Below the pieces are notes generated by a model, which was not told the origin of the DNA, ran no database searches, and saw nothing but the letters and a program-made list of their open reading frames with translations. Shown here in pieces: positions 1 through 64,000 of a stretch of 64,000 bases of DNA. This DNA is from Myxococcota bacterium (GTDB taxonomy: Bacteria > Myxococcota_A > SURF-8), in the NCBI GenBank assembly GCA_965140415.1, contig OZ223209.1:1056001-1120000 (forward strand), written 5' to 3'. The position numbers and the translations under genes were made by a program. Numbering within the stretch: the stretch's first letter is position 1; each line of letters opens with the position of its first letter.

Positions 1-2
1 AT

Positions 3-320
3 CTGGCCATCGCCGTAGACGGCGAGAACTGGGTGATTCTCGACACTGTAATCACCGAAGAACTGCGCCGGGAAGGGTTGATGCGCGAACTGCTGCGTCG
101 CCTGCAAGTGCAGCGCAAGGAGATCGGTCTGGAGATCGAGGACCGCATTAATATCACGGTGCAAAGCGACTCCGACACCATGCAGCAGATCTTCACTGAG
201 TATGGCGACTATCTCAAAGAGGAACTTTTAGCCGTGGAACTGACGATGGGTGAGGCGGCTGACGGCAAAGCTTATAAGCTCGATGGTGAGCAGGCCACGA
301 TCCTGATCGAGAAAGCCTGA
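3..320 (+). CDS. ileS: Isoleucine--tRNA ligase, C-terminal end (5' partial)
   Basis: LDTVITEELRREGLMRELLRRLQVQRKEIGLEIEDRI matches the C-terminal domain of type-2 IleRS; the frame is open from the window edge. Confidence 0.85.
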   Translation: MAIAVDGENWVILDTVITEELRREGLMRELLRRLQVQRKEIGLEIEDRINITVQSDSDTMQQIFTEYGDYLKEELLAVELTMGEAADGKAYKLDGEQATILIEKA

Positions 321-349
321 TACGAAAACTCATAGAGTTTGATTCTATT

Positions 350-381
350 ACGCGGGATGTCCAGTGGGTGTCCCGCGTTTT
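350..381. terminator. Hairpin between convergent genes, probable intrinsic terminator
   Basis: ACGCGGGA-TGTCC-agt-GGGTG-TCCCGCGT followed by TTT; lies between the ileS stop (320) and the stop of the 380..1672 gene. Confidence 0.65.
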
Positions 382-1672
382 ACGTTTTGGGATTCATCTG
401 CTCGTAGTGAGCAAGCGCGTTGGCGATGCGCTCGACCAGTCCAAGTACGCCGTCGTATCCCATAAACGGCATGGGCAGCAGATGGTGGGTAAAATAAGAG
501 TGATACCCCAACTCGATGTGGGCGAATGGAAATTTGATGTGTGCTGTATTGAATGAAGGAGAAATCAGTGCGTTTATCTGATTGAGATGATATTCTATCT
601 CTAACAAGTTAATCAAATCCGAAAAATCGGCATCGAATTTAACGGAGCTGTATTTTTCCTTTTGATCGTCTGCTGAAATATGGCGTTTGTCGGCGGTGGC
701 GATTGTGGCTGCGATTTCTGCTCCAAAGAACCGCAAGGCTTCCCCTAAAGCAACGATGAAATAGGGATCGCCCATTAACGCAAAGCGTTTTCCAAGCAAA
801 TAGCGTTCGACTGGAATGCGTAGTTTAGGCAGGATTTCCGCTTCCATCGTTTCGATAATGGACTCGGCGCGAGCTTGTTCGTTGCAGGCTTCTGCCACTA
901 CCCGGAGAAAATCAGCACAGCCTTCCACGCCGATGGGCAGAGGTGCTTCCACTACCTGTGAGCCTGTGCGCCGGGCCAGGATCTGTGCCGCTTTGCGACC
1001 ATAAGGTAGAGATATCAGAATTCCGGCCTGTGCCACTTGTGCCAGCTCTTGGCAGGTTTCACCGGAAAACCAGATTGTACCCGGCGTCAATCCGAGCATA
1101 GACAGCAGCAGACGGATCTGTTGCAGGTTGGCTTGATGATCGCTTTCGTTGCGGTCCATGAAATAACCGATGACCGCCACCGTTTTGGGAATGGGTTTTG
1201 CTTCGGGAAGTGGAAGACGTTTTGCCAGTTCGGAAAGCATGGAGCCATAGCCGTCGAGCCAGTCTAGTTGCAGTTCTCCCTGAACCAAAGGGAGAACCGG
1301 TTTGTTGTATCGATCCTGTGCATCTTCGAAAATAGGGTCGTAGTCGCGGTGTGTCGCTTCGACCATCGTAGACGCCGTGACGGCGATAGCGGAAAACGCT
1401 GGGTCTTGACCTACTTGATTCAGCGCCTTTTCTAACGAGGAGGTATCTCCCATCGAACAGACGGGAATTGTGAGTTGTGTATTGATATGGCGCGGATTGG
1501 GAATACGAGCCAGCGTACTGAACCAGTCGTGGCTGCCGCTGATGCGCGTGGTTTTATTCATGTAACAGTCCGGCGCGTCGCTGATCAGCGCCAGATCGGC
1601 AATGGCGTTGGCGGCGAAATAGACACCATCGGAAAAAACCGGACATAATGAAGGTAGGTACTTGCTGATCAT
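380..1672 (-). CDS. Nitrogenase component-1-like oxidoreductase subunit (divergent NifK/BchB/NflD-like)
   Basis: GVYFAANAIADLALISDAPDC, PLPIGVEGCADFLRVVA, LGKRFALMGDP and C-terminal PFMGYDGVLGLVERIANA resemble the component-1 fold; ATGA overlap with the upstream gene. Confidence 0.8.
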   Translation of the reverse strand: MISKYLPSLCPVFSDGVYFAANAIADLALISDAPDCYMNKTTRISGSHDWFSTLARIPNPRHINTQLTIPVCSMGDTSSLEKALNQVGQDPAFSAIAVTASTMVEATHRDYDPIFEDAQDRYNKPVLPLVQGELQLDWLDGYGSMLSELAKRLPLPEAKPIPKTVAVIGYFMDRNESDHQANLQQIRLLLSMLGLTPGTIWFSGETCQELAQVAQAGILISLPYGRKAAQILARRTGSQVVEAPLPIGVEGCADFLRVVAEACNEQARAESIIETMEAEILPKLRIPVERYLLGKRFALMGDPYFIVALGEALRFFGAEIAATIATADKRHISADDQKEKYSSVKFDADFSDLINLLEIEYHLNQINALISPSFNTAHIKFPFAHIELGYHSYFTHHLLPMPFMGYDGVLGLVERIANALAHYEQMNPKT

Positions 1673-3840
1673 GACTCGTGTGTTTTCCTTATTCGGTCAG
1701 CGATCCGTCTATAATAAGGCGTTTCACAGCGTTGCATGAGACGCTCGAAGCTGCGGTCCGCACCTTGGAAACCCATTTCGAAATCGCGCACGGAGAAAGT
1801 CGGTTTTCCTACGGTGAAAGCGCGTTCTTCGTGACTGTAATCGCTGTACACCGCGCCGATCTCCGGTTGGACGAGTAGATGCTGTAATTCTTCTTGGGTG
1901 CTGAAACATTCGACTTGAAGTTCGCTTAAATCCACCGTTTCTTCCTTGCTTGTTGCTAGCAATTCGCGAAGGGAAGGGCAGAAGTCTGGAATGGAAGCAT
2001 CTTCGAAAACCAGCGCCCGGCAGGAAAAACCGAACTCTCGCAATACACGAAGAAGTGAGAGGCCATCATTGGAGAGTGGCTCCCAGATGCGTCGTAGCTG
2101 GCTTGCTTCAACAACGAAGGCCAGTGTGATCGATGCACTTCGCTGCTGCCATTGTTGCAATTGACGTTGCAGATCCTGTTCGATCTTTGCATAAGCGGCT
2201 TGCCAGCGGTCGGATAGATCAAGTGCTTGTGCGATTGCCTCGCACCATAGGCGCGTCGCTTCAATTCCAAATGGTGCTGGAGGTTGGATATGTGGAATGT
2301 TTTCGAATGACTCGAACAGGTTTTTAAGATTTTCTTCGAACGTATTGGAAATCGGAAAGACCTGTAACCAGGCTTGATGGAAACCGGTTAGCTGAGCCGG
2401 TTCGAGGTTCGGAATCACTTGTGCAGAAACTTCGATGCCGCTGTTATTTAAGCTGTGTACCAGTTCCTGAGTGTCGGGTCCGGCAGGCAAGCCGATCAAG
2501 GCGACCGAAGGCAGTTCGTTACGCTTGGGCGGCATGGCCGGGTCGATCAGTTTTTCGAACAGCATCCGCAGGGAAGCTTCCGGCGAAATGAAATAATCTT
2601 CCGGGTAAAAGGGGAAGACCTCCAGTTTGGAATCCTGCTTGATCTCGTTTAAAAGTGCGTTTACATTTTGACCCAGTAATTTGAACAAACAGGTTTTACG
2701 GATGACATAGGTGCGCTCCGGGTTGGCGTTATTCGCGCTTTCCAGTAACAAACCACGCAAAACGTCTTCTCCGCCGGTCAGCAGGGCGTCATGTCCGCGA
2801 ATGTCGGTGGCCAGGGTAGAGGAGGTATGGTCAAGGTGATTTCCCTGCCCCTCGTGAGAACGCAGATTGTATAACGAATATTCCTGCTTTGGAATTGCCG
2901 GGGAAATACTCATGCAGGCGCGGTCGGCATGTTGAATGAGCGATACGTTCGGCGCATCCATCCAACGAAAAGCATGACGGCTTTCAATTTCACCTACTGC
3001 CATAAATTGCCGCCAGCGTGTTTCAGGCGGCAGAAAATAATAGCTATCCAGTTGTTTCACGGCTCCAAGTTGTAGAATACTGGCCAAGGCAGGTGAGATT
3101 TCGTCGGAATAGGTTTGTTGTCCTTCGAACTTGGGTAGTATTCGTGCAATTGCAAAGCCGACTGCTCGCTCCACCTGGTGCTCGATTGTTTCGCGCTCTT
3201 GTGCGCTACGTTCATCCGTATTCTGATAGAGCGACAGAAAACCGCGTTGGAGTAATAGGCGGCTTTCTCCATGCGTCTTGGGGTGCGTCTCGGTTTGTCG
3301 GGGATCGCTTATCCGTAGATCGAAACTTACTTTTATTTGTCCATCGGAAAAGATCAACTGGACGGAATTTCGCCCGGGAAGGACTTGCTTGATGCGGTAA
3401 CGATGCCAGCCGGATCGCTCCGGCTCGAACCAGTTCGTAATTCGCGAAATACATTCTTCGGCCTGGATTCCTTCTTCCGAATTTTCCAGTGGTATCAGTG
3501 CGCAAAACGATGGCCTGGAAAGGGAAGAGGAAAGTGTGCGTCCCAGGATGTGAAGCAACTCGTTTTCAAGTCCGGTCTGCTTGCTTTCCACTTTGCCGAA
3601 GGCAAAGCAGCCGGGCAGGTTGTCCAGTTTCTTTCCGATTCCTTCGAGCCAGGAGATGTGGACCGTTCCAAGGGAACTCTCGAACAAGAAACTCAATGAG
3701 CCATCCACTTCGGGAAAGGCGCTGACGTCCCAGGGCTGACCGCTGCGACGTGTGGCCAGCGCTGCCGCGATACGAGCCAGCGCGTGGCAACCCAGGTCCG
3801 GTCGCAGGCGGATATCGAGCGTTCCTTCGGGCGATGTCAT
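1669..3840 (-). CDS. Nitrogenase component-1-like subunit with ~280-aa unknown N-terminal extension
   Basis: HADRAC, TDIRGHDALLTGGEDVL, KTCLFKLLGQNV, PAPFGIEATRLWCEAIA and MGFQGA resemble component-1 motifs from about residue 300; ATGA overlaps on both sides. Confidence 0.7.
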   Translation of the reverse strand: MTSPEGTLDIRLRPDLGCHALARIAAALATRRSGQPWDVSAFPEVDGSLSFLFESSLGTVHISWLEGIGKKLDNLPGCFAFGKVESKQTGLENELLHILGRTLSSSLSRPSFCALIPLENSEEGIQAEECISRITNWFEPERSGWHRYRIKQVLPGRNSVQLIFSDGQIKVSFDLRISDPRQTETHPKTHGESRLLLQRGFLSLYQNTDERSAQERETIEHQVERAVGFAIARILPKFEGQQTYSDEISPALASILQLGAVKQLDSYYFLPPETRWRQFMAVGEIESRHAFRWMDAPNVSLIQHADRACMSISPAIPKQEYSLYNLRSHEGQGNHLDHTSSTLATDIRGHDALLTGGEDVLRGLLLESANNANPERTYVIRKTCLFKLLGQNVNALLNEIKQDSKLEVFPFYPEDYFISPEASLRMLFEKLIDPAMPPKRNELPSVALIGLPAGPDTQELVHSLNNSGIEVSAQVIPNLEPAQLTGFHQAWLQVFPISNTFEENLKNLFESFENIPHIQPPAPFGIEATRLWCEAIAQALDLSDRWQAAYAKIEQDLQRQLQQWQQRSASITLAFVVEASQLRRIWEPLSNDGLSLLRVLREFGFSCRALVFEDASIPDFCPSLRELLATSKEETVDLSELQVECFSTQEELQHLLVQPEIGAVYSDYSHEERAFTVGKPTFSVRDFEMGFQGADRSFERLMQRCETPYYRRIADRIRKTHES

Positions 3841-4679
3841 AAGGAACTACCCCGTTGTGTCTGGATGAAACTGAAGAAGGCTTCATCGTCCAGCGGTGTG
3901 GGCAGTACGAGATCCTTATCGGGCAGGCGTTCAAGTTGTTGCGACAGCGCCTCGAAGCGCTTGGATGCTTCGGATTGCGGCGCATATTCGGAGACCGTTT
4001 GCCCGTGGATTTCGGCTTCTCCTATCAAGGGATCGCGCGGCATGACGGCCAGAATCGGAGCGCCAAGCTGCTCTGCAAAACGTTCAGGCAAAGAAACGGG
4101 AACGCTGTTGTCTCGTCGATTGACGACGATGCCTGCCAGACGGATACCACTGCGTTGCAACCGTACAATGGCGCGTGCGATGTTGTTGGCGGCAAACAGC
4201 GACATCACTTCTTCGCTGATGACCAGCACGACCATATCGGCAAAACCTTTGCGCAAAGGCGCGGCAAAACCACCGCAAACCACGTCGCCGAGGATGTCGA
4301 ACACGATGGCCTTGTAGCCGTTACGCTGGTAGTCGTTTTCCTCCAGCATACTTAATACGCGAGCCACGCCCCAGCCTCCGCAACCCAAACCGGGTTCGGG
4401 GCCGCCCGCCTCGATGCAGTCGATATCCGCAGCACCTTTCCGGATGAACTGGTTCAGGTGCAATTCTCCATCTTGGATTTCGATCAATTTGGAGGCGACC
4501 GTCACCGGGCGCTCCCCGTGTGTCAACAGAATGGTCGAATCGCTTTTCGGATCACAGCCGACGTGCAGGACTTTTCCACCGCGCAAGGCGAACTGCATGG
4601 ACAGATTGGCGGAAATCGTCGATTTACCGATGCCGCCTTTTCCGTATATCGCCAGTTTTACCGTTTCTCGTTCGAACAT
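3837..4679 (-). CDS. Nitrogenase iron protein-like ATPase (NifH/BchL/CfbC family)
   Basis: YGKGGIGKST, GCDPKSDST, GGPEPGLGCGG and DILGDVVCGGFAAP; both [4Fe-4S] Cys ligands are present. Confidence 0.95.
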   Translation of the reverse strand: MFERETVKLAIYGKGGIGKSTISANLSMQFALRGGKVLHVGCDPKSDSTILLTHGERPVTVASKLIEIQDGELHLNQFIRKGAADIDCIEAGGPEPGLGCGGWGVARVLSMLEENDYQRNGYKAIVFDILGDVVCGGFAAPLRKGFADMVVLVISEEVMSLFAANNIARAIVRLQRSGIRLAGIVVNRRDNSVPVSLPERFAEQLGAPILAVMPRDPLIGEAEIHGQTVSEYAPQSEASKRFEALSQQLERLPDKDLVLPTPLDDEAFFSFIQTQRGSSL

Positions 4680-4718
4680 AAACGTGTCACTCTCATATGA
4701 TAGACGTATATAACAGCG

Positions 4719-4747
4719 ATACTAAATAGTTTGCGTGGTGAGCGCAA
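4719..4747 (-). promoter_or_regulatory. Putative sigma70-type promoter of the nitrogenase-like operon
   Basis: Minus strand TTGCGC-17 bp-TAGTAT about 40 bp upstream of the ATG. Confidence 0.4.
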
Positions 4748-4805
4748 GGTAAAAAGGGGGCTGTGTCCGTTCGTGTTTAGAGGTAGCCTTTATAAAGAGT
4801 AATCG

Positions 4806-5996
4806 TTACTGTGGGTCACTGTCTGGGAGTGAATGCTGGGATTGCTGCATACGAATCCAGGGAGCGAGCGTCTGTCCCACGACCTTGTTTCCCAGTCGAT
4901 TCCAGTGGAAGTCTTTATCGAAGTAAACCTTTTCCCCCCGCCGTTCGTAGGTTTGCAGATTTGTGAGTAGATCGAATGTTGGAATCGAAAGCGACGCGGT
5001 GGTTTGTTGCAATAGGCGATTAGGTTGGGTCCAGTCGATCTGCTCATCGGTAACCTGCTTTTCCAACTCCGCCTGCTCCTGTGGCCGCACCTGTTCTCGC
5101 GAAGGCGCCAGTGCGTAAAGCAGGGTGATGCCACGCCGGTCCAATTCGGTTTTCATTTCATTTAAAATGGCTCGTTCGACCCGGATTCCCTGTTCGATAC
5201 GAGGAAGCTGCTGCACTAGAAAAATTTCGTTGATGTAAGCGGTCGCTTTCGTTTTTTCGAGCGTTTTATCCAGTGAGTCCAGAGCGTGATACAGCACCCG
5301 GAACAGGTAGGAACGTTGGTAGAGACCCATCCATTTTCCCATGGTGCGTAAGGCCCAGCGTTCCGCGAAATCGCCGGAGGGTTTTGTTAGCGGCAGTCCA
5401 TGCGTTTGCAGCTCTCCGTTTGCTGACAGGCTGAAACTCGGGCGGGGATAGATTTCCAAGTTGGGACGGTCCGCGAGGTTGTCGTACAGGTCGTTTCCAG
5501 GATAAGCCATTACCAAAACAATATCCGGCTCAAACGCAAGCACGTCGCGTTGCAATTGCAGCCATTGTTGGCCACGACCGAAGCCGCTTACTCCGAAATT
5601 GAGCACCTCGTAGTTTTTTCCTAGTTGCCGCTCCAGCACTTCGGTGAAAATTTCGTCGTTATTCACGGAAAATCCCCAGGTGAACGAATCACCCAGTACG
5701 GCGATGCGACGTATGTTTTTCGGTTTTTCAAGGAAGTATTCTCGGTCGCGCATGCCGGAAGAATTGATGCTCACCTGGACTTTGAACTCATCGCCTTGTG
5801 AGAACTCGCCTTGGGTGTTTGGGATGCAGTGCCAGCCCAGATGATCGTCGAATTCGAAGAAAACGAACTGATTTCCCTGCTGTACGAATGAGTCCGTAAA
5901 TGACCACCTGGCCGCCAGTTCCGCCCCCAAAACGATCAGTCCGATCAGGACAAGATTCACAATGATAATGGTAAAAGCTTGTTTCAAATTTTTCAT
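4806..5996 (-). CDS. SGNH/GDSL hydrolase family protein, membrane-anchored (AlgX/AlgJ-like)
   Basis: N-terminal TM helix, INSSGMRD, VLGDSFTWG, NFGVSGFG, GND and DFHWN motifs. Confidence 0.85.
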   Translation of the reverse strand: MKNLKQAFTIIIVNLVLIGLIVLGAELAARWSFTDSFVQQGNQFVFFEFDDHLGWHCIPNTQGEFSQGDEFKVQVSINSSGMRDREYFLEKPKNIRRIAVLGDSFTWGFSVNNDEIFTEVLERQLGKNYEVLNFGVSGFGRGQQWLQLQRDVLAFEPDIVLVMAYPGNDLYDNLADRPNLEIYPRPSFSLSANGELQTHGLPLTKPSGDFAERWALRTMGKWMGLYQRSYLFRVLYHALDSLDKTLEKTKATAYINEIFLVQQLPRIEQGIRVERAILNEMKTELDRRGITLLYALAPSREQVRPQEQAELEKQVTDEQIDWTQPNRLLQQTTASLSIPTFDLLTNLQTYERRGEKVYFDKDFHWNRLGNKVVGQTLAPWIRMQQSQHSLPDSDPQ

Positions 5997-6181
5997 GAAA
6001 CTCTTTCAGCGATCCTGGTTTCAACAATACATACAAAGGCATATTTCATGCATCTGTACGGATTGTATTAGAAGTTTGTCTATTCCGGCTAAAGCGCTTT
6101 ACAGAAAGGATTTCCTTGCTCATAATAGCACGATCTGCATTCGATTTGAATACGTGAGTCCAAAAATCAGGAGATGACATC

Positions 6182-8299
6182 ATGCGGCGGAAGCGACTGT
6201 TGAAGGGGACGTCTTGGAAATACAAGGCTATGATATTGTTTGTGTATATGCTGCTACTGATTCCTTCTTCGGCGTTTGGCTGGGGAGCGGGAATGCACGC
6301 GACAATGACCTCCCACGCCCACGAGCGCATGACGTCGCGCTGGGCGTCCGCCTTGGATCATGGATTGATGCTGCACGGTTCCTACGGGCCGGATGTCTGG
6401 TATATCCTGTCGGACGACTTTATGAGCATGTTATGCCCGATTGCCTGCGGCGGGGACGATGGCCGCATTTCCAATGAATGCTGGGGGCGCTATACCGACC
6501 CGGATCGCAGCTTTGCCTATTCGCGTCATCTGCTGGTGAATTGCGAAACCATACAGGAGCTCTCCTGGTCATTCGGTTATGCGGCACACACGGTTGAGGA
6601 TTGGCGCGGTCATCTCGAATATATCATTCCGGATTGGCGCAGCCCAGAAGGCGATCTCTACAGCCGTCACACCATGATCGACTCTACCGGAGCGGCCCTG
6701 GCATTTAATGTATGGGGATTTCATGGCTATCCCACGCGTTTTCCGGTGGATCGGGAAATTTTCGGTTACAAAGACGGCGGTTTTCTGAGCACTGAAAACT
6801 TCGAGCAGACCGGCGGACGGGATCCCGAAGCAGGGTTGATTGTCGGTGTGCGGGAATTGTCCAACGGTGATCGCATCGCACAGTGGAACGGTGGTTTGAA
6901 TCCTGAAATTCGAGGTGTCGGCGGGGAGGATATCTGTCGTGTCAGCAATGCTGCCAGCCTGGGTTCGGCCTCGGAAGGTATTTTGGCAGCGCAGTATGGC
7001 ATGACAGATTATGACGCCTACGGAAACGATTTCCCGATCGTCGTTGAAGATGGCGCCGTGGCGATCGACTGCGGCACGAACTATTGCCAGCGATTCGACA
7101 GCGAACTGGGCGGAGGCGGCGGTATGGCCTGCCAGGTGAATATGGGCGCGATCAGTGGGTTGGCGCAATGGGACAGCTATTTAAAACCGGCGGATGAAAG
7201 CTCCGAAGAGATCGTGGTGAACCGGGAGGAAGTCGAAGAGTGGATGGACAAAATCGCCGGGGAATTCAGCCACGGCGGTGTGCGTATGGACGACAATGCG
7301 CTATTCGGCATCGACCCGGATACGGGCAAGAGCACGTTGCATCTGGAAGGCGTTGACGGGCGCGATTATACCTACGGTCGCACCATGCCTGAAATCGTGG
7401 ATGAGGTATTGGACCTCAACATTCAAGACGTTACGGATCAGCTATTCGAAAATGGACACGTAATAGGAACGGTGTTGCAGTCGCGTTTGTCACCATTGGA
7501 GAAAGCGCGTTTTGTGGCCTTCGGTTTTCATTATCGACCTCGCATGAGCGCCTGGCCGGACAGTCTCCCATATGAAGATGCTTCCGTGCAGCTTTCGCCG
7601 CTAGCGCCCGGTCCCTTTGCCAGCGTGCAGTTGCCCGTCGATCTGAGACCGGAAGAAACGAATGCCGCCCCGGAGATGGTGTTTCCGTATTATCTGGCCA
7701 CCCTGCGCTTCGATCCCGAGAGCCTGTATGGGCAGGGGCGCATCGAAGGCGGGGTCAGCTATCGTGATGCGGAAGGGAACATCGATGGCGAAGAAACAGG
7801 CTTTACGCTTGACTGGCCAGCCGCAACCTTGACGCAGCCGGGGGAAATGGCCAGCTTGAAGGAAGAAGAAGGCGAACAGGTTCTGCGCATCGTTCTGGAT
7901 AATCGCGAGGGTGGCTGGTTCTATTACCCGGAAGGCGAGAAAGATCGTGCTCTGATGCTGCAATTGAATCTGGTCGTTACCGACGAAACCCAGCCACCGT
8001 TCGACTGGCTCTGGGACATCGAATTAGCCGGATATTGCGATGCACCCGACTTGACTGCTCCCGCCGCTCCGCCTTCGGATAACAAAGCTTGCCCGCTTGC
8101 CAAACCCGATTTTCCCGAGCCGGAATCGGATGGCGACATGGAAACGGATGCCAATCTGTCGGATGGCGATCTGGATAATACTGGCAACGACGGCAGTGAC
8201 GACGGCTGCCGGAGCGCCTCTGAGGCTCCGTCTGTCTGGTTGCTCCTGTTGATTGGATTGGCACTGTACAGAAGAAAAAGGTGGGTGTATAGAAAGTAA
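6182..8299 (+). CDS. Secreted zinc-dependent phospholipase C/P1-nuclease-like protein with MYXO-CTERM-like anchor
   Basis: Signal peptide ending AFG, then WGAGMH, GSYGPD and AHTVED..H metal motifs; tail DGCRSASEAPSVWLLLLIGLALYRRKR. Confidence 0.6.
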   Translation: MRRKRLLKGTSWKYKAMILFVYMLLLIPSSAFGWGAGMHATMTSHAHERMTSRWASALDHGLMLHGSYGPDVWYILSDDFMSMLCPIACGGDDGRISNECWGRYTDPDRSFAYSRHLLVNCETIQELSWSFGYAAHTVEDWRGHLEYIIPDWRSPEGDLYSRHTMIDSTGAALAFNVWGFHGYPTRFPVDREIFGYKDGGFLSTENFEQTGGRDPEAGLIVGVRELSNGDRIAQWNGGLNPEIRGVGGEDICRVSNAASLGSASEGILAAQYGMTDYDAYGNDFPIVVEDGAVAIDCGTNYCQRFDSELGGGGGMACQVNMGAISGLAQWDSYLKPADESSEEIVVNREEVEEWMDKIAGEFSHGGVRMDDNALFGIDPDTGKSTLHLEGVDGRDYTYGRTMPEIVDEVLDLNIQDVTDQLFENGHVIGTVLQSRLSPLEKARFVAFGFHYRPRMSAWPDSLPYEDASVQLSPLAPGPFASVQLPVDLRPEETNAAPEMVFPYYLATLRFDPESLYGQGRIEGGVSYRDAEGNIDGEETGFTLDWPAATLTQPGEMASLKEEEGEQVLRIVLDNREGGWFYYPEGEKDRALMLQLNLVVTDETQPPFDWLWDIELAGYCDAPDLTAPAAPPSDNKACPLAKPDFPEPESDGDMETDANLSDGDLDNTGNDGSDDGCRSASEAPSVWLLLLIGLALYRRKRWVYRK

Positions 8300-8472
8300 A
8301 ATGAATATATAATGGGTGGTGTAATGTAGGTTTTGGTGGTATGGTAATGTACATGTTGAAGTCCTACCTCAATAGAAAACGATTTATCGGGGGAACGCGA
8401 AGGATTGAAGGTAAATGTTATTATCGTTCCCAACGGAATGTAACCTAATGGAAGGAGTGAGAAGGGGGAAAA

Positions 8473-8928
8473 ATGATTCCTAAAAATGAGAGCGACAAAA
8501 TCGATGTTCTGAAAATGCAATTCAATCAAGTTTATCAGGAATCCAGGCGCTACAGCGATATGAATTGGAAGAATCCTACTGTAGCAGCAACAGCCATGAT
8601 CGGTCTTGTTGCAATACTTAAGCAAGTTCAATTTTCAATAACCGATTCGAACTATCCGATGATCCTTGCATTCATTGTACTTATTGCAGTTGGAAGCCAC
8701 ATAAGATTGATATTCGTAAGAAGCTGTTTAACGATAAATCGTACTATTATGAATAATTGTAGAGAAGCGCTGTCTCTTTTTGAAGAGAAGGCATACCATC
8801 AAGAGAAATCGATTCTTCCAAAGGGATGGCTTAATACGACAGGGAATACTTGGTTCCATTGCTTTTTGCACCTTACAGTTTTTGGCGCAATGCTTCTCGC
8901 AATCATATTGCTTAACGGAATGAATTAA
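8473..8928 (+). CDS. Hypothetical membrane protein (about three TM helices), AT-rich
   Basis: 151-aa ORF with a GGGGG RBS-like run and hydrophobic segments; composition visibly more AT-rich than the flanks. Confidence 0.6.
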   Translation: MIPKNESDKIDVLKMQFNQVYQESRRYSDMNWKNPTVAATAMIGLVAILKQVQFSITDSNYPMILAFIVLIAVGSHIRLIFVRSCLTINRTIMNNCREALSLFEEKAYHQEKSILPKGWLNTTGNTWFHCFLHLTVFGAMLLAIILLNGMN

Positions 8929-9032
8929 TATTAAGACAAGCTAACCAAGGCTGAAGCTGTCGTTAAAAATCGAGAAAACTTACAGTCTGATTAAATTCTG
9001 CTATTTCCACATCACCAACCCCGACGAATTCT

Positions 9033-9176
9033 GTAGTGTGCGTTTACGGTCATTTAGGTGTCATTTACGTGCTTCTCCGGTCGAGCGAATTTTTGATGTG
9101 GTCATGTAGTGTTCGTTAGGGTCATTTAGTGTTGCTTTATGTGTCAGGTAGTGTGCGTTTACGGTCATCTACGGTC
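9033..9176. repeat. Degenerate intergenic direct-repeat array
   Basis: GTAGTGTGCGTTTACGGTCAT at 9033-9053 and 9148-9168, a degenerate copy near 9106-9128, and several GTCAT(T/C/G)TA submotifs. Confidence 0.7.
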
Positions 9177-9553
9177 GTCTGTTTAAATTTGCCGTACGCT
9201 AATGTAAAGCGGAAAACCGAAGTCGAATTGGCTGCGAACTACAAGCGAATAGGATAGAAAACGCCTCTAATGTATTAGATAACCGTCAGCAGCGATGCAT
9301 GATAAATGCACGGGATTTGCTTCGTCGCCCGCAAACAGAGATTTCGTATTTTAACCTGGCAGCCTTGCGCAGCAATCGCCTTGCGCAAGGCTTTCTACTT
9401 TTTCCAGCTTTGCTCTGGTACCCGGTAATTCTTTTAGCGGCTGACAAAAATTGCCACAGATTCCAGCCCTATGTTTATGGGGAGCTTGCCATCTGTGACC
9501 GCGATAGCTGAAGAATATCAGACCGACCTGACCTTCTACCGTTGAACGCTTGA

Positions 9554-9581
9554 TTGACAATCACGGAATCAGTTGTAGAAT
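9554..9581 (+). promoter_or_regulatory. Putative sigma70 promoter for nifS-selD
   Basis: TTGACA (9554-9559), 16 bp spacer, TAGAAT (9576-9581). Confidence 0.55.
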
Positions 9582-9698
9582 CCATGGCATAGAAAACCGT
9601 ACGAAAGATCAGGAAAACGAAGACGGTCAAACGCAAATTAACGAGGTTACATGCTGCTTGTTCCCAAAACGCCTCGATTTAAAATTGGATAGGGACTA

Positions 9699-11897
9699 AT
9701 GAATATGGACCCGATCTATTTAGACTACAACGCTACCACACCCATCGACCCACGGGTTGGTGAAGCGATGATCCCCTTTATTCGTAAACATTACGGCAAT
9801 CCGAGTAGTAGTCACGTTTTGGGCGTGGCTACACGGCAGGCCGTTGACCGTGCCCGCAAGCAGGTGGCGGAACTGCTTGGTTGCGGAATCGAAGAGGTCA
9901 TCTTTACCTCCGGGGGCTCGGAGTCTAACAACTACGCGATTAAGGGAATCGCCTGGGCGCGCAGGGACCGTGGCAATCACATCGTGACTTCGGCCATCGA
10001 ACACCCGGCTGTGATCGAGGTCTGCCGCTATCTGGAGGAACATGGATTCAGCGTTACCTATTTGCCGGTAGATGCTGACGGTCTGGTCTCGGTTGCGGAT
10101 TTAGAAGCCTCTCTTACACCCAGGACTATCCTCGTCTCCATCATGCACGCCAACAACGAGGTGGGAAGCATTCAGCCCATCGCAGAGATGGCGGCTATCA
10201 CTCGGGCGCGTGGCATCGCCTTCCATACGGATTGCGCCCAGGCCGTCGGTAAAGTCCCCGTGCGGGTTGACGATTTAGGCGTGGACCTGCTGTCCGTGGC
10301 CGGACACAAACTCTATGCACCAAAAGGAATTGGGGCTCTGTACGTGCGTAGCGGCACTCGACTCGAAAAGCTGGTACATGGTGCCGATCACGAGATGAAC
10401 TGGAGGGCCGGAACCGAGAACGTGTTGGAAATCGTGGGATTGGGAGAAGCCTGTCGCCTGGTCCGTGAAGATCTGGACGAGGAGATGCCCCGTCTGGCAA
10501 CGCTGCGTAACAAACTGGAACACAGCTTGCGCGAGCGCTATCCCGACTTGCGTTTCAATGGTCATTCTGAAAAGCGTCTGCCCAACACGGCCAGCATCAG
10601 TTTTCCGAGTCTTGAGGCCAATACGATTCTCAGTGAGTTGACCGGCGTTGCCGCCTCGGCGGGGGCGGCCTGCCACAGCGACCACGTTGACGTTTCCGCC
10701 GTGCTGACCGCCATGAACGTACCCCTGGAATACGCCATGGGCACCTTGCGGTTTTCCGTCGGACGATTCACCACCGAGCAGGAGATCGACCGGGCGATTA
10801 TCGAGATCGGCGAGGTCGTGGACCGCTTACAGCCTGCGGGCCTCTGCGAAGTGGCAGCTTCTGACGAGGAGATCAAGCTGACCCGCTTCACCCATGGATT
10901 GGGCTGTGCCTGCAAACTGCGTCCCCAGGTGCTGGAATCCGTAGTGAGCCGCCTGGCTCTGCCGGACGATCCCAAGGTGTTGGTTGGAGCCGATACTTCC
11001 GATGATGCTGCCGTTTACAAACTGGACGACCTAACGGCCCTGATCGCCACGGTGGATTTCTTCACTCCCATTGTGGATGACCCATACGAGTTTGGAGCCA
11101 TTGCCGCCGCCAATTCACTGAGCGATGTCTACGCCATGGGAGGACGCCCATTGTTCGCCTTGAACGTGGTGGGTTTTCCCTCAAATCGCCTGCCGGTTTC
11201 GGTTCTGGAAAAGATTCTGCTTGGCGCTCAGAACAAGGCGAAAGAGGCGGGTATAAACATTGTGGGAGGCCATACGGTAGATGACACGGAACCCAAGTTC
11301 GGTCTGGCCGTAACCGGTGTTGTGGCTCTCGATAAGATGGTGGCTAATCGTGGCGCTTGTCCCGGCGATGTTCTGGTGCTGACCAAGCCGTTGGGAACCG
11401 GTGTGCTGTCTACGGCTCTTAAACAGGGATTGTTGGACGAGACACAGCGGCAACGTCTGGTGGAAACCATGGCCTGCTTGAACTGGGGCGCTGCCGAGGC
11501 GATGCAGGAAGTCGGCGTGCACGCCGCAACGGATATTACCGGCTTTGGATTGTGCGGACATCTTCTGGAAATGCTGAAGGCTTCGGGTGTTGGTGGAGAA
11601 CTCCGCTTCGACGCGGTGCCATTCTTACCCGGTGTGTTCGAGTTGGCGGCTTCGGGTGTGATCCCCGGCGGGTCACGAGACAACTTCGAGTTCACTCGAC
11701 CTCACCTGACTTATCCTGAGTCCTTGTCGGAAATTCGCAGGATCGTGCTCAACGACGCGCAGACTTCGGGCGGGTTGCTGATTGCCGTGGCTGAGGATCG
11801 AGTCGCCGATCTGCTACGGGTGCTGGATGCGAAGCAGGTTGAAACGCAGGCTGTAGTTGGAAGCATCACCGAAGGTTCCGGCATACGCGTGATCTAA
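9699..11897 (+). CDS. selD: NifS-like cysteine desulfurase/selenocysteine lyase fused to selenide, water dikinase SelD
   Basis: N-half YLDYNATTP, FTSGGSESNN, HANNEVG, GHKLYAPKG, SAGAACHS; C-half GCACKL, DDAAVY, DFFTP, ANSLSDVYAMGG, DITGFGL, DAQTSGGLL. Confidence 0.93.
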   Translation: MNMDPIYLDYNATTPIDPRVGEAMIPFIRKHYGNPSSSHVLGVATRQAVDRARKQVAELLGCGIEEVIFTSGGSESNNYAIKGIAWARRDRGNHIVTSAIEHPAVIEVCRYLEEHGFSVTYLPVDADGLVSVADLEASLTPRTILVSIMHANNEVGSIQPIAEMAAITRARGIAFHTDCAQAVGKVPVRVDDLGVDLLSVAGHKLYAPKGIGALYVRSGTRLEKLVHGADHEMNWRAGTENVLEIVGLGEACRLVREDLDEEMPRLATLRNKLEHSLRERYPDLRFNGHSEKRLPNTASISFPSLEANTILSELTGVAASAGAACHSDHVDVSAVLTAMNVPLEYAMGTLRFSVGRFTTEQEIDRAIIEIGEVVDRLQPAGLCEVAASDEEIKLTRFTHGLGCACKLRPQVLESVVSRLALPDDPKVLVGADTSDDAAVYKLDDLTALIATVDFFTPIVDDPYEFGAIAAANSLSDVYAMGGRPLFALNVVGFPSNRLPVSVLEKILLGAQNKAKEAGINIVGGHTVDDTEPKFGLAVTGVVALDKMVANRGACPGDVLVLTKPLGTGVLSTALKQGLLDETQRQRLVETMACLNWGAAEAMQEVGVHAATDITGFGLCGHLLEMLKASGVGGELRFDAVPFLPGVFELAASGVIPGGSRDNFEFTRPHLTYPESLSEIRRIVLNDAQTSGGLLIAVAEDRVADLLRVLDAKQVETQAVVGSITEGSGIRVI

Positions 11898-11947
11898 ACA
11901 GCGTACCAGAACGGCGGCATTGACGTATTGCTCATTGTTCACATCCG

Positions 11948-14900
11948 TCAGTCGCTTTGACCGTGGGAATCCGTAAGCTTCCGACGTTGGACATCGCCGC
12001 GTAAGCGGATCGCACGAATCATGCAAAGAAACGCCCACAGGAACAGACCGAACGGTAGCAACTCGTTTGATGATACCTGGTGGCAGCCGTCACCACCCTC
12101 ATCCGAGATTGCGGCGTTATCCTTATCCCCATTGCCTTCCATATTATCGATGTCCTCATCACCATCCGGCAGATTGGATGATGCAGGTCGCACAACTTCG
12201 ATATGCGGCCACTCCAGCGGATCGAAACCGTCGAATAACTCCATCGCGGGTGTGGCGTCGCCGACGGGATTATCGGCTATCGATAGCGCAAAGATCCGAA
12301 TCGTCGGGTTGTTTGGTAGCTGCAATGTGCGAGCGCCGTCCGGAACGGGAAGCTCATAGATATACACGGACCCAAACGCATAGGGTTCATTCATGTAGGG
12401 CAGATGGCGGTGCGTCGTGTAGAAAGCGATCGGATCGAGATTCAGAAAACCGGGTGCGATATCCTCCGGGTTCTCCACCACCTCCCCGTTGACTACCAGG
12501 CTGTGCCACTGACCGATCCATGCGTCGAATGCTCCAATGTGCAGCGGGAAGGACTGACCGTCGATGATGAACGATTCCTCGACGGCTTCGCTCGCTGCTG
12601 CAAGCAGGTATAGTCGCTCACCGGGAACGGGGTCGATAGTTATCGTCTGTCCTTTGCAACTCAGTGCGTTGTTTTCTCCCTCGACAGATGAACCCAACTT
12701 GAATTGTACGCCCATGACGGTGACCTTGTCCGGCCATTGCTCTCCAGGATAGGCGCTGTCCGTGGTTTCGTCGAAACCGCCATCGGCACGGTTCGCATCC
12801 AAACTGACGACATCGCTATCGAAAGACAACTCGACCGAGCGGCTTGAGGACGGGTCGCTCTCGATCATGGACGACACGAGATTCACGCGCATGGTGCGCA
12901 ACTCGAACGGTTTAAAATCGAGAAGAAGTTTGCCATTATCGACGTCCAGGGAATTCAACTCCCGTTCTTCTCCGTCCAGTTCCCAGGCGGCGCTGATTCC
13001 GTCACCCATTGTAAGCGCAACACCGGAAAGGGTGCGGTTCTGCGTCTCGCGCAGGCGCAGGACATATCCGTTTCCATCCTCTGCGGCTTTCATCGCCATT
13101 AACTGCAATCCTGTGTGGTCTAACTGGAGAAAGGAAGCATGACGGCCAAGATCTCCCGCATGTTTCGACAATTGAGCAACCAGCAGTGGCCGATTCACCA
13201 CCGCAGCCGCTCGAACGGAGTCATCCAACCAGTCACCCGTATGCGGAAATAGGGCCGTGCGCAGGGTGTGGGAACCCAGATCCTGTAGATACTGGAATTT
13301 CCTGTCCGAATCCGGCTCACCTGTCGGTGTGTGAAGCAGGGTCAAGCGCAATTCGTTTTCACTGGGTCGATCCCAGCCATAGCGGGAATCGTTTATAACG
13401 GTTAAACCTCGACTTTTATCCTTGTTGCTCAGGTCGGCCCACTGCTGCGCGGGTGCTTCATAGAGACGTTCGGTATTGACGGGTCGTTCGATGACACCCA
13501 GGCCGAGATCGTAGGTCGCCTGTGCCGCATCGGTAGGAAATGTAACCGACAGTTTCAACAGCGATCCAAGGGTTTGCCAGTCGATGGCGTAGTCGATAAG
13601 CGGGAAAGCCATGCTAGACCCGGCACCGAGCCCGATCTTTTCTACGAAGGTCGAATCACCAGCATGACGGGTGACTTCGACTTCGACCAGGGCCGGACCG
13701 TTGCGGGTGACACGCACCTGGGCTGGAGCGGATACCACGGATCGCGGCGCAGCACTGACATCCTCATAACGAATCTCCCAGGCTGGATAACGATCCGGTC
13801 GATCGTCGAGGATTTGAAGCGCAACCGGAGCCGCCAGAAACTCTTGTTCCGTGTTCTTGTCGAACAATGAGGCAATGTTGCCATTGCCATCCAGTTCCAG
13901 CCGGTATCGATCGTTTTCAAGGGCATTTTCGCTTGCCTGCAAACCCTTGCTCATCTCGCAGGGCGTTTCGGATTCGCGCACGTCGTATACAACGACGCCC
14001 ACACTGGGAATGGCGGCGACAAATGTTACTTCCAGGACCGTATCGGACACCACCTGCATCTGTGAGGGGACTTCCTTTCCATCCGGATCGAAAACGCGTA
14101 CGGCTTGAGGTGCGGACGTATTGTAACGAACGAGCGCAGTCACGGCTTCTTCCCGGTCGAATGCCAGCGTGTTGTATACCGCCAAGGGCTTGCCTTCTAC
14201 ATTCGTATCGAGCACCTGTGCCACGGCTCCCATTCCCCCTGAAATCAGAGTTGCAAACCGGTTTTGAGCCACACGTTCGTCGTTCCATGAGAACCGAAGT
14301 GCCTGCGGAATGCTGGTTCCGGTAAGATTGTCGTGGAAGTGCTGGTTCAGCACCCGCATCCAGGCTTCGTCGATGGCGTCTTTCGGGTAGGGCTGCGTTT
14401 TCATCCAGTCGGCGATAACCGACAGCCGTTCGGCGGCTTGTGCCAGAGCCTCGTTCTGTCTGTTCCAGAGTTTGAGCGCCGATTGCGAGGTCAACGTACC
14501 GGTCCCGTGCGTGGAGAGGAGAAGTTCGCCCTTGTATATGGGAAGTGCGGCGATGTCATTCTCATCGAGATCGCGGAACAGCTGATCGGATGCGGCACTG
14601 ATGACTTCCACCGGACCGTCACCGTTGATACTCTCCTGTAATTTCTCCAGGCTGTCGCGATTCACGGAGCCACCGCTGTCGCCCGTGCCGAAATACATCA
14701 TCGCCAGATCAAGTCCCGATTGCTGCCGCTGTTGCTCGATGCGGGCTAGCACTTCCGGATCGTTGCTCAGGTCGCTTTCAATCTGATCTCGGTAATGGCC
14801 ATTTTTTAAAGAAGCAACAATGGAGTGTCCGTCCGGACCTTCCCAGACACCGATGGCAAAGGGCAGATCCACGGCGGTTTCCATAATCTCGAGTTTGGCG

Positions 14901-15427
14901 GTGGAGAAACCGATACGGCCACAATGAGCGGCGATGGATGGAAGACTGTAGGCGAAGCCGAAACAATCGGGTAGGAATACATCCAGGCTTTCACGGCCAT
15001 ATCGAGAGCGAAAGTAACGGTTTCCATAAAGAAATTGACGGATCAGGGCTTCGGGGGAAGGGATATTGACATCCCCGCCTTCCACCGATCCACCAGCGGG
15101 TGACCATTGACCGCTGTCCATGTAGGCTTGCAGTTCTTCGTGGATGTCGGGATTGTATTCTTCGAGCAAGCGGTAGCGGAAAGAGCCTTCCCAACTGAAA
15201 CGATAGTCCGGGTAATCGTCAAGCTGATTGAAGGATCCCTGAAAGGTGGAGGGGATAAGAAAGAGGATAGTTTCATTGATATCCCACAGATATTGCGTAT
15301 CCAGATGCGAAATCGCAACGACGTAGAGTTTTCCCGACGGTTCTTCATCTGCCGCGGCGCTACTCGGCCAAACGGCGAAGCACAATACGGCTAAAGCGAG
15401 AATAAAGGCGATTCCAAGGTGTTTCAT
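11948..15427 (-). CDS. Alpha-mannosidase (GH38), secreted, with MYXO-CTERM-like anchor
   Basis: Signal peptide; SHLDTQYLW, LPDCFGF, YKGELLL..HGTG and NQHFHDNLTGTS motifs; tail DGCHQ...LFLWAFLCMIRAIRLR. Confidence 0.9.
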   Translation of the reverse strand: MKHLGIAFILALAVLCFAVWPSSAAADEEPSGKLYVVAISHLDTQYLWDINETILFLIPSTFQGSFNQLDDYPDYRFSWEGSFRYRLLEEYNPDIHEELQAYMDSGQWSPAGGSVEGGDVNIPSPEALIRQFLYGNRYFRSRYGRESLDVFLPDCFGFAYSLPSIAAHCGRIGFSTAKLEIMETAVDLPFAIGVWEGPDGHSIVASLKNGHYRDQIESDLSNDPEVLARIEQQRQQSGLDLAMMYFGTGDSGGSVNRDSLEKLQESINGDGPVEVISAASDQLFRDLDENDIAALPIYKGELLLSTHGTGTLTSQSALKLWNRQNEALAQAAERLSVIADWMKTQPYPKDAIDEAWMRVLNQHFHDNLTGTSIPQALRFSWNDERVAQNRFATLISGGMGAVAQVLDTNVEGKPLAVYNTLAFDREEAVTALVRYNTSAPQAVRVFDPDGKEVPSQMQVVSDTVLEVTFVAAIPSVGVVVYDVRESETPCEMSKGLQASENALENDRYRLELDGNGNIASLFDKNTEQEFLAAPVALQILDDRPDRYPAWEIRYEDVSAAPRSVVSAPAQVRVTRNGPALVEVEVTRHAGDSTFVEKIGLGAGSSMAFPLIDYAIDWQTLGSLLKLSVTFPTDAAQATYDLGLGVIERPVNTERLYEAPAQQWADLSNKDKSRGLTVINDSRYGWDRPSENELRLTLLHTPTGEPDSDRKFQYLQDLGSHTLRTALFPHTGDWLDDSVRAAAVVNRPLLVAQLSKHAGDLGRHASFLQLDHTGLQLMAMKAAEDGNGYVLRLRETQNRTLSGVALTMGDGISAAWELDGEERELNSLDVDNGKLLLDFKPFELRTMRVNLVSSMIESDPSSSRSVELSFDSDVVSLDANRADGGFDETTDSAYPGEQWPDKVTVMGVQFKLGSSVEGENNALSCKGQTITIDPVPGERLYLLAAASEAVEESFIIDGQSFPLHIGAFDAWIGQWHSLVVNGEVVENPEDIAPGFLNLDPIAFYTTHRHLPYMNEPYAFGSVYIYELPVPDGARTLQLPNNPTIRIFALSIADNPVGDATPAMELFDGFDPLEWPHIEVVRPASSNLPDGDEDIDNMEGNGDKDNAAISDEGGDGCHQVSSNELLPFGLFLWAFLCMIRAIRLRGDVQRRKLTDSHGQSD

Positions 15428-15692
15428 CCTGTTTTCCAATCGTGATGCATGGGGGATTACTCGGACCCAGATGATTATAGCAGCCTTGGTTGAATTCAGA
15501 AGTCATTTCGTCATTTTCGCCGAGGCGGGAATCCGATGACCTGTCAACTGGTCGATCAGCTGGTTGTCTTTTCTGTAATGTCTCTCGTAGGGTGACAAAT
15601 AAAAGAAAATTACTTGCATTCGACTACGTAGAACCCTATTGTTAACAGTATATATCCTAATTAGTTTTAGACAAACTCGGTAAGGGGCAGTC

Positions 15693-16391
15693 ATGAAATA
15701 TCTTATCCTTTTCATGCTCGGGCTTCAGTTGATACTGATTTCTGCCGCAAGCGGTTGCGATTCGTCCGATACTTCCGTTGGCGCGGATGGCGACAGCGAT
15801 GTGCTGGATGGCGAGAATCCCCCGGATGGAGATCTCCCTCCGGATGGAGATCTTCCTCCGGATGGTGACACGCCGGTTGACGGTGACACGCCCGTTGATG
15901 GTGACACTCCCATCGATGGTGATACCCCCGTTGATGGCGACACCCCCGTTGATGGTGACACGCCCGTTGATGGTGACACACCTGTTGACGGTGACACACC
16001 TGTTGACGGTGACACGCCCGTCGATGGTGACACACCCGTTGATGGTGACACGCCCATTGACGGTGACACACCTGTTGACGGTGACACGCCCGTCGATGGT
16101 GACACACCCGTTGATGGTGACACGCCTGTTGATGGCGATACGCCTGTTGATGGTGACACGCCCGTTGATGGTGACACACCCGTTGATGGTGACACACCCG
16201 TTGATGGCGATGTTGAAGTGACACCATCTGCGCCGGTTTTGCACGTTGGTTTTAGTGCGGCGTCAGGCTCCATGATTTCGGATTCCCACCGCCTTACCTT
16301 CAGCTTTGCACCCTTTTCCCTTAAAACGACCGGCAAGGCGACGAATGGCGAAGTGATTCTGCATTCGATTCTCGTTCCGGCTGCGCGGTAA
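15693..16391 (+). CDS. Lipoprotein with long (DGDTPV)n acidic spacer and short C-terminal beta domain
   Basis: Signal peptide with ASGC lipobox; hexapeptide repeats; first gene of a co-oriented four-gene cluster. Confidence 0.8.
   Translation: MKYLILFMLGLQLILISAASGCDSSDTSVGADGDSDVLDGENPPDGDLPPDGDLPPDGDTPVDGDTPVDGDTPIDGDTPVDGDTPVDGDTPVDGDTPVDGDTPVDGDTPVDGDTPVDGDTPIDGDTPVDGDTPVDGDTPVDGDTPVDGDTPVDGDTPVDGDTPVDGDTPVDGDVEVTPSAPVLHVGFSAASGSMISDSHRLTFSFAPFSLKTTGKATNGEVILHSILVPAAR
15807..16211 (+). repeat. 18-bp coding tandem repeat
   Basis: 19 copies of DGDTP(V/I) (15861-16202) preceded by DGENPP and two DGDLPP; variation mostly at third codon positions. Confidence 0.95.
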
Positions 16392-16438
16392 AGGAGGTGC
16401 GTATCATGAAGGTCTGTCTACGAATATCGGAGGAGAGG

Positions 16439-17629
16439 ATGCGACAGGCTATTCTTTGGCTTTCACTTGTGCTGTTGGGGTGCTTGAGTTCGTTCGCACT
16501 TGCTGAGGTGCCCGATACCATGACCTACCAAGGCTATATGACCGATAGCGCAGGAGAACCACTAAATGGTGTGCAGTCCGTAACTTTCAAAATCTACGGT
16601 GCGGAAACCGGGACAGAGGCGATCTGGGAACAGACTGATACCGTTACCTTTGAGCAGGGACGTTTCGAGGCACTATTGGGTGGCAATGACAACCCATTGG
16701 ATGCCAACGTCTTTTCTTCGCCGGAACTCTGGATTGCTGTTTCCATTGGTGGTGGCGACGAACTGCTGCCGCGTGTCATGCTCCCGAGTGTTCCCTACGC
16801 GACTCGCGCGGACGTTGCAGAAAATGCAGTAGGAGATATCACGCCACATACTGTCAGCGTGGCCGGAGCGACCGTCATCGATGAAAGCGGCCAATGGGTA
16901 GGCGATCCGACCGATATCCAGGGACCGAAAGGAGATCAGGGAGATCCCGGCGAACAGGGCGAAGCCGGTGAATCGGTTGCGATTTGGTCAGCGGAATCAG
17001 AAAATTGTCTTCAAGGCGGGGTCGGTTTCTCAATTGGCGATGCGCCTCCCCAGTTCCTTTGTAATGGCGATGCCGGTCCTATGGGAGAGAAGGGGGACAG
17101 AGGACAGAAAGGCGAACCGGGAATCCAAGGCGAGACGGGAGAGCCAGGCCAGGATGGTGCGGATGGACAGGACTGCTGGGATTTGAACAACAATGGAACG
17201 TGCGATACGTCCACGGAAGATACCGATGGCAGCGGTGGATGCTCATTGGCGGACTGTTATCTGCCAGAGCCGGATCTTTTGTGCAAGAACTTCGGATGGC
17301 CCTCTTTTCACCTAAGCCTGGGGTGGTATAACAACGTTTGCATTTATAGCTGTGATATCTGCACCGAGGGCGATACAACCTGTGTGAACTGGATTGAAGC
17401 TGCCAGTTACTGTAGTAGCTACGGTCTCAGCTTGTGTACTTACGAAGAACTCTATCTGGCAAAACGCGATGGTATGAGTCTATCTCAAAATTTCTGGATG
17501 GCAGATCGCACGGCGGACAATGGTGCGCTATATGTCAACGATACAAGCAATGAGAACAATTTCGACGCCCAAGACAATGTTCGTGATGACAGAACGGGGT
17601 TTTACTGCTGTTATCGCTATCGTGACTAA
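16439..17629 (+). CDS. Secreted collagen-like fibre protein, paralog 1
   Basis: Signal peptide; YQGYMTD..GEPL domain; Gly-X-Y runs; CWDLNNNGTCD loop; Cys-rich tip ending GFYCC; alternative start at 16406. Confidence 0.8.
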   Translation: MRQAILWLSLVLLGCLSSFALAEVPDTMTYQGYMTDSAGEPLNGVQSVTFKIYGAETGTEAIWEQTDTVTFEQGRFEALLGGNDNPLDANVFSSPELWIAVSIGGGDELLPRVMLPSVPYATRADVAENAVGDITPHTVSVAGATVIDESGQWVGDPTDIQGPKGDQGDPGEQGEAGESVAIWSAESENCLQGGVGFSIGDAPPQFLCNGDAGPMGEKGDRGQKGEPGIQGETGEPGQDGADGQDCWDLNNNGTCDTSTEDTDGSGGCSLADCYLPEPDLLCKNFGWPSFHLSLGWYNNVCIYSCDICTEGDTTCVNWIEAASYCSSYGLSLCTYEELYLAKRDGMSLSQNFWMADRTADNGALYVNDTSNENNFDAQDNVRDDRTGFYCCYRYRD

Positions 17630-17682
17630 GATATTTGGTGATTTCTGAATTCATGACACTGAAAAAGTCATAGAGGAAAGCC

Positions 17683-18867
17683 ATGCGAGTACGAATACTT
17701 TTTATTTTAATCGCTACAACGTTGGGATTGGCTGGCGGTGCGTGGGCCGAAGTCCCGGTGAGGTTGCAGTATCAGGGGTTTCTAACGGACACGAGTGGAA
17801 CACCGTTGTCCGGAGAACGGAACGTCTCTTTCTCGATTTATGGCTCGGAAAGCGGGGACGACGTGAATTGGACGCAGATAAGCCAGGTGATGGTTTGTCA
17901 GGGGTCGTTCAGTGTCCTATTGGGGAGTGAGACCAATCCGTTGGACGCCAATGTCTTTTCAGGTTCGGATCTCTGGCTAGGCATTACGGTTGGCGATGGA
18001 CCGGAATTGCTCCCGCGCATGAAGGTGAGCGCCATGCCGTTCGCGCAACAGGCTGGAGTGTCTGACAATGCTATCGGTGACATCACACCTGCTACTGTCA
18101 GTGTTTCAGGAAATCCAGTGATCGATGCTGATGGAAAGTGGGTTGGTGATCCATCCGGGTTGGCTGGACCGAAAGGTGAGAAGGGAGATACGGGCGTACA
18201 GGGGGAAACTGGCGTCGCCGGAGATTCTGTCCAGGCCTCTCCCGCCGATTCCTCGTCTTGTCCCGATGGCGGCTACGAATTCTCCGTCGGTGATAGCCTG
18301 TCGTATTTTGCTTGTAATGGCGCTGCGGGTCCGCAAGGGGAAGCAGGTGACCAGGGAGAGAAAGGTGACCAGGGAATTAAAGGGGAAACCGGAGCGGCTG
18401 GTGATGATGGTGATAGGGGACTGACTTGTTGGGATAAAAACAACAACGGAACCTGCGATTTAACCACTGAAGATACGGATGATAGCGGATATTGCAATGC
18501 AGAAGATTGCAGTTTGAATAACTCGCTTCCACAATGCCGTGATGACTATAGATATTATAAAGTGGATCTTCCTGGTCGCAGAATCTGTTATTACGTGGAA
18601 AACAATGATTGGGGCTATACGTGGAATGAATCTGCTTCTTATTGTTCTGGCGGAAATGTTGCATACTCGTTATGCACCTATGAGCAGGTCAAACACTTAA
18701 AACAGAGCAATCAAATATTTTATATGCCCGAAGGATGGTTAGCCGATCGTACGGCAGACAGTAATGCCTTGTATCTGCAAGGATGGGGAGATAGTACCGG
18801 GCAAGCGAATCTCGAGTCGGAACTGGACGATTACTACTGTTGTGTTGAATACCGGGCAAGAGATTAG
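17683..18867 (+). CDS. Secreted collagen-like fibre protein, paralog 2
   Basis: Same architecture: YQGFLTD..GTPL, GDITP, WVGDP, Gly-X-Y runs, CWDKNNNGTCD, YYCC. Confidence 0.8.
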   Translation: MRVRILFILIATTLGLAGGAWAEVPVRLQYQGFLTDTSGTPLSGERNVSFSIYGSESGDDVNWTQISQVMVCQGSFSVLLGSETNPLDANVFSGSDLWLGITVGDGPELLPRMKVSAMPFAQQAGVSDNAIGDITPATVSVSGNPVIDADGKWVGDPSGLAGPKGEKGDTGVQGETGVAGDSVQASPADSSSCPDGGYEFSVGDSLSYFACNGAAGPQGEAGDQGEKGDQGIKGETGAAGDDGDRGLTCWDKNNNGTCDLTTEDTDDSGYCNAEDCSLNNSLPQCRDDYRYYKVDLPGRRICYYVENNDWGYTWNESASYCSGGNVAYSLCTYEQVKHLKQSNQIFYMPEGWLADRTADSNALYLQGWGDSTGQANLESELDDYYCCVEYRARD

Positions 18868-18913
18868 GCTTAAATGATCTTGGGTTACATGAAACATGCG
18901 ATTGGGTGAAATC

Positions 18914-20107
18914 ATGCAAAAACATGTGGTAATACTTATCGTTGTTTGGGTTCTGGGATTGAGTGGTGCCGTCCATGCCGAAATGGTGGAGCGCATGCAG
19001 TTTCAAGGCTTTCTAACGGACGCGGAAGGGCAACCGTTGGAGGGAGATCAGGAATTGGTCTTTGCACTGTATGGATCTGTAGAAGGGGGGGAGGCCATTT
19101 GGACTCAGACCATAACGGTGTCAATGGAGAATGGTATTTTCAGCGTGTTATTGGGTAGCCAGGCTAATCCGTTGGATGAAACCGTTTTCAGCGGTCGAGA
19201 CCGCTGGTTAGGCGTAGCGGTTGGTGACGAAGTGGAAATGACGCCCCGTGTGCAGGTTCGCTCCGTTCCCTATGCCGTTCGAGTTGAACAAGCGACAAAT
19301 TCCGTAGGTGATATTACACCCAATACGGTGAGTGTCGGCGGTTCTGAGGTTATCGATGAAAACGGTCATTGGGTCGGTGATCCGACCGGTCTTGCCGGAC
19401 CGAAAGGAGATCAAGGCGATCGCGGTTTGCAGGGTACGCCCGGCGCGGCTGGGGTTTCCGTTGCCAGCTGGTCGGCGGATGTCTTGGATTGTCCGCAGGG
19501 CGGGACGGGGTTTTCCATCGGCGATGGTCCGGATCAATTCATCTGTAATGGAAGCGTGGGCCCGAAAGGTGACATCGGTCAGCAAGGAGAAACGGGCGAT
19601 CAGGGGGAGCAGGGAGATCCCGGCCAGCCTGGTAGTGCGGGGCATCCTTGCTGGGACATCGATGGCAGCGGAACCTGCAATGGCAACGAAGATGCCGACG
19701 GCGTAAATGGTTGCACGGTGCACGATTGTCGTGAGAACAGCGCCTGCCCGACTATGGCTGGAGCCACGGGAACCATTACACCTTACACTTTAGATCAGCC
19801 AAAACAGCAAATCTGCATCTATGCATTTCCCGGTTGTCCGGTCGGTCAGAGTTGCAATACCTACGATCAAGCCATGAGCGTGTGCAGCGCTCTTCAAATG
19901 GACCTGTGTAGCTACGAGCAACTTCAAGTTGCAGTATTGGATGGCATGACAGCTGTCGAGCAAATGTGGATGTCCGACATTACGGATGGTAGCAAGGCGC
20001 TTTATGTCAATAGAGACAATGACACTACTGATTTCGACGGTGAGGCGACGATGACGACGGAAAAGCGTGGCGCTTACTGCTGTCGCGTGATGTGGATCGG
20101 AGATTGA
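18914..20107 (+). CDS. Secreted collagen-like fibre protein, paralog 3
   Basis: Same architecture: FQGFLTD..GQPL, GDITP, WVGDP, Gly-X-Y runs, CWDIDGSGTCN, GAYCC. Confidence 0.8.
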   Translation: MQKHVVILIVVWVLGLSGAVHAEMVERMQFQGFLTDAEGQPLEGDQELVFALYGSVEGGEAIWTQTITVSMENGIFSVLLGSQANPLDETVFSGRDRWLGVAVGDEVEMTPRVQVRSVPYAVRVEQATNSVGDITPNTVSVGGSEVIDENGHWVGDPTGLAGPKGDQGDRGLQGTPGAAGVSVASWSADVLDCPQGGTGFSIGDGPDQFICNGSVGPKGDIGQQGETGDQGEQGDPGQPGSAGHPCWDIDGSGTCNGNEDADGVNGCTVHDCRENSACPTMAGATGTITPYTLDQPKQQICIYAFPGCPVGQSCNTYDQAMSVCSALQMDLCSYEQLQVAVLDGMTAVEQMWMSDITDGSKALYVNRDNDTTDFDGEATMTTEKRGAYCCRVMWIGD

Positions 20108-20218
20108 CATCCTTTCTTGCGGATCAGGAATAGAAAAAACACGACAGCTTTGCTTCACTGCTTGTCATGACCGGCTGGTAAGTTTTATCAACCTTCTGCT
20201 CGCCGTTCTTGGGACCGA

Positions 20219-21715
20219 TCAGTCTTCGACCTCTCTGATTGTGCGCACCAGGCGAAAGCCAATCGATTTCCAGCGAGCGTTGGGTAACTCGATGTAACGA
20301 TCGGCAAGGCGACTGGAGCGGGGAGCATTCAAGCAACTGCCGCCACGACGAGAACGCAAGACCCCACTATCCAAGCCTGAGTAATCCGTTTGAGGTTCCG
20401 AGGGATAGTCTCCATACAGATCCCAATTCCATTCCCATGCATTTCCGAGAACATCATACAGTCCCCAGGCATTGGGGAGTTTCTGTCCCACGGGGTGCAT
20501 GGTCTCCCCTGAATTGCCGCAATGCCAGGCAATGAGATCACAATTCGGATCTGAGATTCTGCACTCGCTCGAAACTTCCGATATGCTGCCATCGCTGCCT
20601 TCCACCTCGTAAAAGGCCGTCTCACTTCCGGCTCGGGCGGCATATTCCCACTCCGCTTCCGTTGGTAACCGAAAACCAGGGCAGTGCTGGGGGATGCTGA
20701 AAATCGGTTTCAGACTGCATTCGGTCAACTCCCCTTCGCCTGTACAGTCAAAGCAAGTCGCCAAGTCATGAGCTTCGGAGAACTTATTGGCAAACTTCAG
20801 GGCTTCATACCACGAAACCTGTTCAACCGGACAGGTGTCTCCGCAACTCTTGAAATAGGATGGATTGTATTCCATCAATTCGGCAAACTGCCCCTGGGTC
20901 GTTTCGTAGGTCATGATCTCGTAATTATACGTCAACGTAGCTTCCCACTGCGTTTCATCGTCGTCACGTCCACCTTCTGCAAGGGGGCTTCCCATTGTGA
21001 ATGTACCGGCCTGAATAAATGTAAATCCCTCGGTAACCACTGAGATGCAGCGACCTTCCACGCAACGGCTTTGTGCATCGCACATCCCGCACTCAACCCC
21101 GCATATTGGATCTGGCCCACAGTCCAGCTCGCTGCAATCCGCATCATCCGGGCAGGTGGGTGATTGTTCTACACAGACACCTTGATTACAGTCGTAGCCA
21201 CTCTCACAAGATCCACAGATTATTCCACAGACCGGATCGGCTCCGCATTCCAACTCGCTGCAATCCGCATCTTGCGGACACTCGGGTGTTTGCTCCACAC
21301 AACTTCCCTCTAAGCAGTCATAGCCCGTTTCACAGGTTCCGCAAATGGTGCCGCAGACCGGATCTGGTCCGCATTCCGTGTTCTCGCAATCGGTTTCTTG
21401 CGGACACTCGGGTTGCTGTTTTACACAGTTTCCGTCGATGCAATCGTATCCGTCCGAACATTGGCCGCAGATGATTCCACACACAGGGTCGTTTCCACAG
21501 CTTCGCCCCGCGCAATCGGCATCCATCGGACAACTTGGATTGTTTATTTCCAGCCATCCGTCATCATCCTGATCCTGATCTGCTTCCAGATCGCCATCGA
21601 GTGTGGAGCCATCGGAATCCCCGTCGGATGTGTTGCCGCTGTTGTCCTCTACACAGGCTGTAACAAGCACAGTCAAAAGCAACAGCAACAAACCTAAAAA
21701 GCTCGAGCGCAACAT
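20219..21715 (-). CDS. Lipoprotein with Cys-rich repeats and C-terminal FGE-sulfatase (SUMF1/EgtB/PvdO) domain
   Basis: VTAC lipobox; GTFTMGSP, PVEQVSW, FRLPTEAEWEYAARAG, PNAWGLYDVLGNAWEW, IGFRLVR. Confidence 0.9.
   Translation of the reverse strand: MLRSSFLGLLLLLLTVLVTACVEDNSGNTSDGDSDGSTLDGDLEADQDQDDDGWLEINNPSCPMDADCAGRSCGNDPVCGIICGQCSDGYDCIDGNCVKQQPECPQETDCENTECGPDPVCGTICGTCETGYDCLEGSCVEQTPECPQDADCSELECGADPVCGIICGSCESGYDCNQGVCVEQSPTCPDDADCSELDCGPDPICGVECGMCDAQSRCVEGRCISVVTEGFTFIQAGTFTMGSPLAEGGRDDDETQWEATLTYNYEIMTYETTQGQFAELMEYNPSYFKSCGDTCPVEQVSWYEALKFANKFSEAHDLATCFDCTGEGELTECSLKPIFSIPQHCPGFRLPTEAEWEYAARAGSETAFYEVEGSDGSISEVSSECRISDPNCDLIAWHCGNSGETMHPVGQKLPNAWGLYDVLGNAWEWNWDLYGDYPSEPQTDYSGLDSGVLRSRRGGSCLNAPRSSRLADRYIELPNARWKSIGFRLVRTIREVED
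21045..21532 (-). repeat. Four ~42-aa Cys-rich coding repeats
   Basis: CPxxxDCxxxxCGxDPxCGxxCGxCxxxxxCxxGxC repeated four times. Confidence 0.85.
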
Positions 21716-21726
21716 GATCTCATCCC

Positions 21727-24288
21727 CTATCTATCGGAGCATCCCGTGATCAACTCACCATCATGAATCGTTCCTGCATTTCCAGATTCTCCTTGTTGAG
21801 TTCCTGGAGCGTCTGCGTTTCCTCCGACCCCGGCTGTTCCCGGCTGTAGGTCGTTTTCATTCAGAGTCGCATCTGTGCCGCAAAGGAAAATCGGGAACGA
21901 CCAGCCTCCACTGCCTCCGCCGCCTTGGCCACCGTTACCGCCTTTGCCTCCGTCACCGCCGTCACCGCCTTCTCCGACTTCGTTTGAGGACGTGCTTCCA
22001 CCATCGCCACCGCCACCACCAGATCCGCCATTTCCTCCGCTGCCGCCATCGCCACCGCGACCGCCATTGCCGGTTTCAATGACACAGTTTGATATCTCAG
22101 TTCCACTTGATCGGAACAGAAGAATGCCGATGGAGCTTCCGCCGGCCTGACCGCCGTGACCGCCGGTTCCTCCACAGCCACCGGAACCACCACCACCGCC
22201 GCCACTGCCGGCTCCATCAACGCATAGATAGCCGGTTTGTCCGGCTCCACCACCTCCTCCTCCGCCGCCAGCGCCCGATTCACCGGAGTGTCCGGTTTGA
22301 CCCGGCGCACCCGACCACAAAAAGTAATCCACGACAAGCGCGTTGGAGATTGCACCCAGGCCCGGCTCTCCCGTTTGTCCCGACTGGCCTATACCTCCAT
22401 CAAACCCGTCGCCACCGCTGCTGCAATTGGAATATACCGTGCCTCCTTGACCGCCTTGTCCGCATGACGATCCGCCGCAGCCCGTGTTTTCAGCACCTGT
22501 TTGGCCGTTACATCCTCCAAAAGCCGGATTGGATCCTCCATCGCCGCCACTGCCACCCTGTCCGGACTCTCCCACTGTACAACTTCGACTATTCCCCCCG
22601 GAACCGCCACTGCCCTCTGCGTTTTCATTGTCGATGCTTCCGGCTCCTCCATTACCTCCAACAAGACCACCCAGGCCCTGCTGCCCCGTCTCTCCAACGT
22701 GGCCATCGGTTCCATTTGCTGTGGCGATGGTGCAATTGGCAACGCGAAGTCCAGGCGATAGAGAAGCCCAGATGCCAAAGCTGCCAACGCCGTCGCCCAG
22801 GCTGTCATCGGAAGTTTGAATTGTGACGAATTGCAGTTCGCTTCTATCTGTCAGAGTATCGGCCAGCACCCCGACGACTTGACCGCTCAACGGATCGACC
22901 GTATCGGCCAGGATGGCTGTAGTATAGGAAATCGGATCAAAGGTCCATGAAGTGTCATCTGCAAAACCGCCGAATACTGAAACGCCATTTTTCATGTGAA
23001 CGGTTTCGTGGTAGTCCCCTGCCGCGATATAGACATGTGGCTTATTGTTGGACAGATCATCGTCCGATAGACTGGCATTGGCCATATCAATACCGGCTTG
23101 AATGGAATCCAGCGGTGATTGACGGGTTCCGGCCCCATCGGATGCTCCCTGGAGGCTAACATATACCGCACTGCTATATAGTCCATCCACTCCGTCGCAA
23201 TTTGCATCGATCCCTTCGAGATCGGGAGGATCCATTGGATCCGTTACAACGCACTGTTCTTCACAGCCATTTCCGGCACCAGCTTCATTCAGATCTTCGT
23301 TCACATCGATCCAGCCGGGGAGACAGATTAGATCACAGGTCGCATTATGACAGACTGCCAGAGTATTGGACGCATCGGTCGGGCACGTCTTGCCACAGCT
23401 ACCGCAATTTAACGCATCGTTATTTAGATCTGTGGCGCATTCTGTCTGTGAACCTTCACAATTTGCCATGTTTTCTGGACAATTTTGGCCAATGCATTCT
23501 CCAGCGGAGCAAATAGTGGCATAGGTATAGGGATCCTGGTCATCACAGGCATCGCCATTATTGTCGGGGTCGTTGGAACAGGTTCCCGAAAGCAACTCGC
23601 ATGTGTCAGCAGTGCATGGGTTATTGTCCTGGCAGTCGGTGTCATTTAAACAAGTCCATGAATTCTCGCGGTCCCCCTCCGCAGAATCGTAATCCGATTC
23701 ATAAATCTCCCAATCGGTTTCCAGTATGTCGTAATCCTCATCACCGTCCACAGAATTGGAACAGAGACAAGCATCTATAGGCTCCCCTTGTTCGTTTTGC
23801 TTTTCGCCGCATCCGACCGAACCGCATCCAAAGGTTTGCTGACAATAATCCTCACAGTTCTGGTAGAACCAGGTACCATCGATGCATGTGGCCAGATTTT
23901 CGGACAAACACATCGTTTGGTCTTCCGTACAGCTATTCGTATCACCATCCGGTACATCTCCGTCCGATGAATCCCCATCCGTATTCACGTTACTAAAATC
24001 CCCATCTGGAAGTGGGATACACTCATAGTTGTAACAGCGCCATCCAAAATCGCAATCTGTATCGGTTTCACATGTATACTGACAGGTTTCATCGATACAA
24101 TGCTTGCTACCTTCGCAGTCACTATCTTTCTTGCATCCTGAGACTGCATCATTATCATCATCACCTTCTGATATTTTAGTTGAACCCTGACAGGCAATAA
24201 TCAATGTCATGGTTGTAGCAAGACAAAGAATGAATAGCATTCTCAGTGTGGTAGGCATGTCAACTCTCCATAAATCCCCAAGTTTCAT
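21727..24288 (-). CDS. Cys-rich, Gly-rich (PE-PGRS-like) surface lipoprotein with a probable beta-helix domain
   Basis: IIAC lipobox; Cys-rich modules such as DALNCGSCG and DANCDGVDG; VYIAAGDYHETV...VFGGF; long Gly-rich C-half; start may be 24258. Confidence 0.75.
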   Translation of the reverse strand: MKLGDLWRVDMPTTLRMLFILCLATTMTLIIACQGSTKISEGDDDNDAVSGCKKDSDCEGSKHCIDETCQYTCETDTDCDFGWRCYNYECIPLPDGDFSNVNTDGDSSDGDVPDGDTNSCTEDQTMCLSENLATCIDGTWFYQNCEDYCQQTFGCGSVGCGEKQNEQGEPIDACLCSNSVDGDEDYDILETDWEIYESDYDSAEGDRENSWTCLNDTDCQDNNPCTADTCELLSGTCSNDPDNNGDACDDQDPYTYATICSAGECIGQNCPENMANCEGSQTECATDLNNDALNCGSCGKTCPTDASNTLAVCHNATCDLICLPGWIDVNEDLNEAGAGNGCEEQCVVTDPMDPPDLEGIDANCDGVDGLYSSAVYVSLQGASDGAGTRQSPLDSIQAGIDMANASLSDDDLSNNKPHVYIAAGDYHETVHMKNGVSVFGGFADDTSWTFDPISYTTAILADTVDPLSGQVVGVLADTLTDRSELQFVTIQTSDDSLGDGVGSFGIWASLSPGLRVANCTIATANGTDGHVGETGQQGLGGLVGGNGGAGSIDNENAEGSGGSGGNSRSCTVGESGQGGSGGDGGSNPAFGGCNGQTGAENTGCGGSSCGQGGQGGTVYSNCSSGGDGFDGGIGQSGQTGEPGLGAISNALVVDYFLWSGAPGQTGHSGESGAGGGGGGGGAGQTGYLCVDGAGSGGGGGGSGGCGGTGGHGGQAGGSSIGILLFRSSGTEISNCVIETGNGGRGGDGGSGGNGGSGGGGGDGGSTSSNEVGEGGDGGDGGKGGNGGQGGGGSGGWSFPIFLCGTDATLNENDLQPGTAGVGGNADAPGTQQGESGNAGTIHDGELITGCSDR

Positions 24289-24886
24289 ACGTCCGCCTCA
24301 AGAGCACCTCAACGCAACTACTACTATGCGCTGTACGCAGCATCCCTCAGCTGTTTTGATAATAGTGACGCCAACCTATCACGATATGCACTGACATTCA
24401 ATTCATAATTTGCTTAAAATAATTCTCGCGATCCAAAAAACACGAAACCCGCTTCCCGATGCACTTGAAAGCGGATTCAGTTATTTATGAGTTGGTGTAT
24501 GGTGCTTGTATCAAGCAATAGTGAGACCATTTAAGTGATTGAGAGCACGAGTTGTTTCGGCTGATTAAGTAATGCTTTGAAAGATTGTTATTTGCGATAT
24601 TGCAGTTGTTTTGAAGCATATCATGTCGATTGCTGAAGAAGGAATCTCTTGGTTAACGCTAACCATATAGCGATGTGGTACATGCACCTGTCCCCGGAAG
24701 TCAAACGGGATGCGGCTAGGCGATTTTAAGTGTATGACGTTAATGAATCTTTGCTGGTTTTGCAGCATTCTCTCGTAGCTTTTGGGTTTCACATATCAAT
24801 AGCAAACAAGCCCGATGATTTGCTCATTGACATTCCGGCGAACGAAGAGTATGTAGAGTTGTTGTTGAAGAAGGGTTGTATTTAAT

Positions 24887-25315
24887 ATGCAGAAAAGAAG
24901 CCTTTACTACTCGAAATTGTCCACATATTTAAGCACCGCCGCCATGGCGGCGCTGGTGCTGCGGACTTTGCTTCTGACCCTGCACTTCATCTCACTCCCG
25001 CATGCCATTGATCCGCACACCGGGCACTTCGTTCACCTGCATAATCACGCCAGTGAAGAATTACACCAGTATGAACCTCCCACGGCGCGATCCAAGCCGG
25101 GTATCCAGGCGAATTCACATTCCTGTTGTGACAGTTGCGCTCATGACTGTCCCTACAACCACTTCCTTCATCAGCCTTCCAGCCAGAACCTGAACCTGGT
25201 CGACAATATCTGGATTCTACCGCCTTCTGCGGAGACAAGTCTCCCGTATGGTCTCTCTCTTTTCATACGTGACGACCTACACTTGCTAGCCCCAATGAAT
25301 TCACCTCCCGTGTAA
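24887..25315 (+). CDS. His/Cys-rich DUF2946-like protein, possible regulatory leader
   Basis: N-terminal hydrophobic helix, HFVHLHNH, HSCCDSCAHDCP and C-terminal LLAPMNSPPV; lies upstream of a TonB receptor operon. Confidence 0.55.
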   Translation: MQKRSLYYSKLSTYLSTAAMAALVLRTLLLTLHFISLPHAIDPHTGHFVHLHNHASEELHQYEPPTARSKPGIQANSHSCCDSCAHDCPYNHFLHQPSSQNLNLVDNIWILPPSAETSLPYGLSLFIRDDLHLLAPMNSPPV

Positions 25316-25470
25316 TTGTTCGTAGCTACAACGATCCAACGGTCCCACAAAGACCGCTGGAAACTGTCTTACCGATTGATGAATCAACTGAAGCTTCCAT
25401 CGGGTGCTTGCGCTTGCGCTTAAGGCGGGCTGTACCTATGGAGAGACAGTGAAAATGCGACTACAACACA

Positions 25471-26475
25471 ATGGAGAAACCCATGAATTCATACAAGGTT
25501 ATCTTGCAGTACACCCTTTTGATTGCTTTTACCCTTTTACTTTCCGCCTGCGGCGGCGACGATGACGGAACGAATACGGATGGAGACACCTGGGATGGCG
25601 TCTGCACCGACGAACGCGACGGTTGGGAAAAATGCGAAAGCAACCGGATCCTATGGTGCCATGTTCTGGAAGGCATGGACCCGCATTTCCATGAAGGCTC
25701 AAACTGCGAAGCGCTGGGCCTGACTTGCGTAGAGCATGTCCACCAACATGACGGTCACACTCATTACGAAGCGTTCTGTGTGGATGAATCTATCACCTGC
25801 GAGGAGGGCGAGTTCGCCTGCGTAGACAACACCGCCCAAAACTGTATCGACGGTGTCATGGCTCTTGAACCCTGCGGTACGAGTCAGTGCCACGAGGAAA
25901 CCGATGAGGCCGTCTGCGAAGAAGAAGGCGAAGAGGTTTGTGGTGGACATGGTCACATGGATGGAGATGAATGCCATTGCGATGAGGACTACGAAGTCGA
26001 CCCCGACGATTCGACGAACTGCATTTCTTCGCTGACCTTCCCGGAAATGGCTTGCAAATTTTTCAACGAAGGCAAAGACGACATCGAGGAGGATCACCAT
26101 CTCGACGCTACGGATTCGACTCCCGGGCCACACGCGCATCTGGATGAAGTGATGGAGGCACATCTTCTAGCAGCCAACAGCTCGAATTACGTGCATTTTC
26201 CGGTACTGGAAACCGGTGAGTACGTCATGTTCCTGGATACGACGGGCGTGGTCGCGACCTTCTACGACAAGGACGGCGAGGAAGTTCCCTTCACGAATCC
26301 CGGCCCAAACGGCTTCTGTTCAGATAGCCTCGTGGATCATTTCCACATCTCCGCCACCTACACCGGTGATGGGGAAAATCCCGTTCCGACCATCGTGGAA
26401 TTCCAGGTGAATGCGGATACCGAGGTAAAATTTCTCATCATGTTACATGAAGAAGACGACCACGATCACGAGTAG
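25471..26475 (+). CDS. His/Cys/acidic-rich lipoprotein, putative metal-binding
   Basis: LSAC lipobox; HVHQHDGHTH, HAHLD and C-terminal HEEDDHDHE; EGF-like Cys spacing. Confidence 0.75.
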   Translation: MEKPMNSYKVILQYTLLIAFTLLLSACGGDDDGTNTDGDTWDGVCTDERDGWEKCESNRILWCHVLEGMDPHFHEGSNCEALGLTCVEHVHQHDGHTHYEAFCVDESITCEEGEFACVDNTAQNCIDGVMALEPCGTSQCHEETDEAVCEEEGEEVCGGHGHMDGDECHCDEDYEVDPDDSTNCISSLTFPEMACKFFNEGKDDIEEDHHLDATDSTPGPHAHLDEVMEAHLLAANSSNYVHFPVLETGEYVMFLDTTGVVATFYDKDGEEVPFTNPGPNGFCSDSLVDHFHISATYTGDGENPVPTIVEFQVNADTEVKFLIMLHEEDDHDHE

Positions 26476-26480
26476 ATCCC

Positions 26481-26537
26481 ACACCCCAATCGTCCGCATG
26501 TCCTTGTTTTCCAGACGTGCGGACGTTTTCGGGGTGT
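26481..26537 (+). other. Intercistronic stem-loop
   Basis: ACACCCC..CGTCCGCATGTC pairs with GACGTGCGGACG..GGGGTGT. Confidence 0.7.
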
Positions 26538-26561
26538 TCTGCGTGAATTAAGGAGGACGAT

Positions 26562-27389
26562 ATGTCCACGCAAAAACACGATAACTGGGCTATTGCACTG
26601 CTCATACTGATCGTCTTGACGATTTGGGGTTGTGGCGATGAAACCGCCGGGGAGGCACTGTCGTTCGACACGGCAGCGCAGGGTGTGACCGAATCCGGCA
26701 TGCCTAACCACACTTTCACCAACAGTAAGGGCTGGCAAATCACACTGGAGTCGGCAGTACTGGCTGTTGGTCCTGTTTACTACTACAGTTCCCAAGCGCA
26801 GGCGAGTTTGTTCGACCGGTTGTTCTCAATAAAAAGCGCCTACGCCTGCCCAGCCCATGCTCAGTACGACAAAGGCACGGTCCTTGGTGAAATCCGGCAA
26901 CAGGTTGTCATCGATCTGTTGGCAGAATCACCAACCACAACCGGCATCAGCGAGGGAGAAAAAGGCCATTGCCAGATGTTTGAGTTGCATTTCCATCCCC
27001 CAGGTGAGATTCCGTCTGCTTCCGATGGCGCGGCTTTTGAACCACTGGATGGGCACTCCTTTGCCATCTCCGGCATCGCCGAAAAGGATGATGTAGAGGT
27101 AGCCTTTTCCGGTTATTTGACGATTCCCGACGAAGGCACCATGCGCATCGTGGAGAGCATCCCAGCGGATGTCGTGTTGGATGGCAGAGAAGGTCTGGCC
27201 GTTACACAGATTCACATCGATCGACAACTCACCAATCTGGACTTTGCTTCCATTATTGACGAGTCGGGAGTCTGTTTGGAGGACGCTGGAGATGGCATCT
27301 GCCGAATCGGGGAAGAAAGCCAGGCATACCTTGCGTGGCAATATGGTGTAAGTTCGCGCGAATCCTACAGCCTCGTTTGGCAAGAGTAG
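26562..27389 (+). CDS. Lipoprotein of the TonB receptor operon, unknown function
   Basis: AGGAGG RBS, IWGC lipobox, internal AYACPAHAQY motif. Confidence 0.75.
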   Translation: MSTQKHDNWAIALLILIVLTIWGCGDETAGEALSFDTAAQGVTESGMPNHTFTNSKGWQITLESAVLAVGPVYYYSSQAQASLFDRLFSIKSAYACPAHAQYDKGTVLGEIRQQVVIDLLAESPTTTGISEGEKGHCQMFELHFHPPGEIPSASDGAAFEPLDGHSFAISGIAEKDDVEVAFSGYLTIPDEGTMRIVESIPADVVLDGREGLAVTQIHIDRQLTNLDFASIIDESGVCLEDAGDGICRIGEESQAYLAWQYGVSSRESYSLVWQE

Positions 27390-27403
27390 GATAGGAGACA
27401 ATC

Positions 27404-28333
27404 ATGCGAAACGATAACATACAGTTTACCTTGGCGTTAATCATAGCACTTCTTATCAACCTGTTCACCATCGGTTGCACCAGCGAAGATTATGCCGGAG
27501 AAGGCAGCCTACGCCTTCAGGCAGGGGGTGGCAAAGCACTTGAAACCGGATTTCCCTACACAGAGGGCGGCGTGGAATACGCTTTCGTGGATGGATGGTC
27601 GATGCAGTTCACGCACTATGTCGTGGTCATCGGTGACGTCAAACTATCCGATGGCGGATCGATCGTCGGCTCCTGGAACGGTCCGGCAATTATCGACCTG
27701 AAGAAAGCGAGCGGAAGCAACCATGATATCGTGACCCTGGAGGGACTGCCTGCAACGCGTTTGGATCTTCAATATCGATTCTTCGAGGCCACCGAACAGG
27801 CTGAAAACCGGAACGCCGATGCTGCCATCGTTGAAGAAATGATCGCCAACGGCTATTCCTACTGGATAGAAGGTGACGCCAGTAAAGACGGCGAGACGGT
27901 GCATTTTCTGTTGCGGCTTAAGACTCCCACTCTTTACACGGACTGTATCAACGGTAAGGACCAGACCAAAGGTATCGCTATTGAAGCCAACAAGACCATC
28001 GGAGCTTTCATATACGCCCACGCGCTGCACCTGTTCTGGGATACGCTCACAGCCGGAGATGAATCCCTGCGTTTCGACGCTTTCGCGGCGGTAGCCGACG
28101 TTGAAGGCGAGCCGGAGACTGTGACGGAGAACGAACTTGCCTATCAGGATCTGACCGATCTGCGCGATGCAAACGACGATCCCTTGCGCGATCAAGATGG
28201 TTCCCGTGTTGTCTATACAAGTGGCTCCGTTCTTCCACAGGACGACTTAACGCTCTTGACCTTTGTTGAATACGCCGCGCGCTACGGGGTTCATTTCAAC
28301 GGCGTGGGCTTGTGCCTGTCGGAGATTGAGTAA
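27404..28333 (+). CDS. Lipoprotein of the TonB receptor operon, unknown function
   Basis: AGGAG RBS, TIGC lipobox; FVDGWSMQFTHY, HALHLFWD and HFNGVGLC motifs. Confidence 0.75.
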   Translation: MRNDNIQFTLALIIALLINLFTIGCTSEDYAGEGSLRLQAGGGKALETGFPYTEGGVEYAFVDGWSMQFTHYVVVIGDVKLSDGGSIVGSWNGPAIIDLKKASGSNHDIVTLEGLPATRLDLQYRFFEATEQAENRNADAAIVEEMIANGYSYWIEGDASKDGETVHFLLRLKTPTLYTDCINGKDQTKGIAIEANKTIGAFIYAHALHLFWDTLTAGDESLRFDAFAAVADVEGEPETVTENELAYQDLTDLRDANDDPLRDQDGSRVVYTSGSVLPQDDLTLLTFVEYAARYGVHFNGVGLCLSEIE

Positions 28334-30888
28334 TGCATGACTATGAAAGTGAAGCAACAAGCCGGATAATCGGCTTGCACCGTATAGTAACAACGACCAC
28401 TATTCTTCTGATAACGGTGGGTTTTCTGTGCTTTTTCACTTCAGCACAGGCACAGAATCAGCCACCTGTCGATCTAGAATCATCTGGGGAAGACACAGAG
28501 GCTGCCGAAGCTGTGGATGAGCCACAACCAGAGGAAACTCCAGCGGCTGAAGCGACGCCACCGGAAGCAAATACTGAAGGAGAACCGGTCTTGCCTTCCA
28601 CCTTGGTAGAACAAGATCCGGCATCGGTTGAAGTGGAGACGCCCTCGCAAGCCGATAATCCAGTTGATCAAACAGAGCCTTCTCCCGTAGAAAATGGTGA
28701 AGCGGAAATCATCATCGAGATGGACCCGGAACCGGAAGACGCGCAAGGGGATGCACCGCCGAAAGACAATGGCACGTTCATGCTGGGGGAAATCACCGTG
28801 TTCGGCCAACAGAGGGATACGACCGTTGCAGCATCTAAGTACGAAGTCGAGATCGGCAAGCTTCACATCGTGCCGCGAAAAAACGCCGCCGAGCACCTCA
28901 TGTTGGCACCAGGCGTATTAACGCTTAACCACGGAGGCGAGGGACACGCTCACGAAACGTACATGCGCGGTTTCGCTGCCAAGGAGGGTCAGGATATCGA
29001 ATACACACTCGGTGGCGCGCCGCTAAACGAAGTGAGCAATCCTCACGGTCACGGATACGCGGACCTGTTGTTTATTCCTCCCGAACTGGTTATGACGGTG
29101 CGGATTCAGGAAGGCCCCTTCGATCCTGAGCAGGGCGATTTCGCTTTTGCAGGTTCTGCCGACTATCAGCTGGGTGTACCCGAGCGCGGATCGTATGTGA
29201 AGTACGGATACGGGCGCTGGAACTCGCAGCGCACGCTGTTCCTGATTGCACCGGAAGACTTGAACACCGAAACCTTCGCGGCCTTTGAATACTATGAGAC
29301 TGATGGCTATGGCCCTAATCGCGCAGCCAAACGAGCCACCGCGCTGGGACAGTATGCCCAGGAAATACAACGGTTGAATTTCAAGTATGTCGTTGGCATA
29401 TACGGATACATGGCTCGATTCGACCAGGCCGGGGTCGTCCGAGAAGACGATTACGAAGCCGGACGCATGGGTTTTTTCGATACCTACGATTCGAATCAGG
29501 GTGGAGAGAGCAACCGCATACTGTTCACGTTTCGCACGCTCGTAGGTCCAAAGGAATCCCGCTTTCAACAGGTGGCTTTCTTAGGCTGGCGCACCATGAG
29601 GCTTCGCACCAATTTCACCGGCTGGCTGCTCGACGATCTCACCGACGGAGAAGGCAACTACGTCGCCGACGAGCAGCGCGGAGATGGAACCGAGATGCGA
29701 TATAACGTATTGACTGCCGGATCGCGCGGGGACTATACCTACAAACCTACTCTGCTGGGTCACGAACAGGCTCTGAGTTTCGGTTATGCTTTGCGCTTCG
29801 ATCAGGGTGATACCAGTCAGCGTCATCTGCGTTCTGTAACAGCGATTCCTTACAAACGGGTTTTCGACACCTCGTTTACAATCCTCAATATCGCAGGATG
29901 GGCGCGCCTGCATTTCCGTCCCTGTCGGTGGTTTGCGCTGAAAGGCGGCGTGCGGCTGGACGCCTTCTCCTTTGGTGTTACCGATCACATGCTACCGGAA
30001 TCCGACCGTGAAGGTGTACGAGATCCGAGCCAGACGAGCCAGTCATTGGGCTATGCGGTCAATCCTCGTGTCACGATGGATATTCGGCTACACAAGCAAC
30101 TGCATCTGTTGGGCAGTTACGGACAGGGCACACGTTCCACAGAGGCGATGGCGCTTTCCGACAACGAGACTGCGCCGTTCGCCAAGGCACATTCCGCCGA
30201 GGGTGGCCTGAGCTATCGCCAAGGCAAACCGGGCGATCCCTTCTCGGTCAGCGCCCAAGCCAGTTACGTTTACACGCATATCACCCAGGACATGTTGTTC
30301 TCCGAAACCGCAGGACGTAACATTCCAATTGGCGCATCCAACCGGCATGCCGGACTTTTGGGCCTGCGTTTCATGGCCGGGAACTGGTTTGACTGCCTGC
30401 TAAACGTGGGCTATGCACATGCCACCCTGGCCGATACGGGGGAATTGCTTCCCTACGTACCGGAGTGGATCGTACGCCTGGATATGGCTGCGCATGGACA
30501 GATCAGTGATTGGGAGTTGGCCGGGGTGCCGGTCACTGGACGCATCGGGTTAGGCTTCACCTATGTGCCCGGACGCCCACTGCCGCTCAAGCAAACAGGC
30601 GATCCCATGTATTTGTTGAACCTGGGTGGTGAGATCAGATTGTACCACTTCTCGCTGGGCATCGAAATGCGTAACCTGCTGGACCTGCGCTATCGGCAAT
30701 CGGAGTATCATTACTCCAGCAACTTCGAATCAGCCGACGCGATTCCATCGCAGGTTTCCGAGCGCCATTTCGTGGCTGGGGAGCCTTTTTATGCCATGGG
30801 GACCATCATCTGGCACATCGAAGACATGATCAGGGGCTTGGTGTCAGGGGCGGCCAGTATAGATCACAGCGAAGACGGCGCAATGTGA
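28333..30888 (+). CDS. TonB-dependent receptor with His-rich plug
   Basis: Plug motifs LMLAPGVLTLNHGGEGHAH, RGF, HGHGYADL..IPPELV and EGPFDP.QGDFA.AG; barrel strands; RNLLD near the C-terminus; TAATG overlap. Confidence 0.88.
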   Translation: MHDYESEATSRIIGLHRIVTTTTILLITVGFLCFFTSAQAQNQPPVDLESSGEDTEAAEAVDEPQPEETPAAEATPPEANTEGEPVLPSTLVEQDPASVEVETPSQADNPVDQTEPSPVENGEAEIIIEMDPEPEDAQGDAPPKDNGTFMLGEITVFGQQRDTTVAASKYEVEIGKLHIVPRKNAAEHLMLAPGVLTLNHGGEGHAHETYMRGFAAKEGQDIEYTLGGAPLNEVSNPHGHGYADLLFIPPELVMTVRIQEGPFDPEQGDFAFAGSADYQLGVPERGSYVKYGYGRWNSQRTLFLIAPEDLNTETFAAFEYYETDGYGPNRAAKRATALGQYAQEIQRLNFKYVVGIYGYMARFDQAGVVREDDYEAGRMGFFDTYDSNQGGESNRILFTFRTLVGPKESRFQQVAFLGWRTMRLRTNFTGWLLDDLTDGEGNYVADEQRGDGTEMRYNVLTAGSRGDYTYKPTLLGHEQALSFGYALRFDQGDTSQRHLRSVTAIPYKRVFDTSFTILNIAGWARLHFRPCRWFALKGGVRLDAFSFGVTDHMLPESDREGVRDPSQTSQSLGYAVNPRVTMDIRLHKQLHLLGSYGQGTRSTEAMALSDNETAPFAKAHSAEGGLSYRQGKPGDPFSVSAQASYVYTHITQDMLFSETAGRNIPIGASNRHAGLLGLRFMAGNWFDCLLNVGYAHATLADTGELLPYVPEWIVRLDMAAHGQISDWELAGVPVTGRIGLGFTYVPGRPLPLKQTGDPMYLLNLGGEIRLYHFSLGIEMRNLLDLRYRQSEYHYSSNFESADAIPSQVSERHFVAGEPFYAMGTIIWHIEDMIRGLVSGAASIDHSEDGAM

Positions 30889-30976
30889 TATCGGGCTTTC
30901 TTCGTCAGGTTTAGACCGCAGCATTGAAAAGTGCAGTGGTTGTCGCAGGGAATCAGACCCGTCACGATGGAGGTGG

Positions 30977-31564
30977 CTAGAGCCTTTCTACAAAAGTATG
31001 GAATTCTCCGTTCTCGCCGCATGGGTCGATTCCTGAAGGAAGGTCATTTAGAAAGTTCATGTCATATTTACGTCCGATGAAATCGGGAGAGAGCCGCGAA
31101 GCATCGACGCTCGTTATGGTTGCGACAATGCCAGATTCGATTATATCCTCGGCCAAGCGTGCGGTATCAATTCCCCATAACGGGAATAAAGGTTCGATGC
31201 CGGTACCTTGAAAAAGGTTCTCGCGGAATTCCCGGATGTCTTCGAGAAAAAGATCACCGAAAGCTACGCCATCGATGCGAGAACCAGGAAAGGAACGGAT
31301 TTCATCAAGAAACCGCTTCCGGTATTCCTCATTCGGACAGGGTTGCAGAATTCCAACCGTAACAAGTGGTAGGCCGATCATTTGCGCTTGTCTGTGCAGG
31401 TCGCTGGCTACCGTCTCATGAATGGGGATTGTCCCAGAGCCTTCATTGACAGTCGTGATCAAACCGACGACTTTCACCTTGTCGCTTTGACGCAATTGAA
31501 GCAAGGCATACGCACTGTCTTTTCCCGAACTCCAGGAGAGAAGCACTCGTTTCACGATGTCCAT
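30977..31564 (-). CDS. Diphthine--ammonia ligase-like (Dph6/MJ0570) PP-loop ATPase
   Basis: SWSSGKDS, AFGDLFLEDIR, PLW and DPCGENGEFHTFV; GGAGGA RBS before ATG 31564. Confidence 0.88.
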   Translation of the reverse strand: MDIVKRVLLSWSSGKDSAYALLQLRQSDKVKVVGLITTVNEGSGTIPIHETVASDLHRQAQMIGLPLVTVGILQPCPNEEYRKRFLDEIRSFPGSRIDGVAFGDLFLEDIREFRENLFQGTGIEPLFPLWGIDTARLAEDIIESGIVATITSVDASRLSPDFIGRKYDMNFLNDLPSGIDPCGENGEFHTFVERL

Positions 31565-31744
31565 GTTTCCTCCAGCGATGATAAATCGCAAGATTCAATT
31601 TTCAGATGATCGACAGCCTCGCTCATTACCTGTTCGAAATCGATACCTTGACACAAACTACGCACAACACGAATTACGAACTTGAGTAATCCACTCAATA
31701 ACAAAGGCATGTTGTTCGGTCAAGAAACGATTTTGAGAAACCCG

Positions 31745-31774
31745 TTGACAACAATCGGACCCATAGAGTACGAT
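31745..31774 (+). promoter_or_regulatory. Putative sigma70 promoter upstream of the riboswitch
   Basis: TTGACA (31745-31750), 18 bp spacer, TACGAT (31769-31774). Confidence 0.55.
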
Positions 31775-31785
31775 CTAACCTGTCT

Positions 31786-31970
31786 TTGCGTTGCGGACAA
31801 GGGAAGTCGGTTAAAAGCCGACGCGGTCCCGCCGCCGTAAACGGGGACGAAACCGGCAGTCAAGCCACTGGAACAGAAATTCCGGGAAGGCGCCGGGAGT
31901 AGGATGATCCGTAAGCCGGAAGACCTGCCGCAACCCGACCAAAGACGTATGTTTCCCTCGCGGAAGGGGA
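31786..31970 (+). ncRNA. Cobalamin riboswitch
   Basis: AAGGGAA-GTCGGTTAAAAGCCGAC-GCGGTCCCGCCGCCGTAA...GCCACTGG...GGGAAGGC...AGCCGGAAGACCTGCC (B12 box); P1 GTTGCGG/CCGCAAC; precedes btu genes. Confidence 0.95.
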
Positions 31971-32182
31971 GTACGGCTGTTTCTGCATATTATAAAAATT
32001 CTCCTTTCGTAGCGGTGACCGAGACCTGAGTACTGTCAGTAAAGAGCGTCTGTTTTGATGTTCGGATTGTCGGTACCAAGAGTTGGGTAAATCGATGTCG
32101 AAGTGCACATGCGACATAGTAAGTGCCGATGGTTGAAAAACGAATGAGGACAGACAATTCGAACCGATGGAGGAGATCGAAA

Positions 32183-34234
32183 ATGAAACGAAGTATGATG
32201 ATGGTGTTTGTATTACTGCTCAGCTTGTTGCTTCTTGGACTGAGTGGTTGTGGTGACGATGAAGATGAGGTGATAGACGGCGACGTGGACGGCGACAACA
32301 TCGATGGGGATGAGATTGATGGTGATACGGTTGACGGTGACACCGATGGTGATGCTGTCGATGGAGATATGATTGATGGTGATACGGTTGACGGTGACAC
32401 CGATGGTGATGCTGTCGATGGAGATATGATCGATGGTGATACGATTGACGGTGACACCGATGGTGATGCTGTCGATGGTGACATGATAGATGGCGATACT
32501 GTTGATGGAGACACCGATGGTGATGCTGTCGATGGAGATATGATCGATGGTGATGCTGTTGATGGTGACACCGATGGCGATGCTGTCGATGGAGATATGG
32601 TCGATGGTGATGTTGTTGACGGTGACACGGACGGAGAAGTTGATCTTTGCGATGGTGTGAACTGCTTCGACAACGCCACTTGCGATGAAGCGACGGGTAA
32701 TTGCGTCTGTGATGAAGACTACGAGAACTGGACAGATGGTGTCGGCTGCACGATGGAAGCACTTGATGTGACCGGAAGCTACGACGATGGCTTTGGCGGC
32801 CATCACGAGATCACGCAGACGGTCTGGACGCAAAGCGGTTACGGCGCGGCCAGCCATTTCTTTATCAGCCAGTATTCCAACGCGAATTCGTATCTCATTG
32901 CCCAAAACGGTCCGAACAACGCCTACAGCCCTGAAAAATGGAGCCGCTTCGACTGGACCTGGTACGACGATGGAAGCCGATCCGAATCGCTCTGGTACTG
33001 TCAGACCGTCTACGGAGCCGATACGGAAGCGGATGCTTTAAACACACCCGCAGCCGACTCTACTGACCCTTCCAGTGGCGGTTGCGGAGGCTTTTCCTGG
33101 TCCAAGGCGACGCCGGGTAACACAATGCTCACGATCTTTGGAAGTTACCAGGACAGCTACGATGGCCATCACGAGATCACGCAGACAGTCTGGACGCAAA
33201 GCGGGTACGGTGCAGCCAGTCATTTCTTCTTCAGCCAGTTCTCGAATGCGGATCAGTACGCCATCGCCCAAAATGGCCCAGACAACGCCTACAGTCCCGA
33301 TAAATGGAGCCGCTACGACTGGACCTGGTACGATGATGGTGAAGGATTGGCGCTCTGGTACTGTCAGACGGCCTATGGCGCAGATACGGAAGCGGATGCC
33401 CTGGCGACGGAGGCAGCCGATGCGACCGATCCGTCCAGCGGCGGCTGTAGTGGTTATTCGTGGTCGAAGCTTTCCTCTGCGGATACGACGCTGACAATCT
33501 TCGGAAGCTACGCCGATAACTACGGCGGCGGCCATGAGATCTCGGACGCACTCTGGACCCAGGGCGGTTGGGGTAACGCCAGCTATTTCCACATCACACA
33601 ATTCTCGAACGATTCGCAATATGCCATCGCTCAAAACAATACACATAACGCCTACAATCCCGACAAATGGAGCCGCTTCGACTGGACCTGGTACGATTCC
33701 GGTAGCGGTGTCGAATTGTGGTACTGCCAGACGGCCTATGGTGCAGATACGGAAGCGGATGCCCTGGCGACGGCGGCAGCCGATGCGACCGATCCTTCCT
33801 CTGGTGGCTGTGGTGGTTTGGCGTGGTCGAAACTTACACTTGGTACATCCAATCTGATTCTGGTGGGAGATTGGTTGGACAACTTTGGTATGAATCACAC
33901 CATTTCGGGTGAAACCTGGTTTCAGTCCACCGATGGCTTTCCGGAATACGATTACAACTTCGAGATCAGCCAGTTCTCGAACGTTGAAATGTGGGTGAGC
34001 GCTCAGAACGACACGGATAACCCAACCGGCGGGGACAAATGGAGCCGCATCGATTGGACCTGGTACGATGCCGGTTCCGGTCTAGAATTGTGGTACTGCC
34101 AGACCGTATATGATGCGGATACCGAGAATGACGCACTCAGCGCCGCCCGTGCGGACGAGACGGATCCGTCCAGCGGAGGATGCGGCGCATCCTCCTGGTC
34201 GAAATTGACGCCATACGTGGACGAGGCAAAATGA
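32183..34234 (+). CDS. Lipoprotein: DGD spacer, EGF-like module and four ~121-aa repeats of an unrecognised domain
   Basis: GGAGGAG RBS, LSGC lipobox; repeats start near 32768, 33134, 33497 and 33860. Confidence 0.85.
32318..32641 (+). repeat. 57-bp coding tandem repeat ([19 protein letters not shown])
   Basis: About 5.6 copies visible in both DNA and protein. Confidence 0.9.
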
Positions 34235-35628
34235 TGAAATCGAATCCGTTCCAAAACCTGTTTGGGGGATGGTTCCGTCAGGGTGGAGCCATTTGGCTCC
34301 TCCCTCTGCTTATTTGTACTTTGTTCTTATGCAGTGGATGTGTAGAAAGCGATTCTGATTCTGTGGATGGTGATTCCGATTCCATAGATAGCGACATCGA
34401 AATTGGCGACATCGAGATCGAAAATGACGCTCAGCAGCGTTGTCGCAACGCCGATTGTCCCGATCATGCATGTTGCAATCCGGAAACGGGTGAGTGCGAA
34501 TGCGAATTAGGATACGAGCCGCTCGGTGGACGCTGTGTGGTGGTGGTCGAAGATGGGGATCTTGACTCCGAACAGGGTGATGAAGTGATCGATGGAGATC
34601 TGGACAGCGACCTCGTATCGGATGGCGACAGTACCGACACGGATGTAGACGGCTCTTCCGATGGCGATATCGAGACCGATGTTGATAATGATATCGATGG
34701 CGATACGGATGGCGATGGAGAGGCCGAGACCTTGTTGCTTTGCGAGGTTCCGCAAGCGCCAACGATGACGGTGATTCACAAAGGTGCGGAACTTTCCTTT
34801 ACCTGTGCTTCAGCCGGTGCGATTCAAGTTGGAAAAGCCTCGTCTCCGAGCGCAACCGAGCCGGACGCCTGGCTGGATCAGGATTCACTGGCCTTTGAAA
34901 ACACGGGTGCATTCAAAATCTTCGCCCGTCTGGTTTCGGACGAATGCGAACCACAACCTTTTGTTTTTACCTATGATGTGGAAGAAACATTTCCGCCTGC
35001 CTCCGGACAGGATGGATCGACTGCTGTTTCCAAGGATGACACCTCGATACTTGGATGGGCCACGGGAGTCGAATCGGTCACGTACGGAGAAAACGTAACT
35101 GAGGGCTGGCAAACGCCTGACAAGGCACTCGGCGCGGCAGAGGGAACCTCGTTCGACATCGTCAGTCTGGGACGCGGCGGTGAGATCACGCTGTCTTTCG
35201 ATCCGCCTATTGCCAACAGAAGTGGTTATGACTTCACCGTGTTTGAAAACAGCTTTTCGGATACGTTTCTCGAAGTTGCCTACGTAGAAATCAGTTCCGA
35301 CAACGAAACCTTTCTACGCTTCGACAGCGCCTACCTTGGAGAGTCGGAGGTCAGCGGTTTCGGCAATACCGACACGGTGCTTTTCGACGGACTGGCAGGA
35401 AAATATCGTCAAGGCTACGGTAATCCCTTCGATTTGGAGGTGTTCGTCAATCGTCCCGAAGTGCGGGACGGCTCGGTTGATCTAGACGCGATCCGATATG
35501 TACGATTCGTGGATATCGTCGGGGATGGGAGCGCCATGGACAGTTTCGGGCATGTCATTTACGACCCCTATCCAACCACCGACAGCGCGGGTTTCGACCT
35601 GGATGCGGTGGGTGTCCTGAATCAGTAA
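34231..35628 (+). CDS. Lipoprotein with C-terminal cell-surface domain, possibly BtuH-like
   Basis: CSGC lipobox, DGD linker; [38 protein letters not shown] and [19 protein letters not shown] overlap. Confidence 0.7.
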
Positions 35629-35642
35629 GCCGGTATTCCTCA

Positions 35643-37751
35643 ATGAGAAACTACGCGATCATCTCTGGGCTGTGGCTATGGATATGCCTCGTCTCTCCAT
35701 CTTTTGCAGGGGAGACACCCCCCGAAAATTCGGATGATTCGGTCCAGGAAAACAATATCGAAGCCGAGATGGAAATGATGGACGATGACGAATCGGTGGA
35801 AGGCGGCGACGAAACGTTTTCCATTGCACCGGTGATGATCAGAGCCGCACGTGAATCGCGGGATCTCCGCCAGGATCGCGCCGCATCAGGATCGGTCCTG
35901 TTGCCCGAAGATTTCGATGATGCTGGGGATACCATGCCTGACGTACTCGACCAGCAAGCCGGGGTGCGTGTTACAAAGCTCGGCGGACCAGCTTCGTTTT
36001 CCACACTTTCCATTCGCGGCTCCACCTCCGACCAAGTGCTGGTGGTGCTGGACGGCGTTCCGCTGAATTCGGCGGCTGGCGGTCCGGTGGATCTGTCCCG
36101 TATTCCGCTAGGAAACATCGAACGCGTTGAAATCTATCGAGGAGTATCCCCGCTCGCCTTCGGCTCCAGCGCCATCGGTGGCACGCTTTCGATCACGACA
36201 CGTACAGCTCGCGAGCGACAGCTAACACTTACCGTAGGTGGCGGGTCATTTGGCGCCAGAGAAGCGAGATTGTTTTATTCCGAACCGCAAGATACCTGGG
36301 ATCTTGCTCTTGGACTGGATTACAGCGGTTGGGAAGGCACTTTCCCATATATAAACGACAACGGTACTCGCTTCGACAGTACCGACGACAGACGAGTAAC
36401 GCGGCAGAACAACCGTTTCGATCAGATCAATCTGCTTGGAAAGATCCGATTGCATCTTGACGAGCAGTGGACTTTGTCTCTGATGGAATGGTTCTTCTGG
36501 CGTGACCAGGGCGTGCCGGGTCTGGGACAGTTCGAGACTGAAGAAAGCCAATACGGAGTCATGGACAGTTTGTCCGTGCTTTCGGTCAAAGGCGAATTCC
36601 TGGCCGGTCTTGCCGAGTGGAGTTTCCAGGCCGGTTTTCGGTATACGCAATCCACATTCAGCGATCCTTTAGACGAGATCGGCTTGACTGGCGACGATGC
36701 AGAGGATCGATCCTTTTCGCCTTTGCTTTCCACAGCACTGAAACTGGAGCCGTTTTCCTGGTGGGATGTGTCCGCGCAGGCCGCTTATCGATACGAACGA
36801 TTTGAACCCTCGGTGGAAAGTACATCGGCGGCGCAGTCGGACCGGCACACCATCTCGGCAGGTCTGGAAACCGGTTTCCTGATCGATGCAGCCGACCTGT
36901 TGGTTTTACCTTCAGGACGGGTCGAATGGGCCGACAGTCATCTCGCTCACAAGGAAGTCACCTCAGGCAACCAGCCTCTCGTGATAGAATCAGAGCAGAC
37001 GGAATGGTCCTGGCGGGTTGCTCTGGTAAACACCTCCATCCCGGACACCAAACTGACCGTATCGGGTGGACGGGCGGTACGCCTTCCCTCCCTGTTTGAG
37101 TTGTTTGGAAACTCGGGTCGAGTAATTGGAAATCCGGAGTTGAAGTCGGAGTCCGCCTACAACGTAGACGGCGGGATCATCTACGATTCCAATATGCTTC
37201 CCGATCCCTATCGCCTACGCCTTGAAGTGTACGGCTTCTATTCGGACGTCACGAACTTGATTCAGTTCGTCCAGACCTCCCAGAACATCGCCAAAGCCGA
37301 AAATGTCGACCGGGCGCGTATGTGGGGAGTTGAAGCCGGATTGCGAAGCGATCTGTTCGGCCATCTACGGCTGAACGGAAATTTCACGCTTCTCGATGCA
37401 ATCAACACTGGTAAGATTGAAGCGAGAAAAGACAGGCACCTGCCGTTTCGCCCGGCAAGCAAATGGTATGTGCGCGCCGAGGGGTATGTGAAGGAGATTC
37501 CAGCGCTTGAGGAATTGTCCGTGTTTCTGGATTCGGAATGGATCGCGGGTAACTTTCTGGACAACGCCAATCTCGTTTCGGTGTCGGATCGCTTCTATCT
37601 AAATACCGGTATGAGCATCGAATTGAAGCGCTCCCTGGCCAAACTGAGTTTTACGGCCAATAACTTGACAGACGAACGTACGTCCGATCTGGCTGGGTAT
37701 CCATTAGCGGGTCGAAGCTTTCACCTCTTGTTTACGATGAAGGTGCTGTGA
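35643..37751 (+). CDS. btuB: TonB-dependent cobalamin receptor (BtuB-like)
   Basis: SIRGSTSDQVLVVLDGVPLN, IERVEIYRG, GNPELKSE and GYPLAGRSF; located in a riboswitch-led btu operon. Confidence 0.85.
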   Translation: MRNYAIISGLWLWICLVSPSFAGETPPENSDDSVQENNIEAEMEMMDDDESVEGGDETFSIAPVMIRAARESRDLRQDRAASGSVLLPEDFDDAGDTMPDVLDQQAGVRVTKLGGPASFSTLSIRGSTSDQVLVVLDGVPLNSAAGGPVDLSRIPLGNIERVEIYRGVSPLAFGSSAIGGTLSITTRTARERQLTLTVGGGSFGAREARLFYSEPQDTWDLALGLDYSGWEGTFPYINDNGTRFDSTDDRRVTRQNNRFDQINLLGKIRLHLDEQWTLSLMEWFFWRDQGVPGLGQFETEESQYGVMDSLSVLSVKGEFLAGLAEWSFQAGFRYTQSTFSDPLDEIGLTGDDAEDRSFSPLLSTALKLEPFSWWDVSAQAAYRYERFEPSVESTSAAQSDRHTISAGLETGFLIDAADLLVLPSGRVEWADSHLAHKEVTSGNQPLVIESEQTEWSWRVALVNTSIPDTKLTVSGGRAVRLPSLFELFGNSGRVIGNPELKSESAYNVDGGIIYDSNMLPDPYRLRLEVYGFYSDVTNLIQFVQTSQNIAKAENVDRARMWGVEAGLRSDLFGHLRLNGNFTLLDAINTGKIEARKDRHLPFRPASKWYVRAEGYVKEIPALEELSVFLDSEWIAGNFLDNANLVSVSDRFYLNTGMSIELKRSLAKLSFTANNLTDERTSDLAGYPLAGRSFHLLFTMKVL

Positions 37752-39076
37752 TGACGATATTATCCCGGACTAAAAAGGTTCTTTTGGTTTTGATGTTCGT
37801 CGCCGGCTTGTGCGGCGGATGCATCGACAACACGTCGGGATTATCGGATGAACCGGACGGGGACGAAGGGGCTCCTGACCGCCTCGATGGCGATATGGAT
37901 TTACAAGAAGGAGATGATGATTCCGGGTCGCACGAAACGCCGCCTTGGACCATCGCCGTCGTCGGAACGGACTACTTCTCGACCTCGATTTCCATCATCG
38001 ACAGAGAAACCCGTTCTCTCTTTCGGGAAAACATTGTCAATTCGGGCTCATCCTCCTCGGGACTGTCTATTGCGCTCTCGGGTGATGTGGTGTTTCCACG
38101 GTCGTATAATCACAAAAACTGGATCGTCTTGCTAGACCGCTACCCGAACAGCGTCCTGACCTTCGTTGATCCGAACGATTTTTCCGTTATTGGTCAGTTG
38201 CCGGTTGCTACTGGTTTCGCTTCCAACCCACACGATTTTCTCTGGTTGTCGGAGAATAAGGCCTATATCACCCGTTACGAAAAGAATCCGACTCCGGGAG
38301 ACATGGAGTTCGACGGAGGAGATGATATTCTGATTGTCGATCCCATCACAAATGTGATTACGGGAAGGATTCCGCTTGCCGATTACGCCGATACGAAAAC
38401 GAATTCGAATTTACAGGCGCGACCTGATCAAATGGCCGATGCCGATGGCATTGTATGGGTGACGCTCGATCATCTCACCGACGATTTCAAGGAAAGCGGT
38501 GAAGGCCGTGTCGTCGGTATCGATGTGGAAAGTGATGAAGTCGTAGAACTCGTTAGATTACCGGAGGTCACGAACTGCACCGGAATCGTCTACAGCAAGA
38601 GTCATCATTCACTTTATGTGTCGTGCAGTGGTTTGTTTATTGCGGGAACCGACGACCAGCTTCAGCATTCGGGAATCGTACAAATCGATCTGGATGCAAA
38701 TCCTCCACAGGTCAGTGTATTTCGTCGTGCAGAGGACAGCAATGGTCGTCCCTACGGTTTTGACCTTGATGTGTTGCAGGATCGTTATCTGCTGGCCGTC
38801 CGTTACGGGGATCTCGAAACTAACATCCTGGATACACTGGTGGCGATCGATCTGGAAACGGGAGAGGAGAGCGTCCTTCACGAAGCTGGATCGGCGTATG
38901 GGATGGGCGGTTTGCTTGCCGACGACGCGACGAATTCGGTTTATGTCGGTGACGCAGACCCCGTCAATCCCGGCATTCATCTGTATTCCATCGAAAACGA
39001 TTCATTTAACTACGATGGCATGATCAATTCTCATCCCACCGTCGGACTTCCACCGCGATACATTCGCTTTTACTGA
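37748..39076 (+). CDS. Beta-propeller lipoprotein (YncE/BtuG-like)
   Basis: CGGC lipobox; repeated blades such as ASNPHDFLWLSENKAYITRY and ILIVDP..NVITGRI. Confidence 0.65.
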   Translation: MMTILSRTKKVLLVLMFVAGLCGGCIDNTSGLSDEPDGDEGAPDRLDGDMDLQEGDDDSGSHETPPWTIAVVGTDYFSTSISIIDRETRSLFRENIVNSGSSSSGLSIALSGDVVFPRSYNHKNWIVLLDRYPNSVLTFVDPNDFSVIGQLPVATGFASNPHDFLWLSENKAYITRYEKNPTPGDMEFDGGDDILIVDPITNVITGRIPLADYADTKTNSNLQARPDQMADADGIVWVTLDHLTDDFKESGEGRVVGIDVESDEVVELVRLPEVTNCTGIVYSKSHHSLYVSCSGLFIAGTDDQLQHSGIVQIDLDANPPQVSVFRRAEDSNGRPYGFDLDVLQDRYLLAVRYGDLETNILDTLVAIDLETGEESVLHEAGSAYGMGGLLADDATNSVYVGDADPVNPGIHLYSIENDSFNYDGMINSHPTVGLPPRYIRFY

Positions 39077-39106
39077 TCCGTCCGTCAGTTACGAAACGAG
39101 GACTTC

Positions 39107-40003
39107 ATGTCAAACCGGTTTAAAATAGGGTTGTTTCTTCTACTTATCGTCACCTCGGCGAGTTGCTCGCAACAGGATCGACCGAAACAGGAGGCGAAGG
39201 AAACACGGTATCCGCAACGGATCGTATCCCACTTGCCGAGCCTGACCGAGATTGCATATGCTTTGGGAGCGGGAGATCGTGTTGTCGGTGTTTCGGACTT
39301 CTGTACTTTTCCGGAGGACGCGACACGCAAAACCCGGGTGGGTGGCATGATCAACCCTAATGTCGATGCGGTGCTGGGGTTGCGACCGGATCTGATCCTG
39401 CTTATGGACAATCAACAGGAACTGAAGGCTAAATACGTCAAACTCGGGTTGCCTGTACTGCGGGTGAAGACCGAGAAGTACAGAGACGTCATGCAAAGCA
39501 TTGGTATCATCGGAGAACGGCTCGGGCTCAAAACGGAGGCCGACAATCTAAATGCACGCATCGAAAAGGAGTTGGATACCATCCGCTCGAAAACGAAAGG
39601 TCACAAAAAGGTAAAGACGCTGATAATAATCGGACATGAATCCGGTTCGTTGCGTGATATCTGGACATCGGGAACAGGTTCGTTTCACGATGAAATGTTG
39701 GAAATCGCGGGCGGCGAAAACATGGTGGAGGATTCTCCGGCAAAATACCCGATGATTTCGAAAGAAGCGATTCTTCGCGCCTCGCCGGAGGCGATTGTCG
39801 TTTTGTTTCCCACTCCTATCTCGGAGGAGGACCGGCAAAAGGAAGTCGCCCTCTGGAAGCCATTGGGTTATATCGACGCCTACCAGAGCAACCGCATTTG
39901 CATTATCGGAGCGGACTGGGCGCACAAGCAGGGACCGAGAATGCCGGAAATCGCCAAAGCATTCTATGAATGTCTTCACGGGGCGAAGGAGAGTCAACGA
40001 TGA
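39107..40003 (+). CDS. btuF: Cobalamin ABC transporter substrate-binding protein
   Basis: PQRIVSHLPSLTEIAYALGAGDRVVGVSDFCTFP and LRPDLIL. Confidence 0.88.
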   Translation: MSNRFKIGLFLLLIVTSASCSQQDRPKQEAKETRYPQRIVSHLPSLTEIAYALGAGDRVVGVSDFCTFPEDATRKTRVGGMINPNVDAVLGLRPDLILLMDNQQELKAKYVKLGLPVLRVKTEKYRDVMQSIGIIGERLGLKTEADNLNARIEKELDTIRSKTKGHKKVKTLIIIGHESGSLRDIWTSGTGSFHDEMLEIAGGENMVEDSPAKYPMISKEAILRASPEAIVVLFPTPISEEDRQKEVALWKPLGYIDAYQSNRICIIGADWAHKQGPRMPEIAKAFYECLHGAKESQR

Positions 40004-40794
40004 ACACTTCCGTATTGTCCGCGAATAAGATAAACGCGGGATATGGCTCGAAAACGATTTTACAAGAGGTCTCCATTGATTTGGCCAGAGGAGAGTTTCT
40101 TGCAATCGTTGGACCGAACGGATCGGGCAAGTCCACACTAATGAAAAGCCTGATAGGATTTGTCCAGGTGGACAGCGGTGAGATTCGATACGGGGAACGG
40201 CAGATGAATTCGCTCCGACGACAGGAAGCGGCCCGGCATGTCGCCTTTCTTCCCCAAAGTACGACCTTCCACTTTCCATACCGCGTATTCGATTATGTTT
40301 TGCTTGGTCGCAGACCGTACCAGGGACTATTTCGTTCGCTGACTGACGAAGATCGAGCTGCGGTCGAGCAGGCCATGCACAGAACGGAAGTCTGGAATTT
40401 ACGCAATCGGATCGTAACGGAGCTTTCCGGTGGGGAACGCCAGAGAGTTGTACTTGCATCTGCTTTCGCGCAGCAAACCGCCGTTCTCCTTCTCGACGAA
40501 CCAACCAATTCCCTCGATTTGCGACATCAACTGCGAGTGTACGAACTGTTATCGGAAATGAAAGAAGAATGCGGACTCGCCGTGATGGCGGTCACACACG
40601 ATCTCAACCTGGCGGCACTGCACGCGGACCGGATTATCGTGATGAGCGAGGGGCAGATCGTGAAGCAGGGAACTCCTGATGCCATTCTATCAGCCGATCT
40701 GTTGCTGGATCACTTTGGAATTGAATCGACCGTGCGGGTCGATTCCGTCACACAACGACCCTATGTTCAATCACACCGAAGCATCTCGATATGA
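40000..40794 (+). CDS. btuD: Cobalamin/siderophore ABC transporter ATPase
   Basis: GPNGSGKST, LSGGERQR, LLLDEPT and THDLNLA. Confidence 0.9.
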   Translation: MNTSVLSANKINAGYGSKTILQEVSIDLARGEFLAIVGPNGSGKSTLMKSLIGFVQVDSGEIRYGERQMNSLRRQEAARHVAFLPQSTTFHFPYRVFDYVLLGRRPYQGLFRSLTDEDRAAVEQAMHRTEVWNLRNRIVTELSGGERQRVVLASAFAQQTAVLLLDEPTNSLDLRHQLRVYELLSEMKEECGLAVMAVTHDLNLAALHADRIIVMSEGQIVKQGTPDAILSADLLLDHFGIESTVRVDSVTQRPYVQSHRSISI

Positions 40795-41819
40795 CACCTA
40801 CCACTGCATCCAAACGAGTCTGGCTCAAGATTGCCGTTATTGCCGTCTTGAGTGTTACCGCCATTGTCATGGCCCCGCTGATCGGCGGGACACCGATCGA
40901 TGTTTCGGCGGCCTTTTCCAATATCCACAACATCCAGGGGAATCTGGACGCCAGCATACTGTTTGTCACGCGCCTTCCAAGGGTAGTTCTGGGCGCGTTG
41001 GCGGGTGTCGCTTTGGCAATGTCAGGTGTTGTTTTCCAGGCTCTACTTAGAAATCCACTTGCAACCCCCTATACATTAGGAGTTTCAAGTGGCGGTGCGG
41101 TCGGAGCCGTACTCGCCATCAAACTGGGGTTGGATATTTCACTGTTCGGCTTCTCAACGATCCCGATCTTTTCGCTTCTTGGAAGCGGTGGGACAATTCT
41201 GCTCGTGTACATGCTTGCAAGAACCCGGAATCGCCTTCCAACGACGGTGCTTCTCCTGGCGGGCGTGGCGGTTAGTTTCTTTTACTCTGCCTTGATTCTC
41301 TTTGCTCACTACTTGGCCGACTTCACCGAGAGCCATAAAATGATGCGCTGGATGATGGGTGGACTCGACATCATCGGCTATGACTCCATCATTAGCCTGT
41401 TGCCACTTTGGGGTGCGGGGTTGCTCTGGATTATTTTGCGATCCCGCGATCTGGATCAACTCTCTTTCGGCGGTCTGGCCGCCCACAGTCGTGGCGTCAA
41501 CGTCACACGGTCCCAGAAATCCCTGTACATTGCCTCATCGTTGCTTGTCAGTTCGGTGGTTTGTGTCGCCGGTCCCATTGGTTTCGTCGGGCTGATTGTT
41601 CCGCACAGCATCCGATTCATCCTCGGTCCCTCTCACGGACCGCTATTGATAGGAAGCGCTTTTGCAGGAGCAGGGTTCCTTGTGATATGCGATACATTCG
41701 CACGTACGATCATGGCCCCCATGGAGTTGCCAATCGGTGTCCTGACCGCTCTTATCGGCGGTCCGTTCTTTATCGGACTGCTATTCAGGGAAAAAGGAAA
41801 GCATGGTTTTGAGGATTGA
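40791..41819 (+). CDS. btuC: Cobalamin/siderophore ABC transporter permease (FecCD family)
   Basis: RLPRV, QALLRNPLATPYTLGVSSG, GPIGFVGLIVPH and ELPIGVLTALIGGPFF. Confidence 0.92.
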   Translation: MTPTTASKRVWLKIAVIAVLSVTAIVMAPLIGGTPIDVSAAFSNIHNIQGNLDASILFVTRLPRVVLGALAGVALAMSGVVFQALLRNPLATPYTLGVSSGGAVGAVLAIKLGLDISLFGFSTIPIFSLLGSGGTILLVYMLARTRNRLPTTVLLLAGVAVSFFYSALILFAHYLADFTESHKMMRWMMGGLDIIGYDSIISLLPLWGAGLLWIILRSRDLDQLSFGGLAAHSRGVNVTRSQKSLYIASSLLVSSVVCVAGPIGFVGLIVPHSIRFILGPSHGPLLIGSAFAGAGFLVICDTFARTIMAPMELPIGVLTALIGGPFFIGLLFREKGKHGFED

Positions 41820-41957
41820 ACATTACGTGGTGTTCGTGTTTCTTGTATTTGCTTTTTCGGCTTGCGAGAAAGAAGCAAGCATTTCCCAACCAGCAAACGG
41901 TCTAAATCGCCAATCGTATCGAGTTGCTTGTTCTCGGCATTTCCATGAAAGTCCAAG

Positions 41958-43508
41958 ATGATGGGTAAAGACGAGAAGAGATATCTTGGATCATGTGTAA
42001 GCATTCTCGGTACAGGCTCCGATGTGGGGAAGAGTATCGTCGCCACAGCCATCTGCCGTATCCTGAAAAACGACGGTATTCGGGTAGCGCCGTTCAAGGC
42101 CCAGAACATGTCCAACAACTCCTGGGTGACGAGTGAAGGGCTTGAGATGGGCCGCGCACAGGTCGTACAGGCCCAAGCTGCGGGTGTCGATCCTCACGTG
42201 GATATGAACCCGGTGTTATTGAAACCGAGTTCGGACACCGGATCGCAGGTTGTTCTGATGGGTAAAGCTCTGGGTAACTCAGAGGCATCAGATTACTTTC
42301 ATGACACGAACAACCTATTCGACCACGCTCGAAAAGCACTTACACGTTTGCAGAATGCCTATGACGTCGTCGTTATGGAGGGCGCTGGCTCATGCGCCGA
42401 AGTCAATCTTCGCTCACGGGATTTCGTCAACTTCAAGATAGCTCACGCAGTGGATGCGCCGGTGATTCTGGTGGCTGACATCGACCGTGGCGGTGTCTTC
42501 GCACAAATCATCGGCACACTGGCCGTACTTTCCGAGCGCGACCACAAACGAATCAAGGGGTTCATCATCAACCGCTTTCGTGGCGATGCAGAATTGTTTA
42601 CGGACGGCATTCAATACATCGAGGAAAAGACCGGCCTTCCCGTGCTTGGCTTGATTCCGTACTTCCATCACATCGATATCGACTCCGAAGACGGCCTGCC
42701 GTTGGACGTAAAAATCGACCCCAAGGAACTCCTCGAACCTTCTCGCATGAACATCGCCGTGTTGCGCCTGCCGCATATTTCGAACTTCACTGATTTCAAT
42801 CCGCTTGCCCGAGAAGCAAACGTGCGACTCGACTACCTCTCAAGACCTCGCTTACTTGAAGGATATGATATTGTATTTCTACCGGGATCGAAAAACGTGC
42901 GCTTTGACGCCGATTGGTTGAGGAATACGGGATGGGCTCCGAACCTGTGTACCTATGCAAATGATGGTGGTCGCATTGGCGGCATTTGTGGCGGCTATCA
43001 GATTCTCGGTAAACGCATTCTCGATCCGCACGGCGTTGAGGGTACGCCGGGTGAAACAAAGGGACTTGGGTTACTGGATGTCGATACGACGTTGGAAAAG
43101 GAAAAGACGCTTACCCGTATTCGGGGGCACTGGAAGGAAAACGGAGAGGCGCTTGACGCATACGAAATCCACATGGGACGTACCACAGGGGAAGACGCTC
43201 AGCGGCCACCGGTAGGTATTATCAACCGCAACGACTTACCATGCGAGGATCGGGATGGAGCGCAGACGGCGGACGGTCGCATCTGGGGAACCTATTTGCA
43301 CGGCCTGTTCGACAGTCCAGGCTTCCGGCGTGCCTGGCTGGAAGAATTCGGTAAATTTGCCGGGAGTATAGAAACAGCAAAGGGCATTCAAGAGATCGAT
43401 GCCTATCGCGAAGAGCAGTACAACCTTCTTGATGCGCACTTCCGCAAGTATTTAGACGTGAGACAACTATTTGACATTATGGGCATCGGGGAGCGACGGC
43501 ACGGATGA
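41958..43508 (+). CDS. cobQ: Cobyric acid synthase
   Basis: GTGSDVGKS, PFKAQNMSNNS, EGAGSCAEVNL, ISNFTDF, GICGGYQILG, YEIHMG and GTYLHGLF. Confidence 0.95.
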   Translation: MMGKDEKRYLGSCVSILGTGSDVGKSIVATAICRILKNDGIRVAPFKAQNMSNNSWVTSEGLEMGRAQVVQAQAAGVDPHVDMNPVLLKPSSDTGSQVVLMGKALGNSEASDYFHDTNNLFDHARKALTRLQNAYDVVVMEGAGSCAEVNLRSRDFVNFKIAHAVDAPVILVADIDRGGVFAQIIGTLAVLSERDHKRIKGFIINRFRGDAELFTDGIQYIEEKTGLPVLGLIPYFHHIDIDSEDGLPLDVKIDPKELLEPSRMNIAVLRLPHISNFTDFNPLAREANVRLDYLSRPRLLEGYDIVFLPGSKNVRFDADWLRNTGWAPNLCTYANDGGRIGGICGGYQILGKRILDPHGVEGTPGETKGLGLLDVDTTLEKEKTLTRIRGHWKENGEALDAYEIHMGRTTGEDAQRPPVGIINRNDLPCEDRDGAQTADGRIWGTYLHGLFDSPGFRRAWLEEFGKFAGSIETAKGIQEIDAYREEQYNLLDAHFRKYLDVRQLFDIMGIGERRHG

Positions 43509-43579
43509 GACTGGCGATTTGCGCGGCCAATAATGTCCTTCGAAGTGTTGCTAATTACAAGGAAGGCTAACCGCGAGTG

Positions 43580-44994
43580 CGTGCGTCCCGAAATCTCCGT
43601 CCAAGCTGAAGTTACTTGCATTTTCGTGATCTCTTGGCAAAGCTGTTTTGCATGAAACTCTTGCTCATGATCTTGGTATTGGCCGCCCTGAATCTCTTCC
43701 TATTCGTTTATGTCCATCGGAAACTGATCCTGCTCGTCGCCTTGCAACGCCAGCAACTGGCCGTTTACAAGCGGAGGATCAAACGACCGAGGTTCAAAGA
43801 ACGGGACCGACTTTTCTGGAACGCTTTGACAAAGATCTGGTCGGACTGGAAAGAGCATCTGGTCATTGTCAAACCGGAGACGGTCATCCGTTGGCGTCGC
43901 CGGAAATTCAAGGACTACTGGCGAAAGTTATCAAAGTCAGAAAAGATGATCGGTAGACCGCCCATCACGAGAGAACATATTGTGTTCATCAAACGGATTT
44001 CCACGGATCACCCGGACTACAGTGGAAAACGAATCGCCGGGATGCTAAAAGAACTTTTCGGTGTCGATCACGCTCCAAGTACTGTAGATCGCTACCGGGT
44101 CAAGCTGCCGAAACCGCCCCGTGGAAACCAGCAGTGGAGCACCTTTCTCAAGAATCATGCTTCGGTCATCTGGTCCTTCGATTTCTGTGTCCAGTTCACT
44201 TTCTTCTTCGCCCGGATTTACATCCTGATCATTATTGAACTGGAAAGTCGAAAAATCGTTCACCTCGCTGTGACCTTGCACCCAACCTTGGACTGGCTCA
44301 AACAGCAGATTCGCAACGCCACTTGGGATGATTGCCCTAAGTTTCTGATTCACGACAACGACGGCATCTTCGGACAGTTGGGAAAACCAGTGACAGTTCA
44401 ATTCAAGGGGAAATCGGTTTCTTGCCGCTCGTCGCTGGACTATTGGTTGGTCACGATTATGGGTATCCGGGGAATTCCAACCCCATTCCAAGCGCCCAAT
44501 GCCAACTCCCATTGCGAGCGCGTCGTCGGCACGCTACGCCTGGAGTGCCTGGACCACATGCTCTTTCTCAATGAATGGCATCTGATGAGGGTGCTTCGGG
44601 AATACAAAGAGTATTACAATCACGAGCGTTACCATCAAGGTATCAAGCGGATTCCAAATCCAGCCGCAAACATTGCTGATAGCCGGAACCTTGAAGGTCA
44701 GGGTAAGTTGGTCTCCAAACCGATACTGAACGGATTGCATCACAGCTATCGGCTGGCGGCCTGACTCATTCCGGCTTCCTGCTGGATGATTCCTAGGTCG
44801 GCCCGGCATCGAAACCGATGGACAGGTCTGACCCAATCTCGTCATTTTCGCTTTTCAAGGAACAATTCAGGCAGGGGCGACACTGATTTGGCTCACCAAT
44901 ATCGCTTTCTTCCGTCCCTTCCAAGCTCATGACGTCGTCTCTCACCAGTCATTCATCACCGGATCATGCCCGGATAGAGTTTTCGGGACACACG
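43580..44994 (+). mobile_element. Insertion sequence with rve (integrase-core) transposase
   Basis: Imperfect 23-bp terminal inverted repeats: CGTGCGTCCCGAAATCTCCGTCC (43580) and GGATAGAGTTTTCGGGACACACG (44972-44994). Confidence 0.8.
43652..44764 (+). CDS. Integrase core domain transposase
   Basis: IVKPETVIRW, GRPP, DF, IHDND and PNANSHCER...LRLECLD, YYNHERYHQG. Confidence 0.92.
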   Translation: MKLLLMILVLAALNLFLFVYVHRKLILLVALQRQQLAVYKRRIKRPRFKERDRLFWNALTKIWSDWKEHLVIVKPETVIRWRRRKFKDYWRKLSKSEKMIGRPPITREHIVFIKRISTDHPDYSGKRIAGMLKELFGVDHAPSTVDRYRVKLPKPPRGNQQWSTFLKNHASVIWSFDFCVQFTFFFARIYILIIIELESRKIVHLAVTLHPTLDWLKQQIRNATWDDCPKFLIHDNDGIFGQLGKPVTVQFKGKSVSCRSSLDYWLVTIMGIRGIPTPFQAPNANSHCERVVGTLRLECLDHMLFLNEWHLMRVLREYKEYYNHERYHQGIKRIPNPAANIADSRNLEGQGKLVSKPILNGLHHSYRLAA

Positions 44995-44998
44995 GCGG

Positions 44999-45775
44999 TT
45001 ATCCAACTTCATCCTTTATCTTCAAAACCTCAAACCGGTTTTCGAGGAATAGCCTAGCGAGCTTTGGGTCGAAATGCGTTCCGCTATCGTCCATGATGAT
45101 CTGAAAAGCATCATCCACGGGAAATGGTTCTTTATAAGGCCGTCGCGATGTCAAAGCGTCGAAAACGTCAGCCACGGCGGCGATTCGACCGACGATGGGA
45201 ATCTGAGTGCCCTTGAGTCCTTTAGGGTATCCGGATCCGTTCCATTTTTCGTGATGACTCAAGGCAATCTGATTCGCCCACTGCAAAACAAGCGCATCGG
45301 ATTCACCTAAAATCTGCGCCCCGATGATCGTGTGCGATTTGATGATATCGAATTCTTCTTTCGTTAGTCTTCCTTTTTTCAGCAGGATCGCATCCGGTAT
45401 GCCAATCTTGCCTACATCATGCATTGGTGCAGCCAGAAGAATCGCTTCAACATGCGCTTTTTCAAAACCTAGTTTCTCAGCCAGCATGGCGGAGTACCGG
45501 CTCATACGAACGATATGATCGCCTGTATCTTCATCCCTGTATTCAGCCGCTGTGACCAGTCTTTGAATGGTGGCCGCGTAGGATCCCTGCAAAGCCTGGT
45601 GCGCGGCTTGCAAAGCGGTGTTGGTTTCGTTCAATTCTCTTGCGTATATCTGTAATTGTTCGTTGGCTCGTTGAAGTTCCTCCCGCTTCTTTTTTTCGGA
45701 CTGATAGACGCGAGAAAGATCTTCAGCGTATTTGGATAGTTGGTCGTTTTTGGGGGTTAGGGTATCGTCAGGCAT
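44999..45775 (-). CDS. HD-GYP c-di-GMP phosphodiesterase (RpfG-like)
   Basis: EYRDEDTGDHIVRM, HDVGKIGIPD, HHEKWNGSGYP and ADVFDALTSRRPYK. Confidence 0.93.
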   Translation of the reverse strand: MPDDTLTPKNDQLSKYAEDLSRVYQSEKKKREELQRANEQLQIYARELNETNTALQAAHQALQGSYAATIQRLVTAAEYRDEDTGDHIVRMSRYSAMLAEKLGFEKAHVEAILLAAPMHDVGKIGIPDAILLKKGRLTKEEFDIIKSHTIIGAQILGESDALVLQWANQIALSHHEKWNGSGYPKGLKGTQIPIVGRIAAVADVFDALTSRRPYKEPFPVDDAFQIIMDDSGTHFDPKLARLFLENRFEVLKIKDEVG

Positions 45776-46685
45776 CGGCTGCTTCCTCTTTCTGGCGAGG
45801 CTTGTAGATATCTACTTCAGACTTCAGTCGTCCGCTACGAATGTAGCTCTGAACCCGATCCAAATAATTATTGGTAATCACCGTATCTGCACCAAGCAGT
45901 TTGACTCCATCAGTTGTAATGACTGGTTCAGCAAGAATCATTCCCTCGCGCAGTGTTTCCATTGCTATGCGCAGCTTCTCCTTAAATGGATCATCATCGC
46001 CAACAATCAGTCGTTTGAACTCAATAAATACCTCTGGATCGAAAGCAATGCCTGCATCTTTTGCCAATTGTTCGATCACTCTATCGGGAGAGATGCGGGA
46101 CGCTTTGACATTCCGATGGATGTCGTAGTGATCCACCACCGTTAATATCCGGCTCTCCAAAGGAATGGCGGTGCTTTTTAGGCGGTTGGGAAAGCCGGTT
46201 CCGTTGAAATATTCATGATGGGCTGCGATGATACTGGCGACATTCTTAAATCTTTCCGACGAGGCGATGGGGCGAATATGGACAACGGGATGCTTCACAT
46301 ACATTTCCGGAAGCTTTTTAACGTCAGTGGAATAAAATAACAGTATTTTGCGCGGGGGTATACCGATCAGTTCGATATCATGCAGCAGGGCGGCAATTTT
46401 CAGGTCATTCAATCGCAGATTGCCTATCTCCAGGCGCTTGCCAAGCAGATCCGCATAATACGCCACGCGTCTGCAATGACCGCCGAGAAATTCATCGTAA
46501 AGGTTGATCAAATCGAAGCCCATCAGAACCGTTTCGTAGTAGTTCTCTTCAAGCTCCCGCTGCGTTTCCTGAAGACGACGGTTTTCCTCTTTGAGTTCCT
46601 TGTAGACTCGCGAAACATCTTCGGCGTACTTGACCAATTGCTGATGAATAATCTTGTCTTCGTTGCTTTCCGGCATGGTTGCCAC
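45768..46685 (-). CDS. Degenerate HD-GYP domain protein
   Basis: HCRRVA, HDIELIG, HHEYFNGTGFP and VVDHYD; C-terminal LREGMILAEPV segment. Confidence 0.8.
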   Translation of the reverse strand: MATMPESNEDKIIHQQLVKYAEDVSRVYKELKEENRRLQETQRELEENYYETVLMGFDLINLYDEFLGGHCRRVAYYADLLGKRLEIGNLRLNDLKIAALLHDIELIGIPPRKILLFYSTDVKKLPEMYVKHPVVHIRPIASSERFKNVASIIAAHHEYFNGTGFPNRLKSTAIPLESRILTVVDHYDIHRNVKASRISPDRVIEQLAKDAGIAFDPEVFIEFKRLIVGDDDPFKEKLRIAMETLREGMILAEPVITTDGVKLLGADTVITNNYLDRVQSYIRSGRLKSEVDIYKPRQKEEAADA

Positions 46686-46688
46686 CCG

Positions 46689-46940
46689 TTATTGTTCGAG
46701 CACTTCGTCCACCTTGCGCATCAGATCGAGTGGACTGAATGGTTTGGCGAAATAATCGTCTGCGCCCGCCTTGAACCCGGCCTCGCGGTCCGCTTCCTGG
46801 CCTTTTGCCGTCAGCATGACGATTTTGCAGTCCTGCAGCGATTTCTCGGCTTTGATGCTGGAAGTTGCCTGCAGACCGTCCATCCCGCCCGGCATCATCA
46901 CGTCCATGATGATCAGATTCGGGCGATGACGCTTGGCCAT
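46689..46940 (-). pseudogene. 5'-truncated response regulator receiver
   Basis: RPNLIIMDVMMP, MLTA and GADDYFAKPFSP present, but the N-terminal acidic-pair strand is missing; abuts the IS end at about 46941. Confidence 0.75.
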
Positions 46941-48484
46941 AGTAACAGAGTGAAAGTGATAACTGGTGGAAAACAGTAGGGAAAGATGGTGGAGGGAAAG
47001 ATGCCGGAGTTGGAAGTGTCTCCGTGGTTTTCAGAAGCTAGAGTGTGACATCGGGTGGGCGGAAACCAGGTTTCCATAAAGCAGTTGCAGAAAAGTTACA
47101 TTCTAAGTATTTGGCAATGCTCATGATTCTCAATTTTCGTCGAATCGTCGTTTTGGTCTCGATTTTGGTCATAAGCAATGTCATCTCACAATCCATTTTC
47201 GTTCAATTCCTGTGAGTTTTCGCTTTTCAGGCATACCAACCCATCAGCGATCCACTCGCAATTTTGCAATCCTATTGCATAATAGCCGATCCGGAGTTCT
47301 CTCAGGCGGCCTTTTTCTCTTCGTCTACCCAACGATAGCCAACCAGCTTACCACCCGCAAACTCGACACTTTCGAGCCGCTTATCGCGTACATCGTCGAT
47401 ACGGGTTACGTCGCTAATCCGTTTACCGGAAGCGAACTCGGTCGGTGTCATGCCGTTCAGGGTTTGATGAGCACGGTAGTCGTTGAACCAGGTCTGGTAC
47501 TCGTCGAGAAAATTCTGTAGTTCCTCAACCGTCCCTGCTCTGATATGGTTGACCAATTCGTATTTGACGCTTTGCACGGATCGTTCGGCGTAACAATTCA
47601 TGGTCGGATATCTCGGTGGAGATTTCAATTCCTTGATCTCGGTCACAGCCAGCAGTCGTATGACCTGACCTTTGAAAAGCGGATCGCGATCATGCACAAT
47701 CTTCTGTGGACGTCGCTTCCATTTTCGGAATACATCGACCAGTGCTCCGGCCACTCCGTATGAATCCATGAATCGACGACCTTCAAAGACTCGAAGTTCC
47801 AGAAGCTCTTTTGTAAAGGTGTCGCAAACCAACAGCACAGCGACTTCCGTTCCTTTACGAAGATGAGTGAAGAAAAAATCGATTGCCCACACTTCGTCCT
47901 TGAAGGTTCCTGCCCACTTCTCCCATTTCGATCTACGATCATCAATCGGATGCAGGCCATGTTCTTTCAAGATTTTGGAGACGGTATAGATGGACACCCG
48001 AATCCCCATACGACCCAGCGTCTCTGATATTTTCGGACTACCAAACCTCGGATTCTCCCGCTTAATCCTCAGCACCCATTTAACGATCACCTCGTCTACC
48101 GGCGGTCGACCCATTCGTTTCTTCTGTTTCGTAAAAGGATGTCGGAATCGTGTAGCCCATGTCTTGATCGTTGTCGGGCTGGAACCAAGGAACTTATCGA
48201 TAAAGAGTTTGTTTCCTCGTGTAAGCAAGTAGGCATAGACCTGAGATAATCGGGTGGAAATCGTCATCGGGGTTCGCTTGTTTCGAGCCTTATGCAACTC
48301 CTTCCGCAACGATTCATTGACGGCCTTGAGAGCCAGGTTCTCAGAGTAGAGTCGGCGAAGTTCATTTGGATGGGGCGAATAGCCAATTTTCGAGAGTTGA
48401 TCAACGAGTAATATCAAGGGCCAGTAAAGGCAAAATCGAAACAGGGTCATAAAGCAACTTTCCAGTAAAACGGTTCAGGTTACT
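46941..48484 (-). mobile_element. Insertion sequence with rve transposase (approximate ends)
   Basis: Ends AGTAAC (46941) and GTTACT (48479-48484) show only weak inverted similarity; the left end coincides with the REC truncation. Confidence 0.55.
47302..48450 (-). CDS. Integrase core domain transposase
   Basis: GRPP, ENPRFGSPKI, WAIDFF, VHDRD, PTMNCYAER and FNDYRAHQTL..TP. Confidence 0.92.
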   Translation of the reverse strand: MTLFRFCLYWPLILLVDQLSKIGYSPHPNELRRLYSENLALKAVNESLRKELHKARNKRTPMTISTRLSQVYAYLLTRGNKLFIDKFLGSSPTTIKTWATRFRHPFTKQKKRMGRPPVDEVIVKWVLRIKRENPRFGSPKISETLGRMGIRVSIYTVSKILKEHGLHPIDDRRSKWEKWAGTFKDEVWAIDFFFTHLRKGTEVAVLLVCDTFTKELLELRVFEGRRFMDSYGVAGALVDVFRKWKRRPQKIVHDRDPLFKGQVIRLLAVTEIKELKSPPRYPTMNCYAERSVQSVKYELVNHIRAGTVEELQNFLDEYQTWFNDYRAHQTLNGMTPTEFASGKRISDVTRIDDVRDKRLESVEFAGGKLVGYRWVDEEKKAA

Positions 48485-48534
48485 GATCGTGTTCAAGGCG
48501 ACGAGGAGTATCGAGTAATGAAGTGTGGCAGGCA

Positions 48535-49278
48535 CTATTCCAGTAATTTAAGAAGTTCGTCATCCAAACCGTAACGAACAACGTCGATTGCATTGCTCTG
48601 CTGTGAGACAAAATCACCTGTCAATTCGGGAAGATGAAATGGGAAAAATGCTGGATTGTCTTTCAACAGCTCGAATGCGATCTTGCCTTCTTTTGTTGTG
48701 TGAAGAGCTGATTCATAGAGAAGTATTGTGAGATTTGGATCACTGATTCCCACTGTTTTGCTTTTTTTATAGCAACCTTTTGCCTTGGCATCCTTTAGAA
48801 CACCCCAAGCAACAAAGGACCTGATTGCATAACGGGCATTCCTGGCGACTGTTTCCCTATCACCATATTGTTCCTTGAGACGAGAGAACACCTGTGCCTG
48901 CGTAATCTGATCCTGCAAGTTAAAAAGCCTTCCTGTCTGCTTTGCCACATTAAACCAGAAAGGATAAGATGCAGAGATTACGGCCCAATGGTATGGAAGC
49001 CAGTTTTGGGGATTTTCATGGCGAATAAGTTCAAGAGCATGATCCCTGAAGGGGGTTAACTCTTTGTCCGGTGCAAACCACGAAGCGAGAAAATGAATAA
49101 CAAACTGATGAGTTTGGGGAGCACTTCCATTATATGGTTTTTCTATTGCCAAATATCCCTTTAATTCAGCACGAATCTCTTTTTCCGAAAGACCTGCCAA
49201 CATCATTTTGACAGCATAGTCCATCCATTGTTTTTGAATGGTCTGCTTGATGCCTAGTTTCTCGTGCCTTTTGATCAT
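48535..49278 (-). CDS. BREX type 3 associated protein (BrxA-like)
   Basis: TAATG-coupled downstream of pglZ, the brxA position in BREX-3; YPFW...YGDRETV.R.ARYAIRSFVAWG, FFPF. Confidence 0.6.
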   Translation of the reverse strand: MIKRHEKLGIKQTIQKQWMDYAVKMMLAGLSEKEIRAELKGYLAIEKPYNGSAPQTHQFVIHFLASWFAPDKELTPFRDHALELIRHENPQNWLPYHWAVISASYPFWFNVAKQTGRLFNLQDQITQAQVFSRLKEQYGDRETVARNARYAIRSFVAWGVLKDAKAKGCYKKSKTVGISDPNLTILLYESALHTTKEGKIAFELLKDNPAFFPFHLPELTGDFVSQQSNAIDVVRYGLDDELLKLLE

Positions 49279-51272
49279 TATTGCTTCCTCTTCTCAACTT
49301 TGACCAGAGGAACAATAACTTCTTCGATAGCAATACCTCCATGGCCGATAATTTGGTCGCCTTCTTTGACAAATGCATCATTCCCGGTGGCAACCAATGG
49401 GAAATAATTGTCAGGAAGTCCCGTGGGCTTCCACTCATGTCCAAAAGCAATTTTCGACGATACTTGAGAACGTAGCTCTGGTGTCGGATATATGCGAACT
49501 CTTTCACCACGACTTTCTGCAATAGCACCTTCTGTCGGTCGCCCCTTGCCAATTGATTCTATGTTGCCATGGTCAGATGTGATCCAAATTTGATATCCAT
49601 GGTTGTCCAGATAATTAAGCAATGAAACCAGGTATTCGCCTCGACACCATTGATCTATCTGATTATGCATGCCTGCGGCTCCAAGCTGCATCCCATGCAT
49701 GATCTTATCAACTTTATCTATCACAAGCCCGACAACCTTAGTCTGTGCTGGATTGATTAAACTGTCCATAACGGCCTCAATATCTCCATCTCCGAGGCCA
49801 CGTTTATACGCTATATCTAACTTGGAAATGTCATAGCCTTGCCAAAATTGCTTCCACAGCTTTTCTTCGCTGTTTGTTGAGTTTATTGAGGATGGAAAAT
49901 AGATTGGCGGTTTGCCTGAGAATATTGACTGTCTGGAGACTGACGTGAGCGTTGGTATCCATGCAAATGTTGCAGACTCACGTAGAACCAGCTCACTGTT
50001 TTGATCCTGGATAATATTTCGGACAGTTACCCATTGATCCAACGAAAGCCCGTCGATTACTAACAAGGCTATTTTGTTGCTTTGTTGATCTTCAAGATAT
50101 CGAGCCAGGTGTCGTGGAACATGGTGCAACATTGCCGGGGTCGAGGGCGGCAGATTGATCAGACTGGCATAATGTGTCGCCAACCAATCAGCAAACAGGC
50201 TATTCAGCTTTAGGCTAAACTCGTTATAGCGGTCTAAATGTATTGAGCTACTATCAGCAAATATCAGAGCCGAGAGTTCAGCTCGTTTCATGGCAAGTGA
50301 AAGCCAGTCCGTATATCGTGATTCTATCGATAGTTGAGTCGCTTCAATGAGTTCAAATAGTCGAGAAATCCTGAGATCCTCGTTGCCGGACGTTGATGTT
50401 GAAATTCCGCTTAGAATCCAAGAATCCTTCTCTATCTCCACATCTGGTAAATCAACAGGTGAAAGCTTTCCTTCGATAAACAAGTTGTCGATATAAACTC
50501 GTATATCCTGATGATCAAAAGGTAGCATCTCCGGACCTTCTACCTTAAATCCATAGGCTGTGCGGTCTTTTTTAACCGAGTTTGAATGTTTGAGAGTCTC
50601 TAGAAATACTGGCCACCGTTCTTGAACAAAAGTAAAAAACAGGTCTTCATCTGGAATGATTTTCGACAACTTCCAGTTCTCAAAGCTCTTATTGTTTTTT
50701 AGAACCTCGATCAACCTGTCAGCCAATATAGCTGGAATGGCCGTGCTCCCATAATGCAAGCGCAACAGAAAACGGAAAAGCTCAATTTCTGTTAGAATGA
50801 CTTCTGCTGCAACTCCAAACACGTAGTGAAGGATGAAGTCTTTTGTGGCGTTATCGCCCATGCGATCGGTTGGTGTTTTCGATTGAGCTTCAAATAATGA
50901 ATCCAGCAGGCTACGATCAAGCTGTTCAACAACTGGATAGCTCATGTTGGGAAAAATCTCTCCCAAGTTGAAAGAAAGCTTTCTTCCTACCTGCAGTAGG
51001 TCATAAGGAAGGGCATCAAATTCAGTATCCTGTATTCGCAGAATCACTACAAGGTCTGTGTGTTCTCCCCTGTCCCAAATAGAGCGATATCTTGATTCAT
51101 AGGCATATCTAAACTCAATCGGATCGTTAAATTCAATGAGATCGAAGCCACGCTCTCTAAGTTTTGTTGCCAACTTTTCTTCAGTCAATAGACAATCCGG
51201 ATCGGATACCAAAGTTAGTTTGGCAACATTGGGTACGAAATCTTTAAGGATGGTGTCTCGCCAGCTAGTCAC
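49278..51272 (-). CDS. pglZ: BREX-3 phosphatase PglZ
   Basis: LLVIDGLSLDQW, FAWIPTLTSVSRQ, DKIMHG, ITSDHGN and GHGGIAIEEVIVP; GTG start after a GGAGGT RBS. Confidence 0.92.
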   Translation of the reverse strand: MTSWRDTILKDFVPNVAKLTLVSDPDCLLTEEKLATKLRERGFDLIEFNDPIEFRYAYESRYRSIWDRGEHTDLVVILRIQDTEFDALPYDLLQVGRKLSFNLGEIFPNMSYPVVEQLDRSLLDSLFEAQSKTPTDRMGDNATKDFILHYVFGVAAEVILTEIELFRFLLRLHYGSTAIPAILADRLIEVLKNNKSFENWKLSKIIPDEDLFFTFVQERWPVFLETLKHSNSVKKDRTAYGFKVEGPEMLPFDHQDIRVYIDNLFIEGKLSPVDLPDVEIEKDSWILSGISTSTSGNEDLRISRLFELIEATQLSIESRYTDWLSLAMKRAELSALIFADSSSIHLDRYNEFSLKLNSLFADWLATHYASLINLPPSTPAMLHHVPRHLARYLEDQQSNKIALLVIDGLSLDQWVTVRNIIQDQNSELVLRESATFAWIPTLTSVSRQSIFSGKPPIYFPSSINSTNSEEKLWKQFWQGYDISKLDIAYKRGLGDGDIEAVMDSLINPAQTKVVGLVIDKVDKIMHGMQLGAAGMHNQIDQWCRGEYLVSLLNYLDNHGYQIWITSDHGNIESIGKGRPTEGAIAESRGERVRIYPTPELRSQVSSKIAFGHEWKPTGLPDNYFPLVATGNDAFVKEGDQIIGHGGIAIEEVIVPLVKVEKRKQ

Positions 51273-52530
51273 AAACACCTCCATCACAAATATTGAGCAT
51301 TAAAAGAGGCCGCATTTCCGGTACGATCTGCCGGGCCGATTTAAGCTCGCTTCTCCACTGTGCTTCATCTTCCTCCAGACGAGACATTCTGAACAGCCTT
51401 ACTTCAGGTAGTCCTAGTCGATCAATGGCTTTGCGACGGGATGCAAAGGCGATCCTGCCACGCTCTTCTTCACGAGTCACTGCTTTCAAATGGGCTTCAT
51501 GCATAGTGTCAAACAACTCTTGACCGGCCTGTTCAGCTTCGGATAGAAGCTTTTCTCCAAACTCATTGGATTCATTAGATTCCATCAAGTCAACTATACG
51601 AACATCATTGGTCAACAACTGATCCCAGATGTGTCTTGCAGTTGGCATAAACAGCTTTCCTTCATTGCTGACGAAAGCCGGAAGGTAGCTTCGCCTCATC
51701 AGAGGGATTCGGATTTGAGAGTTGGCTGGTTGCTGAACAGAGATACGTATCTCAAAAAGCCCCCATAGACCCGTAACCGTCTTAGGAAGACCGCTTATCG
51801 ATACATTAGGCACAGGCTGCCCAGGAATAAATTGAGGAAGATTCATGGCTAAGCCACGAACCCGTGCATTCTCAAGTGACAAGAGATTGCCATCAGACAA
51901 GAGGTTCTTGGATTGAAAAACTCCGCTTTGCACCCTTTCACCATCTGGCCATTCAAAGTTCCAACCGAGAAGATCCTTTTCAAGCTTGCACTCTTTCATT
52001 TTCAGATAGTGCGTCGTCATTCGTTCGATCCAGTGGGGCAAAGGATGACTTCGTAGTTTTTCAGCAGTCTGCAAGTCCGGATCTTCAGATATTCCATATA
52101 CGGCACATTGCTTGCGAACTTGCTGCACTTCGTCCTGCAGGTTTTTTATAGTTTGGTCAACCTCCATATCTGGATCAGAATCTTCCATAATGACCTGAGT
52201 CATCATCTTCTCGATCATTTCACCAGATAGAGATGTGTCCAGAATATCGTTGGCTTTATCAATGCCCATTTCATCCAGAATAATGGACAGTTTTGTTTGA
52301 AGAACTTCCCGAACCCTGCATTCAACTGAGTTTTCATATACAAAATTGACTGCCCGCACGATTTTGCTTTGGCCAATACGATCAACACGACCGATTCTTT
52401 GTTCAATACGCATCGGATTCCATGGCAAATCGTAGTTAACCACCACATGGCAAAACTGCAGATTAAGTCCTTCACCACCTGCATCTGTTGCAATAAGAAC
52501 TCTAGCTTTATCACGAAATTCACGTTGGGC
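51265..52530 (-). pseudogene. C-terminal fragment of SNF2-like helicase (BrxHII-like)
   Basis: LIATDAGGEGLNLQFCH, NYDLPWNPMRIEQRIGRVDRIGQ; no Walker A or DEAH half; upstream sequence is transposase DNA. Confidence 0.85.
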
Positions 52531-53260
52531 GAAGGTGCTGGGCGTCTTTCTGTCCGCCTCCGCTGTTCGCAACATTCTCAATCGTCCCCAGCCCAAAGAT
52601 CCGTCTCCGGCGAAATGCGTGGAGAAACGGGAGCTTCTGGACGAAAACAGCTGCCGGATTCCGGCCTGGTATCCCAACCATTTGTGGAGCGTGGACTTGA
52701 CCGAGGTCTATTACTGGGGCTTATGGAAAATCTACATCTTCGTGGCCATCGACCATTTCTCCCGCAAGGTCGTCTGCGTGACTCCCCTGGAAGGTCCGAA
52801 CTCCGGCTGGGTGATCAACGCGCTGGAAGCGGCTTTCGCGCAATTCGGCGTCCCCAAACATCTGGTCAGCGATCAGGGGACACAGTTCATTAGCGCCGCC
52901 CTTGCGGAATTCCTGGGCTTGGATGAATACCAGGTCAAGCATCGTTTCGGCGCGGTAGGACAACATGGCAGCATCGCGGTGACGGAGCGGGTGATCGAAA
53001 CCCTGAAATACGAGTGGCTCAAGCGTGTGGCCATTATACGCGGGTACAAGCATCTGCTGGCGCTTTGCGAAGACTTCGCGGAATGGTACAACGACTGGCG
53101 ACCGCACGAGTTTCTGGGCAGTGCCACGCCAAGTGATGTCTACCGGGACAAGGCCGTCCCCTTCGTTCCAAGAATTGCCAAGGCCGTGCCGGAGCACATA
53201 GAGGTCAAGCGCTTCGCCGAGACGAAGGTCACCGGCTATCAGCTGAAGCGGGCGGCGTAG
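52530..53260 (+). pseudogene. 5'-truncated integrase core transposase
   Basis: WSVDLT, AIDHFSRKV, VSDQGTQF, ERVIETLKYE and YNDWRPHEFL; the N-terminal HTH region is missing. Confidence 0.8.
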
Positions 53261-53849
53261 ATTCTCCGGGCGCGAAGGTCATCCTGGCGATCCATCACGG
53301 GCCGACGTGCGCCCGGATGTCGCCAACGGAGGCTACGTCTGTAAGGAAATCCTTTCTGGACCTCTTTCCGCCAGCTCGCAATCGCCTTCCCAAGATCGGA
53401 TCCGTCTCATTTTTCAGTTTTCAGAGAGCGAAACGCACCGAAATCCGCTCACTCGCGACTGTCCCATTCAAGCTGGACAGGGACACGCATTGGCTTTACA
53501 TGCCGTTCGATCTAGTAGAAAATGGCGTGGGGACTCGTCATGGATCACCTCATTATGGAAACTAGACACTTCCGAGGTTACTCCATGGCGCGTCCCTTTC
53601 AAAATTACTGGGGATAGGTCAGGTCCACTTTCCCTACTTTATTGATATTCATTGCAATTTAGCATCTGATTCACTACAATCCCTCTGTCACCTACCTTGT
53701 TGTTAAGAAAAAGGTAAAATCCGCGAATATGCGGAAGTCTTCAAATATCCAAAGATGTATCAACCATGGCTGGAAGCGAGGCTATGTTGTATGTAAGCCT
53801 GAAACGATAAGATTGTCTTATCACACATGCAGGGAAACCGGAGAAATCG

Positions 53850-56800
53850 ATGGCGAAGGACAACAACCAGAATGACTCGGGAACGCTGTCTTTTTCAGAG
53901 TCACTTCTCGATTTCATCCGCAAAGCCCACGAGCGCTTTCTGGCGACCGACGATTCGGGCGAGGTCTTCAAGTTTCTGCTGGAATCTCTCGTCAGCCTGA
54001 CGGACAGTGAATACGGTTTTCTGGACGAGGTGCTGCGCGACGACAATGGCGATTTGTACAAACTGAGCCTCGCGCTATCCGACATCTCCTGGGACGACGA
54101 CTCCCGCAAGATCTACAATGATCTCGTGGCCCGCAATCTGGAGTTTCGCAACCTGAGCAACCTGAGCGGCGCTCCTGCGGTTTTGGGAAAGCTGGTCATC
54201 GCCAACGACGCTCCGCACGACTCCCGTTCCGGCGGCCTGCCCGCCGGGCATCCCTCCATCCAGGCGTACATGGGTCTGCCCCTCTATTTTGGCGGGGAAC
54301 TCGTCGGCGTGGCGGGCATCGCCAACCGACCCGGCGGCTATGATGAAGACATGGCGAAGGCTCTGGAGCCGTTTCTTTCGACCTGCGCCAGCATGATCCA
54401 CGCCACGCGCCAGAGGGAAAAAGTAAGGGGGTACTTGAAAGAAATCGAGGATTCCAACCAGACGATGGGTGCGATTCTAGGAGCCTCGCCCGAGTCCTCC
54501 TTTCTGATCGACACGAACGGCATCGTCCTCAACGGCAACGATATGTTCGCAAAACGGCTGGATCATTCCATTGAGGACCTTCTCGGAAAGAACGTCTTCG
54601 ATTATCTGCCGCAGGAGATAGGAGAGAGCCGCAAACAAAAAGTCAATGAAGCTCTGCAATCCGGGAGGATGGTTCAGTTTGATGACGTGAAGAACGACCG
54701 GATTTTCAGTCATCACATTTTCCCCATTCGGGATCAAAGCGGCACCATCGACCGTGTGGCGATCTTCGGCGCGGACATCACGGAAAAGAGGCGGGCGGAG
54801 GAAGCCATACGACAAAGTGAAATCCGCCTGAAGGAATCAAACCAAGTGCTTTCCGGTATTCTGGACAACACCGATGTTTTAACCGTTTTGCTGGATAGGA
54901 AATTCAATTTCATCTGGGTCAATAAGGCATACGCCAAATCCTGTCGGTTCGAGCCATCATATTTCCCAGGCAAGAATCTCTTCGACCTCTATCCACATCA
55001 GGAAAATGAAGCCATATTCCAGTCGGTTGTTGATAATGGAGAACCGTTTTTCATTACGGCCAAACCTTTTGAATTCCCGGATCAGCCGGATCGTGGCGTC
55101 ACTTATTGGGATTGGAGCCTGATTCCGATAAAGAATCACCGGAACGAAGTAACCCACCTTGTGTTTACATTGCGCGAAGTTACCGAACGAATCCACACCG
55201 AAGCGGCTTTGAAGGAATCCCTCCTACGTGAAACGGAAGCGGTGAAGGCGGCCAACGTGGGCTTCTGGGATTGGGACCTGAAAACGGACAGGGTTCACTA
55301 CTCCGTCGAATGGAAACGGCAGATCGGTTATGAAGACCACGAGATCAATGATGATTTCGAGGAGTGGAGAAGCCGGGTTCACCCTGAGGATCTTGAGGAG
55401 ACCGTCGCCACTGTGCAGGAAGACATTCGCACACTGAGCCGTGATTTTGAAATCCGCTTTCGTTTCCTACACAAGGACGGCTCGTACCGCTGGATTCTGG
55501 CGCAGGGCTCTGTCTTCGGAGATGAAAGCGGGCAACCCGTGCGGATGCTCGGGTCGCACACGGATATTACACGGCTCGTGACGGCTGAGGATGAAGCGCG
55601 AAAGCATCGCCGCGAACTGGAATTGACGGTGAACGCCACAACGGATGGCCTATGGAAGTGGAACTTTCTGACAAACGAAATGGAATTCAGTCCCCGCTAC
55701 TACACCATGCTTGGCTATGAGCCCAACGAATTCCCCGCCGATTTCGACAACTGGAAGGCGCTGATCCATCCGCACGATCTGGACCACGCGCTTTCAGTTG
55801 CGGCGGAGTTTCTGGAGACAAAACAGGACAGCTACGAGAACGAATTCCGACTGAGAACCAAAAGCGGGAAATATAGATGGATCAAGGCAACGGCCAGGGT
55901 CGTGGAGCGCACCAGAGATGGCGAGGCCGTGCGCATGATCGGCAACCACCAGGATGTTACGGAGCACAAGCTGATGGAACGGGCTCTTAAGAAGTCCGAA
56001 CATGAGAAGAGTATCATTCTTGATTCAACCACCGAGATGTTTGCAATCTACGATCTGGATCTTAGAGTGATCTGGGCCAACCGAGCTGCGGGAGAATCTG
56101 TAGGCAAAAACATGGAGGATCTGGTCGGGAAATGCTGCTACGAAATCTGGAATCAGAAAAGAGAGCCCTGCGAAGGCTGTCCGGTGCTAAAGGCAAAGGA
56201 GACGAAAGAACCCCAGGAAACGATGCGAAAAACACCGGACGGAAGGATATGGCGCCTGCGCGGTTATCCCATCCTAGACGACGACGGCAATATCGTGAAT
56301 CTGGTGGTATTCGGTTACGACATCACCGAAAAGAAATTGATTGAGGATCGCAATAGCGCCCTTGCCGAAATGGTGGATTCGGCTCCAAACACCGCCACTG
56401 TTCACGATTCTGAAGGCCGCTTCGTGTACGCCAACCGCAAGACCTTCGAGCTGCACGGCTATACGCCGGAAGAGTTCTTCGCCATCAACCTGCATGAACT
56501 CGATGTGCCGGAGAGCGCGGAGAAGATCGAGGCGCACACCCGCGAAATCATTGAACTTGGCGAATCTACCTTCGAAGTCGGGCACTTTCGGAAAGACGGC
56601 TCCGTATTGCGTTTGGAAGTGTCGGTCAAACCGATTGTTTGGGAAGGAAAAAAGGGCTTTCTCAGCATCGGCCGGGATATCACCGAGCGCAAGCAGGCAG
56701 AGGAGGCAATGATCGCAAGTGAGGCTCTGTTCCGGGAAATGTTCAAGGCAAACGAAGCTGTGATGTTGCTCATTGACCCCAACACTGGCCAAATTGTTGA

Positions 56801-58268
56801 AGCCAATCAAGCCGCTGCTCGATATTACGGATACCCGCTGGAAAATTTGGTGCAGATGAAAATCCAGCAAATAAATGTTTTACCATCGGCAGAAGTTTCT
56901 GAATTAATGGGCAGAGCATTTAACAAACAGGTTAACATCTTCGAGTTTCCGCACTTGCTAGCAAATGGGCAGATTCGTGACGTTGAGGCTTACTCAACTC
57001 CACTAAAAATTCAGAATCAAACACGGCTATTTTCGATTATCAACGATATCACCGAGCGTAAACAAACAGAGGAACGACTACGTAAAAGCGAAGCATCCTA
57101 TCGGGCGCTAACAGAAACGATTCCGGATCTACTCTTTAAAATCGACAAGGATTTGCGCTTTGTTTTCATCCACGCGGGAAGAACGGAAAAGCTCCTGATT
57201 CCGAAAGAGGAAGCGCTAAATAAAAACGCCTACGATCTGCTTCCTCCTGAACTGGCCGAGATGACCGAACGGAACGTGAAAGCCTCTCTGAGTACGGGGG
57301 AGATTTTTGAATACGAGTATTCGCTGCCCGTTGACGGAGGCATCCATTATTACGAGGCCCGAATGCTCCGATGCTCGCCAGACGAGGTCCTGGTTCTGGT
57401 GCGAAACGTCACCGAGCGGAAACAAGCGGAAAACCAATTCCTGGAATTGAATGCGCGAAAGCGCGCCATGCTTGATACCACTTTGCAATCGATCGTTCTT
57501 TTCTCGTCGGCTGGTGAGATCGTGATGCTCAACAAAACTGCGGAGTTCTGGATCAAACAGGTCTATGGACATGACGCAAAGGAAGGTGATTCAGCTTTTG
57601 TTTTTCCCCATCCGGAAGATATCGAATCCTTCCGCTTGAATTTCCGGAAAGCGCTGAACGGGAAAAAAACAGCAGGAGAATGGCGCACCCGCGATCAATC
57701 GGGGAAGGTTTTCTGGTTTGCACTCGATTATCTGCCGATTTGGGAAAATAATGTCGTTTCGGGTATCTGCTTTTGTGCAATGAATATTACGGAGCTGAAG
57801 CTCCTTGAGGAAGAAATCAAGAACCGCCAAACGGAAGCGGAGGAACAGAGCCGGCTTCTCGAAAGAAAGAACATTGCGCTTTCGGAGTTGATCGATCATG
57901 CACGCGTCGAACGTGAACTCTTTGAGAGAAGAATCTCCAATAATATCGAGCAGATTGTACTTCCGATCGTTTCAAGCATGAAATTAGCTAGCGGCGAACG
58001 CCGGGAGGAATATGCTCAATTACTGGAAAACAGCCTGCGCGATCTGCTTTCCGAAAAAGGTTCCAGACTGGCTCGGCCCGAACTTGGCCTGACTCCGCGT
58101 GAAATCCAGATCTGCGAAATGATCAAACAGGGGCTTTCTTCCAAAGAAATCGCCAAGTTGCTTGGTATCGGACTCAGAAGCATTGATAGCCATCGGTATA
58201 ACATCCGCAAAAGACTTGGTCTATCAGATCGTTCATTCAAGCTTATCACCTACCTGAAATCGCTATAA
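53850..58268 (+). CDS. GAF + nine PAS domains + LuxR HTH one-component regulator
   Basis: GAF (GLPAGHP...YMGLPL..GVAGIANR); nine PAS units ending in DITE-like motifs; LTPREIQICEMIKQGLSSKEIA...HRYNIRKRLG. Confidence 0.9.
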   Translation: MAKDNNQNDSGTLSFSESLLDFIRKAHERFLATDDSGEVFKFLLESLVSLTDSEYGFLDEVLRDDNGDLYKLSLALSDISWDDDSRKIYNDLVARNLEFRNLSNLSGAPAVLGKLVIANDAPHDSRSGGLPAGHPSIQAYMGLPLYFGGELVGVAGIANRPGGYDEDMAKALEPFLSTCASMIHATRQREKVRGYLKEIEDSNQTMGAILGASPESSFLIDTNGIVLNGNDMFAKRLDHSIEDLLGKNVFDYLPQEIGESRKQKVNEALQSGRMVQFDDVKNDRIFSHHIFPIRDQSGTIDRVAIFGADITEKRRAEEAIRQSEIRLKESNQVLSGILDNTDVLTVLLDRKFNFIWVNKAYAKSCRFEPSYFPGKNLFDLYPHQENEAIFQSVVDNGEPFFITAKPFEFPDQPDRGVTYWDWSLIPIKNHRNEVTHLVFTLREVTERIHTEAALKESLLRETEAVKAANVGFWDWDLKTDRVHYSVEWKRQIGYEDHEINDDFEEWRSRVHPEDLEETVATVQEDIRTLSRDFEIRFRFLHKDGSYRWILAQGSVFGDESGQPVRMLGSHTDITRLVTAEDEARKHRRELELTVNATTDGLWKWNFLTNEMEFSPRYYTMLGYEPNEFPADFDNWKALIHPHDLDHALSVAAEFLETKQDSYENEFRLRTKSGKYRWIKATARVVERTRDGEAVRMIGNHQDVTEHKLMERALKKSEHEKSIILDSTTEMFAIYDLDLRVIWANRAAGESVGKNMEDLVGKCCYEIWNQKREPCEGCPVLKAKETKEPQETMRKTPDGRIWRLRGYPILDDDGNIVNLVVFGYDITEKKLIEDRNSALAEMVDSAPNTATVHDSEGRFVYANRKTFELHGYTPEEFFAINLHELDVPESAEKIEAHTREIIELGESTFEVGHFRKDGSVLRLEVSVKPIVWEGKKGFLSIGRDITERKQAEEAMIASEALFREMFKANEAVMLLIDPNTGQIVEANQAAARYYGYPLENLVQMKIQQINVLPSAEVSELMGRAFNKQVNIFEFPHLLANGQIRDVEAYSTPLKIQNQTRLFSIINDITERKQTEERLRKSEASYRALTETIPDLLFKIDKDLRFVFIHAGRTEKLLIPKEEALNKNAYDLLPPELAEMTERNVKASLSTGEIFEYEYSLPVDGGIHYYEARMLRCSPDEVLVLVRNVTERKQAENQFLELNARKRAMLDTTLQSIVLFSSAGEIVMLNKTAEFWIKQVYGHDAKEGDSAFVFPHPEDIESFRLNFRKALNGKKTAGEWRTRDQSGKVFWFALDYLPIWENNVVSGICFCAMNITELKLLEEEIKNRQTEAEEQSRLLERKNIALSELIDHARVERELFERRISNNIEQIVLPIVSSMKLASGERREEYAQLLENSLRDLLSEKGSRLARPELGLTPREIQICEMIKQGLSSKEIAKLLGIGLRSIDSHRYNIRKRLGLSDRSFKLITYLKSL

Positions 58269-58370
58269 TACTTAGGTAATACTTAAAAACAAACAGTATT
58301 AATTTGGTGTCAGGCCGACGGTACGTATATTGTATAATCGGATGAAATCGACATGGCATCTGTTTAGGAA

Positions 58371-63528
<5,158 letters not shown>

Positions 63529-63536
<8 letters not shown>

Positions 63537-64000
63537 TGCGGAAAAGCGAAAGGAAGCGATCCTGATCGCTGAGGACGACGTGACCTCCCGGATGGTGATG
63601 GAGGGCTTCATTTCCAAGATGGGTTACGAGCCGATTTCCGCCTCGAACGGCAAAGAGGCCTGGGATGTTTTGCAAAAGCCCGATGCACCGGCTCTGGCGC
63701 TCATCGACTGGGAAATGCCTGAAATGGACGGGCTGGAGGTCGTTCGGAAAATAAGAGCGGAGTTGCCACACCAATTTTCCTATCTCATCATGGTGACGGG
63801 AAAAAGCGCTCGCGAGGAGATCATCGAGGGAATCAGCCAGGGTGCGGATGATTATGTGGTCAAGCCTTTTGATAGCAAGGAGTTGGGGGTCCGAATACGC
63901 GCAGGTCTTAGGATTGTGGAATTACAACGGGAGCTTGTGGAGGCCAATAGAAAACTGGATGAACTTGCCAAGACCGATGGTCTCACCGGCTTCTATAATC
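63529..64000 (+). CDS. Response regulator, probable REC-GGDEF diguanylate cyclase (3' partial)
   Basis: Translated by hand: MADAEKRKEAILIAEDD...IDWEMPEMDG...GADDYVVKPF...LAKTDGLTGFYN; DxLTGxxN typically begins a GGDEF domain. Confidence 0.85.

Follow-up and report, generated by a model that had tools for sequence, protein, structure and literature searches.

The window, by which we mean the whole 64,000-nt stretch of DNA analysed here, contains near its start three minus-strand genes that encode a NifH-type Fe protein and two component-1-like subunits, one D-like and one K-like, each with a Pfam match (Table 1). This is the gene set that an earlier note on the sequence had described, and several details of its layout were borne out as well: ATGA overlaps were read at both gene junctions, and a 13-bp hairpin lies 3' of the cluster, between the K-like gene and the convergent ileS. 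These two genes are separated by 59 nt, which hold the hairpin, and a T-run is present on the plus (ileS) strand only. The note had seen no sigma54 motif, in agreement with our scan, in which none of the 36 window matches at two or fewer mismatches fell within the region upstream of the first gene. It had also proposed a sigma70-like promoter, which we could not recover: a consensus scan of the same 126 nt returned no such site, and neither the sigma70-type nor the sigma54-type scan identified a promoter there. Three sequencing runs contain the stretch, all from one study, and there is no RNA among them.

Table 1. Features of the nitrogenase-like cluster, with positions counted from the first letter of the window.
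Feature	Position	Strand	Details
NifH-like Fe protein gene	4679..3837	-	280 aa; Pfam Fer4_NifH, E 1.9e-80
D-like (alpha-type, NifD/NifE-like) component-1 subunit gene	3840..1669	-	723 aa; Pfam Oxidored_nitro, E 8.5e-19
N-terminal extra domain of D-like subunit	3121..3840	-	aa 1-240; no Pfam match
Nitrogenase-type core of D-like subunit	1669..3024	-	aa 273-723, with C309 and C384
K-like (beta-type, NifK-like) component-1 subunit gene	1672..380	-	430 aa; Pfam Oxidored_nitro, E 2.4e-41
G+C-rich 13-bp hairpin	350..378	.	terminator scan and direct reading
Upstream intergenic region, 126 nt	4680..4805	-	sigma70 and sigma54 scans; sequence read

The cluster (copy A) resides in a closed 5.98-Mb genome that also carries a second, distant D-K-H cluster about 140 kb away (copy B; G000:C1:914,734-919,071). 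Genome-wide, there are two strong matches to PF00142 and four to PF00148, and all four of the latter lie in these two clusters, so that the PF00148 search found no NifEN or other component-1 gene anywhere in the genome. Nor was any NifB found above the cut-off, the best match to TIGR01290 scoring 29.1 bits against 343.65. The absence of nifB, nifE and nifN, reported earlier for the window, extends to the genome as a whole. The description of copy A as an orphan is right in part only, as the genome has a paralogous D-K-H set and, elsewhere, homologues of the radical SAM genes that usually neighbour the family. No radical SAM gene lies within the flanks of either cluster.

The NifH-like protein, about 40% identical to NifH, has a P-loop (G13-S20), switch I (D43-S48), switch II (D128-F138) and the cluster cysteines C100 and C135, the equivalents of Cys97 and Cys132, and all of these are invariant among 37 aligned relatives. 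Walker A, switches I and II and the equivalents of Cys97 and Cys132 are the features by which section 7 of a 2026 review (PMC13474568) recognizes the NifH subunit of Group VI of the nitrogenase superfamily, and the protein has every one of them. Its best solved relatives were NifH (217 bits), MarH (9fmg_D, 180 bits) and BchL (159 bits).

Both component-1-like proteins match Pfam Oxidored_nitro, over aa 16-420 of the K-like subunit and over aa 301-582 only of the D-like subunit. Searched against solved structures, the K-like profile found two methylthio-alkane reductase entries first (9d9u_A and 9fmg_A, 90.8 bits) and nitrogenase beta chains after them; its best match covered profile positions 66-338 only. 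In an AlphaFold2 model of the D-like subunit (pLDDT 88.8), the core is predicted to share its fold with NifE, MarD and NifD, which were its best Foldseek matches (E 2e-16 to 1e-12, 11-16% identity).

To compare the cluster ligands, the D-like proteins were aligned with NifD (three references), NifE, BchN and BchY. The equivalents of NifD Cys88 and Cys154 were cysteine in 25 of 25 rows, and that of NifK Cys95 in 24 of 24, while cysteine or histidine never occurred at the columns of NifD Cys62, Cys275 and His442 or of NifK Cys70 and Cys153. Of the six cysteine positions of the P-cluster, three thus survive (C309 and C384 of the D-like subunit and C36 of the K-like subunit), which lies within the maximum of four given for Group VI. 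The two D-like cysteines are invariant among 98 relatives; C36, the one conserved cluster cysteine of the K-like subunit, is invariant in two alignments of relatives (12 of 12 and 24 of 24). Both FeMo-cofactor ligand positions are lost from the D-like proteins: the five commonest residues are P, E, I, D and A at the Cys275 column (I in the window) and R, K, Q, D and A, which make up most rows, at the His442 column (R in the window).

The retention of three of six P-cluster cysteines, the loss of the FeMo-cofactor ligands and the lack of NifB and NifEN together point to an interface cluster of the [4Fe-4S] type. Judged from these residues and the gene content, simple [4Fe-4S] reductase chemistry, and not nitrogen fixation, is the likely function. 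A cryptic nitrogenase is exceedingly improbable on the same grounds, with half of the P-cluster cysteines gone as well as the cofactor ligands, and no NifB, NifEN or other component-1 gene in the genome, even though the NifH-like protein of copy B stands beside true NifH in the H tree (support 99/98).

We consider it likely that the three genes form an operon for a nitrogenase-like (NFL) reductase of Group VI, with both components of the enzyme present and an electron transfer path that would follow that of the superfamily. By analogy with its other members, the NifH-like protein would form a homodimer holding a bridging [4Fe-4S] cluster on C100 and C135, bind MgATP, dock onto a D-like/K-like heterotetramer and deliver electrons of low potential to a cluster between D and K. 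The ligands of that cluster may be three cysteines and a fourth of another kind, like those in protochlorophyllide reductase, and the enzyme would reduce an organic substrate, not N2. The predicted arrangement resembles that of DPOR (BchL/ChlL with BchNB/ChlNB) in its ATP-driven Fe protein and heterotetramer and in doing without a complex cofactor; in DPOR, one [4Fe-4S] cluster sits between the subunits, bound by three cysteines and by a fourth ligand that is not a cysteine (PMC13474568, section 2.4). The systems differ in that two of the window cysteines are on D and one on K, whereas all three are on N in DPOR, in the scores of the window proteins on the DPOR models (BchL 213 bits against a cut-off of 345, BchN 52 against 420, BchB 46 against 490) and in the absence of bch genes here.

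All three proteins scored below the cut-off of every curated NCBIfam family (NifH, CfbC, BchL and others), and far below it on nifH, nifD and nifK and on the BchL, N, B, X, Y and Z models; the NifH-like protein reached 269.9 bits on nifH (cut-off 394) and 265.1 on CfbC (cut-off 402). Phylogenies of the D and K subunits, built by quick searches under LG+G4 with Nif and Bch references only (both from a plasmid collection), placed the D-like and K-like proteins outside NifD, NifE, NifK and NifN and outside BchN, BchB, BchY and BchZ. In the D tree, both genomic copies belong to a clade of 25 rows (SH-aLRT 100) whose other members come from groundwater Elusimicrobia, GWA2_66_18 among them, and from Myxococcota; it lies apart from NifD and NifE, with BchN and BchY outside it. 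In the K tree, copy A falls in a 22-row clade (SH-aLRT 97), joined by copy B at 91, which includes GWA2_66_18 proteins and excludes BchB and BchZ. These results agree with the earlier view that the subunits are divergent and fit no characterised family. When one genome per species was searched for the K-like protein, 113 relatives were confirmed at 76 loci, which by record title are mostly Elusimicrobia, Myxococcota or 'Deltaproteobacteria' and include GWA2_69_24, cited in the 2020 paper that named Group VI. The system was also present in five of five other genomes of the same family and three of four of the same order, with D and K diverging fast (28-36% identity even within the taxonomic family).

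Group VI was named by Meheust et al. 2020, who noted homologues in 14 Myxococcales genomes; beyond the NflHDK systems of groundwater Elusimicrobia, homologues are on record for Myxococcales and for Gracilibacteria (Meheust et al. 2020; PMC13474568, section 7), and the 2026 review, which treats the group in section 7, sets it apart for its high divergence. The window cluster probably belongs to this group, of which no member has been characterised. The proposal of an uncharacterised clade of ATP-driven reductases is therefore right as to the lack of characterisation, but the clade is not an unrecognised one, its nearest relatives being the Group VI proteins of Meheust et al. 2020. With NflHDK of Elusimicrobia the window shares the H/D/K set, the NifH-like motifs, the loss of Cys275 and His442 equivalents, the lack of NifB, the retention of no more than four of the six P-cluster cysteines, and D and K proteins that cluster with those of Elusimicrobia. 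It differs in having no radical SAM gene beside either cluster, in a two-lobed 240-residue domain on the D-like subunit where many Elusimicrobia relatives are shorter or carry a fused NifH-like domain, and in the NifH-like protein of copy A, which fell within a basal polytomy of the H tree and was not resolved inside the Elusimicrobia clade. An AU test did not reject a single family clade for the NifH-like proteins (p 0.203).

We also asked whether the cluster might be a divergent form of a characterised Group IV enzyme, that is, of CfbCD, methylthio-alkane reductase (MAR) or isethionate reductase. The best solved match of the K-like profile is a methylthio-alkane reductase chain (9d9u_A, E 7.8e-25), MarD is among the best folds for the D-like core, and the trees were built without CfbCD, MarHDK, IsrHDK and NfaHDK references. 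Cofactor F430 is not known outside methanogens and their relatives. CfbCD, which serves the synthesis of that cofactor (PMC13474568, sections 2.3.4 and 6), has the simple [4Fe-4S] chemistry proposed here, and the NifH-like protein scores 265 bits on CfbC and 270 on NifH; the former is nevertheless far under its cut-off, and CfbD is a homodimer without a K subunit (PMC13474568, section 7), whereas the D and K of the window are distinct. MAR (MarBHDK) keeps its P-cluster ligands, contains an L-type cluster besides the P-cluster, and depends on MarB or NifB (PMC13474568, section 2.4; mBio 2026), while the window proteins have lost ligands and the genome has no match of the NifB type, the type to which the MarB and IsrB radical SAM genes belong. 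With Group VI also kept separate in the review, a Group IV enzyme is very unlikely, and we retain the assignment to Group VI.

The D-like subunit bears an extra N-terminal domain ahead of its core, and the BLAST and HMMER matches of relatives begin at about query residue 273; among the 149 non-self representatives listed, 19 have matches that start at residue 42 or earlier. The domain was modelled with confidence (pLDDT 91.6, pTM 0.88); in the model it has two alpha/beta lobes, one spanning roughly aa 7-114 and the other aa 124-237. Foldseek returned no convincing fold (best DynU16, E 6.9e-4, TM 0.25), a search of the ESM Atlas gave no usable match, and VIA-align, run against 48,161 chains, reached Z 7.7 at most (for BPI); 45 chains had Z of at least 5 but none had Z of at least 8, a range stated to be typical of models without a true match. 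The domain occupies the position at which many relatives have a NifH-like domain fused straight onto the D-like core. We rejected the idea that it arose by decay of a NifH domain: when it was compared with the H-like family, hhalign gave a probability of 0.1, and the two-lobed alpha/beta fold of the model is a different one. A complex prediction with two NifH-like chains and the N-terminal domain scored 0.00. In the texts consulted we found no description of this domain or of the NifH-D fusions, with the proviso that domain architectures and gene neighbourhoods may be depicted in figures S4-S6 of the supplement to the 2020 paper.

Among the relatives, 38 of the 116 immediate-neighbour ORFs matched Radical_SAM, and such genes were held by 45 of 78 loci, the dominant types being HxsC-like/SPASM and B12 radical SAM enzymes. 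For Group VI at large, radical SAM neighbours number from none to 13 and are frequent, not obligatory (Meheust et al. 2020). Around 'orphan' clusters in close relatives, neighbours vary by locus (a PlsB-like acyltransferase, an FGGY kinase, an SRP54-family gene), and no shared partner was found around them save PAS kinases in three loci. The present genome does encode radical SAM proteins that share 57-60% identity with the ones next to the system in one relative (locus L016), and a radical SAM pair at 4.676-4.678 Mb (C1:4676148-4677978) is a candidate partner. For one homologue (C1:4677040-4677978), matches with E <= 1e-90 occur in 14 of the 15 related genomes that have the system and in 5 of the 45 that lack it, counts that come from non-independent, related genomes and from an E-value line picked after inspection of the table. 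B12 radical SAM matches of at least 54% identity occur in five genomes (G001, G006, G009, G028 and G048), four of which have the system, too few to interpret.

These neighbours bear on the substrate. The paper that named Group VI put forward a tetrapyrrole reductase for a novel cofactor, comparable to DPOR, COR and CfbCD, three characterised [4Fe-4S]-type members that reduce tetrapyrroles (PMC13474568, section 2.4). HemN-like and B12-binding radical SAM neighbours, which we found in some relatives and which were also seen by Meheust et al. 2020, are consistent with such a role. The precursor could be made in this genome, which has one ALAD match and two matches to uroporphyrinogen-III synthase. 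Haem synthesis is nearly universal, and these genes are non-discriminating for that reason. Moreover, no tetrapyrrole-specific family occurs among the 25 most frequent of the 57 families represented by the 116 neighbours, no tetrapyrrole genes lie beside copy A or copy B, and the commonest radical SAM neighbours score best on HxsC peptide-maturase-type models (167 bits against a cut-off of 500) and more weakly on those for haem d1 and haem b. On balance, we regard a tetrapyrrole substrate as rather unlikely.

The prevalence of HxsC-like/SPASM and B12 radical SAM enzymes would also suit a substrate other than a tetrapyrrole, for instance a lipid or a peptide modified by radical SAM enzymes, with the N-terminal domain of the D-like subunit serving as a module for hydrophobic ligands. 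A link to lipids is suggested by the B12 radical SAM homologue in this genome, which adjoins an LPG_synthase_TM gene and whose relative in locus L017 scores best against HpnJ, and by the operon of the nearest relative (L021), which is only 4 nt away from a gene for a PlsB-like glycerol-3-phosphate acyltransferase. The lobes of the N-terminal domain weakly resemble BPI/TULIP-type and polyketide-cyclase-type ligand-binding folds. These fold matches nevertheless lie within the noise of the aligner, and the lipid-gene adjacencies are single cases that are not conserved across loci, so that a non-tetrapyrrole substrate of this kind is a tentative proposal. Our best guess for the substrate is a small molecule or a cofactor intermediate that radical SAM enzymes of the HxsC-like/SPASM and B12-dependent types make or tailor; the genes for such enzymes neighbour the system in relatives and lie elsewhere in this genome. 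Tentatively, we suggest an ATP-driven reductase that acts on a lipid or on the product of an HxsC-like radical SAM enzyme, with the N-terminal domain possibly delivering or binding the substrate.

A mainly regulatory or sensory role, or a decaying relic, might instead account for the PAS histidine kinases that flank copy B and both sides of the cluster in one relative, and for the fast divergence of D and K. Against this, the NifH-like protein is invariant at every nucleotide-binding and cluster residue, the reading frames are intact with translationally coupled overlaps, and the system is kept in every family genome searched, so we hold such a role to be improbable and favour a metabolic enzyme.

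Of all branches of the nitrogenase superfamily, Group VI is the one least understood, and the 2026 review finds gene context of little help for it and tractable organisms wanting (PMC13474568). The genome described here makes testing easier, being closed and offering two divergent copies, a candidate radical SAM partner and an extra folded domain on the D-like subunit, and the presence of the system in all five other family genomes adds to this. The natural NifH-D fusions of relatives suggest that enzymes of the Group VI branch can function with their Fe protein permanently tethered, which bears on the workings of the Fe-protein cycle. If the tentative lipid or HxsC-like product assignment is true, it would add a fourth chemistry to the three of the superfamily, which are the reduction of N2, the reduction of tetrapyrroles and C-S cleavage. 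Should any such organism prove cultivable, knockouts combined with metabolite profiling could give the first substrate of a Group VI enzyme.

The three nitrogenase-like genes that the earlier note had described, joined by ATGA overlaps and ending at a hairpin beside ileS, are borne out by the open reading frames, the Pfam matches and the sequence at the junctions. They encode NifH-like (H-like), NifD/NifE-like (D-like) and NifK-like (K-like) proteins, and at both junctions the stop of one gene overlaps the start of the next. Within the 126 nt upstream of the H-like gene there is no sigma54-type site with up to two mismatches allowed, as the note had said; nor is there a sigma70-type match, which leaves its proposed sigma70-like promoter unsupported. 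The note had also called the operon an orphan. This fails genome-wide, as a second D-K-H cluster (copy B) lies outside the window; apart from these two points, its observation was largely right.

The genome is a single contig of 5.98 Mb, and copy B is very divergent from the window operon (copy A), with identities of 23% for D, 28% for K and 40% for H. A genome-wide search with PF00148 gave only four matches, the window D-like and K-like proteins and two at C1:915,799-918,217, while PF00142 gave two strong matches, one per cluster. Because there are no component-1 genes beyond the two clusters, the genome is without NifEN, BchNB/YZ and CfbD, and no NifB was found anywhere in it. Copy B is followed by genes for a PAS histidine kinase, a response regulator and a receiver-PAS-GGDEF protein; homologous PAS kinases also stand beside nitrogenase-like clusters in a genome of the same family. 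Three FGE-sulfatase-domain proteins near the two clusters probably belong to an extensive family of paralogues here. Further features around the operon are listed in the table.

Features of the operon, its surroundings, the second copy and related loci (window positions unless a contig, C1, or a locus, L, is named)
Feature	Position	Strand	Remarks
H-like gene	4679..3837	-	280 aa; Pfam Fer4_NifH, E 1.9e-80
D-like gene	3840..1669	-	723 aa; Pfam Oxidored_nitro, E 8.5e-19, aa 301-582 only
K-like gene	1672..380	-	430 aa; Pfam Oxidored_nitro, E 2.4e-41, aa 16-420
Hairpin, 13-bp	350-378		between K-like gene and convergent ileS; T-run on ileS strand
705-aa protein	6182-8299	+	no Pfam match; C-terminal acidic Cys-containing stretch, hydrophobic segment and basic tail resemble a C-terminal sorting signal
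NifS-like cysteine desulfurase fused to selenophosphate synthetase SelD	9699-11897	+	5 kb from operon; NifS 480 bits (just below cut-off, 531), SelD 390 bits (cut-off 125)
16-nt motif TGACACRCCYGTTGAT, eight copies	15884-16205	+	spaced by multiples of 18 nt; just upstream of the next three genes
Three tandem paralogous genes	16397-17629, 17683-18867, 18896-20107		collagen triple-helix repeats
FGE-sulfatase-domain proteins	20219-21715; L014:4973-6532; L013:5762-8557	-	
Copy B	C1:914,734-919,071 (L013:8735-13072)		D (737 aa), K (438 aa), H (273 aa)
PAS kinase, this genome	L013:13294-15768		
PAS kinases, same-family genome	L109:7578-9926 and 14545-17538; L110:39-2276		L109 pair on both sides of cluster
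NifH-D fusions, examples	L022:7655-9955; L025:18750-21146; L060:7305-9950		
PlsB-like glycerol-3-phosphate acyltransferase	L021:4236-6926	+	4 nt before NifH-like gene, same strand
HxsC-like radical SAM pair	C1:4676148-4677978 (L099:7413-9978)		conserved
Radical SAM match	C1:2937402-2938298		outside window; in 1254-aa open frame with one in-frame TGA

All three proteins score far under every NCBI curated family cut-off. The H-like protein reached 270 bits on the NifH model (cut-off 394), 265 on CfbC (402), 213 on BchL (345) and 178 on BchX (331), and the D-like and K-like proteins 39-52 bits on the best NifD/E/K/N or BchN/B/Z model (cut-off over 320). With the K-like protein as query, a word-indexed search returned only 10 relatives, self excluded; with the D-like protein, an exhaustive one returned 580 cluster representatives at E <= 0.001 (413 at <= 1e-10), and a K-like scan of one genome per species gave 113 confirmed relatives, with 76 loci kept. 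By record title, these loci come mostly from Elusimicrobia and Myxococcota or 'Deltaproteobacteria' assemblies and include Elusimicrobia GWA2_66_18 and GWA2_69_24.

In a joint component-1 tree (61 proteins: 45 sampled from 91 D/K-like rows of relatives, four from this genome and 12 Nif/Bch references; quick search, LG+G4), both D-like copies shared a clade of 25 rows (SH-aLRT 100) with Elusimicrobia and Myxococcota proteins, apart from NifD/NifE, and K-like copy A fell in a 22-row clade (97) that copy B joined at 91. The references in this tree are Nif and Bch only, and the CfbCD, Mar, Isr and Nfa clades are excluded by model scores and ligand patterns only. The H-like tree (careful search, 42 rows) is less clear: copy A is tied to unnamed metagenome proteins (97/90) above an unresolved base, and copy B is placed next to true NifH together with one Myxococcales protein (99/98). 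An AU test did not reject a single family clade (p 0.203).

The passages on nitrogenase paralogues in Meheust et al. 2020 define Group VI as a new group on these Elusimicrobia genes, note many adjacent radical SAM genes, report homologues from 14 genomes of Myxococcales and two of Gracilibacteria, and propose a role in tetrapyrrole reduction. The corresponding part of a 2026 review (PMC13474568) repeats this account and states the reaction and cofactors to be wholly unknown. The earlier note's inference of an uncharacterised reductase was right in substance; however, the family had been named before, and a hypothesis on its function had been published.

The P-loop, both switches and the cluster cysteines C100 and C135 of the H-like protein are invariant across 37 relatives. 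We aligned the D- and K-like families with NifD and NifK (three references each) and with NifE, NifN, BchN, BchB, BchY and BchZ, giving Nif positions in Azotobacter numbering, matched to the Sinorhizobium reference by motif. All 25 D-like rows have cysteine at the equivalents of NifD Cys88 and Cys154 (C309 and C384 of the window protein), and all 24 K-like rows have it at the equivalent of NifK Cys95 (C36). The equivalents of NifD Cys62 and of NifK Cys70 and Cys153 are never cysteine in these families, and the FeMo-cofactor ligands Cys275 and His442 of NifD are replaced in the D-like family. Given three cysteines per D/K pair and a genome without NifB, the simplest reading of the alignment is that the D/K interface would hold a [4Fe-4S]-type cluster with one non-cysteine ligand. 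DPOR (BchLNB type) likewise has such a cluster, but its three cysteines all lie on N, whereas here D supplies two and K one.

The D-like model is predicted with confidence (pLDDT 88.8, pTM 0.77), and its core matches NifE, MarD and NifD at 11-16% identity in structure searches. Residues 1-240 form a separate domain, also confidently predicted (pLDDT 91.6), of two lobes, each a sheet of four or five strands with one helix before and one after it, with no Pfam match and no convincing match in fold searches. Comparison with the H-like family ruled it out as a relative of the NifH-like domain. It occurs in a minority of relatives, as 19 of the 149 non-self representatives listed in the D-like search match from residue 42 or earlier.

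Natural fusions of a NifH-like domain to the D-like core in a single polypeptide occur commonly among Elusimicrobia relatives. Of the 23 long ORFs in which a NifH-like region was matched, 20 also encode the D-like core in the same frame (three listed in the table, 17 more in related loci). The NifH-like part comes first and therefore takes the place of the N-terminal domain of the window protein. Pfam finds both domains in nine of ten long proteins tested, among which the L060 and P0157 entries are apparently identical; five independent database proteins are among the confirmed fusions. 'Fused' or 'fusion' in this sense has no occurrence in the 2026 review, and the main text of the 2020 preprint (as distinct from its supplements) and the portion of the 2026 mBio paper covered here make no mention of it.

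Radical SAM proteins account for 38 of 116 immediate-neighbour ORFs of relatives (124 qualified, and the eight longest were left out for size), the next family being TPR with five. By ORF clustering, radical SAM genes are present in 45 of 78 loci and in neither locus of the window genome. For the commonest type, the best scores came from HxsC/HxsC4 models but were far under cut-off; other types are B12-binding or HemN-like. As to substrate, we rate a tetrapyrrole and a non-tetrapyrrole compound made by radical SAM chemistry as about equally likely.

Radical SAM genes are numerous elsewhere in the window genome. Some share 57-60% identity with the radical SAM neighbours of the system in a Myxococcota locus (L016), a closer match than H, D and K make with their L016 counterparts. 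One of these, at C1:4677040-4677978, is neighboured by another radical SAM gene, along with genes for a DUF6929 protein and a DegT-type aminotransferase. Across 60 related genomes, the nitrogenase-like system is present in 5/5 of the same family, 3/4 of the same order and 7/51 of the rest of the phylum, and a homologue of this gene at E <= 1e-90 occurs in 14 of 15 genomes with the system and 5 of 45 without. As these genomes are kin and the threshold was picked after the table was seen, the co-occurrence is a lead, not a test, and makes the pair a candidate unlinked partner. A further radical SAM match, at C1:2937402-2938298, directly follows a carbamoyltransferase homologue; its frame could be a selenoprotein, since SelD is present, or a fused or broken gene.

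In close relatives the clusters are surrounded by unrelated housekeeping genes, and the three genes therefore travel together as an independent unit. In L021, whose operon is the closest relative of that in the window, a PlsB-like gene directly precedes the NifH-like gene.

What this locus contributes to the published account of the family is two divergent copies within one closed genome, an additional N-terminal domain on the D-like subunit without known fold match, and a candidate unlinked radical SAM partner; its relatives contribute natural NifH-D fusions.
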